From Phyllobates terribilis (Eukaryota), in the NCBI RefSeq assembly GCF_046119375.1, contig NW_027362768.1, positions 377,022,001 to 377,086,000 of the forward strand: 64,000 nt of DNA, read 5' to 3'. Both the position numbers and the translations under genes were made by a program. Below are positions 1-64,000 of the stretch, piece by piece. Position 1 is the first letter of the stretch, and each line of letters begins with the position of its first letter. Below the pieces are notes generated by a model, which was not told the origin of the DNA, did no database searches, and saw only the letters and a list, made by a program, of their open reading frames with translations.

Positions 1-857
1 TCCCCATCCTGTGGCTATGTGCCCCATCCAGGTCCCCATCCTGTGGCTATGTGCCCCATCCAGGTCCCCATCCTGTGGCTATGTGCCCCATCCAGGTCCC
101 CATCCTGTGGCTATGTGCCCCATCCAGGTCCCCATCCTGTGGCTATGTGCCCCATCCAGGTCCCCATCCTGTGGCTATGTGCCCCATCCAGGTCCCCATC
201 CTGTGGCTATGTGCCCCATCCAGGTCCCCATCCTGTGGCTATGTGCCCCATCCAGGTCCCCATCCTGTGGCTATGTGCCCCATCCAGGTCCCCATCCTGT
301 GGCTATGTGCCCCATCCAGGTCCCCATCCTGTGGCTATGTGCCCCATCCAGGTCCCCATCCTGTGGCTATGTGCCCCATCCAGGTCCCCATCCTGTGGCT
401 ATGTGCCCCATCCAGGTCCCCATCCTGTGGCTATGTGCCCCATCCAGGTCCCCATCCTGTGGCTATGTGCCCCATCCAGGTCCCCATCCTGTGGCTATGT
501 GCCCCATCCAGGTCCCCATCCTGTGGCTATGTGCCCCATCCAGGTCCCCATCCTGTGGCTATGTGCCCCATCCAGGTCCCCATCCTGTGGCTATGTGCCC
601 CATCCAGGTCCCCATCCTGTGGCTATGTGCCCCATCCAGGTCCCCATCCTGTGGCTATGTGCCCCATCCAGGTCCCCATCCTGTGGCTATGTGCCCCATC
701 CAGGTCCCCATCCTGTGGCTATGTGCCCCATCCAGGTCCCCATCCTGTGGCTATGTGCCCCATCCAGGTCCCCATCCTGTGGCTATGTGCCCCATCCAGG
801 TCCCCATCCTGTGGCTATGTGCCCCATCCAGGTCCCCATCCTGTGGCTATGTGCCCC
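1..857. repeat. 32-bp tandem repeat (TCCCCATCCTGTGGCTATGTGCCCCATCCAGG), ~27 copies, runs off the window start
   Basis: Unit read directly; no variant copies seen. It explains the three repetitive ORFs 11..895, 19..876 and 51..881. Confidence 0.97.
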
Positions 858-1032
858 CTGTTCTTCACACACATAAAATAGAAAAAAAAAGATGATTCTC
901 ACCTGTCCTCCGTTCCTCGGCGTCCTTCCTGCAGATGTGGCCCGCAGGCACCACAGAGTCCGACCCCTTGACGATCCCGACCTGGTCCAGGAGGAGCCGC
1001 CGACAGCAGCGCTGCATTGCCGCACAGAGACT

Positions 1033-1197
1033 GTCTCCCAGCACTGCATTTTCAATGTCAGCCGCCGGCCAATCAGAGGCCAGCAGCTGACATCTGCATA
1101 TGGCAATGACGTCATACTCGCTGCGCCGACACGCCGATATCAGCTGCTGGCCTCTGATTGGCCGGCGGCTGGCATTGGAAATGCAGTGCTGGGAGAC
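1033..1197. mobile_element. Long imperfect palindrome (62-bp arms, ~41-bp loop), probably the interior of a T2/Kolobok-type MITE
   Basis: 1033-1094 (GTCTCCCAGCACTGCATTTTCAATGTCAGCCGCCGGCCAATCAGAGGCCAGCAGCTGACATC) is the near-exact reverse complement of 1136-1197. A CCCCTGCTTTAA end-like motif follows at ~1215-1226. Confidence 0.6.
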
Positions 1198-1460
1198 TGT
1201 CCGCGTGTTTGAGACCCCTGCTTTAAGGACTGGATTTTGTGGTGGAAAATGGAAATAGATCTATTTTTTATTATAAAATATAAATCACTATCTAGTCCCT
1301 TTTGGGGTGACACTGCCTTTAAATGTTATTCCCCAAGTCCAAGAATTCTAAACAACAGTAGACACTGTGAGAATATCACTATACACTTAACCCCATGTGG
1401 TTATTCATTTCAAACCCATAGGATAACAGAGACTCTAGTTTAAATGAAAATTTTTATATT

Positions 1461-1800
1461 AAATGGGACTTCCAGGTAGTACGTGGTGGAACGCACTCCC
1501 CCACCCCCCTTTTGAATATAGCATGAACCTATGGGGCATGGCATGTAACCTTTGAATATGCATGCCATATCCCATAGGTTCATGTTCTATAAAGTTGCGA
1601 TTGACTTCCGGGGGTGCGCCCCATGCGTTCCGCTGTCCTGCCACCTTTAAATAGGTATGCCTCACCCTACGGGTTTGTGTCCGGTGTGCGGCCTGTGGGA
1701 GCTGTACGCACGCGCGTGTGACATCACCTACTGACTTCAGGGGGTGCGCTCCATGTGGACCGCGTGCGTTCCACCGCGTAGTACCCGGAAGTCCCATTTG
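1461..1800. mobile_element. ~340-bp element with ~36-bp terminal inverted repeats and an internal hairpin
   Basis: AAATGGGACTTCCAGGTAGTACGTGGTGGAACGCAC (1461-1496) pairs with GTGCGTTCCACCGCGTAGTACCCGGAAGTCCCATTT (~1765-1800). Internal hairpin at ~1517-1591. Direct repeat TGACTTC(C/A)GGGGGTGCGC at ~1602 and ~1732. Confidence 0.55.
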
Positions 1801-2259
1801 CAAATAGGTGCATTATACAAGCGCGCGATGAGCCATTAAAGCACCTCGCGGCTGACACATAATTAATGGGATAGCACCCTATAGACAGCCCCTTGGACGC
1901 CCGACCAATCATCAGACATCTCTTATTTCTTTTCACTTTCTTTCCTATACATCGATTAATGCAATTGGCTAGATGGCTATATATATACCCAAACCCCCCA
2001 GTTGAAGGACACACCCCCGGAAGAAGCTTAACAGAGAAACGGCGTAGGGTTCTTGAGAGGAAAATACTGTCAACATGGTCAGTCTGTAGCAATTTCAATA
2101 GGCGTATTAACTATCCCATGTCACCTATCATATCGGTAAGCAGCTGTTTTCGGTTTACTTAATGGAATAGGGCAATACGGGCATTTTTCTTTCCAAGTAT
2201 GAATTTAGCACTTTGACTATTGATTGAATGTCGGATTCCCCATCCTTTATTCTATATTG

Positions 2260-2570
2260 AGGCTATGTGCCCACGATGCAGAATTGAAGCAGAAAATTTC
2301 CGCAGCGTTTCTGCATGTTCTTGGCAGTCAAAAACGCTTGCGGATTTTACACGCGTTTTTCAAATGCATTGGGACCTTAAATCCACATGCAGAAACGCAC
2401 AAATAATGGACATGCTGCGGATTTTTCCACAAGGAAAATCCGCTGCAGAAAATTCCGCAGCATGTGCACAGAACATGCAGATTTTCATTGGGGATCATGT
2501 GGCACGGATTACCAAGCGTTTAAATTCCGCATCAGAAACGCTTGAAAAACGCATAGTGAGCACGCAGCCT
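2260..2570. mobile_element. Non-autonomous MITE-like element (AGGCT...AGCCT ends)
   Basis: Left end AGGCTATGTGCCCACGATGC and right end GCATAGTGAGCACGCAGCCT are imperfect inverted repeats. The interior is rich in CCGCAG/GCGG(A/T)TTT motifs. Confidence 0.6.
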
Positions 2571-3276
2571 GATTGACCGATCATTGTACAATTTGCACTT
2601 TGTCAGATCTGTTTACAAATGTTTATAGTACTAATTTAAATATACATCAAGTGAATAAGTTGGTTTAGTTGATTGCTATATAATCATGCGAAATGTGATG
2701 TGACCAAGTTATATATCGCATCTCTATTTCCTGGGTGTCCCCTGTCACTTTTCTATTCTTGTATATTTTTATTCAATACTTATATTAAAAAAAAAAAAAA
2801 AAAAAAAAAACATTTTTAATTTAAACTAGAGTCTCTGTTATACTATGGGATTGAAATGAATAACCACATTCGGGTGAAGTGTATAGTGTCTTTAAATGTT
2901 GCAGCGGTGGGGCTTATCCAGGTGTATAAAGTGAGATGGTTAGCTAGGAATACCCCTTTAAAACGCAGTAGCTTGCTGCCCGTGTGCACTCACTTTACGG
3001 TTGGTGGTGACCTGACCTCTAGGATTCCCCCCTGGGCCTGATGATGAAGGGGGTCCCAGTTTACCGCTGCACCCTGACAGTGCAGGTTCGCACAGCCAGG
3101 AGGTCGGGGTTCTCCTTACCTTCTATTTCATGGCCTGTGTGGGATCCAGAGCTGACATCACTGGGAGGAGAACCCCTGTAATCAGTGCAGGCCCCATCTC
3201 TCGGCCTCCCGATGCCATGTTGTTTGTTAGTGCGGACAGCGAGCGCCTCCATCCTTGTGTGCGCGCGGACAGCGAG

Positions 3277-4152
<876 letters not shown>

Positions 4153-4775
4153 ACCAATCGCTCTGGGTATTTGTGCTAATAAACATAACACAAGTTTTGG
4201 ACTTCAGTCTTTGTGTCTTGGAGCGAACGAGTATCAGATAAAGTGATGGTATAAGGGGAAGTGTCTGCGCCCCATGTACCACGATCTTCAAGAATCGCTT
4301 CCAGCGCAGCTCACTTCTGCTGTGGTAGTTGAGCGGTGTTGGTGACATCCCATCAATATGGTATGGTGCAGGGGTCCTGTCACGTACCTGTCGACCCATT
4401 CACCACCACCTGATCCAGAAGTGAGCCGCACTGGAGCATCCTTTTAAAGGGACTTTACGTACACTGTTCTGGGTAGTGCTGCATCCGAGGGGATGGGACT
4501 TTAATACCTCCTGACACCTTCTCCAGACCATACCCCCTGCACCCACATCATTGCATACAGTATGGCTGCCGGTAGGCTCAGTTTTCTGCTCTGGAATGAC
4601 TTCATCAATAATCAGGTTGGGTTTTAGGTTTTTATTTTTTTAACACAAACTTGGTTTCCTATTTGAAGCCTTTATAGATGCAATGCGGCAGCCGCCTCTG
4701 GGCGCGGAGCTCAGACTTGGTAGCATTGTATTTGGTGCGTCTGGTTGGATCTCTGCTCTGCAGCTGCTGTCACTC

Positions 4776-7700
4776 TTAGCTGATGTCCATCATCTCCGTG
4801 CTGCAGGCTGTCACCGAGTCTTTCTGGATGGTCTCCATCAGGGATGAGAGCTCAGGGTTGGCTCTGATCTGCATCAGGAACTCGGCCATGCTGCGGCTGT
4901 TCTCCACCTCCGGGATGGTCAGCAGCGCTGTGATGGTTCTCATAGCTGAGCGCTTCAGCTCATCCTGCTTCTCAAACTCTTGCTTCACGGAGCCGGCCTT
5001 CACCTGCGAGCAGAAGGTGAATCATTTATTTATCTGATGAAGTAGGATCAATGAGCGGGCTGACGGTTCTGCCCTGATCAGATCACATGTCTGCTGAGAA
5101 CACATCTGGACGTGTATCTCTAACTCTCCATACGCCCTTCAGGGCTGCTTCCTACCAGGGGTTATACCTTGGTGGTGCAGGTGGCTCGAAGGGGTTCGAT
5201 GAGCTGATCCAGGCGCTGGAGAACAGCACTGGGGCACAGAGTAGCCAAACGGGTGAGGATGATGAAGGTGAGCATCTGCAAAACGAGAAAGAGTCTCATG
5301 GGCTGAGAAGTGTTATGTGGTGCAGAAAAGCCGCCTCTCACCGGTCACTTAGTGTGGTTTCTGGGTGGTGTGGGAGCCACTAGTTACCCTAATGTCATAG
5401 TGATCCTTCAGTCCGTCCTCCACGTGGTTCAGATATTCGTAGATGTCCAGCTGGTCCAGGCAGCTCTCCAGCAGGGTGTACATGCACTCAAACGCCGCCT
5501 TCCGGACATCCAGCCCGTCGTCCACGGTGTGCTTGAATGGGCCCATCTCCACCTGCCATGAAAATCCCAGCACCGTTCAGCAAACATCCTGAAGTTACTT
5601 ATTAAATATCATTTAATCCCAATTTTTTATGTTAAAGAGGCTACAATGTGCTGCTGCTTAAGTGGTGGTCTGAGGACTGGGACCCCCACCGGTCAGTCTG
5701 AAGTACACAATGGTGCCCACTTCACAGCAGTATATTCAATGACCATGGGGGTCCCAGTACACAGACTCGCACATATCAGTAGCTCGTAAACACATGAATT
5801 AAATGATCATATGTTGAGCTGCAGTACCACACCCAACCTGTGGACAGCTGTGGCACTGTTAAAAATTATCCCTTAGAGCATTGATTGTTGACTGCTACTA
5901 ATGTGATAGACGTCTATTGAAATGTCTTCTCACCTCGCGGATCAATTCTTTCCGTACTTTGGTCTCTTCGTACACAGGCGGAAGGACTCTACTCAGAAGT
6001 TTCCGCACCAGAGATGGTTTGTTATGAGCGGCTGAATTAAACATGACCAGAGTGACGCGACGGACATTGGGCTCCGTGTCCTTGAGGGGTTTTAAGAAAT
6101 CGCCTGTGTATAAAACACGGATAAAACTATTTTAGTTCAGGTCTTATTTACATTTTCCATTTGCACTTGTAATGCAGGTCGGTGACCACTAGGTGTCAGT
6201 CATGTATTTTCAGAGCCCTTACCAATGCAATTCTTCAGGAGGGGGTCAATGGGAGCCGGCTGGTCAGATATGGTGAATTTGATAGCGGTGACAACTGTGC
6301 TGCGAGTATGCGGGGAACCTGCGAAGCGGGGAACAAGTGATGAAAAGATAAACACGACCCATCTATTTGAAGGCCCTGCCACATGGATACTGATTTTGTA
6401 AATCACACCAGTAAGGGAACTGCAAAAGCTTATGGACATAAAAGGGGTTATAATTGAGTCCAACAAGATCTCTTTATATCTGCACAGTGCTGCCCCTAGT
6501 GGCTGTATAAATCTATGTAGTGAGCTCCCTCTAGTGGTGACTATAAACCTGTATGTATTGAGCTCCCTCTAGTGGCGGCTGTACAAATCTGTATGTAGTG
6601 AGCTCCCTCTAGTGGTGGCTGTATAAATCTGTATGTAGTGAGCTCCCTCTAGTGGTGGCTGTATAAATCTGTATGTAGTGAGCTCTCCCTAGTGGAGCCT
6701 GTATAAATCTGTATGTAGTGAGCTCTCCCTAGTGGTGGCTGTATAAATCTGTATGTAGTGAGCTCCCTCTGGTGGCGGCTGTATAAATCTGTATGTAGTG
6801 AGCTCCCTCTAGTGGCGGCTGTATAAATCTGTATGTAGTGCGCTCCCTCTAGTGGGGGTTGTATAAATCTGTATGTAGTGAGCTCCCTATAGTGATGGCT
6901 GTATAAATCTGTATGAAGTGAGCTCCCTCTAGTGGTGGCTGTATAAATCTGTATGTAGTGAGCTCCCTCTAGTGGCGGCTGTATAAATCTGTATGTAGTG
7001 AGCTCCCTCTAGTGGCGGCTGTATAAAGCTGTATGTAGTGCACTCCCTCTAGTGGGGGTTGTATAAATCTGTATGTAGTGAGCTCCCTATAGTGATGGCT
7101 GTATAAATCTGTATGAAGTGAGCTCCCTCTAGTGGTGACTATAAACCTGTATGTAGTGAGCTCCCTCTAGTGGTGACTATAAACCTGTATGTAGTGAGCT
7201 CCCTCTAGTGGTGACTATAAACCTGTATGTAGTGAGCTCCCTCTAGTGGTGACTATAAACCTGTATGTAGTGAGCTCCCTCTAGTGGCGGCTGTATAAAT
7301 CTGTATGTAGTGAGCTCCCTCTAGTGGCGGCTGTATAAATCTGTATGTAGTGAGCTCCCTCTAGTGGCGGCTGTATAAATCTGTATGTAGTGAGCTCTCC
7401 CTAGTGGTGACTGTATAAATCTATATGTAGTGCGCTCCCTCTAGTGGGGGTTGTATAAATCTGTATGTAGTGAGCTCCCTATAGTGATGGCTGTATAAAT
7501 CTGTATGTGGTGACTGTATGAAGTGAGCTCCCTCTAGTGGCGGCTGTATAAATCTGTATGTAGTGAGCTCCCTCTAGTGGCAGCTGTATAAATCTGTATG
7601 TAGTGAGCTCCCTCTAGTGGTGGCTATATAAATCTGTATGTAGTGAGCTTCCTCTAGTGGTGGCTGTATAAATCTGTATGTAGTGAGCTTCCTCTAGTGG

Positions 7701-10700
7701 TGACTGTATAAATCTGTATGAAGAGAGCTCCCTCTAGTGGTGACTGTATAAATCTGTATGTAGTGAGCTTCCTCTAGTGGTGGCTGTATAAATCTGTATG
7801 CAGTGAGCTCCCTCTAGTGGTGGCTGTATAAATCTGTATGTAGTGAGCTCTCCCTAGTGGTGGCTGTATAAATCTGTATGAAGAGAGCTCCCTCTAGTGG
7901 TGACTGTATAAACCTGTATGTAGTGAGCTCCCTCTAGTGGTGACTGTATAAATCTGTATGTAGTGAGCTCCCTCTAGTGGTGACTGTATAAATCTGTATG
8001 CAGTGAGCTCCCCTAGTGGTGGCTGTATAAATCTGTATGAAGAGAGCTCCCTCTAGTGGTGACTGTATAAACCTGTATGTAGTGAGCTCCCTCTAGTGGT
8101 GACTGTATAAATATGTATGTAGTGAGCTCCCTCTAGTGGTGGCTGTATAAATATGTATGTAGTGAGCTCCCTCTAGTGGTGGCTGTATAAATCTGTATGT
8201 AGTGAGCTCCCTCTAGTGGTGGCTGTATAAATCTGTATGCAGTGAGCTCCCCTAGTGGTGGCTGTATAAATCTGTATGTAGTGAGCTCCCTCTAGTGGTG
8301 GCTGTATAAATCTTTATGCAGTGAGCTCCCCTAGTGGCGGCTGTATAAATCTGTATGTAGTAGTGAGCTCTCCCTAGCGGTGGCTGTATAAATCTGTATG
8401 AAGAGAGCTCCCTCTAGTGGTGACTGTATAAATCTATGTAGTGAGCTCTCCCTAGTGGTGACTGTATAAATCTGTATGAAGAGAGCTCCCTCTAGTGGTG
8501 GCTGTATAAATCTATGTAGTGAGCTCTCCCTAGTGGTGACTATAAATCTGTATGTAGTGAGCTCCCTCTAGTGGTGGCTATATAAATCTGTATGTAGTGA
8601 GCTCCCTCTAGTGGTGACTGTATAAATCTGTATGAAGAGAGCTCCCTCTAGTGGTGACTGTATAAATCTGTATGTAGTGAGCTCCCTCTAGTGGTGGCTG
8701 TATAAATCTGTATGTAGTGAGCTCCCTCTAGTGGTGGCTGTATAAATCTGTATGTAGTGAGCTCCCTCTAGTGGTGGCTGTATAAATCTGTATGTAGTGA
8801 GCTCCCTCTAGTGGTGGCTGTATAAATCTGTATGTAGTGAGCTCCCTCTAGTGGTGGCTGTATAAATCTGTATGTAGTGAGCTCCCTCTAGTGGTGGCTG
8901 TATAAATCTGTATGTAGTGAGCTCCCTCTAGTGGTGGCTGTATAAATCTGTATGTAGTGAGCTCCCTCTAGTGGTGGCTGTATAAATCTGTATGTAGTGA
9001 GCTCCCTCTAGTGGTGGCTGTATAAATCTGTATGAAGAGAGCTCCCTCTAGTGGTGACTGTATAAACCTGTATGTAGTGAGCTCCCTCTAGTGGTGACTG
9101 TATAAATCTGTATGCAGTGAGCTCCCCTAGTGGTGGCTGTATAAATCTGTATGTAGTGAGCTCCCTCTAGTGGTGGCTGTATAAATCTGTATGCAGTGAG
9201 CTCCCCTAGTGGCGGCTGTATAAATCTGTATGCAGTGAGCTCCCTCTAGTGGTGGCTGTATAAATCTGTATGCAGTGAGCTCCCCTAGTGGTGGCTGTAT
9301 AAATCTGTATGCAGTGAGCTCCCCTAGTGGCGGCTGTATAAATCTGTATGCAGTGAGCTCTCCCTAGTGGCGGCTGTATAAATCTGTATGAAGAGAGCTC
9401 CCTCTAGTGGTGACTGTATAAATCTATGTAGTGAGCTCTCCCTAGTGGTGACTGTATAAATCTGTATGAAGAGAGCTCCCTCTAGTGGTGACTGTATAAA
9501 TCTGTATGCAGTGAGCTCCCCTAGTGGTGGCTGTATAAATCTATATGTGGTGCGCTCCCTCTAGTGGGGGTTGTATAAATCTGTATGTAGTGAGCTCCCT
9601 CTAGTGGTGACTGTATAAATCTGTATGTAGTGCGCTCCCTCTAGTGGTGACTGTATAAATCTGTATGTAGTGAGCTCCCTCTAGTGGGGGTTGTATAAAT
9701 CTGTATGCAGTGAGCTCCCTCTAGTGGTGACTGTATAAATCTGTATGTAGTGAGCTCCCTATAGTGATGGCTGTATAAATCTGTATGTGGTGACTGTATG
9801 AAGTGAGCTCCCTCTAGTGGTGGCTGTATAAATCTGTATGTAGTGAGCTCCCTCTAGTGGTGGCTGTATAAATCTGTAGTGAGCTCCCTCTAGTGGTAAC
9901 TATAAATCTGTATGCAGTGAGCTCCCTCTAGTGGTGGCTGTATAAATCTGTATGCAGTGAGCTCCCCCGAGTGGTGGCTATAAATCTGTATGTAGTGAGC
10001 TCCCTCTAGTGTTGACTGTATAAATCTGTATGCAGTGAGCTCCCCCTAGTGGTGGCTGTATAAATCTGTATGTAGTGAGCTCTCTAGTGGTGGCTGTATA
10101 AATCTGTATGTAGTGAGCTCCCTCTAGTGGTGGCTATAAATCTGTATGTAGTGATCTCCCTCTATTGGTGGCTGTATAAATCTGTATGTAGTGAGCTCCC
10201 TCTAGTGTTGACTGTATAAATCTGTATGTAGTGAGCTCCCTCTAGTGGTGGCTGTATAAATCTGTATGCAGTGAGCTCCCCCTAGTGGTGGCTGTATAAA
10301 TCTGTATGTAGTGAGCTCCCTCTAGTGTTGACTGTATAAATCTGTATGAAGAGAGCTCCCTCTAGTGGTGACTGTATAAACCTGTATGTAGTGAGCTCCC
10401 TCTAGTGGTGGCTGTATAAATCTGTATGTAGTGAGCGCTCCCTAGTGGTGGCTGTATAAATCTGTATGTAGTGAGCTCCCTCTAGTGATGACTGTATAAA
10501 TCTGTATGTAGTGAGCTCCCTCTAGTGGTGGCTGTATAAATCTGTATGTAGTGAGCTCTCTCTAGTGGTGGCTGTATAAATCTGTATGTAGTGAGCTCCC
10601 TCTAGTGATGACTGTATAAATCTGTATGTAGTGAGCTCCCTCTAGTGGTGGCTGTATAAATCTGTATGTAGTGAGCTCCCTCTAGTGATGACTGTATAAA

Positions 10701-13700
10701 TCTGTATGTACTGAGCTCCCTCTAGTGGTAGCGGTATAAATCACCTGAGCTCAGCTGCTTGCACAGTCGCGGCAGGAGCTGTTCCGGGTTCACAAGGGTC
10801 AGCTTTCCCACACATTCGGCTACCACGTTCCTGGTGCCTTCCTCCACTGCCTCGCAGTGCTCCAGCAGCAGTTTCCAGACATCTTCCTGGTATGGTCGCA
10901 GCTCCTCGCTGGGCAGGCAGGTTAGCGCTTCTTTAAGAGAGTGCAGGAGCAGGTACTGCCTTCTGAGCTGACCCCCAATTTCATGCAGAAGGAAGGGCAG
11001 AAAATCTGCAGGACTGCCCACGCAGGCGTTTCCAAGGGCATACGATGCTGCAGACTTCACTTCCTCGCTAGGAGATGCAAAAGCCTCAAGGATCACAGTC
11101 TTCAGCTCCTTCTGCTGGCTGCCAAGGCTCCGCTCACGCCCAATTTCTGCCAGTGTCAAGAACGCCAACACCTTCACTGGGTCTCCGACACGGGGATTTT
11201 TGGCATCTTGTATGAATTGGGTAATGGAAGCATTGGATTCCTTAGGGCAGGCACTGGCCAAAGTGGCCACGCACTTGGCCACGGAATGGAAGGCCTGTTT
11301 GTGAAGGGTGGGCCCAGTAGACTGGACAGGACTGGTGAGTTGTTTGAGAAGATCGGCGTATCCGAGGTGAGCTGTGTGGCTCATGACCAACGCTTGTAAG
11401 AAGGAAAGAATGGATGCCAAGGCGCCTCCTTGGAGTAGAGCCGAGTGCACCAGCTGGAACAGTTGGGGAAGGATGCAGGCACTAAGTTTGGGAAGAGAAG
11501 CTGGATGTGCAGACACCAAGGTGGTAAGAAAATCTACAGACACTTGAGCCAAATGCATGTCCGATTCAGCCAGAAGAGACGGAAGCTCCCCCAGCACTGG
11601 CTCCAACATGGCGGACTTCAAACAGTCATTGTAGTTCCTCACTAACACCTCAAGGGTCGATACTGTTCCTAGCCTGAGGGCTCGCTGGTTTTTACGAAGG
11701 AAGGAGGCCAGAATCGGCAGTGCGTCCTTCAGCAACGGCCGCAGGTCAATCTTGAGAGGAGATCCTGCAATGAGGGCGAGAACCCTCACCGCCGTCAGTC
11801 TTGTGATTTCATTGCGCAGGCGTTCGAGGATGAGCAGGAGCGTGGATGGGAGATCATTCCCCAGTTGGTCTCCAAGATGGCTTATGAGATGACCCATGCA
11901 AGACAAAGCCCTCTCCTTCACCTCCTGGTCAATATCTGTCGCCTGAAGTCTTTTCAATGTGGCACTGAATAACTCTTTGGTATAGGGTGAACGCTCAGGT
12001 ACCTTGGCCTGGTCCAGCGGTCGGATCACTTTTACCAACTGTTGAGCCACAAGTAGGGCTTCCGAGGTGATCTTGTAGAAGGTGTCAGAAATACAGGTGA
12101 CCACCGGAGGTAAGAGGGCTGGAAGGTGGGGCTGGAAGCATTCTGGGGGGTGACAGCCGAGGATGACGTGAAGGAACATGAGCGTATCCAGGCGCATGTT
12201 GGAGCTGCTGCCTTTATCCGTCAAGGAGAAAGCGAGACCTATTGGTGAAAACAAATATATGGCCACTTGGTGACACAAGAAGACTTCACTCAGTGCTGCC
12301 TATGGATATCATGGGAGTCCTACCTGGGACCAGTGCAGGGATGTGTTGGGAGAGGCAGCCAGGAAGGGCACCAGTCAGTTCTGTAAGAACTGCAAAACAT
12401 CCCTGACGAGACTTGATGCTCTTGTCCCTGAGCAGTTTCTGGAGAGACTTCATAACCGATGGGACCTATAGAGGAAGGACATCGATGTGGTGACCAAAGG
12501 GCGGCGCAGGAATCAGAAGGCTCTTAGCTTTGCCTCCCGGCTTTGGTCACCTGTTTCTGCAGAGCATTGAGAGGACTATCCCCCTTATCTGTGGCCTCCA
12601 CATTCTGTCTGCAGCTGTGAGAACAGCGCGTCTGCCGGAGCAGTGCGATGTACGCAGAGAAGATGTCCGCCTTCACGTTCTCCTCTCTTTCCTTGAATCG
12701 TGAAATGATCGTGGGAGCCGCTGACCTGTAAAATTCTGATAGGAGATCGGGTCTGGCACTGATCAGAGTCTCCAGGCACTTAGCAGCTGAGCGCCTCACT
12801 TTCCAGCTCATATCATCATCATCACTGTATTCTTCATCACTCTCTAGAGACACCAAACCAGCATTATTTATATTATTCACAGTGGCAGTATTATAATAGT
12901 TATATTCTTGTACATAGGAGCAGTATTATAGTAGTTATATTCTTGTTTATAGGGGTCAGTATTATAGTAGTTATATTCTTGTACATAGGATCAGTATTAT
13001 AGTAGTTATATTCTTGTACATAGGATCAGTATTATAGTAGTTATATTCTTGTACATAGGAGCAGTATTATAGTAGTTATATTCTTGTTTATAGGGGTCAG
13101 TATTATAGTAGTTATATTCTTGTACATAGGAGCAGTATTATAGTAGTTATATTCTTGTACATAGGGAGCAGTATTATAATAGTTATATTCTTGTACATAG
13201 GGGCAGTATTATAGTAGTTATATTCTTGTACATAGGGAGCAGTATTATAATAGTTATATTCTTGTACATAGGGGCAGTATTATAGTAGTTATATTCTTGT
13301 ACATAGGGAGCAGTATTATAGTAGTTATATTCTTATACATAGGGGGGCAGTATTATAGTAGTTATATTCTTGTACATAGGGGCAGTATTATAGTAGTTCT
13401 ATTCTTGCACATAGGGGGCAGTATTATAGTAGTTCTATTCTTGCACATAGGGGGCAGTATTATAGTAGTTATATTCTTGTACATAGGAGCAGTATTATAG
13501 TAGTTATATTCTTGTACATAGGAGCAGTATTATAGTAGTTATATTCTTGTACATAGAGGCAGTATTATAGTAGTTATATTCTTGTACATAGGGGCAGTAT
13601 TATAGTAGTTATATTCTTGCACATAGGGGGCAGTATTATAGTAGTTATATTCTTGCACATAGGGGGCAGTATTATAGTAGTTATATTCTTGTACATAGGA

Positions 13701-16700
13701 GCAGTATTATAGTAGTTATATTCTTGTACATAGGAGCAGTATTATAGTAGTTATATTCTTGTACATAGAGGCAGTATTATAGTAGTTATATTCTTGTACA
13801 TAGGAGCAGTATTATAGTAGTTATATTCTTGTACATAGGAGCAGTATTATAGTAGTTAAATTCCTGTACATAGGGGGCAGTATTATAGTAGTTATATTCT
13901 TGTACATAGGGGCAGTATTATAGTAGTTATATTCTTGTATATAGGAGCAGTATTATAGTAGTTATATTCTTGTACATAGAAGCAGTATTATAGTAGTTAT
14001 ATTCTTGTACATAGGGGGCAGTATTATAATAGTTATATTCTTGTACATAGGAGCAGTATTATAGTAGTTATATTCTTGTACATAGGAGCAGTATTATAGT
14101 AGTTATATTCTTGTACATAGGAGCAGTATTATAGTAGTTATATTCCTGTACATAGGGGGCAGTATTATAGTAGTTATATTCTTGTACATAGGGGGCAGTT
14201 TTATGGTAGTTATATTCTTGTATATAGAGGCAGTATTATAGTAGTTATATTCTTGTACATAGGGGGCAGTATTATAGTAGTTATATTCTTGTACATAGGG
14301 GGCAGTATTATAGTAGTTATATTCTTGTACATAGGAGCAGTATTATAGTAGTTATATTCTTGTACATAGGAGCAGTATTATAGTAGTTATATTCTTGTAC
14401 ATAGGGGGCAGTTTTATGGTAGTTATATTCTTGTATATAGAGGCAGTATTATAGTAGTTATATTCTTGTACATAGGAGCAGTATTATAGTAGTTATATTC
14501 CTGTACATAGGGGCAGTATTATAGTAGTTATATTCTTGTACATAGGGGCAGTATTATAGTAGTTATATTCTTGTACATAGGGGCAGTATTATAGTAGTTA
14601 TATTCTTGTATATAGGAGCAGTATTATAGTAGTTATATTCTTGTACATAGGAGCAGTATTATAGTAGTTATATTCTTGTACATAGGGGGCAGTATTATAA
14701 TAGTTATATTCTTGTACATAGGAGCAGTATTATAGTAGTTATATTCTTGTACATAGGAGCAGTATTATAGTAGTTATATTCTTGTACATAGGAGCAGTAT
14801 TATAGTAGTTATATTCCTGTACATAGGGGGCAGTATTATAGTAGTTATATTCTTGTACATAGGGGGCAGTTTTATGGTATTTATATTCTTGTACATAGGG
14901 AGCAGTATTATAGTAGTTATATTCTTGTACATAGGGGGCAGTTTTATGGTAGTTATATTCTTGTATATAGAGGCAGTATTATAGTAGTTATATTCTTGTA
15001 CATAGGGGGCAGTATTATAGTAGTTATATTCTTGTACATAGGGGGCAGTATTATAGTAGTTATATTCTTGTACATAGGAGCAGTATTATAGTAGTTATAT
15101 TCTTGTACATAGGGGGCAGTTTTATGGTAGTTATATTCTTGTACATAGGAGCAGTATTATAGTAGTTATATTCCTGTACATAGGGGGCAGTATTATAGTA
15201 GTTATATTCTTGTACATAGGGGGCAGTTTTATGGTAGTTATATTCTTGTATATAGAGGGCAGTATTATAGTAGTTATATTCTTGTACATAGGGGGCAGTT
15301 TTATGGTAGTTATATTCTTGTACATAGGGGGCAGTATTATAGTAGTTATATTCTTGTACATAGGGGGCAGTATTATAGTAGTTATATTCTTGTACATAGG
15401 AGCAGTATTATAGTAGTTATATTCTTGTACATAGGGGGCAGTTTTATGGTAGTTATATTCTTGTATATAGAGGCAGTATTATAGTAGTTATATTCTTGTA
15501 CATAGGGGGCAGTATTATAGTAGTTATATTCTTGTACATAGGAGCAGTATTATAGTAGTTATATTCTTGTACATAGGAGCAGTATTATAGTAGTTATATT
15601 CTTGTACATAGGGGGCAGTTTTATGGTAGTTATATTCTTGTATATAGAGGGCAGTATTATAGTAGTTATATTCTTGTACATAGGGGGCAGTATTATAGTA
15701 GTTATATTCTTGTACATAGGGGGCAGTATTATAGTAGTTATATTCTTGTACATAGGGGCAGTATTATAGTAGTTATATTCTTGTACATAGGAGCAGTATT
15801 ATAGCAGTTATATTCTTGTACATAGGGGGGCAGTATTATAGTAGTTATATTCCTGTACATAGGGGCAGTATTTGAGGGTCATACCTGGTTCTTCTTCACT
15901 TTCTGTCTCCATCCTCTCCTCTTCCTCTTCACTATCATAGTTGTAGTTAGGGTCATAAGAAATATACTTCAGGCACAAATCAATGACTGTGGGGACGTAA
16001 GTTGAGATTTCTTTGGGGCAGCGTCTGATGAAGGAGTCCAGAGCCTGGAAACACTGCTCTTGCAGCTCATCATCTTCCACTTTACAGAACCCCACCACTA
16101 GGGGCACTATTCTCTCTAGATGTGGCCCTGGAGAAAGAACAGTTGGGATAATGAGGACTTACACCGCAGGATTAGTTCTATATAACAGGAGAAGGTAACA
16201 ACTTATAATATTCCTATAATATGTGGTGGCATCATGGTGCCCTCCTTACCCAGTCTGTGTCCTGCCTGCAAGCTGACAGCGGCCACACACTGAATATACG
16301 TCCTAGTGGTCGATGTGGATTCGTTCTTTTTAATTTCTGCCACCAGATGTTCTACAAGTTCTGTGAACAGGTTTCCATTGCAGGTTTGCACCAGGTGCCC
16401 CAGCGCCAGCACCGCTCTCTTCCTCACTGCAAGGCGAGGACTGGTGAGCTGCGGCAGGAGACAGCTGAGGATGGAGGGGTGGAAGGAGTAGAGCGCTCCT
16501 CCCAATCTGCTGGGGACATAGAGGAGATGAGAGGGTGGCCACAACAACAACCTCACTAGAAAGAATCATCTCACCTTCCCAACATGTCCGACAATATATC
16601 AAGAGCCTCTAGCTGCACCGCGGCATCATCCTGCTTTCCTATAGCCCCTGTCAGTTGTCCTGTGATCTTCCTGCAGACATTGGTGGCTAAAGTAGAGCCT

Positions 16701-19700
16701 GTAAGAAAACCATAAGAAAAGTATTAATATACATTATAATACTGATCCTGAGTTACATCATGTATTATACTCCAGAGCTGCACTCACTATTCTGCAGGTG
16801 CAGTCACTGTGTACATACATTACATTACAGATCCTGAGTTACCTCCTGTATTATACTCTAGAGCTGCACTCACTATTCTGCTGGTGCAGTTACTCAGTAC
16901 ATACATTACATTACTAATCCTGAGTTACATCCTGTATTATACTCCAGAGCTGCACTCACTATTCTGCTGGTGCAGTCACTGTGTACATACATTACTAATC
17001 CTTAGTTACATCCTGTATTATACTCCAGAGCTGCACTCACTATTCTGCTGGTGCAGTCACTGTGTACATACATTACATTACTGATCCTGAGTTACATCCT
17101 GTATTATACTCCGGAGCTGCACTCACTATTCTGCTGGTGCAGTCACTGTGTACAAACATTACATTACTAATCCTGAGTTACATCCTGTATTATACTCCAG
17201 AGCTGCACTCACTATTCTGCTGGTGCAGTCACTGTGTACATACATTACTAATCCTTAGTTACATCCTGTATTATACTCCAGAGCTGCACTCACTATTCTG
17301 CTGGTGCAGTCACTGTGTACATACATTACATTACTGATCCTGAGTTACATCCTGTATTATACTCCAGAGCTGCACTCACTATTCTGCTGGTGCAGTCACT
17401 GTGTACATACATTACATTACTAATCCTGGGTTACATCCTGTATTATACTCCGGAGCTGCACTCACTATTCTGCTGGTGCAGTCACTGTGTACATACATTA
17501 CATTACTAATTCTGAGTTACATCCTGTATTATACTCCAGAGCTGCACTCACTATTCGGCTGGTGCAGTCACTGTGTACATACATTACATTACTAATCCTG
17601 AGTTACATCCTGTATTATACTCCAGAGCTGCACTCACTATTCTGCTGGTGCAGTCACTGTGTACATACATTACATTACTGATCCTGAGTTACATCCTGTA
17701 TTATACTCCAGAGCTGCACTCACTATTCTGCTGGTGCAGTCACTGTGTACATACATTACATTACTGATCCTGAGTTACATCCTGTATTATACTCCAGAGC
17801 TGCACTCACTATTCTGCTGGTGCAGTCACTGTGTACATACATTGCATTACTGATCCTGAGTTACATCCTGTATTATACTCCAGAGCTGCACTCACTATTC
17901 TGCTGGTGCAGTCACTGTACATACATTACATTACAGATCCTGAGTTACCTCCTGTATTATACTCTAGAGCTGCACTCACTATTCTGCTGGTGCAGTTACT
18001 CAGTACATACATTACATTACTAATCCTGAGTTACATCCTGTATTATACTCCAGAGCTGCACTCACTATTCTGCTGGTGCAGTCACTGTGTACATACATTA
18101 CTAATCCTTAGTTACATCCTGTATTATACTCCAGAGCTGCACTCACTATTCTGCTGGTGCAGTCACTGTGTACATACATTACATTACTGATCCTGAGTTA
18201 CATCCTGTATTATACTCCGGAGCTGCACTCACTATTCTGCTGGTGCAGTCACTGTGTACAAACATTACATTACTAATCCTGAGTTACATCCTGTATTATA
18301 CTCCAGAGCTGCACTCACTATTCTGCTGGTGCAGTCACTGTGTACATACATTACTAATCCTTAGTTACATCCTGTATTATACTCCAGAGCTGCACTCACT
18401 ATTCTGCTGGTGCAGTCACTGTGTACATACATTACATTACTGATCCTGAGTTACATCCTGTATTATACTCCAGAGCTGCACTCACTATTCTGCTGGTGCA
18501 GTCACTGTGTACATACATTACATTACTAATCCTGGGTTACATCCTGTATTATACTCCGGAGCTGCACTCACTATTCTGCTGGTGCAGTCACTGTGTACAT
18601 ACATTACATTACTAATTCTGAGTTACATCCTGTATTATACTCCAGAGCTGCACTCACTATTCGGCTGGTGCAGTCACTGTGTACATACATTACATTACTA
18701 ATCCTGAGTTACATCCTGTATTATACTCCAGAGCTGCACTCACTATTCTGCTGGTGCAGTCACTGTGTACATACATTACATTACTGATCCTGAGTTACAT
18801 CCTGTATTATACTCCAGAGCTGCGCTCACTATTCTGCTGGTGGAGTCACTGTGTACAAACATTACATTACTGATCCTGAGTTAATAATAATAATCTTTAT
18901 TTTTATATAGCGCTAACATATTCCACAGCGCTTTACATACATACATTATCGATGTCCCCATTGGGGCTCACAATCTACATTCCCTATCAGTCTTTGGAGT
19001 GTGCGAGGAAACCAGAGAACCCGGAGGAAACCCACGCAAACATAAGGAGAACATACAAACTCCTTGCAGATGTTGTCCTTGGTGGGATTTACATCACCAA
19101 TAGTCTATGTCTCTCCTCTGATGTATCCCAGCTTTCCCCATTGTTCCCCGGAGTGTACCTGAGCTTGCGGGAGGAAGTTCCAATATAACAGTCTTTAGTC
19201 CGATGCTGCAGATATCTCTCAGCTGTTCCTTCTCGGATAGCATGTTACTGCACAGAGTATCCACAATCATCTCCACCTGATGCTCCTTCACTTTCCCCAC
19301 CAGAGGTCCCAGGCTGCAGAAAGCCACGGGAGACAAAACCAACATTCAAATTTAGGAATACATGACACATGGAGGCAACAAAAAGCCACATAATGTGTAA
19401 CTGATTGGTTATCCTCTACATGTGGGGCTTGTAGGACCTCAATTGTGAATGTATGGTGGAGAACTGGAGATAGCAGGACCTCAACAACTGTGAATGTATG
19501 GTGGAGAACTGGACATAGAGGGGGACCTCAACACCTGTGAATGTATGGTGGAGAACTGAAGAGAGAGGGACCTCAACAACTGTGAATGTATGGTGGAGAA
19601 CTGAAGAGAGAGGGACCTCAGCAACTGTGAATGTATGGTGGAGAACTGAAGAGAGAGGGACCTCAACAACTGTGAATGTATGGTGGAGAACTGAAGAGAG

Positions 19701-21810
19701 AGGGACCTCAACTGTGAATGTATGGTGGAAAACTGAAGATGGAGGGACTTCAACTGTGAATGTATGGTGGAAACTGGAGAGAGAGGAACCTCAGCTGTGA
19801 ATGTATGGTGGAGAACTGAAGATAGAGAGACCTCAACACCTGTGAATGAATGGTGGAGAACTGAAGATAGAGGGACCTCAACAACTGTGAATGTATGGTG
19901 GAGAACTGAAGATAGAGGGACCTCAACAACTGTGAATGTATGGTGGAGAACTGAAGAGAGAGGGACCTCAACAACTGTGAATGTATGGTGGAGAACTGAA
20001 GATAGACGGACCTCAACAACTGTGAATGTATGGTGGCAACTGAAGAGAGAGGGACCTCAACAACTGTGAATGTATGGTGGAGAACTGAAGATAGAGGGAC
20101 CTCAATAACTGTGAATGCATGGTGGAGAACTGAAGATAGAGGGACCTCAACTGTGAATGCATGGTGGAGAACTGAAGAGAGAGGGACCTCAACAACTGTG
20201 AATGTATGGTGGCAACTGAAGAGAGAGGGACCTCAACAACTGTGAATGTATGGTGGAGAACTGAAGATAGAGGGACCTCAATAACTGTGAATGTATGGTG
20301 GAGAACTGAAGATAGACGGACCTCAACAACTGTGAATGTATGGTGGAGAACTGAAGATAGAGGGACCTCAATAACTGTGAATGTATGGTGGAGAACTGAA
20401 GAGAGAGGGACCTCAACACCTGTGAATGTATGGTGGAGAACTGAAGATAGAGGGACCTCAACAATTGTGAATGTATGGTGGAGAACTGAAGAGAGAGGGA
20501 CCTCAACACCTGTGAATGTATGGTGGAGAACTGAAGATAGAGGGACCTCAACAATTGTGAATATATGGTGGAGAACTGAAGAGAGAGAGACCTCAACACC
20601 TGTGAATGTATGGTGGAAACTGAAGATAGAGAGACCTCAACAACTGTGAATGCATGGTGGAGAACTGGATATAGAGGGACCTCAACACCTGTGAATGTAT
20701 GGTGCAGAATTGAAGATAGAGAGACCTCAATAACTATGACTATATGGTGGAGAACTGAAGAGAGAGGGACCTCAACTATGACTGTATGGTGGAAAACTGA
20801 AGATGGAGGGACTTCAACTGTGAATGTATGGTGGAAACTGGAGAGAGAGGAACCTCAACTGTGAATGTATGGTGGAAAGGTGGAGATAGAGGGACCTCAA
20901 CTGTGAATGTGGTGGAGAACTGGAGAGACAGGGACCTCAACTGTGAATATATGGTGGAGAACCGGAAAGCGAGAAGGACCTCAACTGTGAAAGTAGTGTG
21001 GAGAAAAGAGGGTAGAAGAGTATGAAGACCATCAATCATATGTTGGAGCCAATGGGGAAGTCATAAATTTACAGACAATGCCCAAGAGGGCCTCTAAGTC
21101 CCCACACCTCTCTCACCACTTCACTGCTAGGTTCTGCACCTCTCCGTTCTTGTCCTCCAGCAGCTTCAGCAGCATCTTCACCACCCTCCGCTCGCTGTCC
21201 TCATCTAACTTGATGGAGTCCTTCTGCAGCTCCACCATCAGATCATTTGTGGCCATGAACCTTTAAGAGGAAGCAGGAAAGGTGTAAAATCCAATATCTC
21301 CAGGCTATGTGCCCTACGTTTTATCAGTGAGTGGTATGTACTGTTCTCTGTAATCAGCCATGAGAACCTGATTGACCAGGTGACAGATCGAAAGTGCGGA
21401 AATCTCCCTATCCCCCTGACCAGTTATCTCCAGCACTGAGGACCTCTATATACATTAATATCTCATTATAAAGCTCCCGCACTATTATACAGCGGACATT
21501 TTTGTCTGCGAAATTCTGTCTACTTGGTGATCAGTTCTCTACTTAAAGGGCCATTGCTATAAAAATGTCTTCAGTGCAAAAAAAAACAAAACAGGAACGT
21601 GTGATGGGGTCACGCAGGAATGGCGAGCCGCTGTGCCCCCATTATTTCAGCATGAGTTAACAAAGGTTGTAGCATTTATCCCCGTAGCTGTAATCCTACC
21701 TACAGCCCCTGCCCTGCAGTCCCTTCTGAGTCCCCTCCTCACCTGAAGTCCTTGTCACTGGACGTCATCTTCTCCAGCAGGCTGGAGATATGATAGGTGA
21801 CATTGCTCAT
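4776..21810 (-). CDS. CAND2: Cullin-associated NEDD8-dissociated protein 2 (TIP120B), ~1228 aa; coding exons 21743-21810, 21117-21260, 19159-19313, 16575-16698, 16250-16506, 15885-16127, 12551-12843, 12324-12465, 10745-12238, 6223-6318, 5934-6103, 5388-5552, 5168-5275, 4776-5003
   Basis: All 14 exons have GT-AG boundaries and stay in frame (3687 nt). N-terminus [30 protein letters not shown]; 1494-nt HEAT-repeat exon; C-terminus [21 protein letters not shown]...[22 protein letters not shown] and adjacency to RPL32 favour CAND2 over CAND1. Candidate polyA signal at 4631-4636 (minus strand). Confidence 0.93.
6495..10740. repeat. ~40-bp tandem repeat (CTCCCTCTAGTGGTGGCTGTATAAATCTGTATGTAGTGAG), ~105 copies, fills a CAND2 intron
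   Basis: Unit read directly, with 38-41 bp variants. Occupies ~4.25 kb of the 4.43 kb intron 6319-10744. Confidence 0.96.
12885..15870. repeat. ~35-bp AT-rich tandem repeat (GCAGTATTATAGTAGTTATATTCTTGTACATAGG[A/GGG]), ~84 copies, CAND2 intron
   Basis: Unit read directly; the G-run length varies between copies. Source of the [12 protein letters not shown]-type ORFs. Confidence 0.96.
16737..18885. repeat. 86-bp satellite array (~25 copies) in CAND2 intron 3, same family as 32405-49365
   Basis: Unit ACTGATCCTGAGTTACATCCTGTATTATACTCCAGAGCTGCACTCACTATTCTGCTGGTGCAGTCACTGTGTACATACATTACATT. Variant pattern repeats with a 1106-bp offset (e.g. ACAGATCC...TCTAGAG at ~16826 and ~17932). Confidence 0.96.
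19440..20995. repeat. ~41-44-bp tandem repeat (CCTCAACAACTGTGAATGTATGGTGGAGAACTGAAGAGAGAGGGA), ~35 copies, CAND2 intron 2
   Basis: Unit read directly; degenerate at both edges. Confidence 0.94.
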
Positions 21811-22729
21811 GGTGACAGCAGCACTGCAGCCAGTCTACAGGGAATCACAGTGGGACACGAGGGGCTGCAACTTTTGACCCCTGTACAGAGAAAATATGGC
21901 GACGAGAGTCATGTGGGGGTGAGGGGATCGTGTTTGCTGCCCCCTCTTTGGAAGTCACTGGAAAACCTGACACTGCCATGTTATTAATAGATGGTGAGCG
22001 ACATCCAAGGAAAGACCCCTGCTGGACACCAGGCAGAAATACAGGAGGGACCACCACATAATAACAGGGTGATCCTGAAATGTGACACAAAGTAACAACA
22101 AAAGTCAGGAGGATATTAGTAAAAGGTGACCTCACCTGCAACTATCCAGCAAGAGACCAAATAATGACAATAGAAATGAAATGCATAATCTTTAAAATTA
22201 ATTAAATCAATTAATTAAAATAAAAGATACAATGGAGGAGGAGGGTCAGAGCGTAGAAATAACCACAATGTAACTGAATGCACAAAATAACGAATCATTA
22301 CACCCCAGGGAGATACAGCATTGTGATAAAGACCATGGCTGACAATAAAGTGCAAATGGAAACTTGATATTTAACGTGAAAACTGATAATGTGAAAATGC
22401 ATATAAATCAATAATAAATATAACAGCACCATCAAGTCTAAAGCAGTGAAGTGCGTAATATAACCAGATATAATAACTGGGGGATGTGACGGTCTATTAG
22501 CAGCTGCCGATCTGATTAATAAGAACAATGTCAGAAGGTGAATGACATTGTGAATACAGGTGATAAGAGGCAACACAAACCCAGCGCCTCCGAGAACGCC
22601 GAGAGTCCTCCACCTCAACCGCCATCGAGGAAGCAGCACAGGTATGAGAAGGCACAAAACTACTGCCCCCATCATGTAATGGTACAGAAGGTCATTGCAC
22701 ATGATCATTTGGGACAATTTGCAGCATGA

Positions 22730-25663
22730 GTCGTGTATCTAATCCTATCCTGTGTGATACTGCCTGCTGAGCTGTGTATCTAATCCTATCCTGTGTGATA
22801 CTCTCTGCTGAGCTGTGTATCTAATCCTATCCTGTGTGATACTGACTGCTGAGCTGTGTATCTAATCCTATCCTGTGTGATACTGTCTGCTGAGCCGTGT
22901 ATCTAATCCTATCCTGTGTGATACTGTCTGCTGAGCCGTGTATCTAATCCTATCCTGTGTGATACTGCCTGCTGAGCCGTGTATCTAATCCTGTCCTGTG
23001 TGATACTGCCAGCTGAGCCGTGTATCTAATCCTATCCTGTGTGATACCGTCTCCTGAGCAGTGTATCTAATCTTATCCTGTGTGATACTGTCTGCTGAGC
23101 CGTGTATCTGATCCTCTCCTGTGTGATACTGTCTGCTGAGCAGTGTATCTAATCCTATCCTGTGTGATACTGTCTGCTGAGCCGTGTATCTAATCCTATC
23201 CTGTGTGATACTGTCTGCTGAGCCGTGTATCTAATCCTATCCTGTGTGATACTGTCTGCTGAGCCGTGTATCTAATCCTATCCTGTGTGATACTGTCTGC
23301 TGAGCCGTGTATCTAATCCTATCCTGTGTGATACTGTCTGCTGAGCCGTGTATCTAATCCTATCCTGTGTGATACTGTCTGCTGAGCTGTGTATCTAATC
23401 CTATCCTGTGTGATACTGTCTGCTGAGCTGTGTATCTAATCCTATCCTGTGTGATACTGTCTGCTGAGCAGTGTATCTAATCCTATCCTGTGTGATACTG
23501 TCTGCTGAGCCATGTATCTAATCCTCTCCTGTGTGATACTGTCTGCTGAGCTGTGTATCTAATCCTCTCCTGTGTGATACTGTCTGCTGAGCCATGTATC
23601 TAATCCTCTCCTGTGTGATACTGTCTGCTGAGCTGTGTATCTAATCCTATCCTGTGTGATACTGCTGAGCTGTGTATCTAATCCTATCCTGTGTGATACT
23701 GACTGCTGAGCTGTGTATCTAATCCTATCCTGTGTGATACTGTCTGCTGAGCTGTGTATCTAATCCTATCCTGTGTGATACTGTCTGCTGAGCCGTGTAT
23801 CTAATCCTATCCTGTGTGATACTGTCTGCTGAGCTGTGTATCTAATCCTATCTAGTGTGATACTGACTGCTGAGCTGTGTATCTAATCCTATCCTGTGTG
23901 ATACTGACTGCTGAGCTGTGTATCTAATCCTATCCTGTGTGATACTGTCTGCTGAGCTGTGTATCTAATCCTATACTGTGTGATACTGTCTGCTGAGCCA
24001 TGTATCTAATCATATCCTGTGTGATACTGTCTGCTGAGCCGTGTATCTAATCCTATCCTGTGTGATACTGTCTGCTGAGCTGTGTATCTAATCCTATACT
24101 GTGTGATACTGTCTGCTGAGCCATGTATCTAATCATATCCTGTGTGATACTGTCTGCTGAGCCGTGGATCTAATCCTATCCTGTGTGATACTGTCTGCTG
24201 AGCCGTGTATCTAATCCTCTCCTGTGTGATACTGTCTGCTGAGCCGTGTATCTAATCCTATCCTGTGTGATACTGACTGCTGAGCTGTGTATCTAATCCT
24301 ATCCTGTGTGATACTGTCTGCTGAGCCGTGTATCTAATCCTATACTGTGTGATACTGTCTGCTGAGCCGTGTATCTAATCCTCTCCTGTGTGATACTGTC
24401 TGCTGAGCCGTGGATCTAATCCTATCCTGTGTGATACTGTCTGCTGAGCCGTGTATCTAATCCTCTCCTGTGTGATACTGTCTGCTGAGCCGTGTATCTA
24501 ATCATATCCTGTGTGATACTGTCTGCGGAGCTGTGTATCTAATCCTATCATGTGTGATACTGTCTGCTGAGCTGTGTATCTAATCCTATCCTGTGTGATA
24601 CTGTCTGCTGAGCCGTGTATCTAATCCTATCCTGTGTGATACTGTCTGCTGAGCCGTGTATCTAATCCTATCCTGTGTGATACTGTCTGCTGAGCTGTGT
24701 ATCTAATCCTATACTGTGTGATACTGTCTGCTGAGCCGTGTATCTAATCCTATCCTGTGTGATACTGTCTGCTGAGCCGTGTATCTAATCCTCTCCTGTG
24801 TGATACTGTCTGCTGAGCCGTGTATCTAATCCTCTCCTGTGTGATACTGTCTGCTGAGCCGTGTATCTAATCCTCTCCTGTGTGATACTGTCTGCTGAGC
24901 CGTGTATCTAATCCTATCCTGTGTGATACTGTCTGCTGAGCCGTGTATCTAATCCTATCCTGTGTGATACTGTCTGCTGAGCCGTGTATCTAATCCTCTC
25001 CTGTGTGATACTGTCTGCTGAGCCGTGTATCTAATCCTATCCTGTGTGATACTGTCTGCTGAGCTGTGTATCTAATCCTATCCTGTGTGATACTGTCTGC
25101 TGAGCCGTGTATCTAATCCTATTCGGTGTGATATTGTCTGCTGAGCCGTGGATCTAATCCTATCCTGTGTGATACTGTCTGCTGAGCCGTGTATCTAATC
25201 CTCTCCTGTGTGATACTGTCTGCTGAGCCGTGTATCTAATCCTATCCTGTGTGATACTGTCTGCTGAGCCGTGTATCTAATCCTATCCTGTGTGATACTG
25301 TCTGCTGAGCCGTGTATCTAATCCTATCCTGTGTGATACTGTCTGCTGAGCTGTGTATCTAATCCTATCCTGTGTGATACTGTCTGCTGAGCCGTGTATC
25401 TAATCCTATCCTGTGTGATACTGTCTGCTAAGCTGTGTATCTAATCCTCTCCTGTGTGATACTGTCTGCTGAGCCGTGTATCTAATCCTATCCTGTGTGA
25501 TACTCTTTGCTGAGCCGTGTATCTAATCCTATCCGTGTGATACTGTCTGCTGAGCTGTGTATCTAATCCTATCCTGTGTGATACTGTCTGCTGAGCTGTG
25601 TATCTAATCTTATCCTGTGTGATACTGTCTGCTGAGCCATGTATCTAATCCTATCCTGTGTGA
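22730..25663. repeat. 41-bp tandem repeat (CTGTGTGATACTGTCTGCTGAGCCGTGTATCTAATCCTATC), ~71 copies, between the divergent CAND2 and SEC13 5' ends
   Basis: Unit read directly; the array stops abruptly at ...CTGTGTGAT|GTGTGGGCGG at ~25663. Confidence 0.96.
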
Positions 25664-25801
25664 TGTGTGGGCGGAACCTTTGTACTCAGGAAACTTCACC
25701 TACCCGGACCGGAAGCCGCTCTGCACCGCTGGAAGCTGCTGGAGCCGCCGGGAGCTGCCACGTCTGACAGACACCGGAGAGACAGAGAGCAGAGCGACAC
25801 C
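25664..25801 (+). promoter_or_regulatory. Putative SEC13 core promoter/5'UTR (CpG-rich, TATA-less)
   Basis: GGGCGG GC-box at ~25669 and CCGGAAG ETS-type motif at ~25709, within CpG-rich sequence directly upstream of the ATG exon. Confidence 0.55.
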
Positions 25802-28800
25802 ATGGTGCGTGTCATCCCCGGGCTGTCCACCTCGGGGGCCGCAGGAGCGGAGGAATAGGCCGGGGCTCCCGGAGCGATAGGGCCACAGCTGAGGCAGGGA
25901 GGGCCGGGGACACTATACGGATGTAGCGGAGCTAAGATTTCGTTTTACATAGAACTGCGAGCAAGATGACATATGGCTGCTGGCAGGGTTATATGTTTAC
26001 ATAGGACTGCAGACGAGGGGCCATATTTACATATGACTACATTCTTGCATAGGCCTGCAAGAAAGGTGATATATACATAGGATTGAGGGCAGCATATGAA
26101 ATTTACATAGGACTGCGGTGGGGCTGCCGGAGATACGTCGTTCTTACATGGGGCTGCTGGCGATACGTCATTCTTACACGGGGCTGCCGGCGATACGTCA
26201 TTCTTACACGGGGCTGCCGGCGATGCGTCATTCTTACACGGGGCTGCCGGCGATGCGTCATTCTTACACGGGGCTGCCGGCGATGCGTCATTCTTACACG
26301 GGGCTGCCGGCGATGCGTCATTCTTACACGGGGCTGCCGGCGATGCGTCATTCTTACACGGGGCTGCCGGCGATGCGTCATTCTTACACGGGGCTGCCGG
26401 CGATGCGTCGTTCTTACACGGGGCTGCCGGCGATGCGTCGTTCTTACACGGGGCTGCCGGCGATACGTAGTTCTTACACGGGGCTGCCGGCGATACGTAG
26501 TTCTTACACGGGGCTGCCGGCGATACGTAGTTCTTACACGGGGCTGCCGGCGATACGTCGTTCTTACACGGGGCTGCCGGCGATGCGTCGTTCTTACACG
26601 GGGCTGCGGATGCAGCTGCTCTTAGTGCTTGTGGTAGTAGGTGCGGGGCTGGTCCCTGATGGTACGGGTGCGTGCGGTCATGGACGGTCCGTTGTCACCG
26701 AACATGTCATCTGACCTCCAACCTTTCTTTTTCTCAGGTTTCCGTAATCAACACTGTGGACACCTCCCACGAGGATATGATTGTGAGTGGACCATCCGGC
26801 TTCTTATCTGTCATTTACTTTTCTGTAGAGATTTCATCTGGTGCTGTGTACAGGAAACGAGCAGAGCAAACACCGCAATGTAATGTGAGGAGCCCAGTGC
26901 TGCTAATGGCTGCTGTGCACACACTGTTATTGCTCTTATGTGTCCCCCTTTGTTCTGCTGGGGGTTTTCTCTGGTCAGAATGAGTCTCCTTCCCCCTCTG
27001 GCAGCTGACAATGTAGCCGTTTCTTACCTACCCTGTAGAAGCAGGCTTCTCAACTGTGCTGCCGAGACTTTTACTTCCCTGACAATTAGGCAGAAAGCTG
27101 TTCCTACTGGCTGCTTGCAGTGAGCGGAGGGTCACTATGCAGAGACCTGCAGAGAACGACTGAGCATGTGCAACCATTAGGTGGATGTGTTCAGTGCTGC
27201 CCCCTGGTGTTCATAGTGCATAACATGCTGTGTTGTAGCCTCTGGTGGTCTACCTGCGGCTCTCACCCGGCCGTCAGTATTGCCGCTGTTCTCCTTACAA
27301 GCCGCTCTTGAGTCTCTTATATTCTGGTCGTTCTTTGTGTATTTGGACGATTTACGTTCCGCTCTTGTCTTTTCAGCACGACGCTCAGATGGATTATTAC
27401 GGCACCCGTCTGGCCACCTGCTCCTCCGACAGATCCGTGAAGATCTTTGATGTAAAGAATGGCGGTCAGATCCTGATTGCTGATCTGCGGGGGTGAGCGA
27501 GGCCGACCTTTACATAACCCAGAACCTGCGCTCTCACAGTCATGAGGCCAAAGTGTGACGGGAAACCAACAATCCTACAGCAGGCCCTGGAAAAGAAACG
27601 ACCCAGGTTCTCAGGATTGGCGTCCGTTTCAGTGGTCGGACCCCCATGTATTCCGGGGGAATGTGCCATCAGTCTGTCACAGTAACACCCTAGTTATACC
27701 CCCCCTCCCAATGTGCACAGTCGCTGAATGTTGTACGGCCGGGATCGATCATCTTCTCTGATCTCGGTCGTTTAACTTCTTAAATGATGCTGTCAATAGC
27801 AATTGGAGCATCTAGGTGGTTTGACAGAAGGAGGGGGGGTACCTGACCTAAAAGGGTTCGCCATGACCAGTCGTACACAGATACCACACATTTATAGATG
27901 TGATCAGAGCGAGACTGAAAACATTATTTAATATATTCACTTCCAAAAGTTTACCTTTTTTTTTGTTAAACTTAAAAGTTAGCAAAATTCTCTTTGAGGT
28001 ATATAGGACGCTGTTTGTTTTTTCCCTTTTCATTCACATTTGAGACCTTCTTTCATCCCTCCATAACTTTTGGTTTTGCGTTGCAGCCACGAGGGGCCGG
28101 TCTGGCAGGTGGCCTGGGCTCATCCTATGTACGGAAACATCCTGGCGTCCTGCTCCTATGATCGCAAGGTTATTATATGGAAAGAAGAGAATGGGACCTG
28201 GGACAAGACGTACGAATACACCGGCCACGACTCTTCAGGTGATTACGCCTGGCGGTATGATGGGGGTAGTAGTGCAGCGGTTGGGATGGTCTGCGCTTGT
28301 TGCCTCCCTTCCCCCCATGAAGTGTTCTGATATAGGACCACATTTGCAGCTTGTAATTCTGTTCTGTGTCCGGTTCAGTGAATTCTGTGTGCTGGGCCCC
28401 TCATGACTTTGGGCTGATGTTGGCCTGTGGCAGTTCAGATGGCGCAATTTCCCTCCTCACCTACACGGGTGATGGCCCCTGGGACGTCAAAAAAATCAGC
28501 AACGCTCACACGGTACGTACCGGTAAATAAACGGATTTACTATATAAACCCAGTAGGGTTGTCTCTTTAAGACAAGATTTTTCCATGATAGATACTGTTG
28601 TGCCGCGGTCTCAGTGTAGACGTTTCTGTCACATTTAGATCGGGTGTAACGCGGTCAGCTGGGCTCCGTCTGTCGTCCCGGGCAGTTTAGTGGATCAGCC
28701 GTCTGGACAGAGGCCGAACTACATCAAGAGATTTGTCTCCGGGGGATGCGACAACCTGGTAAAAATCTGGAGGTAAGTGACAACTTGGGTAGTCACATGC

Positions 28801-30265
28801 CGCATGCAGGCGTCATATTGGTAATACAAGGAATTTACATGTCATGTTTTATCGCAAGTTTCAGTGGTTTTACCTGTTACTCGTATAAGTGAACTCAATC
28901 CGCCTATTACTTCTGCTCAAAGGGGGTTGCAGGTAAATCACTGGATATGATACCGGTCCCCCATAGCACTGGGATAGCTTTGCCCTTTTACATGAGGTGC
29001 AGTCCTTTGGTCCCAGCATGTGCTTTGCCTGTGCGTGCTGCGACCTCCGCTCTCAGTATTGATGAAGTTGGAGCAGATAGACGGTCACCCACAGTCCGTG
29101 CCGCTAGTATCTGGGGAGTGCAGCGTCCATCTGGATGAATTATCTGTAGGGCAGAGACAACTCGCGTCCAGGATCTAATACGTAAGAATCAGATCCTTAG
29201 GCCGTGTCTACACCTGGTGTTTGCAGTCCGCAAAAAAGTAGCATAGTGGATGACAAGTTTCATCCAGACACCTTGAGAAATTAAATCCATGTCGCAGATT
29301 TTCCCAGTTGACATCAGTAGGGATGTCGGACTCCACAACAAGCCCCCGTTGTTGCAGAATTGCTGCTGTACATTGGGTAAACTATAAATGTGCTATTCTC
29401 GCCTCCCCTGGTGTCTTCCGGGTTCCTTGCTGGTCTCTGTATAGCACGACCACTTGCAGTAATGTCTTCTCCGGTGTCATTGCAGCACCGGTCACATGGG
29501 TGACATTGGCAGAAGGAAGCGTCAGGAGAGGGGGGAGAGTAGCGTTTTGGGTTTTTATATACATTTTATGTTAGCCCCAATCTGCAGCGACAAATCCCGA
29601 CTACTTTTGGTGCAGATTCTTGAGGCCATTTTTGCAGCGTGTGAATGTAGCCGTTATAAGACACCATTATATAGAGGTGATAACACGGCCGCTGTAACGG
29701 AGCTTATCCTTGTGTCCGCAGGGAGGAGGACGGGCAATGGAAGGAGGATCAGAAGCTGGAGGCACACAGTGACTGGGTGCGGGACGTGGCCTGGGCCCCG
29801 TCTATCGGGCTCCCTACCAGCACCATTGCCAGCTGCTCTCAGGTAACGCCCGGTTGGGGCGGCTCATGGTGTGATGGTGGAGGGGTGCGCCTGCCGTGTC
29901 CTGAGTCTCTCGTCGTCTTTTTGCAGGATGGCAGAGTTTACATTTGGACTTGTGACGACCCGACCAGTAACAGCTGGACCCCGAAACTGCTGCACAAATT
30001 TAACGATGTCGTCTGGCACGTGAGCTGGTCCATCACCGCCAACATCCTGGCCGTGTCTGGGGGCGACAACAAGGTATGGTGCACGGCGGAAGAGCCACGA
30101 GGGTCAGTGCATGAAATTCTTCTCTATTAACCCCTTCTCTCCTCCTGTTTCTAGGTGACTTTGTGGAAGGAGTCGGTGGACGGTCAGTGGGCGCTGATCA
30201 GCGATGTAAACAAGGGCCAGGGGGCCGTGTCTGCTGTGACAGACGGACACCAGAACGAGCAGTGA
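25802..30265 (+). CDS. SEC13: SEC13 (COPII coat / nucleoporin WD40 protein), 320 aa; coding exons 25802-25804 (ATG only), 26738-26782, 27377-27492, 28087-28238, 28379-28512, 28639-28772, 29722-29842, 29927-30073, 30155-30265
   Basis: Spliced translation M|[15 protein letters not shown]|[26 protein letters not shown]...[28 protein letters not shown]...[12 protein letters not shown]...QNEQ*; 963 nt, all GT-AG. AATAAA at 30313-30318. Confidence 0.96.
26130..26605. repeat. 30-bp CpG-rich tandem repeat (GGGCTGCCGGCGATGCGTCATTCTTACACG), ~16 copies, SEC13 intron 1
   Basis: Unit read directly. Explains ORFs 26083..26625, 26118..26714 and 26103..26381. Confidence 0.95.
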
Positions 30266-30924
30266 CCCTTCCGTGCATCCGGACCATGAATTCAGACTTC
30301 CTGCTCTATCAGAATAAATCTCAGAAGGACAAAGCTCTTATTAACTCTTTCACGGCCAAAATGAAACTACAGATTTCCCCCCTTCTCCTAAGATCTGATT
30401 TTGTGGCATTTTTGTCTTATTTTCCTATAGTTTTTTTTTGGTTACTCCTCAAGCGAAAAGTTCTTTTAAGTGGAATATTTGACATATTGATTTTCAGCAT
30501 CCGGTGGCTGCTGTATTGTATCGGAGCCCAGGGCCTGTGTCCATGTGTTGTGCAGCTTTAAAGCTTTTTTTTTTTTCGGGCTGCAAAATGCTGGGTACAG
30601 GCTGCTGCAGAAAGTGGCGCATCAAAAGTCCGGGCGCCCTAAATCCTACTGATTTGATCATTCTATTTATGGCCCCTGGGTCCGGTAAATAATGGCAGGC
30701 GGCTGCTGCTCGAGGGATTTTTCTCAATTTTTCCTTTTACGATTCACAAGCGATACTCAGACATAATCTGTGCGATCGATGAAAGTCATGGACCCGTTCT
30801 CTGACTCCTGCGCTGCGGTGAACTCCTCTATAACGTTATATGTACAAACGTCTGTAAATAATTCCCATACGAGCGGTGAGAGCGGTGCTATTAGTGCAGC
30901 TTGTGAATGATAAGAGGCAATTAA

Positions 30925-31216
30925 AGGGATTGTCCACCTTTTTTTTTCTTTATTATACCGTGATCCTAAGTGCTCTAACACAATTAAAAGCACCTACTGG
31001 TCCTGTGCCGCTGCCACTCGCCTTTCCTTGTTTTCTGGAGTGTTTGGGACCTGAGCAGCTGCTCGCTCACCGCTGCAGCTGCTCATGTTTGTAGAAGGAG
31101 GAGAGATGGGGGGGGGGCTGGTCAGCAAGTTTGTGATTTAATTTTTTAGGGTGTACTTGGGCTCTTTGGTTAATAAAAACCCCAAACAAACATTATAAAC
31201 AGGGTAGACAACCCCT
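30925..31216. mobile_element. T2/Kolobok-type MITE with TTAA target-site duplication
   Basis: TTAA|AGGGATTGTCCACC (30921-) and GGGTAGACAACCCCT|TTAA (-31220): inverted termini flanked by TTAA on both sides. Confidence 0.8.
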
Positions 31217-32404
31217 TTAATAAAATATCCCAAAAGTCACATCCTTTATACTGGAGACTCCCCAATGTTCCCACAATCGTTTCCTTTTATAAAACTGAAA
31301 TTTTGCTCTTTATTTGTAAACATTTTGTTTAATTCTTGGAATAAAATATTGAATTATTTCATTTTTCTGCTGCTTCGGATTTGCAGAATCTGTAGAATAA
31401 CTTTTGTGTTTTCTCAAGGAACAAACAATAATTTCTATGGCTGCGCTGTGATCTGAGGATCTATAGACATCCTGTGGCTGCCGGCGTCTCAAACTTCCTC
31501 TGCTCTGTGACATGTACAAGTCTGTGTGGGGCGGATAGGAAGTCTGTGGTATAGCAGGTAGCAATAAATGATGGTCACCTCCTGATACTTTGACAACTTG
31601 GTCTCCCTACTGCAAAGCTTCGGCCACTGAGTGTCTCCTATCTATCCGCTGCCTGTTGTCAAGTGTCATCCATCTTTACCATCCGATATGCCGAGATGAG
31701 TCACAGGTAGTGGGGGACAGGTCTTTCCCTCTACAGGGGCAGTGGGGTGGTTTTCATCTTTGCAGGAAATAGGTAGGGTCTTTCTGCAGGAAGTGAGCGC
31801 TCCTGTCACACTATAGAGGCAGCTTTCCAGTAAGGCAGACCGGCCATTGGACAATGCTAGAAGCAGTGTGTGAGACAGGTAGTTCCTGCTCATATAGTTC
31901 TGGCAGAATGCTAATGAAAAGGAATCACCCACTGAAAAAGAGTGGATGGCAAGATGCAGAATCAGGAAGTTGAGAGAGTTATCTGCACCAAAGGCATCGT
32001 TGTCTATGGGAGAATGGGGACAGGAACATCATATTTTCTACAGATTGTGTGCGGAAGGACAGGAGCACTATAAGAAAAAATATTGAGGGATGATGCTGGA
32101 ACAGTACAGGAGAGGAATATCTGCCCCCTGATCACTGCAGGTGGGGGGATATCTGTGAATGTGCTTTAGACTTTAGATGAAGGCAGAAGATGATTCTTCC
32201 ACGAACGATCTTCACTACTGAGCACAAAGCGGCAGGAAAGGAGATAAAAGCAGCGAGACTGAGACACAGCACAGAGTCCTTGTATGAACAGAGACTAAAC
32301 CATAGACACAGCTCTGTCCTGATGGTGAACTAAACCGCAGCCAAAGAGCGGGATCTGGGGCAAACAAATATCAGGTGCACATCCTCTATAGCTACTATTA
32401 AGAC

Positions 32405-35400
32405 TTATCTTGAGTTACATCCTGTATTATACTCCAGAGCTGCACTCACTATTCTGCTGATGCAGTCACTGTGTACATACATTACATTACTGATCCTGAG
32501 TTACATCCTGTATTATACTCCAGAGCTGCACTCACTATTCTGCTGGTGCAGTCACTGTGTACATACATTACATTACTGATCCTGAGTTACATCCTGTATT
32601 ATACTCCAGAGCTGCACTCACTATTCTGCTAGCGCAGTCACTGTGTACATACATTACATTACTGATCCTGAGTTACCTCCTGTATTATACTCCAGAGCTG
32701 CACTCACTATTCTGCTGGTGCAGTCACTGTGTATATACATTACATTACTGATCCTGAGTTACATCCTGTATTATCCTCCAGAGCTGCACTCACTATTCTG
32801 CTGGTGCAGTCACTGTGTATATACATTACATTACTGATCCTGAGTTACATCCTGTATTATCCTCCAGAGCTGCACTCACTATTCTGCTGGTGGAGTCACT
32901 GTGTACATACATTACATTACTGATCCTGAGTTACATCCTGTATTATACCCCAGAGCTGCACTCACTATTCTGCTGGTGCAGTCACCGTGTACATACATTA
33001 CTGATCCTGAGTTACATCCTGTATTATACTCTAGAGCTGCACTCACTATTCTGCTGGTGCAGTCACTGTGTATATACATTACATTACTGATCCTGAGTTA
33101 CCTCCTGTATTATACTCCAGAGCTGCACTCACTATTCTGCTGGTGCAGTCACTGTGTACATACATTACATTACTGATCCTGAGTTACCTCCTGTATTATA
33201 CTCCAGAGCTGCACTCACTATTCTGCTGGTGCAGTCACTGTGTATATACATTACATTACTGATCCTGAGTTACATCCTGTATTATCCTCCAGAGCTGCAC
33301 TCACTATTCTGCTGGTGGAGTCACTGTGTACATACATTACATTACTGATCCTGAGTTACATCCTGTATTATACCCCAGAGCTGCACTCACTATTCTGCTG
33401 GTGCAGTCACTGTGTACATACATTACATTACTGATCCTGAGTTACATCCTGTATTATACTCCAGAGCTGCACTCACTATTCTGCTGGTGCAGTCACTGTG
33501 TACATACATTACATTACTGATCCTGAGTTACCTCCTGTATTATACTCCAGAGCTGCACTCACTATTCTGCTGGTGCAGTCACTGTGTACATACATTACAT
33601 TACTGATCCTGAGTTACATCCTGTATTATTCTCCAGAGCTGCACTCACTATTCTGCTGGTGCAGTCACTGTGTACATACATTACATTACTGATCCTGAGT
33701 TGCATCCTGCAGTATCCTCCAGAGCTGCACTCACTATTCTGCTGGTGGAGTCACTGTGTACATACATTACATTACTGATCCTGAGTTACATCCTGTATTA
33801 TACCCCAGAGCTGCACTCACTATTCTGCTGGTGCAGTCACCGTGTACATACATTACATTACTGATCCTGAGTTACATCCTGTATTATACTCTAGAGCTGC
33901 ACTCACTATTCTGCTGGTGCAGTCACTGTGTACATACATTACATTACTGATCCTGAGTTACCTCCTGTATTATACTCCAGAGCTGCACTCACTATTCTGC
34001 TGATGCAGTCACTGTGTATATACATTACATTACTGATCCTGAGTTACATCCTGTATTATACTCCAGAGCTGCACTCACTATTCTGCTGGTGGAGTCACTG
34101 TGTACATACATTACATTACTGATCCTGAGTTACATCCTGTATTATACTCCAGAGCTGCACTCACTATTCTGCTGGTGGAGTCACTGTGTACATACATTAC
34201 ATTACTGATCCTGAGTTACATCCTGTATTATACTCCAGAGCTGCGCTCACTATTCTGCTGGTGCAGTCACTGTGTACATACATTACATTACTGATCCTGA
34301 GTTACCTCCTGTATTATACTCCAGAGCTGCACTCACTATTCTGCTGGTGCAGTCACTGTGTATATACATTACATTACTGATCCTAAGTTACATCCTGTAT
34401 TATCCTCCAGAGCTGCACTCACTATTCTGCTGGTGCAGTCACTGTGTACATACATTACATTACTGATCCTGAGTTGCATCCTGCAGTATCCTCCAGAGCT
34501 GCACTCACTATTCTGCTGGTGGAGTCACTGTGTACATACATTACATTACTGATCCTGAGTTACATCCTGTATTATACCCCAGAGCTGCACTCACTATTCT
34601 GCTGGTGCAGTCACCGTGTACATACATTACATTACTGATCCTGAGTTACATCCTGTATTATACTCTAGAGCTGCACTCACTATTCTGCTGGTGCAGTCAC
34701 TGTGTACATACATTACATTACTGATCCTGAGTTACATCCTGTATTATCCTCCAGAGCTGCACTCACTATTCTGCTGGTGGAGTCACTGTGTACATACATT
34801 ACATTATTGATCCTGAGTTACATCCTGTATTATACCCCAGAGCTGCACTCACTATTCTGCTGGTGCAGTCACTGTGTACATACATTACATTACTGATCCT
34901 GAGTTACATCCTGTATTATACTCCAGAGCTGCACTCACTATTCTGCTGGTGCAGTCACTGTGCACATACATTACATTACTGATCCTGAGTTACATCCTGT
35001 ATTATACTCCAGAGCTGCACTCACTATTCTGCTGGTGCAGTCACTGTGTACATACATTACATTACTGATCCTGAGTTACATCCTGTATTATACTCTAGAG
35101 CTGCACTCACTATTCTGCTGGTGCAGTCACTGTGTACATACATTACATTACATTACTGATCCTGAGTTACATCCTGTATTATACTCCAGAGCTGCACTCA
35201 CTATTCTCCTGGTGCAGTCACTGTGTATATACATTACATTACTGATCCTGAGTTACATCCTGTATTATCCTCCAGAGCTGCACTCACTATTCTGCTGGTG
35301 CAGTCACAGTGTACATACATTACATTACTGATCCTGAGTTACATCCTGTATTATACTCCAGAGCTGCACTCACTATTCTGCTGGTGCAGTCACTGTGTAC

Positions 35401-38400
35401 ATACATTACATTACTGATCCTGAGTTACATCCTGTATTATACCCCAGAGCTGCACTCACTATTCTGCTGGTGCAGTCACCGTGTACATACATTACATTAC
35501 TGATCCTGAGTTACATCCTGTATTATACTCTAGAGCTACACTCACTATTCTGCTGGTGCAGTCACTGTGTACATACATTACATTACTGATCCTGAGTTAC
35601 CTCCTGTATTATACTCCAGAGCTGCACTCACTATTCTGCTGGTGCAGTCACTGTGTATATACATTACATTACTGATCCTGAGTTACATCCTGTATTATCC
35701 TCCAGAGCTGCACTCACTATTCTGCTGGTGGAGTCACTGTGTACATACATTACATTACTGATCCTGAGTTACATCCTGTATTATACCCCAGAGCTGCACT
35801 CACTATTCTGCTGGTGCAGTCACTGTGCACATACATTACATTACTGATCCTGAGTTACATCCTGTATTATACTCCGGAGCTGCACTCACTATTCTGCTGG
35901 TGCAGTCACTGTGTACATACATTACATTACTGATCCTGAGTTACATCCTGTATTATACTCCAGAGCTGCACTCACTATTCTGCTGGTGCAGTCACTGTGT
36001 ATATACATTACATTACTGATCCTGAGTTACATCCTGTATTATCCTCCAGAGCTGCACTCACTATTCTGCTGGTGCAGTCACTGTGTACATACATTACATT
36101 ACTGATCCTGAGTTGCATCCTGCAGTATCCTCCAGAGCTGCACTCACTATTCTGCTGGTGGAGTCACTGTGTACATACATTACATTACTGATCCTGAGTT
36201 ACATCCTGTATTATACTCCAGAGCTGCACTCACTATTCTGCTGGTGCAGTCACTGTGTATATACATTACATTACTGATCCTGAGTTACATCCTGTATTAT
36301 CCTCCAGAGCTGCACTCACTATTCTGCTGGTGCAGTCACTGTGTACATACATTACATTACTGATCCTGAGTTGCATCCTGCAGTATCCTCCAGAGCTGCA
36401 CTCACTATTCTGCTGGTGGAGTCACTGTGTACATACATTACATTACTGATCCTGAGTTACATCCTGTATAATACCCCTGATCTGCACTCACTATTCTGCT
36501 GGTGCAGTCACCGTGTACATACATTACATTACTGATCCTGAGTTACATCCTGTATTATACTCTAGAGCTGCACTCACTATTCTGCTGGTGCAGTCACTGT
36601 GTACATACATTACATTACTGATCCTGAGTTACCTCCTGTATTATACTCCAGAGCTGCACTCACTATGCTGCTGGTGCAGTCACTGTGTATATACATTACA
36701 TTACTGATCCTGAGTTACATCCTGTATTATCCTCCAGAGCTGCACTCACTATTCTGCTGGTGGAGTCACTGTGTACATACATTACATTACTGATCCTGAG
36801 TTACATCCTGTATTATACTCCAGAGCTGCGCTCACTATTCTGCTGGTGCAGTCACTGTGTACATACATTACATTACTGATCCTGAGTTACCTCCTGTATT
36901 ATACTCCAGAGCTGCACTCACTATTCTGCTGGTGCAGTCACTGTGTATATACATTACATTACTGATCCTAAGTTACATCCTGTATTATCCTCCAGAGCTG
37001 CACTCACTATTCTGCTGGTGCAGTCACTGTGTACATACATTACATTACTGATCCTGAGTTGCATCCTGCAGTATCCTCCAGAGCTGCACTCACTATTCTG
37101 CTGGTGGAGTCACTGTGTACATACATTACATTACTGATCCTGAGTTACATCCTGTATTATACCCCAGAGCTGCACTCACTATTCTGCTGGTGCAGTCACC
37201 GTGTACATACATTACATTACTGATCCTGAGTTACATCCTGTATTATACTCTAGAGCTGCACTCACTATTCTGCTGGTGCAGTCACTGTGTACATACATTA
37301 CATTACATTACTGATCCTGAGTTACATCCTGTATTATCCTCCAGAGCTGCACTCACTATTCTGCTGGTGCAGTCACTGTGTACATACATTACATTACTGA
37401 TCCTGAGTTACCTCCTGTATTATACTCCAGAGCTGCACTCACTATTCTGCTGGTGCAGTCACTGTGTATATACATTACATTACTGATCCTGAGTTACATC
37501 CTGTATTATCCTCCAGAGCTGCACTCACTATTCTGCTGGTGCAGTCACTGTGTACATACATTACATTACTGATCCTGAGTTACATCCTGTATTATACTCT
37601 AGAGCTGCACTCACTATTCTGCTGGTGCAGTCACTGTGTACATACATTACATTACATTACTGATCCTGAGTTACATCCTGTATTATACTCCAGAGCTGCA
37701 CTCACTATTCTCCTGGTGCAGTCACTGTGTATATACATTACATTACTGATCCTGAGTTACATCCTGTATTATCCTCCAGAGCTGCACTCACTATTCTGCT
37801 GGTGCAGTCACAGTGTACATACATTACATTACTGATCCTGAGTTACATCCTGTATTATACTCCAGAGCTGCACTCACTATTCTGCTGGTGCAGTCACTGT
37901 GTACATACATTACATTACTGATCCTGAGTTACATCCTGTATTATACTCCAGAGCTGCACTCACTATTCTGCTGGTACAGTCACTGTGTACATACATTACA
38001 TTACTGATCCTGAGTTACATCCTGTATTATACTCCAGAGCTGCACTCACTATTCTGCTGGTGCAGTCACTGTGTACATACATTACATTACTGATCCTGAG
38101 TTACCTCCTGTATTATACTCCAGAGCTGCACTCACTATTCTGCTGGTGCAGTCACTGTGCACATACATTACATTACTGATCCTGAGTTACATCCTGTATT
38201 ATCCTCCAGAGCTGCACTCACTATTCTGCTGGTGCAGTCACTGTGTACATACATTACATTACTGATCCTGAATTGCATCCTGCAGTATCCTCCAGAGCTG
38301 CACTCACTATTCTGCTGGTGGAGTCACTGTGTATATACATTACATTACTGATCCTGAGTTACCTCCTGTATTATACTCCAGAGCTGCACTCACTATTCTG

Positions 38401-41400
38401 CTGGTGCAGTCACTGTGTACATACATTACATTACTGATCCTGAGTTACCTCCTGTATTATACTCCAGAGCTGCACTCACTATTCTGCTGGTGCAGTCACT
38501 GTGTATATACATTACATTACTGATCCTGAGTTACATCCTGTATTATCCTCCAGAGCTGCACTCACTATTCTGCTGGTGCAGTCACTGTGTACATACATTA
38601 CATTACTGATCCTGAGTTGCATCCTGCAGTATCCTCCAGAGCTGCACTCACTATTCTGCTGGTGGAGTCACTGTGTACATACATTACATTACTGATCCTG
38701 AGTTACATCCTGTATTATACCCCAGAGCTGCACTCACTATTCTGCTGGTGCAGTCACCGTGTACATACATTACATTACTGATCCTGAGTTACATCCTGTA
38801 TTATACTCTAGAGCTGCACTCACTATTCTGCTGGTGCAGTCACTGTGTACATACATTACATTACTGATCCTGAGTTACCTCCTGTATTATACTCCAGAGC
38901 TGCACTCACTATTCTGCTGGTGCAGTCACTGTGTATATACATTACATTACTGATCCTGAGTTACATCCTGTATTATCCTCCAGAGCTGCACTCACTATTC
39001 TGCTGGTGGAGTCACTGTGTACATACATTACATTACTGATCCTGAGTTACATCCTGTATTATACTCCAGAGCTGCGCTCACTATTCTGCTGGTGCAGTCA
39101 CTGTGTACATACATTACATTACTGATCCTGAGTTACCTCCTGTATTATACTCCAGAGCTGCACTCACTATTCTGCTGGTGCAGTCACTGTGTATATACAT
39201 TACATTACTGATCCTAAGTTACATCCTGTATTATCCTCCAGAGCTGCACTCACTATTCTGCTGGTGCAGTCACTGTGTACATACATTACATTACTGATCC
39301 TGAGTTGCATCCTGCAGTATCCTCCAGAGCTGCACTCACTATTCTGCTGGTGCAGTCACTGTGTACATACATTACATTACTGATCCTGAGTTACATCCTG
39401 TATTATACCCCAGAGCTGCACTCACTATTCTGCTGGTGCAGTCACTGTGTACATACATTACATTACTGATCCTGAGTTACATCCTGTATTATACTCCAGA
39501 GCTGCACTCACTATTCTGCTGGTGCAGTCACTGTGTACATACATTACATTACTGATCCTGAGTTACCTCCTGTATTATACTCCAGAGCTGCACTCACTAT
39601 TCTGCTGGTGCAGTCACTGTGTATATACATTACATTACTGATCCTGAGTTACATCCTGTATTATCCTCCAGAGCTGCACTCACTATTCTGCTTGTGCAGT
39701 CACTGTGTACATACATTACATTACTGATCCTGAGTTGCATCCTGCAGTATCCTCCAGAGCTGCACTCACTATTCTGCTGGTGGAGTCACTGTGTACATAC
39801 ATTACATTACTGATCCTGAGTTACATCCTGTATTATACTCCAGAGCTGCACCCACTATTCTGCTGGTGCAGTCACCGTGTACATACATTACATTACTGAT
39901 CCTGAGTTACATCCTGTATTATACTCTAGAGCTGCACTCACTATTCTGCTGGTGCAGTCACTGTGTACATACATTACATTACTGATCCTGAGTTACCTCC
40001 TGTATTATACTCCAGAGCTGCACTCACTATTCTGCTGGTGCAGTCACTGTGTATATACATTACATTACTGATCCTGAGTTACATCCTGTATTATCCTCCA
40101 GAGTTGCACTTACTATTCTGCTGGTGGAGTCACTGTGTACATACATTACATTACTGATCCTGAGTTACATCCTGTATTATACTCCAGAGCTGCGCTCACT
40201 ATTCTGCTGGTGCAGTCACTGTGTACATACATTACATTACTGATCCTGAGTTACATCCTGTATTATACTCCAGAGCTGCACTCACTATTCTGCTGGTGCA
40301 GTCACTGTGTATATACATTACATTACTGATCCTAAGTTACATCCTGTATTATCCTCCAGAGCTGCACTCACTATTCTGCTGGTGCAGTCACTGTGTACAT
40401 ACATTACATTACATTACTGATCCTGAGTTGCATCCTGCAGTATCCTCCAGAGCTGCACTCACTATTCTGCTGGTGGAGTCACTGTGTACATACATTACAT
40501 TACTGATCCTGAGTTACATCCTGTATTATACCCCAGAGCTGCACTCACTATTCTGCTGGTGCAGTCACCGTGTACATACATTACATTACTGATCCTGAGT
40601 TACATCCTGTATTATACTCTAGAGCTGCACTCACTATTCTGCTGGTGCAGTCACTGTGTACATACATTACATTACTGATCCTGAGTTACATCCTGTATTA
40701 TACTCCAGAGCTGCACTCACTATTCTGCTGGTGCAGTCACTGTGTACATACATTACATTACTGATCCTGAGTTACATCCTGTATTATACTCCAGAGCTGC
40801 ACTCACTATTCTGCTGGTGCAGTCACTGTGTACATACATTACATTACATTACTGATCCTGAGTTACATCCTGTATTATCCTCCAGAGCTGCACTCACTAT
40901 TCTGCTGGTGGAGTCACTGTGTACATACATTACATTACTGATCCTGAGTTACATCCTGTATTATACTCCAGAGCTGCACTCACTATTCAGCTGGTGCAGT
41001 CACTGTGTACATACATTACATTACTGATCCTGAGTTACATCCTGTATTATACTCCAGAGCTGCACTCACTATTCTGCTGGTGCAGTCACTGTGTACATAC
41101 ATTACATTACTGATCCTGAGTTACATCCTGTATTATACTCCAGAGCTGCACTCACTATTCAGCTGGTGCAGTCACTGTGTACATACATTACATTACTGAT
41201 CCTGAGTTACATCCTGTATTATACTCCAGAGCTGCACTCACTATTCTGCTGGTGCAGTCACTGTGTACATACATTACATTACATTACTGATCCTGAGTTA
41301 CATCCTGTATTATCCTCCAGAGCTGCACTCACTATTCTGCTGGTGGAGTCACTGTGTACATACATTACATTATTGATCCTGAGTTACATCCTGTATTATA

Positions 41401-44400
41401 CCCCAGAGCTGCACTCACTATTCTGCTGGTGCAGTCACTGTGTACATTACATTACATTACTGATCCTGAGTTACATCCTGTATTATACTCCAGAGCTGCA
41501 CTCACTATTCTGCTGGTGCAGTCACAGTGTACATACATTACATTACTGATCCTGAGTTACATCCTGTATTATACTCCAGAGCTGCACTCACTATTCTGCT
41601 GGTGGAGTCACTGTGTACATACATTACATTATTGATCCTGAGTTACATCCTGTATTATACCCCAGAGCTGCACTCACTATTCTGCTGGTGCAGTCACTGT
41701 GTACATACATTACATTACTGATCCTGAGTTACATCCTGTATTATACTCCAGAGCTGCACTCACTATTCTGCTGGTGCAGTCACTGTGCACATACATTACA
41801 TTACTGATCCTGAGTTACATCCTGTATTATACTCCAGAGCTGCACTCACTATTCTGCTGGTGCAGTCACTGTGTACATACATTACATTACTGATCCTGAG
41901 TTACATCCTGTATTATACTCTAGAGCTGCACTCACTATTCTGCTGGTGCAGTCACTGTGTACATACATTACATTACATTACTGATCCTGAGTTACATCCT
42001 GTATTATACTCCAGAGCTGCACTCACTATTCTCCTGGTGCAGTCACTGTGTATATACATTACATTACTGATCCTGAGTTACATCCTGTATTATCCTCCAG
42101 AGCTGCACTCACTATTCTGCTGGTGCAGTCACAGTGTACATACATTACATTACTGATCCTGAGTTACATCCTGTATTATACTCCAGAGCTGCACTCACTA
42201 TTCTGCTGGTGCAGTCACTGTGTACATACATTACATTACTGATCCTGAGTTACATCCTGTATTATACCCCAGAGCTGCACTCACTATTCTGCTGGTGCAG
42301 TCACCGTGTACATACATTACATTACTGATCCTGAGTTACATCCTGTATTATACTCTAGAGCTACACTCACTATTCTGCTGGTGCAGTCACTGTGTACATA
42401 CATTACATTACTGATCCTGAGTTACCTCCTGTATTATACTCCAGAGCTGCACTCACTATTCTGCTGGTGCAGTCACTGTGTATATACATTACATTACTGA
42501 TCCTGAGTTACATCCTGTATTATCCTCCAGAGCTGCACTCACTATTCTGCTGGTGGAGTCACTGTGTACATACATTACTTTACTGATCCTGAGTTACATC
42601 CTGTATTATACCCCAGAGCTGCACTCACTATTCTGCTGGTGCAGTCACTGTGCACATACATTACATTACTGATCCTGAGTTACATCCTGTATTATACTCC
42701 GGAGCTGCACTCACTATTCTGCTGGTGCAGTCACTGTGTACATACATTACATTACTGATCCTGAGTTACATCCTGTATTATACTCCAGAGCTGCACTCAC
42801 TATTCTGCTGGTGCAGTCACTGTGTATATACATTACATTACTGATCCTGAGTTACATCCTGTATTATCCTCCAGAGCTGCACTCACTATTCTGCTGGTGC
42901 AGTCACTGTGTACATACATTACATTACTGATCCTGAGTTGCATCCTGCAGTATCCTCCAGAGCTGCACTCACTATTCTGCTGGTGGAGTCACTGTGTACA
43001 TACATTACATTACTGATCCTGAGTTACATCCTGTATTATACTCCAGAGCTGCACTCACTATTCTGCTGGTGCAGTCACTGTGTATATACATTACATTACT
43101 GATCCTGAGTTACATCCTGTATTATCCTCCAGAGCTGCACTCACTATTCTGCTGGTGCAGTCACTGTGTACATACATTACATTACTGATCCTGAGTTGCA
43201 TCCTGCAGTATCCTCCAGAGCTGCACTCACTATTCTGCTGGTGGAGTCACTGTGTACATACATTACATTACTGATCCTGAGTTACATCCTGTATTATACT
43301 CTAGAGCTGCACTCACTATGCTGCTGGTGCAGTCACCGTGTACATACATTACATTACTGATCCTGAGTTACATCCTGTATTATACTCTAGAGCTGCACTC
43401 ACTATTCTGCTGGTGCAGTCACTGTGTACATACATTACATTACTGATCCTGAGTTACATCCTGTATTATACTCTAGAGCTGCACTCACTATTCTGCTGGT
43501 GCAGTCACCGTGTACATACATTACATTACTGATCCTGAGTTACATCCTGTATTATACTCTAGAGCTGCACTCACTATTCTGCTGGTGCAGTCACTGTGTA
43601 CATACATTACATTACTGATCCTGAGTTACCTCCTGTATTATACTCCAGAGCTGCACTCACTATGCTGCTGGTGCAGTCACTGTGTATATACATTACATTA
43701 CTGATCCTGAGTTACATCCTGTATTATCCTCCAGAGCTGCACTCACTATTCTGCTGGTGGAGTCACTGTGTACATACATTACATTACTGATCCTGAGTTA
43801 CATCCTGTATTATACTCCAGAGCTGCGCTCACTATTCTGCTGGTGCAGTCACTGTGTACATACATTACATTACTGATCCTGAGTTACCTCCTGTATTATA
43901 CTCCAGAGCTGCACTCACTATTCTGCTGGTGCAGTCACTGTGTATATACATTACATTACTGATCCTAAGTTACATCCTGTATTATCCTCCAGAGCTGCAC
44001 TCACTATTCTGCTGGTGCAGTCACTGTGTACATACATTACATTACTGATCCTGAGTTGCATCCTGCAGTATCCTCCAGAGCTGCACTCACTATTCTGCTG
44101 GTGGAGTCACTGTGTACATACATTACATTACTGATCCTGAGTTACATCCTGTATTATACCCCAGAGCTGCACTCACTATTCTGCTGGTGCAGTCACCGTG
44201 TACATACATTACATTACTGATCCTGAGTTACATCCTGTATTATACTCTAGAGCTGCACTCACTATTCTGCTGGTGCAGTCACTGTGTACATACATTACAT
44301 TACATTACTGATCCTGAGTTACATCCTGTATTATCCTCCAGAGCTGCACTCACTATTCTGCTGGTGCAGTCACTGTGTACATACATTACATTACTGATCC

Positions 44401-47400
44401 TGAGTTACCTCCTGTATTATACTCCAGAGCTGCACTCACTATTCTGCTGGTGCAGTCACTGTGTATATACATTACATTACTGATCCTGAGTTACATCCTG
44501 TATTATCCTCCAGAGCTGCACTCACTATTCTGCTGGTGCAGTCACTGTGTACATACATTACATTACTGATCCTGAGTTACATCCTGTATTATACTCTAGA
44601 GCTGCACTCACTATTCTGCTGGTGCAGTCACTGTGTACATACATTACATTACATTACTGATCCTGAGTTACATCCTGTATTATACTCCAGAGCTGCACTC
44701 ACTATTCTCCTGGTGCAGTCACTGTGTATATACATTACATTACTGATCCTGAGTTACATCCTGTATTATCCTCCAGAGCTGCACTCACTATTCTGCTGGT
44801 GCAGTCACAGTGTACATACATTACATTACTGATCCTGAGTTACATCCTGTATTATACTCCAGAGCTGCACTCACTATTCTGCTGGTGCAGTCACTGTGTA
44901 CATACATTACATTACTGATCCTGAGTTACATCCTGTATTATACTCCAGAGCTGCACTCACTATTCTGCTGGTACAGTCACTGTGTACATACATTACATTA
45001 CTGATCCTGAGTTACATCCTGTATTATATTCCAGAGCTGCACTCACTATTCTGCTGGTGCAGTCACTGTGTACATACATTACATTACTGATCCTGAGTTA
45101 CCTCCTGTATTATACTCCAGAGCTGCACTCACTATTCTGCTGGTGCAGTCACTGTGCACATACATTACATTACTGATCCTGAGTTACATCCTGTATTATC
45201 CTCCAGAGCTGCACTCACTATTCTGCTGGTGCAGTCACTGTGTACATACATTACATTACTGATCCTGAATTGCATCCTGCAGTATCCTCCAGAGCTGCAC
45301 TCACTATTCTGCTGGTGGAGTCACTGTGTATATACATTACATTACTGATCCTGAGTTACCTCCTGTATTATACTCCAGAGCTGCACTCACTATTCTGCTG
45401 GTGCAGTCACTGTGTACATACATTACATTACTGATCCTGAGTTACCTCCTGTATTATACTCCAGAGCTGCACTCACTATTCTGCTGGTGCAGTCACTGTG
45501 TATATACATTACATTACTGATCCTGAGTTACATCCTGTATTATCCTCCAGAGCTGCACTCACTATTCTGCTGGTGCAGTCACTGTGTACATACATTACAT
45601 TACTGATCCTGAGTTGCATCCTGCAGTATCCTCCAGAGCTGCACTCACTATTCTGCTGGTGGAGTCACTGTGTACATACATTACATTACTGATCCTGAGT
45701 TACATCCTGTATTATACCCCAGAGCTGCACTCACTATTCTGCTGGTGCAGTCACCGTGTACATACATTACATTACTGATCCTGAGTTACATCCTGTATTA
45801 TACTCTAGAGCTGCACTCACTATTCTGCTGGTGCAGTCACTGTGTACATACATTACATTACTGATCCTGAGTTACCTCCTGTATTATACTCCAGAGCTGC
45901 ACTCACTATTCTGCTGGTGCAGTCACTGTGTATATACATTACATTACTGATCCTGAGTTACATCCTGTATTATCCTCCAGAGCTGCACTCACTATTCTGC
46001 TGGTGGAGTCACTGTGTACATACATTACATTACTGATCCTGAGTTACATCCTGTATTATACTCCAGAGCTGCGCTCACTATTCTGCTGGTGCAGTCACTG
46101 TGTACATACATTACATTACTGATCCTGAGTTACCTCCTGTATTATACTCCAGAGCTGCACTCACTATTCTGCTGGTGCAGTCACTGTGTATATACATTAC
46201 ATTACTGATCCTAAGTTACATCCTGTATTATCCTCCAGAGCTGCACTCACTATTCTGCTGGTGCAGTCACTGTGTACATACATTACATTACTGATCCTGA
46301 GTTGCATCCTGCAGTATCCTCCAGAGCTGCACTCACTATTCTGCTGGTGCAGTCACTGTGTACATACATTACATTACTGATCCTGAGTTACATCCTGTAT
46401 TATACCCCAGAGCTGCACTCACTATTCTGCTGGTGCAGTCACTGTGTACATACATTACATTACTGATCCTGAGTTACATCCTGTATTATACTCCAGAGCT
46501 GCACTCACTATTCTGCTGGTGCAGTCACTGTGTACATACATTACATTACTGATCCTGAGTTACCTCCTGTATTATACTCCAGAGCTGCACTCACTATTCT
46601 GCTGGTGCAGTCACTGTGTATATACATTACATTACTGATCCTGAGTTACATCCTGTATTATCCTCCAGAGCTGCACTCACTATTCTGCTTGTGCAGTCAC
46701 TGTGTACATACATTACATTACTGATCCTGAGTTGCATCCTGCAGTATCCTCCAGAGCTGCACTCACTATTCTGCTGGTGGAGTCACTGTGTACATACATT
46801 ACATTACTGATCCTGAGTTACATCCTGTATTATACTCCAGAGCTGCACCCACTATTCTGCTGGTGCAGTCACCGTGTACATACATTACATTACTGATCCT
46901 GAGTTACATCCTGTATTATACTCTAGAGCTGCACTCACTATTCTGCTGGTGCAGTCACTGTGTACATACATTACATTACTGATCCTGAGTTACCTCCTGT
47001 ATTATACTCCAGAGCTGCACTCACTATTCTGCTGGTGCAGTCACTGTGTATATACATTACATTACTGATCCTGAGTTACATCCTGTATTATCCTCCAGAG
47101 CTGCACTTACTATTCTGCTGGTGGAGTCACTGTGTACATACATTACATTACTGATCCTGAGTTACATCCTGTATTATACTCCAGAGCTGCGCTCACTATT
47201 CTGCTGGTGCAGTCACTGTGTACATACATTACATTACTGATCCTGAGTTACATCCTGTATTATACTCCAGAGCTGCACTCACTATTCTGCTGGTGCAGTC
47301 ACTGTGTATATACATTACATTACTGATCCTAAGTTACATCCTGTATTATCCTCCAGAGCTGCACTCACTATTCTGCTGGTGCAGTCACTGTGTACATACA

Positions 47401-49365
47401 TTACATTACATTACTGATCCTGAGTTGCATCCTGCAGTATCCTCCAGAGCTGCACTCACTATTCTGCTGGTGGAGTCACTGTGTACATACATTACATTAC
47501 TGATCCTGAGTTACATCCTGTATTATACCCCAGAGCTGCACTCACTATTCTGCTGGTGCAGTCACCGTGTACATACATTACATTACTGATCCTGAGTTAC
47601 ATCCTGTATTATACTCTAGAGCTGCACTCACTATTCTGCTGGTGCAGTCACTGTGTACATACATTACATTACTGATCCTGAGTTACATCCTGTATTATAC
47701 TCCAGAGCTGCACTCACTATTCTGCTGGTGCAGTCACTGTGTACATACATTACATTACTGATCCTGAGTTACATCCTGTATTATACTCCAGAGCTGCACT
47801 CACTATTCTGCTGGTGCAGTCACTGTGTACATACATTACATTACATTACTGATCCTGAGTTACATCCTGTATTATCCTCCAGAGCTGCACTCACTATTCT
47901 GCTGGTGGAGTCACTGTGTACATACATTACATTACTGATCCTGAGTTACATCCTGTATTATACTCCAGAGCTGCACTCACTATTCAGCTGGTGCAGTCAC
48001 TGTGTACATACATTACATTACTGATCCTGAGTTACATCCTGTATTATACTCCAGAGCTGCACTCACTATTCTGCTGGTGCAGTCACTGTGTACATACATT
48101 ACATTACTGATCCTGAGTTACATCCTGTATTATCCTCCAGAGCTGCACTCACTATTCTGCTGGTGGAGTCACTGTGTACATACATTACATTATTGATCCT
48201 GAGTTACATCCTGTATTATACCCCAGAGCTGCACTCACTATTCTGCTGGTGCAGTCACTGTGTACATTACATTACATTACTGATCCTGAGTTACATCCTG
48301 TATTATACTCCAGAGCTGCACTCACTATTCTGCTGGTGCAGTCACAGTGTACATACATTACATTACTGATCCTGAGTTACATCCTGTATTATACTCCAGA
48401 GCTGCACTCACTATTCTGCTGGTGCAGTCACTGTGTACATACATTACATTACTGATCCTGAGTTACATCCTGTATTATACTCTAGAGCTGCACTCACTAT
48501 TCTCCTGGTGCAGTCACTGTGTATATACATTACATTACTGATCCTGAGTTACATCCTGTATTATCCTCCAGAGCTGCACTCACTATTCTGCTGGTGCAGT
48601 CACAGTGTACATACATTACATTACTGATCCTGAGTTACATCCTGTATTATACTCCAGAGCTGCACTCACTATTCTGCTGGTGCAGTCACTGTGTACATAC
48701 ATTACATTACTGATCCTGAGTTACATCCTGTATTATACTCTAGAGCTGCACTCACTATTCTGCTGGTGCAGTCACTGTGTACATACATTACATTACTGAT
48801 CCTGAGTTACATCCTGTATTATACTCCAGAGCTGCACTCACTATTCTGCTGGTGCAGTCACTGTGTACATACATTACATTACATTACTGATCCTGAGTTA
48901 CATCCTGTATTATCCTCCAGAGCTGCACTCACTATTCTGCTGGTGCAGTCACAGTGTACATACATTACATTACTGATCCTGAGTTACATCCTGTATTATC
49001 CTCCAGAGCTGCACTCACTATTCTGCTGGTGCAGTCACTGTGTACATACATTACATTACTGATCCTGAGTTACATCCTGTATTATACTCCAGAGCTGCAC
49101 TCACTATTCTGCTGGTGCAGTCACTGTGTACATACATTACATTACTGATCCTGAGTTACCTCCTGTATTATACTCCAGAGCTGCACTCACTATTCTGCTG
49201 GTGCAGTCACTGTGTACATACATTACATTACTGATCCTGAGTTACATCCTGTATTATACTCCAGAGCTGCACTCACTATTCTGCTGGTGCAGTCACTGTG
49301 TACATACATTACATTACTGATCCTGAGTTACCTCCGGTATTATACTCCAGAGCTGCACTCACTAC
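32405..49365. repeat. ~17-kb array of the 86-bp satellite (~197 copies) with higher-order structure, between SEC13 and GHRL
   Basis: Continuous 86-bp periodicity (ORF starts step by 86), with occasional 81/91-bp units from loss/gain of ACATT. Diagnostic variants recur at 6825- and 6997-bp offsets. Confidence 0.98.
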
Positions 49366-49715
49366 ATACATTACATATACATTGTTGCTGATATTTCCGG
49401 TACTCCGTTCCTCTTTCCAGCTGTCACATCTTTGCTCTCCGTCGTACAATCTCGCCTCCTCTGACTTATCCATTATTATATAGATGGAAATAACCGCGGA
49501 CAAACACGACATCAGAGCAATAAAAGAAATTCTTCCTGCTCCGTCCTGCGCTATCAGTCTCAGGTCCCCGGGGTCAGCACTGCGGCCGCGGTCACAATGG
49601 CTTCTCCCTACATTCCCTCGTTGTGTAGGTTCAGTCGCCGCTGTATCTCACGTCCTCGCAGATTTCCACCCCACCTGGTTCCTCGGGAGACGCTCCACAT
49701 TCCCTTGACCTTCCC

Positions 49716-49723
49716 TATAAATA
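49716..49723 (+). promoter_or_regulatory. TATA box of the ghrelin gene (TATAAATA)
   Basis: Canonical TATA ~150 bp upstream of the ghrelin ATG. A 3' splice site TTTTGCAG at 49831-49838 implies a short non-coding first exon, as in other vertebrate GHRL genes. Confidence 0.65.
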
Positions 49724-49868
49724 TGCTGCGGACTTGGGGGTGTGAAGACTTTCCTGTGAGGCTCCTTGTAGGTTTCTCCTCCAGGTTTTGGCCATTTTCG
49801 CTCCGGACTGAATTTAACGTATTTTTTCCATTTTGCAGATCTCCAGCGGGAAATCGGAATCAGGGAGG

Positions 49869-51775
49869 ATGCTGGGTAAAGCTTCGCTCTGCGCTGTCGT
49901 CATGTTTTGCCTTCTGTGGACGGAGGATGTGGACGGCGGATCGAGCTTCCTAAGCCCGGCAGATATGCAGAAAAACGCGGTAAGTGCAGAGCAGCGATCA
50001 CCAAACTGCAGCATTCTAGCAAACTGCAACTCCCAGCATCCTATGACTGTAGCCGTCAGGTGATGCAGAGTGGTGACGTTTTGCCACGTCTAGAAAGGCA
50101 CAACTTGGGGAAAGACATCAAAACAATTGTGCAATTTGACCATATGTGATACTCTATTCACCTCCAGAGCTGCATTCACACTTCTGCTAGTTTCCCCTTA
50201 GGTTTCAGCACATCATACTGTTGCATCCTGCTGGTTCAGCTTCTTCAGGCTGCATTTTCAGTTCATTATAGGAGTTCACAGTATAGATCTAAGATAGGTG
50301 ACAGTGAGCAGAATTGTGAGCACAGCTCTGGGAGTATTCTACTGAATTATGTATGTAGAAATTTTTTTACTTCTAAATTTTCTTCCAGGGTAAGAAGATA
50401 CCAAAAAAGCTGCATTACAACAATAATGGCCGCAGGGAGGCCGGAGACTCCGGGGAGGATGTCACAGACGATCACGCTGAAGATCAGGAAGAGATCGGGG
50501 TCTGTATATTGTGGGGTTCAGTGCAGGGAACGTTACGTGGGCCCCGGTGTAAGGTCACGTCTGTATGGTCCGGATTTGATGAGGATTTCGGTGCCGAGTT
50601 CTACGAGTGCTCCCCCGCTGGTTCCGTGCTCCCCCGCTGGTTCCGTGCTCCCCCGCTTGGTCCGTGCTCCCCGGCTGGGTCCGTGCTCCCCGGCTGGGTC
50701 CGTGCTCCCCCGCTTGGTCCGTGCTCCCCAGCTTGGTCCGTGCTCCCCCGCTGGGTCCGTGCTTAAGCCTGCACTTAGTTTTCTCTATTCCAGGTGATGA
50801 TCCCTCTGGATATTAATATGAAGATGACTCGGGAGCAAATCTGGAGGCAGAAAGGGGCCATAGAAAACCTCCTGCTCGGACTGTTCACTTTCGGCTCACC
50901 TGAAGGTACAGACCATTGTGTGACGCTATAACCTGGGGCTGAGGGTTCATTATCCAGCAAGTCACCCGGGTTATAGGAAAAAAAACAAATAGATCAGCGG
51001 CCACCAATGTAACCCCCTCCCCCACCACGCCAATATTTATACGGACAGACATGAGGCAATGGCGGAGTGAACGGACCCCTCATCTGGAGCTGCCAGAACC
51101 ACTGGACAAAGTGAAGAATTGCTGCATACAGTGCCTCTCCCTCCGGCAGCACATGGCCCCTAGATTATATGCCAATGTCTCTGATCATTAGCCTGTGAGC
51201 GATCGTCCAGTCTGATCCTGAGGTTAAAGGGATATTCCAGACTGTAAAACATGAAAGCGCACGATGCAACATTACAAAACTCACCGCAGTCCGCAGCCGA
51301 GCTACCACCTGCAGTCCGGCGTCACTTTGCTGCTCGGACATCGCTCACTAGGAGTCTATAGGGGAACTAACGTGAGCGGCTCCGCAGTGGGGGGAGCATA
51401 ATATGAAATGCACAAGAGGACGGAGACTATAGTAGGAGCTCAGCATGACTGTCAGTAGTGCATCATGGGAACTGTAGTCTGCTACCGAATTCAAAAAAGT
51501 GAAGCACATAGGGGGCAAAAGTGTGACCAAAAAGACCACTACACCTATACTATAATGAGCTTCTCATCTAAGCACTGGAGTGTCCCTCTAAGAGTCTGAA
51601 GTCGTTGTCGGAGGCCTCCTGTACTATGCTGCTGGTCGTGTGTGTGTGTGTATATATATATATATCATATAAAACAGATCCCACGCCCGAATGTACAATG
51701 TAACAACTCGTCATGTGATACAATGTTTTTTTACAAGTTTCCTCTCTTTATCTCACAGGTCCTCAGGAGGAGTAG
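49869..51775 (+). CDS. GHRL: Preproghrelin, 116 aa; coding exons 49869-49979, 50389-50499, 50794-50905, 51759-51775
   Basis: 23-aa signal peptide MLGKASLCAVVMFCLLWTEDVDG, then GSSFLSPADMQKNA|GKKIPKKLHYNNNGRR EAGDSGED...EEIG|VMIPLDINMKMTREQ...GSPE|GPQEE*. The GSSFLSP active core with acylatable Ser3, the position between SEC13 and TATDN2 (conserved synteny) and AATAAA at 51834-51839 all support the call. The short last exon is the least certain. Confidence 0.93.
50163..50333. mobile_element. Small element in a ghrelin intron with inverted ends homologous to the 86-bp satellite core
   Basis: TCCAGAGCTGCATTCACACTTCTGC (50163-50187) and GCAGAATTGTGAGCACAGCTCTGGGA (~50308-50333) are inverted copies of each other, and match the satellite segment CTCCAGAGCTGCACTCACTATTCTGC. 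Confidence 0.6.
50610..50765. repeat. 19-bp GC-rich minisatellite (CCCCCGCTGGTTCCGTGCT), ~8 copies, ghrelin intron
   Basis: Unit read directly. Source of the PLVPCSPAGSVLPR-type ORFs. Confidence 0.9.
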
Positions 51776-52059
51776 CCGTCCTCGCCCCCACAGCGCCCCC
51801 GTCCTGTCAATCACTGCAAGAACCTTTCAGTGAAATAAAATAGATGTTTACAAGCAATTTATCCGATTTGTGGTTATTTCTGACAGTCGTGTCCCAGCCT
51901 TTTATCAGGACACAATCCACTCCGCCGGTGAAGACACGTGTGACATCTACGGATTGCAGGTTCATTTTCTGTGTTGGTTGAATGGGCGAATGCGATGTCA
52001 CAGCTTAATGTTATATTCCAGTCCGACATCTCCCTCCACAGAGCGTGCAGTATCAGACA

Positions 52060-52460
52060 GAGGGAAGCTGCAGCTACAGCCCCCTCCTCTCCCCTCCCAG
52101 CATCTGCGTCACCCTCCCAGCATAAATCATAGAAAGCTGCAGCTACATCCCCCTCCTCTCCCCTCCCAGCATCTGCGTCACCCTCCCAGCATAAATCATA
52201 GAAAGCTGCAGCTACATCCCCCTCCTCTCCCCTCCCAGCATACATCATAGAAAGAAGCTCCATCTACGTCCCCCTCTTCTCCCCATCCCAGCATCTGCGT
52301 CCCCCTCCCAGCATAAATCATAGAAAGCTGCAGCTGCGCCCCCCTTCCTCTCCCCTCCCAGCATACCTGACCATAGAAAGAGGCTGCAGCTACGTCCCCA
52401 CTCCTTTTCCCTCTCACAGCTACTCTATGATAGAAAAATAACTGCAGCTGCATCCCCCTC
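52060..52460. repeat. ~69-bp tandem repeat (AGAAAGCTGCAGCTACATCCCCCTCCTCTCCCCTCCCAGCAT...), ~6 degenerate copies
   Basis: Visible 69-bp period (23-aa repeat in ORF 51870..52250). Lies between the convergent GHRL and TATDN2 3' ends. Confidence 0.85.
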
Positions 52461-52805
52461 CTCCCAGTCTTCTATGCACGGTTTTACACCACATCCACCT
52501 TCGGACTGTCAGTCTTGGCTCCTGAATCCCAGTACTGCGCTAGTTGTGTTTTCTCATTCACCTGAACAGAGCGGATCACTGCTATCATGATTTCATCAGA
52601 AGGGGCCCCCCCACTTTACCCCAGAAAATTGAAAGGGTCTTTAATAACAAATGTAGTTCATCGTTCACGATAAAATCTCATTAAAAAATAAAAAAAAAAA
52701 CTAAATTAAAAAATCTTATCAGACGTTCACATCAAAAGAGACTCCGGACAGAAATCTTCTCTGATTTCAAGTTTTATTAAAAGAAGGTAAGGCATCACAG
52801 ACGTC

Positions 52806-55800
52806 TTATACATTATAGATCCGGTACGTGTTCTCCCGTAATTTTGACATGACGCTTTTGACGGGTAAGTTTCGTAGCCTGGCGATCTCGTGAACGGTGT
52901 GTATGGCGAGACCAGGGTGCGAAAATTTACAGACGTGTTTAGGCACCTAAAGAAAATAAAAAAAAAAAAAAGTGTCATTACCGACAGATACAACATATAC
53001 CAGTGAGAGATACAACACTGATAGCTGACGCCCCCTGCTGGTTCAGTGTCAGCACTGAGGATGCTCTGCTATAGTGCATAGTGGGGGGTAGCAGTGTTTA
53101 TTCCAAACAGATGTCACTCATTACCTGTTTAGGAACGAAATACGGGGCGTCCGTCTCCACAATCAGCCGGTCTAAGGGGATTTTCGTCACGGCATCTCGC
53201 GGTTGCACAGCAGATGGATACGTCAGGACAGCGGTGAAGCCCACCGCCATGTTCGGGAACTCCTTCAGAAATGGCTCGATGTCTGCGTAGCTGCCGGTGA
53301 AGCAGTGTCTGCGGTAGAAGGAGATGTTACTGAGGGTCCGGACCGCGCACGTGTACACGGAGATCGGACAGGGCACATAACTCACCGGTGTATCTTGTAG
53401 TCTCGAGGAAGCCATTTTTTCAATATTTTGAACAAGTCCTTGTCTGCACCCCGACAGTGAATGACCAGAGGCTTCCCCAGCGGCACCACCAGCTTCAGCT
53501 GCTTCTCGAAAACCTGCCCAGGAGGAAATCAAAGTAATGTTAATAGTGAACCTGATAAGAAAATGCACCGAAAATTGCAAACTAAATCCTCCGCAGATGT
53601 GCTGTAACTCGCAGCAACTTTTTTCAAGAATTCTGCTTACTGCTATTCAATAGAAACCTTTAATAATGTATAATACATGGGGAGGGGGGAGGTCACATAT
53701 CACTAATCGGGGCAGATCACAAAGACCTGTTTCTATGGTAACAGACTACAAAGGCCGTAGTCTGATCCCAGTTTGTACAGATCTGTCCCGATCACGTGGT
53801 GGACACCAGAGCACGGCCCATTACCGACAGTTATTGGCGCCATGTACCTGTGTGTTCCTATTAAATGACAGCAAGCAGAGATCTTTAAAAGCAGGAAGAA
53901 ATGAGAATCCATTAAACAATAATAATAAAAAAAAAAAAAAAAAAAAAAAGGGTCTACAGAAAGTAATTTTTCCTCACCGAGATCTGGTCTGCAATCTCCG
54001 TGGAACATTTATGGGAATAGTCCAGACCCATTTCTCCGAAGGCGATAGCTTTTGGGTGCCGCAGAGCCATCATCATGTCTTCATGCAGGTACTTATCGTA
54101 ATACTGAGCGAAGTGGGGGTGACAGCCAAATGCCCCCCACACCAAGTCCTCATTCAGCACCTGGTCCCATGGAAGCCTCTGCAGCGTGCGAGGATCGCAG
54201 TAATCGGTGATGCAGCCGTGAAATTCCCGGGGGAAGGTGGAGGTGAACTGCTCCCGGAGATCCGCGAAGGACGACCTGTGCGACAGTCTGGAGTAGAGCA
54301 TGTCCAGGTGGCAGTGGGTGTCTATGAAGCCGCCAGGCAGGAACTTGGAGTCCGAACTAGTAGAAGGAATCTCTAGCGTCCGTCTGCCGGATCTGGTGGG
54401 GTGACCGGATCTGGTGGTGTGGCCGGATATCCAGGTGTCGTCAGCAGACTCGTACCGCTCGCGGCTCCGTCCTACGGGGCTGACATTGTCGCTGGATTCG
54501 CTGAGGCGACTGCTGTCCAGCAGGGAAGGTTCGGACACGTAGCTGCTGTCCTGCTCCTTCTGCCGCCAGGCGCAGTGTTCTGCGGGAGGTTTGTAGAGGG
54601 GGATGATCGGCTCCGTGTAACGTCCCCACAGACTTTCAAACTGGCGAGTGGAAAGTTTAGTGTCGTCATTTATAGAACAGCAAGGCGGGAACTCGTCGTC
54701 CTGAGAAAATCTGGCTAGCGGGCCCACGTCTTCCACGTCGGAGAAGTCACTTCCGATAGAAGGGTCCTTTTCTGCTGCCTGCAAAAATATGTAATCGTTA
54801 GTGTCTGAGCTCAGAAATGGAAAGGTGTCTCCCTCACCAGCTGATTGTGGAGGTGCCGGGTGTCAGAGCCCACCGATCTAATACCGAAGACCTCTCCTAA
54901 GAGAAAGCCACCAAGATCACCATGCTGGACCCCTTTAAGGACTTACTGTTGTACTCACATCAATATCGGAGTCTCCATCTATGAACACAAGTCGGGGGTT
55001 TTCCTGCGGGACTGTGGCTTCCACTCTGGGAATCACATTGATGACCATTCGCCTCGGGCTGGGCGCTCTCTTTATGTCGTCGCTCCTTTGTTTCCGATCT
55101 CCCACAACTTCCTTCTTGGAGATGGTGGATTTTGGGGTTGAACGAGGCAGCGGTGACTCTTCTGGATCAGAGCGACTACTTCTTTCCACTGGTTTTCTTT
55201 CGTGGGCACTTCTGCTCTCGCTGTCCAGCGACCTGCGGGGTGTGCGGGGCGCCCCCAGGATGTCACTGAACGCCCTCTTGAATAGGAGAGAGGGCACCGT
55301 GACTTTCGAGCTTTGCAGTCTCTGCGCTTCACTACTCGATCTTCTATTAGGGTCAGTATTTCTCTGCTCCTGATGATCGCGCTGGAGAGAAAAATGTGGA
55401 ATATTAGTTGTTTGTGGGCACAAGAGAAAATTACCCCGATCGCAAAACAGAATAGAGGATAAATTGTAAAAATGGATGGAGGGCATATACAGATAAACAT
55501 CAGGATCGGGGGCTGGTACAAGTCTTGCACCGGAGCCCATCAGACTCTAGTTACGCCACTGCCGTGAATGCTGCACACATGCTCGCTATAGCCCCACTCA
55601 CAAAGGACTTTGGGATGCCAATGCTTGATATTGTGGGGGTCCTCATGACCAGACACAATATTGCTACTGAGGTACCTCTTTCTCCAGCGCCGCCTCTGAT
55701 GTCTCTGTGTGGGTGACAGCTCTGTGGGACTGCTCTCCATCCGTTCGTCTGCTTCGCGCTCTCACAGTGGAGCGGACTCCGGTGCCATTATCCAGCCGGC

Positions 55801-55984
55801 GTCTGGGCGTACTCTGCAGGGGAGAGAAGATCACCCGCTGCTCCCGGGACGGGCTGCGACTCTCAGCATGGCGCTCTCGGCTGTGACTGACTGTTCGCGA
55901 CTTGCTGCTCTTCCTATATTTGCTGGGAGACATCTCGGGTGGACTCTGCCATCTATGCTTCCGCGACCCGCTCCTTTCTGCCAT
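52806..55984 (-). CDS. TATDN2: TatD DNase domain-containing protein 2, ~661 aa; coding exons 55676-55984, 54959-55381, 53978-54778, 53386-53513, 53125-53308, 52806-52946
   Basis: Ser/Arg-rich N-terminus [14 protein letters not shown], then a TatD domain with intact motifs [35 protein letters not shown] and VETDAPY; ends [18 protein letters not shown]...RIYNV*. GT-AG, in frame (1986 nt). Candidate polyA signal at 52773-52778 (minus strand). Confidence 0.92.
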
Positions 55985-56480
55985 GATGACTTTCAGAGCT
56001 GCGAAAAAAAAACAAAAAACATATATATTATTAGTGACAAATGTAAAGATGACATTGTACATCCTGGTAGGGAGCAGAGAAGGGGGGGAACCCCAAGATG
56101 TCCAAATCTCTGAAAGATGTGAATAAGACTAGAAAAATGTTACAACACAACAAATGAGACCAAAAAATTCATACTGCGCCTATAAATGCAATATAATAAT
56201 CAGCGCACGCCGAGTCACTCAGCTGCAGCCGTTCTGGTTCCTTATCACCAACACTTGAAGCGGCGAAACCATTCACACTTTTTTTTTTATTTATTTTGTG
56301 TTTTTGTTAATTTATTGCAGATTCTGCAATGTGGGAAAAAAAAAAAAAAAAGTATAATGAGCTTTCTCATGTGGGGAAAAAAGAAAAAAAAACTCCATGG
56401 GTTTCAAGAAGGAAAACACGTGAAAAAGCTGAAACTCTGATTCTGCATTTTAGAAAAACAGCGCAGCTCAAATTACTAAA

Positions 56481-56835
56481 AGAGGTCGTCCACTACTTTA
56501 TCACTGGGACAGGTCATCAATGACTGATCGATCGGGGTCCGGCACCCCCCGCTGATCAGCAGTTATCGGTGTCGTCAGCAACTGCTCAATTGCGGAGCTG
56601 CTCCGTCTTCTGATTGTGGCCGCGGCTGGTGCTGCACATCAGTCTCATCGATCTGAATAGGGGGCAGACGTGCAGTACCCGGCCGCGGCCACTATCAGAG
56701 GACGGAGCGGCTCCGTGAGTATTTCAGACCCTCGGCTGTTGACGGTACTGAGAACAGCCGACCGGCGGGGCCGGACCTGAGGCCGATCAGAGGTCCTAGC
56801 GTAGGTCATCAATGTAAATGCAGTGGACAACCTCT
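56481..56835. mobile_element. T2/Kolobok-type MITE in the TATDN2 5' intron
   Basis: TAAA|AGAGGTCGTCCACT ... AGTGGACAACCTCT|TTAA inverted termini; one TTAA intact, the other degenerate. Confidence 0.72.
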
Positions 56836-57292
56836 TTAAGGTAAAAATGCGAAAGCTCGTTCACACCTTGCATTTTTCTTCCTTTCGTAATTTTTTTTTT
56901 TTACTGATATCGATGAGATAAAAAAGTAAAAACCGCACACAAAAAAAAAACCAGCATAAAAATAAAAAATTTGGAATTGCCCGGTATTTTTCTTCTGTGA
57001 AAAAAAACAAAAAAAAAAACAAACGCTACGTGTGAACTTCCCCTGAGGTCACATATTTCCGGCTGCGTTAATCCCAGGTTACGGGCACATTTTTTAACCA
57101 TGAATGTGCTGCCCACAACATGCAATGTGCCCCGGATGATCTGCTGTATTGGGGCCTGCTCGGCGGTACTACAAGTCCCAGCAGCTCCGCAGTCTTTTGT
57201 GGGTCTGCCACAGACTCGACAGCTGAGAACCGGTTTATTCCCGGCGCCCCTCACACATGTTCACCACCTACTGTCCCGCCGCCAGAACTTAC

Positions 57293-57700
57293 TGCCGCTC
57301 AGCACCGCCGCCCGGGGAACTCCGACTGGACTCTCCGCCTTCCGTAGCCCAGTGCCCCCTAGAACGCCTAACGGTGATTGGCTGAGCCCTAGCGCGATAC
57401 CGCCCTACCCCTCCTATTCTGCCCGTTGATTGGTCAGAAAACATGTCCGCCTTATTGTTCGACTCTCCTATTGGCTGATGAAAGTGATGAGTTTTGATTG
57501 GCTCTGAGAAGTACACGCTGAAAACGAGGAATTTGTTGTCGTAGAAATGAAAGCGAAGAAGTACAAAAGTGTGGACAGAAAAGGCGCACAGGACGGGGCC
57601 CCACGCGTGATATAGATCAGGGCCTATCAGATCATTGCTTTCATCATCAGGCTTTTGGAATCTGATTGGTTTACAGGTATGGGGCTGCCCAATCAGATTA
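57293..57700 (-). promoter_or_regulatory. Putative TATDN2 non-coding exon 1 and CCAAT-rich promoter
   Basis: Minus-strand donor GCGGCA|GTAAGT at 57293/57292 in CpG-rich sequence. ATTGG/CCAAT boxes at 57377, 57429, 57470, 57497, 57665 and 57689. Confidence 0.6.
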
Positions 57701-58035
57701 GAGCTTTCATTTTGCAAACAGAAAGCAAACACCTGAGTGGTTGCTATGGCTGTTGCTCATAGCAAACAAGATTATTATGATCAGTTCACAACCAATTAAA
57801 GTAAGATCTATCTATACACACACACAATCTCCCGCACAATGGTGACTGTCATAACTGAAACTATGGCTTTGTTCACACATTCAGTCTTTGACACTAAAAG
57901 CCAATGAAAACCCCATTCACATGCGCACACAAAGGGCTAGTTCACACAGGCGCATAATGGACCTGTTTGTGCCACAGTCGACGCCCGGTATTGTGCCCAG
58001 GACAGTTGTACACCTCGTTTTGTGGTAAACGCTCG

Positions 58036-58207
58036 TTTTTTCTCATTAGGCCGCGTTCACACGTTCAGTATATTACATCAGTATTTGTAGCCTAAGCTAG
58101 TAGTGGGTGACGTGTTTCTATTATACTTTCTCTGATTTTGGCTTACAAATACTGATGTAAAACACTGACCAAATACTGACAGTGTGAACGCAGCCTAATG
58201 AGAAAAA
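58036..58207. mobile_element. Short palindromic MITE (~170 bp)
   Basis: TTTTTCTCATTAGGCCGCGTTCACAC ... GTGTGAACGCAGCCTAATGAGAAAAA inverted ends. Confidence 0.65.
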
Positions 58208-59918
58208 GACAAGCATTTACCACAAAGCCACTTGTACAATTGTCCCATAAACGTCTATGGAATCTGTGAGGGCCTGGATATGTTCCCGGCCTGTATGGTT
58301 CACAGAATTGGAGCCAGGGCCTCAGCGATCCCTCCGCTGAATGACTAGACAACCCCTTTAATTGGTTCCCATACACTCTACTATGACTTGGAGGCGACAT
58401 TGATGGACTGCAAATCTCTCTTTATTTTACACAATGTATAAAACCGATAATAAACATTATATAAAATGTTGATAATAATTACAATTATTTAAAAAAAAAA
58501 AATTCAGGGAAGAAAATGACACAGTAATACCGAATGACAGGAGGTTTCATTGCTTGTTAGTTACCAAAATTCAAGAAAGCAAACCGGGTTTATAAAAATA
58601 TACAATAGATAATTACAAAGAGGACAAAATAATACTATACAATCACAAAAAAATAAAAAGGGATAAGAAAAGTACTAACCTGTGGTCTCAGGAATGGCTC
58701 TGGTCTTTATGGAGGGAAACCTTTGAAAACAGTAGTGAACTCTGTCTTCCAGGACTGACAATGACTGTCATTCAGAATCTGTATTTATCAGGTAAAGGTC
58801 ACACCCACATACATCCCATTGGAGAGCTCCTATGGGGGCTGGTCAATGGGATGTGGCTAGGATCCCAAAAAATATGAGATCCCCAATTTTCAGGATATCT
58901 TCACCCCTGCAGGTCCCAGGCAGGAGATATTAATGCCATATTTGCTATCATAATTTTATCTTTCCATAGATAGGAAACAAGACATATATATCGTTATCCA
59001 GCTGTCCGATATTAATGTGGGACTGATGCGAAGGCCGCCTAATGATGTAAATAAATATGTTACATTCAACACTTCATCACGACGGCAATAATATGTCTCC
59101 CATAACTGTAGAATATACACCGATCACAAAGAAAACAAATATTCATAACTGGACTTTGGTGCCAGAGTGTCTGATATCTTTGAAAACAAAAAAAAGTTGA
59201 GGTGAAAAAAAGTGTCACTTCTCCGCCTGTTGTGTACACTGTGCCTAGAGGACCCCTGTTCACAGCGGGGGTCCTAGCTGAATAGGAGTCATGTGGAGTG
59301 TTGGCGAGTGCTAGCTCTTGTTTCCCTCAATTCATGATGAGGCCATGCTTCAAATCAACAATATAAGGGTGACAAGTCCCCCAAGACATGGATTTTGGCC
59401 CCATTATTACATTATATATATAACACCAAGGGTCGGATCAAAATTATCAATGAAAGTATATAGGTCTGTTAAAGAAAATGGGACATCACTCGGGTGACAT
59501 CAGGGTTCGGTCTGATTTTCACAGATTGTCAGAAAAGAGAAGGTGGAAAACACTGACATGTGAATGAGGCCTTTGTTTGGGATTAGAAAATCATGGCCGC
59601 CCTCTTTTAGAAACTCTCTTTAGAAGGCCAAAACACCAGCGTGGCGCGGTACCTGCAAGAAAGCAGCCATATTTTCCTCATTTTATTCAACTCCTTTAAA
59701 TTTTCTCAGGGTTCTCCCCCAGCCCCCCAGCATAAGGAACACAAGGGGCCAGGCAGTTTTCCCCAGGGCCACGGTTGTTCTTGTACAATGGCAAAAGGGA
59801 CAGGCCATGGTGGGCCAGAACATGGCTGACTTTGAGGTAGTCTCTGCTGAGGCAGTTGAAGCCGGTACCCAGAAGGTAATAGTGTTAATGGTGTATGCTC
59901 AGTCCTCTAACAGTGAAC

Positions 59919-62900
59919 TCAAGCCGAGTCAAACAGAACGGAGCTGTCCACCTTCTCGTCTTCGTACAGTCCGATCTCCTCCATAAGCTTCAGTTTGGCT
60001 TCATTCACTTCGATTCCCCACGACGGCTCATTGCTTTCTGGTAAATGAGAAGAAAATAAGAAGAAAGATCATTTACACATATTCTATGAAATATGGCGGA
60101 CGTCATGGAGGCTTGTTATACACAATCTGCTGATGCTTCATTGCATGGGTTTCAATGGCTGAGCAGCTGCAGCCGTACATCACCAAGCACAATGCTGAGC
60201 GTCGGATGGAGTGGTGTAAAGCCGCTACCACTGGACTCTGGAGGAGACGTGTTCTGTACAGTGACGGATCGCACTTCTCTATCTGATGGAGGAGCCTGAC
60301 TGCATTGTGCCGCTGTACAGATGGTGGAGGAGGATAATGCTCTGGGCTGTTATCAGGGGGCGGCCACGGACCCTCAGCTCCAGTGATGGGAAATCTTCAT
60401 CTTCAGCACAAGACATTGTTTACAATTGTAGCTTCAGCTTTGTGGGAACAGTTTTGCAATGACCTGAAGGAAATGCTGATGCCAGCAAAGTGAATGTGAA
60501 TCCTTTAGTCTCGTGCACATGTTGCTTATTTGTGACTTGCAGATTTGGTGCAGTTTCAATTCTGCAGCATGTCAATTCTTTCAGCGTTTTTGCACTAAAA
60601 AATGCTAAAAAAAAAAAAACGCAGGTCTAAAATGGATTGTGGATTTGCTGCTTTTTTTGTAGCGTTTTTGGCTTGTGATTTTTAGACGGCAGTGAATGCC
60701 ATAGAGAGAGAGAGAATAATAACCTATTTGGCTTCAGTTTCAGTATGAGAGTCAATTGCCCCCTGGGCGTCTGTGGGGCACATTCACATGGTAATATCCA
60801 TTCATCTGCATAGTGTACAGGTGTATTAAACATATTATGGATGTTGTAGTTCTTTTATCTGCTCATTTGTTTGCACTGGCTTAGTTCTCTCTTTGTGAGA
60901 CTCCCATACTCTCACACCCTGGAGTATTATTTCCACACACCCGGTTTACTTTCTTTTGTTTTTTTTATATATACATGGTAGATCTATTTGCATCCCACTA
61001 CCATCCATTACTTAAATGTTATTTATATTCTATGTGTATTCTTTATACCAGTCCATCTTATATTTACAACCAATGCCGTGTTTTCTATATTTGCAATAGG
61101 TCTGTTTTTTGCATCCTACACATTCCCCTATGTATCCCTTTGAATTGATGTAGCAATAAAGGATCTTTACATTAATCATTGGAGAAGGGAGTCTTTTTTC
61201 TGTTGCATCTATAGAGATAGATAATAGATATAGACAGACATATAGACAATTTTTTTTTGACAATTCACAGCCGACATCAACTCCAACTACAATTTTCCTG
61301 ATTACCAGGGCAATCGGGAAGAGTGAAGGCAAAGTGGCAGAATTGGCGTATCTAATGTGACGATCCAAATCTGCGGCGGCTGGGGGCTGGTATTTTTAGG
61401 CTAGGAAGGGCCCAATCACCAGAGACCTTCCCAGCCTGATAATATCAGCTCTTAGCTGTCTGCTTTACCTTTGCTGGTGTCATAAAATAGGGGGAAGCCC
61501 ACGTCATTTTTTTTCCATTTATTTATATGTTTATTTAATCATAAAAAGCTGTCCAATAAGCACCAAAGGGTGCAATTTTATTATATGTTCGGGGTTGTGC
61601 AATTATATGTCTGTCTGTATGTCTACATGTCTTTCTATATCTATACCTAATTATCTATTATTTATTATCTCTCTATAGTATTCATTGTTGTCCAAAAACA
61701 GTAGAAAACCAGAGGGTAAAAACACATGCAAAAACATATCAAAAAAGCATAAAAAACATAACAAAACCATGTGTTTTTGTAGCTGTGTTTTTCCTGCCAA
61801 GAGATGCAGAAATTTCTGCATTCAAATACTCAACGTGTGCACCTACCCTTTAGGGATGGGCCTTATCTGTTCCCCATGACTGTACCCAGTGCACAAGGTC
61901 CATACAGACATGGAGGAGAACATGAGCGGCCGCACAGAGCCCAGACCTCAGCCCCATCCTATAATGGACATTGTGAGCCCAACATCAGGGTCTGACCCCA
62001 CAAATGCTCTTTTGGAGAAAGGGGCAAAAGTTCCCACAGACGCCTCCAAAATCTTGTAGAAATCCCAGAAGAGCGAGAGCCGTTATATATGCAGAGGACG
62101 ACTCCATATTAATGTCTATGAGTGTAGAATAGGGGGGTCAGAAATGCCCCTGCATGGGGAAGGAGACATGTACTGTTCTCCATATACTATTATGACAGAT
62201 ACTTTCAGTTTACCTGTTGGTGAATTTGATAATTTTTGGGGTATGTTCCTTTCTGGGGTCCACGATTTGTCCTGGTGTCCTGCAGACGATGCTGTGGTCG
62301 GTGCAGATGACGGCTCGCTCCTGTACCAGCTGTCATCAGGATACAAGTCGAAGCTTACAGACTCGTCCAGTTCACACGGGCTCCTCTTGAACACGTCATT
62401 TCGCGCTGGACAATATGGCGGCACGGATTTGCCGCTCATTGAGCCAACAGCTTTGGGGGAACTGTTGGGCAGCTCCACAGCTTCTCCATGGGTGTATCCT
62501 ATAGACAAGGAGTCTTCACTCTCCTCTGGGACGTTCACACTGGACATCTCGTCCTCCTGTGCTTCCTTCGCACAGGCCGTGAACGTCTCCAGAGCCTTCT
62601 CCATCATTGTTATGACCTGTTGTGGAATAGAAGAAAAATTAAGATTAAATATGAATCTAAATAAAAAATGATCTCGGGTATAAAAAAGTAAATTATATTG
62701 TATAATGGTACTGGAAACAGTCAGCAAGCATGCAGACAGATGCCCCTATAGCAGTTACATACTTCTAAGGAAAGCGGAATGGGCGCAGTTCGCTTTTACC
62801 TATGCTTTAGAGACAATTTCCTTCCTTCTGGAGGGGAGCTAATATGCATATTTTTTTCCCCAGCACCTCCAGATCTTCACAAGTAGAACCTCAGAGACAT

Positions 62901-63295
62901 TACCACACTACAATGTACAGGATACTATTATAATGTTACCTCTGATAATAAAGGTCTCTTCTTGGTCAGACACAGGCAGACGGCAGAAGCCCAATGTACT
63001 GCAGAACTTCTTCCCAACCGCTCAAGTCTTCGATCCGTGTATTTCTGGCTCATTTCTTGTGCGCAGAGAAGGTCGACAGACTCCGATCTGGGACTGTCGG
63101 ACGGCGCTTTTAATTTCACCCGCTCCACCTCCGTCAGGATAAGATCTTTCTGGGGGGGGACAGAGGGCGAGTTATTAGATGGATCCATAAGAAGGACATA
63201 ATGAATGCAGAATGGCATGGGGCTGTTCTTACCAGGTACAAGGGGTCTCGGTCCTTGTCGGTGGGTTTCAGTCCAGTCAGGAGTTCTGCTAAAAC
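59919..63295 (-). CDS. IRAK2: Interleukin-1 receptor-associated kinase-like 2, 3' portion; exons 63233-63295, 62940-63149, 62214-62616, 59919-60037 (upstream exons not found, presumably beyond the window end)
   Basis: VLAELLTGLKPTDKDRDPLYL|KDLIL...AVCLCLTKKRPLLSE|VITMMEK...PEESED...PCELDE...|ESNEPSWGIEVNEAKLKLMEEIGLYEDEKVDSSVLFDSA*. The C-terminal helix matches IRAK2 (human ...EINEAKRKLMENILLYKEEKVDS, recalled). Two PxExx(acidic) TRAF6-type motifs. Synteny with TATDN2. Confidence 0.88.
60100..60450 (+). mobile_element. Degenerate Tc1/mariner transposase fragment in the last IRAK2 intron
   Basis: Frameshifted and stop-containing pieces LHCMGFNG*AAA, PYITKHNAERRMEWCKA, VLYSDGSHFS (first-Asp WSDES-like motif), PDCIVP and IMLWGC, typical of Tc1 transposases. 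Confidence 0.8.
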
Positions 63296-64000
63296 CTTAA
63301 AGATCAAATAACAGATTGTGGTTAAAAGACAATTTCTGATCACAGCAGAATTTATTTTATTATTAATTTTTATTTTATGACTTTAGTATAATCCATCGTG
63401 TCCCCTTTTAATATATTTGGTGCAATTCTATCCCATACACTTGTTTTTTTTGGAACCTGAAGAAAGAGGTGTAATCGGCTCAACCTATCCAGCGAGTGCA
63501 AAGGATCCCCAATTCCATAGCAGGAGCAAACCGAAAATAGTAAAACTTTTAATAAAATGTAAAACTTTTTATTTTCATCAGGTTAAAATTTGCTGGTGCA
63601 GTCGATTAATTATTTAATTAAATGTTTTTTTTTTTATCTAATGTGATTACATTAAATTTCTTTGTTTTAACATATTTGCAAGGTTGGCATTCTTCATATT
63701 TATTAATAAATATTTACCCATGTTATATAGTGATGGTCAACGCTAGCAAATCTTACAGAATGACATTAACATTTCCCAGCTAAATAATTCCCAACCTTTT
63801 TAAGGCTCTTGTCTCCCAGTCACGAGAAACGCATAATAAAAGAACCTGGCTTCCACAAATGCCGCATTGTATAATGCAAACATGTACAATACCTTACACA
63901 AAGGAGTGGGATCATTTAGTTACATTAACTAAAAAGCATTTAAATAAACAACAATTAATCGCAGCAAGTTCTGATGTGTTGTATACAGTGCTTGGTGTAA

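What the first reader, a model, noticed from the sequence alone, without database searches (positions are those of the whole stretch)
49938..50436. Ghrelin precursor carries fish-style amidation signals: G-RR after residue 27 and G-KK after residue 14
Seen: the spliced mature region reads GSSFLSPADMQKNA-GKK-IPKKLHYNNN-GRR (GGC CGC AGG at 50428-50436). Established: Gly followed by a dibasic site is the PC/CPE/PAM amidation signal. Teleost ghrelins are amidated through GRR (goldfish has two such sites, giving short and long forms), while bullfrog and most tetrapod ghrelins, as I recall them, are not amidated and bullfrog has Thr3. Inference: this frog may make an amidated 27-aa Ser3-acyl ghrelin, and possibly a 14-aa amidated mini-ghrelin, either retained from or convergent with fish.
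Basis: partly seen in the sequence, partly recalled or inferred. Interest (0 to 1): 0.7.

Follow-up and report, generated by a model that had tools for sequence, protein, structure and literature searches.

The report
Poison-frog ghrelin with amidation signal
This is the ordinary ghrelin (hunger hormone) gene of the golden poison frog, but poison frogs have changed residue 28 to glycine just before the cutting site, which should give a fish-style amidated hormone end not reported in any land vertebrate; the second "signal" (G-K-K) is shared by most frogs.

Summary
The window carries the GHRL gene of Phyllobates terribilis: four coding exons, 116 aa, with TATDN2 next to it. Exon 1 ends GSSFLSPADMQKNA. 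Exon 2 starts GKKIPKKLHYNNN-G-RR, with GGC CGC AGG at 50428-50436. A public gene model and more than 30 frog orthologues use the same splice junction.

- **Gly15-Lys-Lys is not special.** GKK or GKR is present in nearly all non-ranid frogs. Residues 15-28 are far better conserved than the spacer after RR, so the long peptide is the constrained product. A 14-residue amide is unlikely to be a main product.
- **Gly28-Arg-Arg is unusual.** Among 131 tetrapod and coelacanth precursors it occurs only in Dendrobatoidea (four genes, codons GGC, GGC, GGT and GGG) and in Eleutherodactylus coqui. Close outgroups have Asn (AAC). It is therefore derived and convergent with teleosts, not retained from them.

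Papers describe amidation as a teleost-specific feature. A 27-residue Ser3-acyl ghrelin amide is the likeliest product, but this is unproven. Goldfish, flounder and catfish show that the signal does not guarantee amidation. No RNA reads or peptide data could be obtained.

The parts
49716..49723 (+). TATA box (TATAAATA) of the GHRL promoter. A short non-coding first exon follows and ends at 49767, with donor GT at 49768-49769.
   Evidence: Read. CCTATAAAT and the following short exon with its donor are conserved in Dendrobates tinctorius and Anomaloglossus. The transcription start is inferred, not shown.
49839..49979 (+). First coding exon. The ATG is at 49869, the signal peptide at 49869-49937, and mature residues 1-14 (GSSFLSPADMQKNA) at 49938-49979. 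The donor gtaagt starts at 49980.
   Evidence: Same junction as public model P0001. The acceptor ttttgcag|ATCTCCAGC is conserved in four frogs.
50389..50499 (+). Exon 2. It encodes mature residues 15-27 (GKKIPKKLHYNNN, 50389-50427), Gly28, Arg-Arg, and the acidic spacer that ends ...EEIG.
   Evidence: The donor GT is at 50500-50501.
50389..50397 (+). Gly15-Lys16-Lys17 (GGT AAG AAG), an internal Gly-dibasic motif shared by most frogs.
   Evidence: GKK or GKR in 19 of the frog sequences, spanning several superfamilies.
50428..50436 (+). Gly28-Arg29-Arg30 (GGC CGC AGG). The RR processing site is invariant. It is preceded here by a derived Gly, which makes a candidate amidation signal.
   Evidence: RR is invariant. 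Gly occurs only in dendrobatoids and E. coqui. The codon is GGC, GGC, GGT and GGG in dendrobatoids versus AAC in Bufo and Leptodactylus.
50794..50905 (+). Exon 3, the C-terminal (obestatin or motilin-associated-like) part of the precursor: VMIPLDINMKMTREQIW...GSPE plus the first base of a split Gly codon.
   Evidence: Matches P0001.
51759..51839 (+). Exon 4: the last codons (G)PQEE, the stop codon TAG at 51773-51775, the 3' UTR, and AATAAA at 51834-51839.
   Evidence: The C-terminus is identical to P0001.
53098..54784 (-). Exons of the neighbouring TATDN2 gene (TatD DNase domain), arranged tail to tail with GHRL.
   Evidence: Pfam PF01026, E about 1e-13 for two ORFs. The same neighbour is present in Dendrobates and Bufo. 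GHRL-TATDN2 synteny is described in PMC4797157.

Best explanation
This is the single-copy-type ghrelin (GHRL, appetite-regulating hormone) gene of Phyllobates terribilis, intact and with the usual vertebrate layout.

Shown:
- The precursor has a signal peptide, then the GSSFLSP core with Ser3, then a 27-residue hormone sequence, then Gly28, then the Arg-Arg site that is invariant in amphibians.
- Gly28 is a derived substitution (Asn AAC to Gly GGN). It is shared by Dendrobatidae and Aromobatidae and arose again in Eleutherodactylus coqui.

Inferred:
- After signal-peptide removal and Ser3 acylation by GOAT, a prohormone convertase cuts after Arg-Arg. Purified 27- and 28-residue bullfrog ghrelin (recalled) implies this cut at the homologous site.
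- Carboxypeptidase E then removes the two Arg residues.
- The exposed Gly28 is used by peptidylglycine alpha-amidating monooxygenase. The product would be ghrelin(1-27) ending in Asn-NH2, probably mixed with some Gly-extended 28-mer.
- The amide would mainly protect the C-terminus, because receptor activation needs only the acylated N-terminal core.
- Gly15-Lys-Lys is an old frog-wide feature inside the mature hormone and is at most a minor cleavage site.
For: Gene identity:
- GSSFLSP follows directly after a signal peptide.
- The gene has four coding exons.
- It is 100% identical to the NCBI protein 'ghrelin-like [Phyllobates terribilis]'.
- BLASTP against bullfrog ghrelin gives 6e-28.
- TATDN2 is the neighbour, as in other vertebrates.

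Signal:
- Gly28 followed by RR is read directly.
- RR is invariant across 18 frog sequences.

Derived and kept:
- The state occurs in only 5 of 131 precursors.
- Four dendrobatoid genes, including two Anomaloglossus paralogues on different chromosomes, keep Gly with three different codons. The neighbouring residue 27 varies (N, M, M, L).
- The dendrobatoid clade has 100/100 support.

Long form is the functional product:
- Residues 15-28 show 0.60-0.90 pairwise identity, against 0.27-0.54 for the 14 residues after RR.

Precedent:
- Teleost ghrelins with Gly plus basic residues have been purified as amides (PMC3760443; PMC3133451).
Against:
- The signal does not guarantee amidation. Almost all native goldfish ghrelin was not amidated. 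The main barfin flounder form is a non-amidated 19-mer. Catfish makes both a Gly-extended and an amide form.
- Position 28 is the most variable site of the hormone's C-terminal half (N, H, S, R, Q, G). I recall that bullfrog also makes a 27-mer lacking residue 28. Gly could therefore be a nearly neutral change.
- Conservation of Gly rests on only four genes.
- Pfam's ghrelin models do not hit this protein. The same is true for most neobatrachian orthologues.
Confidence: 0.6

Rival explanations
1. Gly28 is a neutral substitution at a dispensable, variable last position. The secreted hormone would be a Gly-extended 28-mer or C-terminally trimmed free acids, as in catfish ghrelin-Gly, goldfish and flounder. 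No physiologically relevant amide would be made.
For: - Position 28 varies widely among amphibians (N, H, S, R, Q, G).
- Fish carrying the same signal often yield mainly non-amidated forms.
- Receptor activation needs only the acylated N-terminal pentapeptide (PMC12651995).
Against: - Gly is kept in all four dendrobatoid genes with three synonymous codons, while residue 27 changes.
- Gly followed by a cleaved dibasic site is the standard amidation substrate (established knowledge).
- Amidated forms are found in most teleosts with this signal.
Confidence: 0.3
2. Gly15-Lys-Lys is a working second processing site. The frog would then also secrete an acylated 14-residue amidated mini-ghrelin (...QKNA-NH2) as a significant product.
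For: - The Gly-Lys-Lys motif is really there.
- It is conserved in many frogs.
- Truncated 13-residue 'minighrelin' is active in mice (PMC4879156).
- Short ghrelin fragments containing the core activate the receptor.
Against: - Residues 15-28 are conserved like hormone sequence, not like spacer.
- The basic pair lies where other tetrapods have RK, KK or KR inside their ghrelin sequence. From recall, the peptides purified from chicken, turtle and mammals are full length.
- In many frogs and other tetrapods the pair is followed by Pro (KKP or KRP). Here it is followed by Ile-Pro.
- By my recollection of convertase-site statistics (Rholam and colleagues), Lys-Lys is the least used pair, and Pro or beta-branched residues after the pair disfavour cleavage.
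- The short goldfish amide predicted from cDNA is not among the purified native forms that the review names; the predominant form had 17 residues.
Confidence: 0.08
3. The motifs are artefacts of a wrong gene model. A different acceptor would be used, for example the in-frame AGs 6 or 9 bases downstream (after 50394 or 50397), which would delete Gly15-Lys or Gly15-Lys-Lys. Alternatively, the locus could be a pseudogene or an assembly error.
For: - Ghrelin genes are known for alternative acceptor use at this junction (des-Gln14; recalled).
- E. coqui isoform X2 has an 8-residue insertion exactly here.
- Exon-2-skipped models exist for Hyperolius (P0005).
- No reads could be laid.
Against: - The first AG follows a long pyrimidine tract and is conserved, together with the Gly codon, in six loci.
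- Orthologues, including records that carry no genome contig in the search table (Pelophylax and Glandirana; probably cDNA clones), show the same junction.
- The reading frame is open across all four exons.
- No alternative acceptor would touch Gly28.
- Gly28 is shared by three species, so it is not a sequencing error.
Confidence: 0.02

Closest known systems
Bullfrog (Aquarana/Rana catesbeiana) ghrelin, the purified amphibian reference (Kaiya et al. 2001, cited; sequence P0037)
   Same: - Same gene, exon layout and register.
- 28 positions between the signal peptide and an invariant Arg-Arg.
- ...FLSPADMQK.A core.
- BLASTP 6e-28 over the precursor.
   Different: - Bullfrog has Leu2-Thr3, with the acyl group on Thr.
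- It has ERQ instead of GKK at positions 15-17.
- It has Asn28 before RR, so no amidation signal.
Teleost amidated ghrelins (eel, trout, tilapia, barfin flounder)
   Same: Gly directly before a basic cleavage site at the hormone's C-terminus. In fish this has been shown by purification to give a C-terminal amide.
   Different: - Fish hormones are shorter (about 19-23 residues).
- The frog Gly is not inherited from the fish state. Coelacanth, caecilians, salamanders and most frogs lack it.
- The product in the frog is unverified.
Channel catfish ghrelin-Gly and ghrelin-amide, and native goldfish ghrelins
   Same: The precursor carries a Gly plus dibasic signal.
   Different: They show incomplete or absent amidation despite the signal. 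Catfish has a 23-residue Gly-extended form and a 22-residue amide. Goldfish ghrelin is mostly non-amidated, with a 17-residue main form. They are the model for the main rival explanation.
Ghrelins of other hyloid frogs (Bufo bufo, Leptodactylus fuscus, Engystomops, Hyla, Rhinoderma; database predictions)
   Same: GSSFLSPADMQKNA-GKK(I/V/L)PKKL.YNN... is nearly identical, including Gly15-Lys-Lys and RR.
   Different: Residue 28 is Asn, His or Ser rather than Gly. The codon is AAC in Bufo and Leptodactylus against GGC here.
Minighrelin from exon-2-deleted GHRL transcripts (PMC4879156)
   Same: A known route to a truncated ghrelin of about 13-14 residues that ends at the exon 1/2 boundary, the same boundary where the frog's Gly15 sits.
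   Different: It is made by exon skipping, not by cleavage and amidation at a Gly-Lys-Lys site. It is described in mammals. Exon-2-less gene models exist for Hyperolius, but nothing is shown for this frog.

Membership tests
Ghrelin / appetite-regulating hormone precursor (GHRL) | GSSFLSP-type active core with Ser or Thr at position 3, directly after the signal peptide | tested here: met
   MLGKASLCAVVMFCLLWTEDVDG|GSSFLSP.... F27, L28, S29 and P30 are invariant in the frog alignment.
Ghrelin / appetite-regulating hormone precursor (GHRL) | Significant full-length similarity to experimentally characterised ghrelin precursors | tested here: met
   BLASTP 6e-28 against bullfrog ghrelin. A profile of caecilian, coelacanth, bird and frog GHRL hits P0001 at 1e-29.
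Ghrelin / appetite-regulating hormone precursor (GHRL) | Gene structure: mature peptide split by a phase-0 intron after residue 13 or 14, four coding exons, and a short non-coding first exon | tested here: met
   The comparison with mammalian exon sizes is from recall and from PMC4879156.
Ghrelin / appetite-regulating hormone precursor (GHRL) | Conserved synteny with TATDN2 | tested here: met
   TatD_DNase exons lie on the minus strand at 53098-54784. The same neighbour is present in Dendrobates and Bufo. Synteny is described in PMC4797157.
Ghrelin / appetite-regulating hormone precursor (GHRL) | Match to Pfam Motilin_ghrelin (PF04644) or Motilin_assoc (PF04643) | tested here: not met
   No hit for the exon pieces at E up to 10, and none for the 116-aa precursor at E up to 0.01. 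Most neobatrachian orthologues also carry no precomputed Pfam hit, while Pelobates, caecilians and salamanders hit PF04643. I read this as a limit of model sensitivity for a short, fast-evolving precursor, not as evidence against orthology.
Ghrelin / appetite-regulating hormone precursor (GHRL) | O-acylation of residue 3 by GOAT, and GHS-R1a agonism | not testable with these tools
   Ser3 is present within the conserved GSSF context. The modification and the receptor activity need biochemistry.
C-terminally alpha-amidated peptide hormones (PAM substrates) | Gly immediately N-terminal to a basic convertase site at the end of the mature peptide | tested here: met
   NNN-G-RR-E, with GGC CGC AGG at 50428-50436.
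C-terminally alpha-amidated peptide hormones (PAM substrates) | The basic site is actually cleaved, and the Gly is converted to an amide in the producing cell | not testable with these tools
   Cleavage at the homologous RR is inferred from purified bullfrog ghrelin (recalled). Amidation is unverified, and fish counter-examples exist.
Teleost-type amidated ghrelin, as a state inherited by descent | The Gly before the C-terminal basic site is present continuously from fish through the stem of tetrapods and frogs | tested here: not met
   Absent in coelacanth, caecilians, salamanders, Ascaphus, Xenopus, pelobatoids, myobatrachoids, ranoids and the nearest hyloids. The resemblance to fish is convergent.

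The most novel reading that the evidence does not exclude
Poison frogs and their relatives (Dendrobatoidea), and independently the coqui, may have evolved a C-terminally amidated ghrelin. That would be the first in any tetrapod, and it would overturn the textbook statement that the amide is a teleost-only feature. The Gly would be held by selection, for example for a longer-lived hormone. Both Anomaloglossus paralogues keep it.
Probability: 0.45. Interest if true: 0.55.

Novelty: new variant of a known kind. Interest (0 to 1): 0.4.

Why it matters
Comparative endocrinology papers treat C-terminal amidation of ghrelin as a teleost-specific trait. [quoted passage not shown] A whole tetrapod clade whose precursor carries the amidation signal, plus one independent second case, offers a natural experiment. 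It could show what the amide does for this hormone (stability, clearance, receptor bias) and how easily such signals arise: two base changes in one codon. It is directly testable by mass spectrometry on captive-bred dendrobatids.

The likely physiological effect is modest, because the receptor reads the acylated N-terminus.

Tried and rejected
- **Pfam.** The three 37-aa exon pieces and the whole precursor gave no hit.
- **PDB sequence search.** Exon 1 gave no hit.
- **Paper searches for sequence strings.** GSSFLSPADM and GLTFLSPADM gave nothing.
- **Paper searches for dendrobatid ghrelin.** Nothing on its structure turned up.
- **Convertase flanking-residue rules.** The search found only a substrate-profiling paper that does not settle the question. 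Those rules are cited from memory and marked as such.
- **E. coqui locus.** It could not be fetched, so its Gly codon is unknown.
- **Earlier notes of this scan.** Nothing on this locus.
- **Bacterial-type promoter scan.** It is irrelevant for this eukaryotic gene.
- **Rejected reading: 'retained from fish'.** The outgroups lack Gly28.
- **Rejected reading: 'GKK is special to this frog'.** It is frog-wide.
- **Rejected reading: pseudogene or assembly error.** The frame is open, and the feature is shared by three species.
- **Joining exons.** For full-length searches I used the stored public protein P0001:68-183, which is the database's own spliced model.
- **Use of the large representative search.** I used it because 37-aa exon pieces fall outside the length window of the word search and the family scan was blank.

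Full report
**What is there**

The stretch 49700-51900 of the window holds a complete ghrelin gene on the + strand.
- Reading and translating by reference gives coding exon 1 with the ATG at 49869. It encodes the signal peptide MLGKASLCAVVMFCLLWTEDVDG and mature residues 1-14, GSSFLSPADMQKNA. The donor gtaagt is at 49980.
- Exon 2 (50389-50499) follows a long pyrimidine tract and cag. It reads GKKIPKKLHYNNNGRREAGDSGEDVTDDHAEDQEEIG.
- Exon 3 is 50794-50905.
- Exon 4 starts at 51759, with the stop at 51773-51775 and AATAAA at 51834-51839.
- The product has 116 residues.
- GGT AAG AAG is at 50389-50397 and GGC CGC AGG at 50428-50436.

**How I searched**

- Pfam and PDB were blank on the 37-residue pieces.
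- The word search cannot reach full-length relatives from such short pieces. I therefore used the one exhaustive search with exon 1.
- That search returned P0001, a 183-residue public protein that is 100% identical. A later search names it 'ghrelin-like [Phyllobates terribilis]'.
- Residues 68-183 of P0001 are exactly my four-exon model. I used that stored protein as the reference for the spliced precursor from then on.
- The window therefore comes from the golden poison frog (Dendrobatidae).

**Annotation artefact in P0001**

The extra 67 N-terminal residues of P0001 run through a TATAAATA box at 49716-49723. This box is conserved, together with a short non-coding exon and its donor, in Dendrobates and Anomaloglossus. 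I read the extension as an annotation artefact. Orthologues start at M(M)LGK.

**Identity of the gene**

- BLASTP against bullfrog ghrelin gives 6e-28.
- A profile of distant tetrapod GHRL proteins hits P0001 at 1e-29.
- TATDN2 exons lie tail to tail downstream (Pfam PF01026), as in Dendrobates and Bufo and as published for vertebrates (PMC4797157).
- Pfam's ghrelin models do not hit the protein. They also miss most neobatrachian orthologues, so this is a sensitivity limit.

**Is the splice junction right?**

Three lines of comparative evidence support the junction:
- The public model uses it.
- Ala14 and Gly15 are nearly invariant across frog precursors.
- The acceptor, followed by a Gly codon, is conserved in Dendrobates, both Anomaloglossus genes, Bufo and Leptodactylus.

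Two in-frame AGs lie 6 and 9 bases further on and could give minor isoforms lacking Gly15. This is untested. Neither would affect Gly28.

**Gly15-Lys-Lys**

- Over 30 anuran precursors show GKK in all Hyloidea and Myobatrachoidea sampled and in Hyperolius.
- GKR is found in Spea, Pelobates, Leptobrachium and Rhinophrynus.
- Some ranoids have GRQ. Ascaphus has QKR, Xenopus VKR and caecilians SKK.
- The motif is therefore old and common in frogs, not a trait of this species. It is the frog version of the basic pair that all tetrapod ghrelins carry just after the exon junction.
- Pairwise identity is 0.85-0.93 for residues 1-14 and 0.60-0.90 for residues 15-28. It is only 0.27-0.54 for the 14 residues after RR.
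- The second half therefore evolves like hormone, not like a discarded spacer.
- From memory, not tested here: Lys-Lys is the least used convertase pair, and Pro or beta-branched residues after it disfavour cleavage. Here Ile-Pro follows. Many frogs and other tetrapods have Pro directly after the pair.
- A 14-residue amide is therefore at best a minor product.

**Gly28-Arg-Arg**

- RR is invariant.
- Gly before it is found only in Phyllobates (NNNGRR), Dendrobates tinctorius (NNMGRR), two Anomaloglossus baeobatrachus genes on different chromosomes (NNMGRR and NNLGRR) and Eleutherodactylus coqui (DNPGRR).
- All other frogs, salamanders, caecilians, the coelacanth, birds, turtles, crocodilians and lepidosaurs in a set of 131 precursors lack it.
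- At the DNA level the codon is GGC, GGC, GGT and GGG in the four dendrobatoid genes and AAC in Bufo and Leptodactylus. That is two base changes, followed by synonymous drift while Gly was kept and residue 27 varied.
- A gene tree gives the dendrobatoid clade 100/100 support and leaves E. coqui in an unresolved hyloid polytomy.
- The maximum-likelihood tree needs two changes. A single origin is not excluded by the well-supported branches. The accepted placement of Terrarana away from Dendrobatoidea (recalled) makes two origins more likely.
- Either way the state is derived within Hyloidea, so it is convergent with teleosts, not retained.

**Mechanism**

- Shown: the sequence signal and its distribution.
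- Inferred from established peptide-hormone processing: cleavage after RR by a prohormone convertase, removal of the Arg residues by carboxypeptidase E, and conversion of the exposed Gly by PAM. The product would be GSS(acyl)FLSPADMQKNAGKKIPKKLHYNNN-NH2.
- An Asn-amide end has precedent (VIP, recalled).

Papers state that the amide is specific to teleost ghrelin and lacking in tetrapods (PMC2803784; PMC3759782). A tetrapod clade carrying the signal therefore departs from the accepted picture.

**Cautions**

- Goldfish ghrelin is mostly not amidated despite the signal, and the predominant native form has 17 residues (PMC3133451).
- The main flounder form is a non-amidated 19-mer, with the 20-residue amide less abundant (PMC3760443).
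- Catfish makes both Gly-extended and amide forms (PMC3713435).
- Position 28 is also the most variable residue of the hormone's C-terminal half.

I put about 0.6 on a substantial amidated 27-mer, 0.3 on a neutral change without a relevant amide, and under 0.1 on a significant 14-residue amide.

**Verdict**

The gene is an ordinary orthologue with one clade-specific feature, which makes it a new variant of a known kind. Interest is moderate: it contradicts a textbook generalisation and is easy to test, but it is a sequence-only prediction with probably modest physiological weight.

Noticed in passing
window 32403-49364: A 17-kb satellite of about 197 copies of an 86-bp unit (95% matches) ends roughly 350 bp upstream of the GHRL TATA box. 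The same 86-bp repeat, 91-95% identical, also fills the region upstream of GHRL in Dendrobates tinctorius (L001:1-2116). It was not seen in the 3-kb flanks of the Anomaloglossus, Bufo or Leptodactylus loci. The array therefore appears to hold a conserved position next to the promoter in two dendrobatid genera. A related fragment (ctccagagctgca.tcac) lies in GHRL intron 1 near 50163-50200.
   Followed up: partly
window 49869 upstream; protein P0001 residues 1-67: The public gene model 'ghrelin-like [Phyllobates terribilis]' carries a 67-residue N-terminal extension. It reads through the conserved TATA box (49716-49723) and the short non-coding exon. Orthologues start at M(M)LGK. This is probably an annotation artefact.
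   Followed up: partly
L002 (CM109169.1) and L003 (CM109163.1), Anomaloglossus baeobatrachus: This aromobatid frog has two intron-containing ghrelin genes on different chromosomes of the same assembly. They clearly differ in sequence and both keep Gly28-RR. In the gene tree they do not pair with each other (a polytomy with Phyllobates and Dendrobates), so the duplication may be old. Whether P. terribilis has a second copy is unknown.
   Followed up: partly
window 50607-50763 (GHRL intron 2): A 19-bp minisatellite (GTGCTCCCCCGCTGGGTCC, 8.3 copies) lies inside intron 2. Further 69-bp and 122-bp tandem repeats lie just after the gene at 52065-52413.
   Followed up: no
window 10722-12278, minus strand: A long open exon (518 aa) encodes CAND1-like TPR/HEAT repeats (PF25782, E 2.5e-50). 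A CAND1 or CAND2-type gene therefore lies upstream of GHRL, where SEC13 is the published neighbour in mammals and the coelacanth. I did not look for SEC13 in the window.
   Followed up: no
proteins P0022 (Eleutherodactylus coqui X2), P0005 and P0041 (Hyperolius riggenbachi): Gene models of other frogs vary at the exon 1/2 junction. E. coqui has an 8-residue insertion (MRGHAAEQ) between Ala14 and Gly15. Hyperolius has an exon-2-less precursor (GSSFLSPADMQKNA joined directly to VTIPMD...) from a second locus. This recalls mammalian des-Gln14 and 'minighrelin' variants.
   Followed up: no
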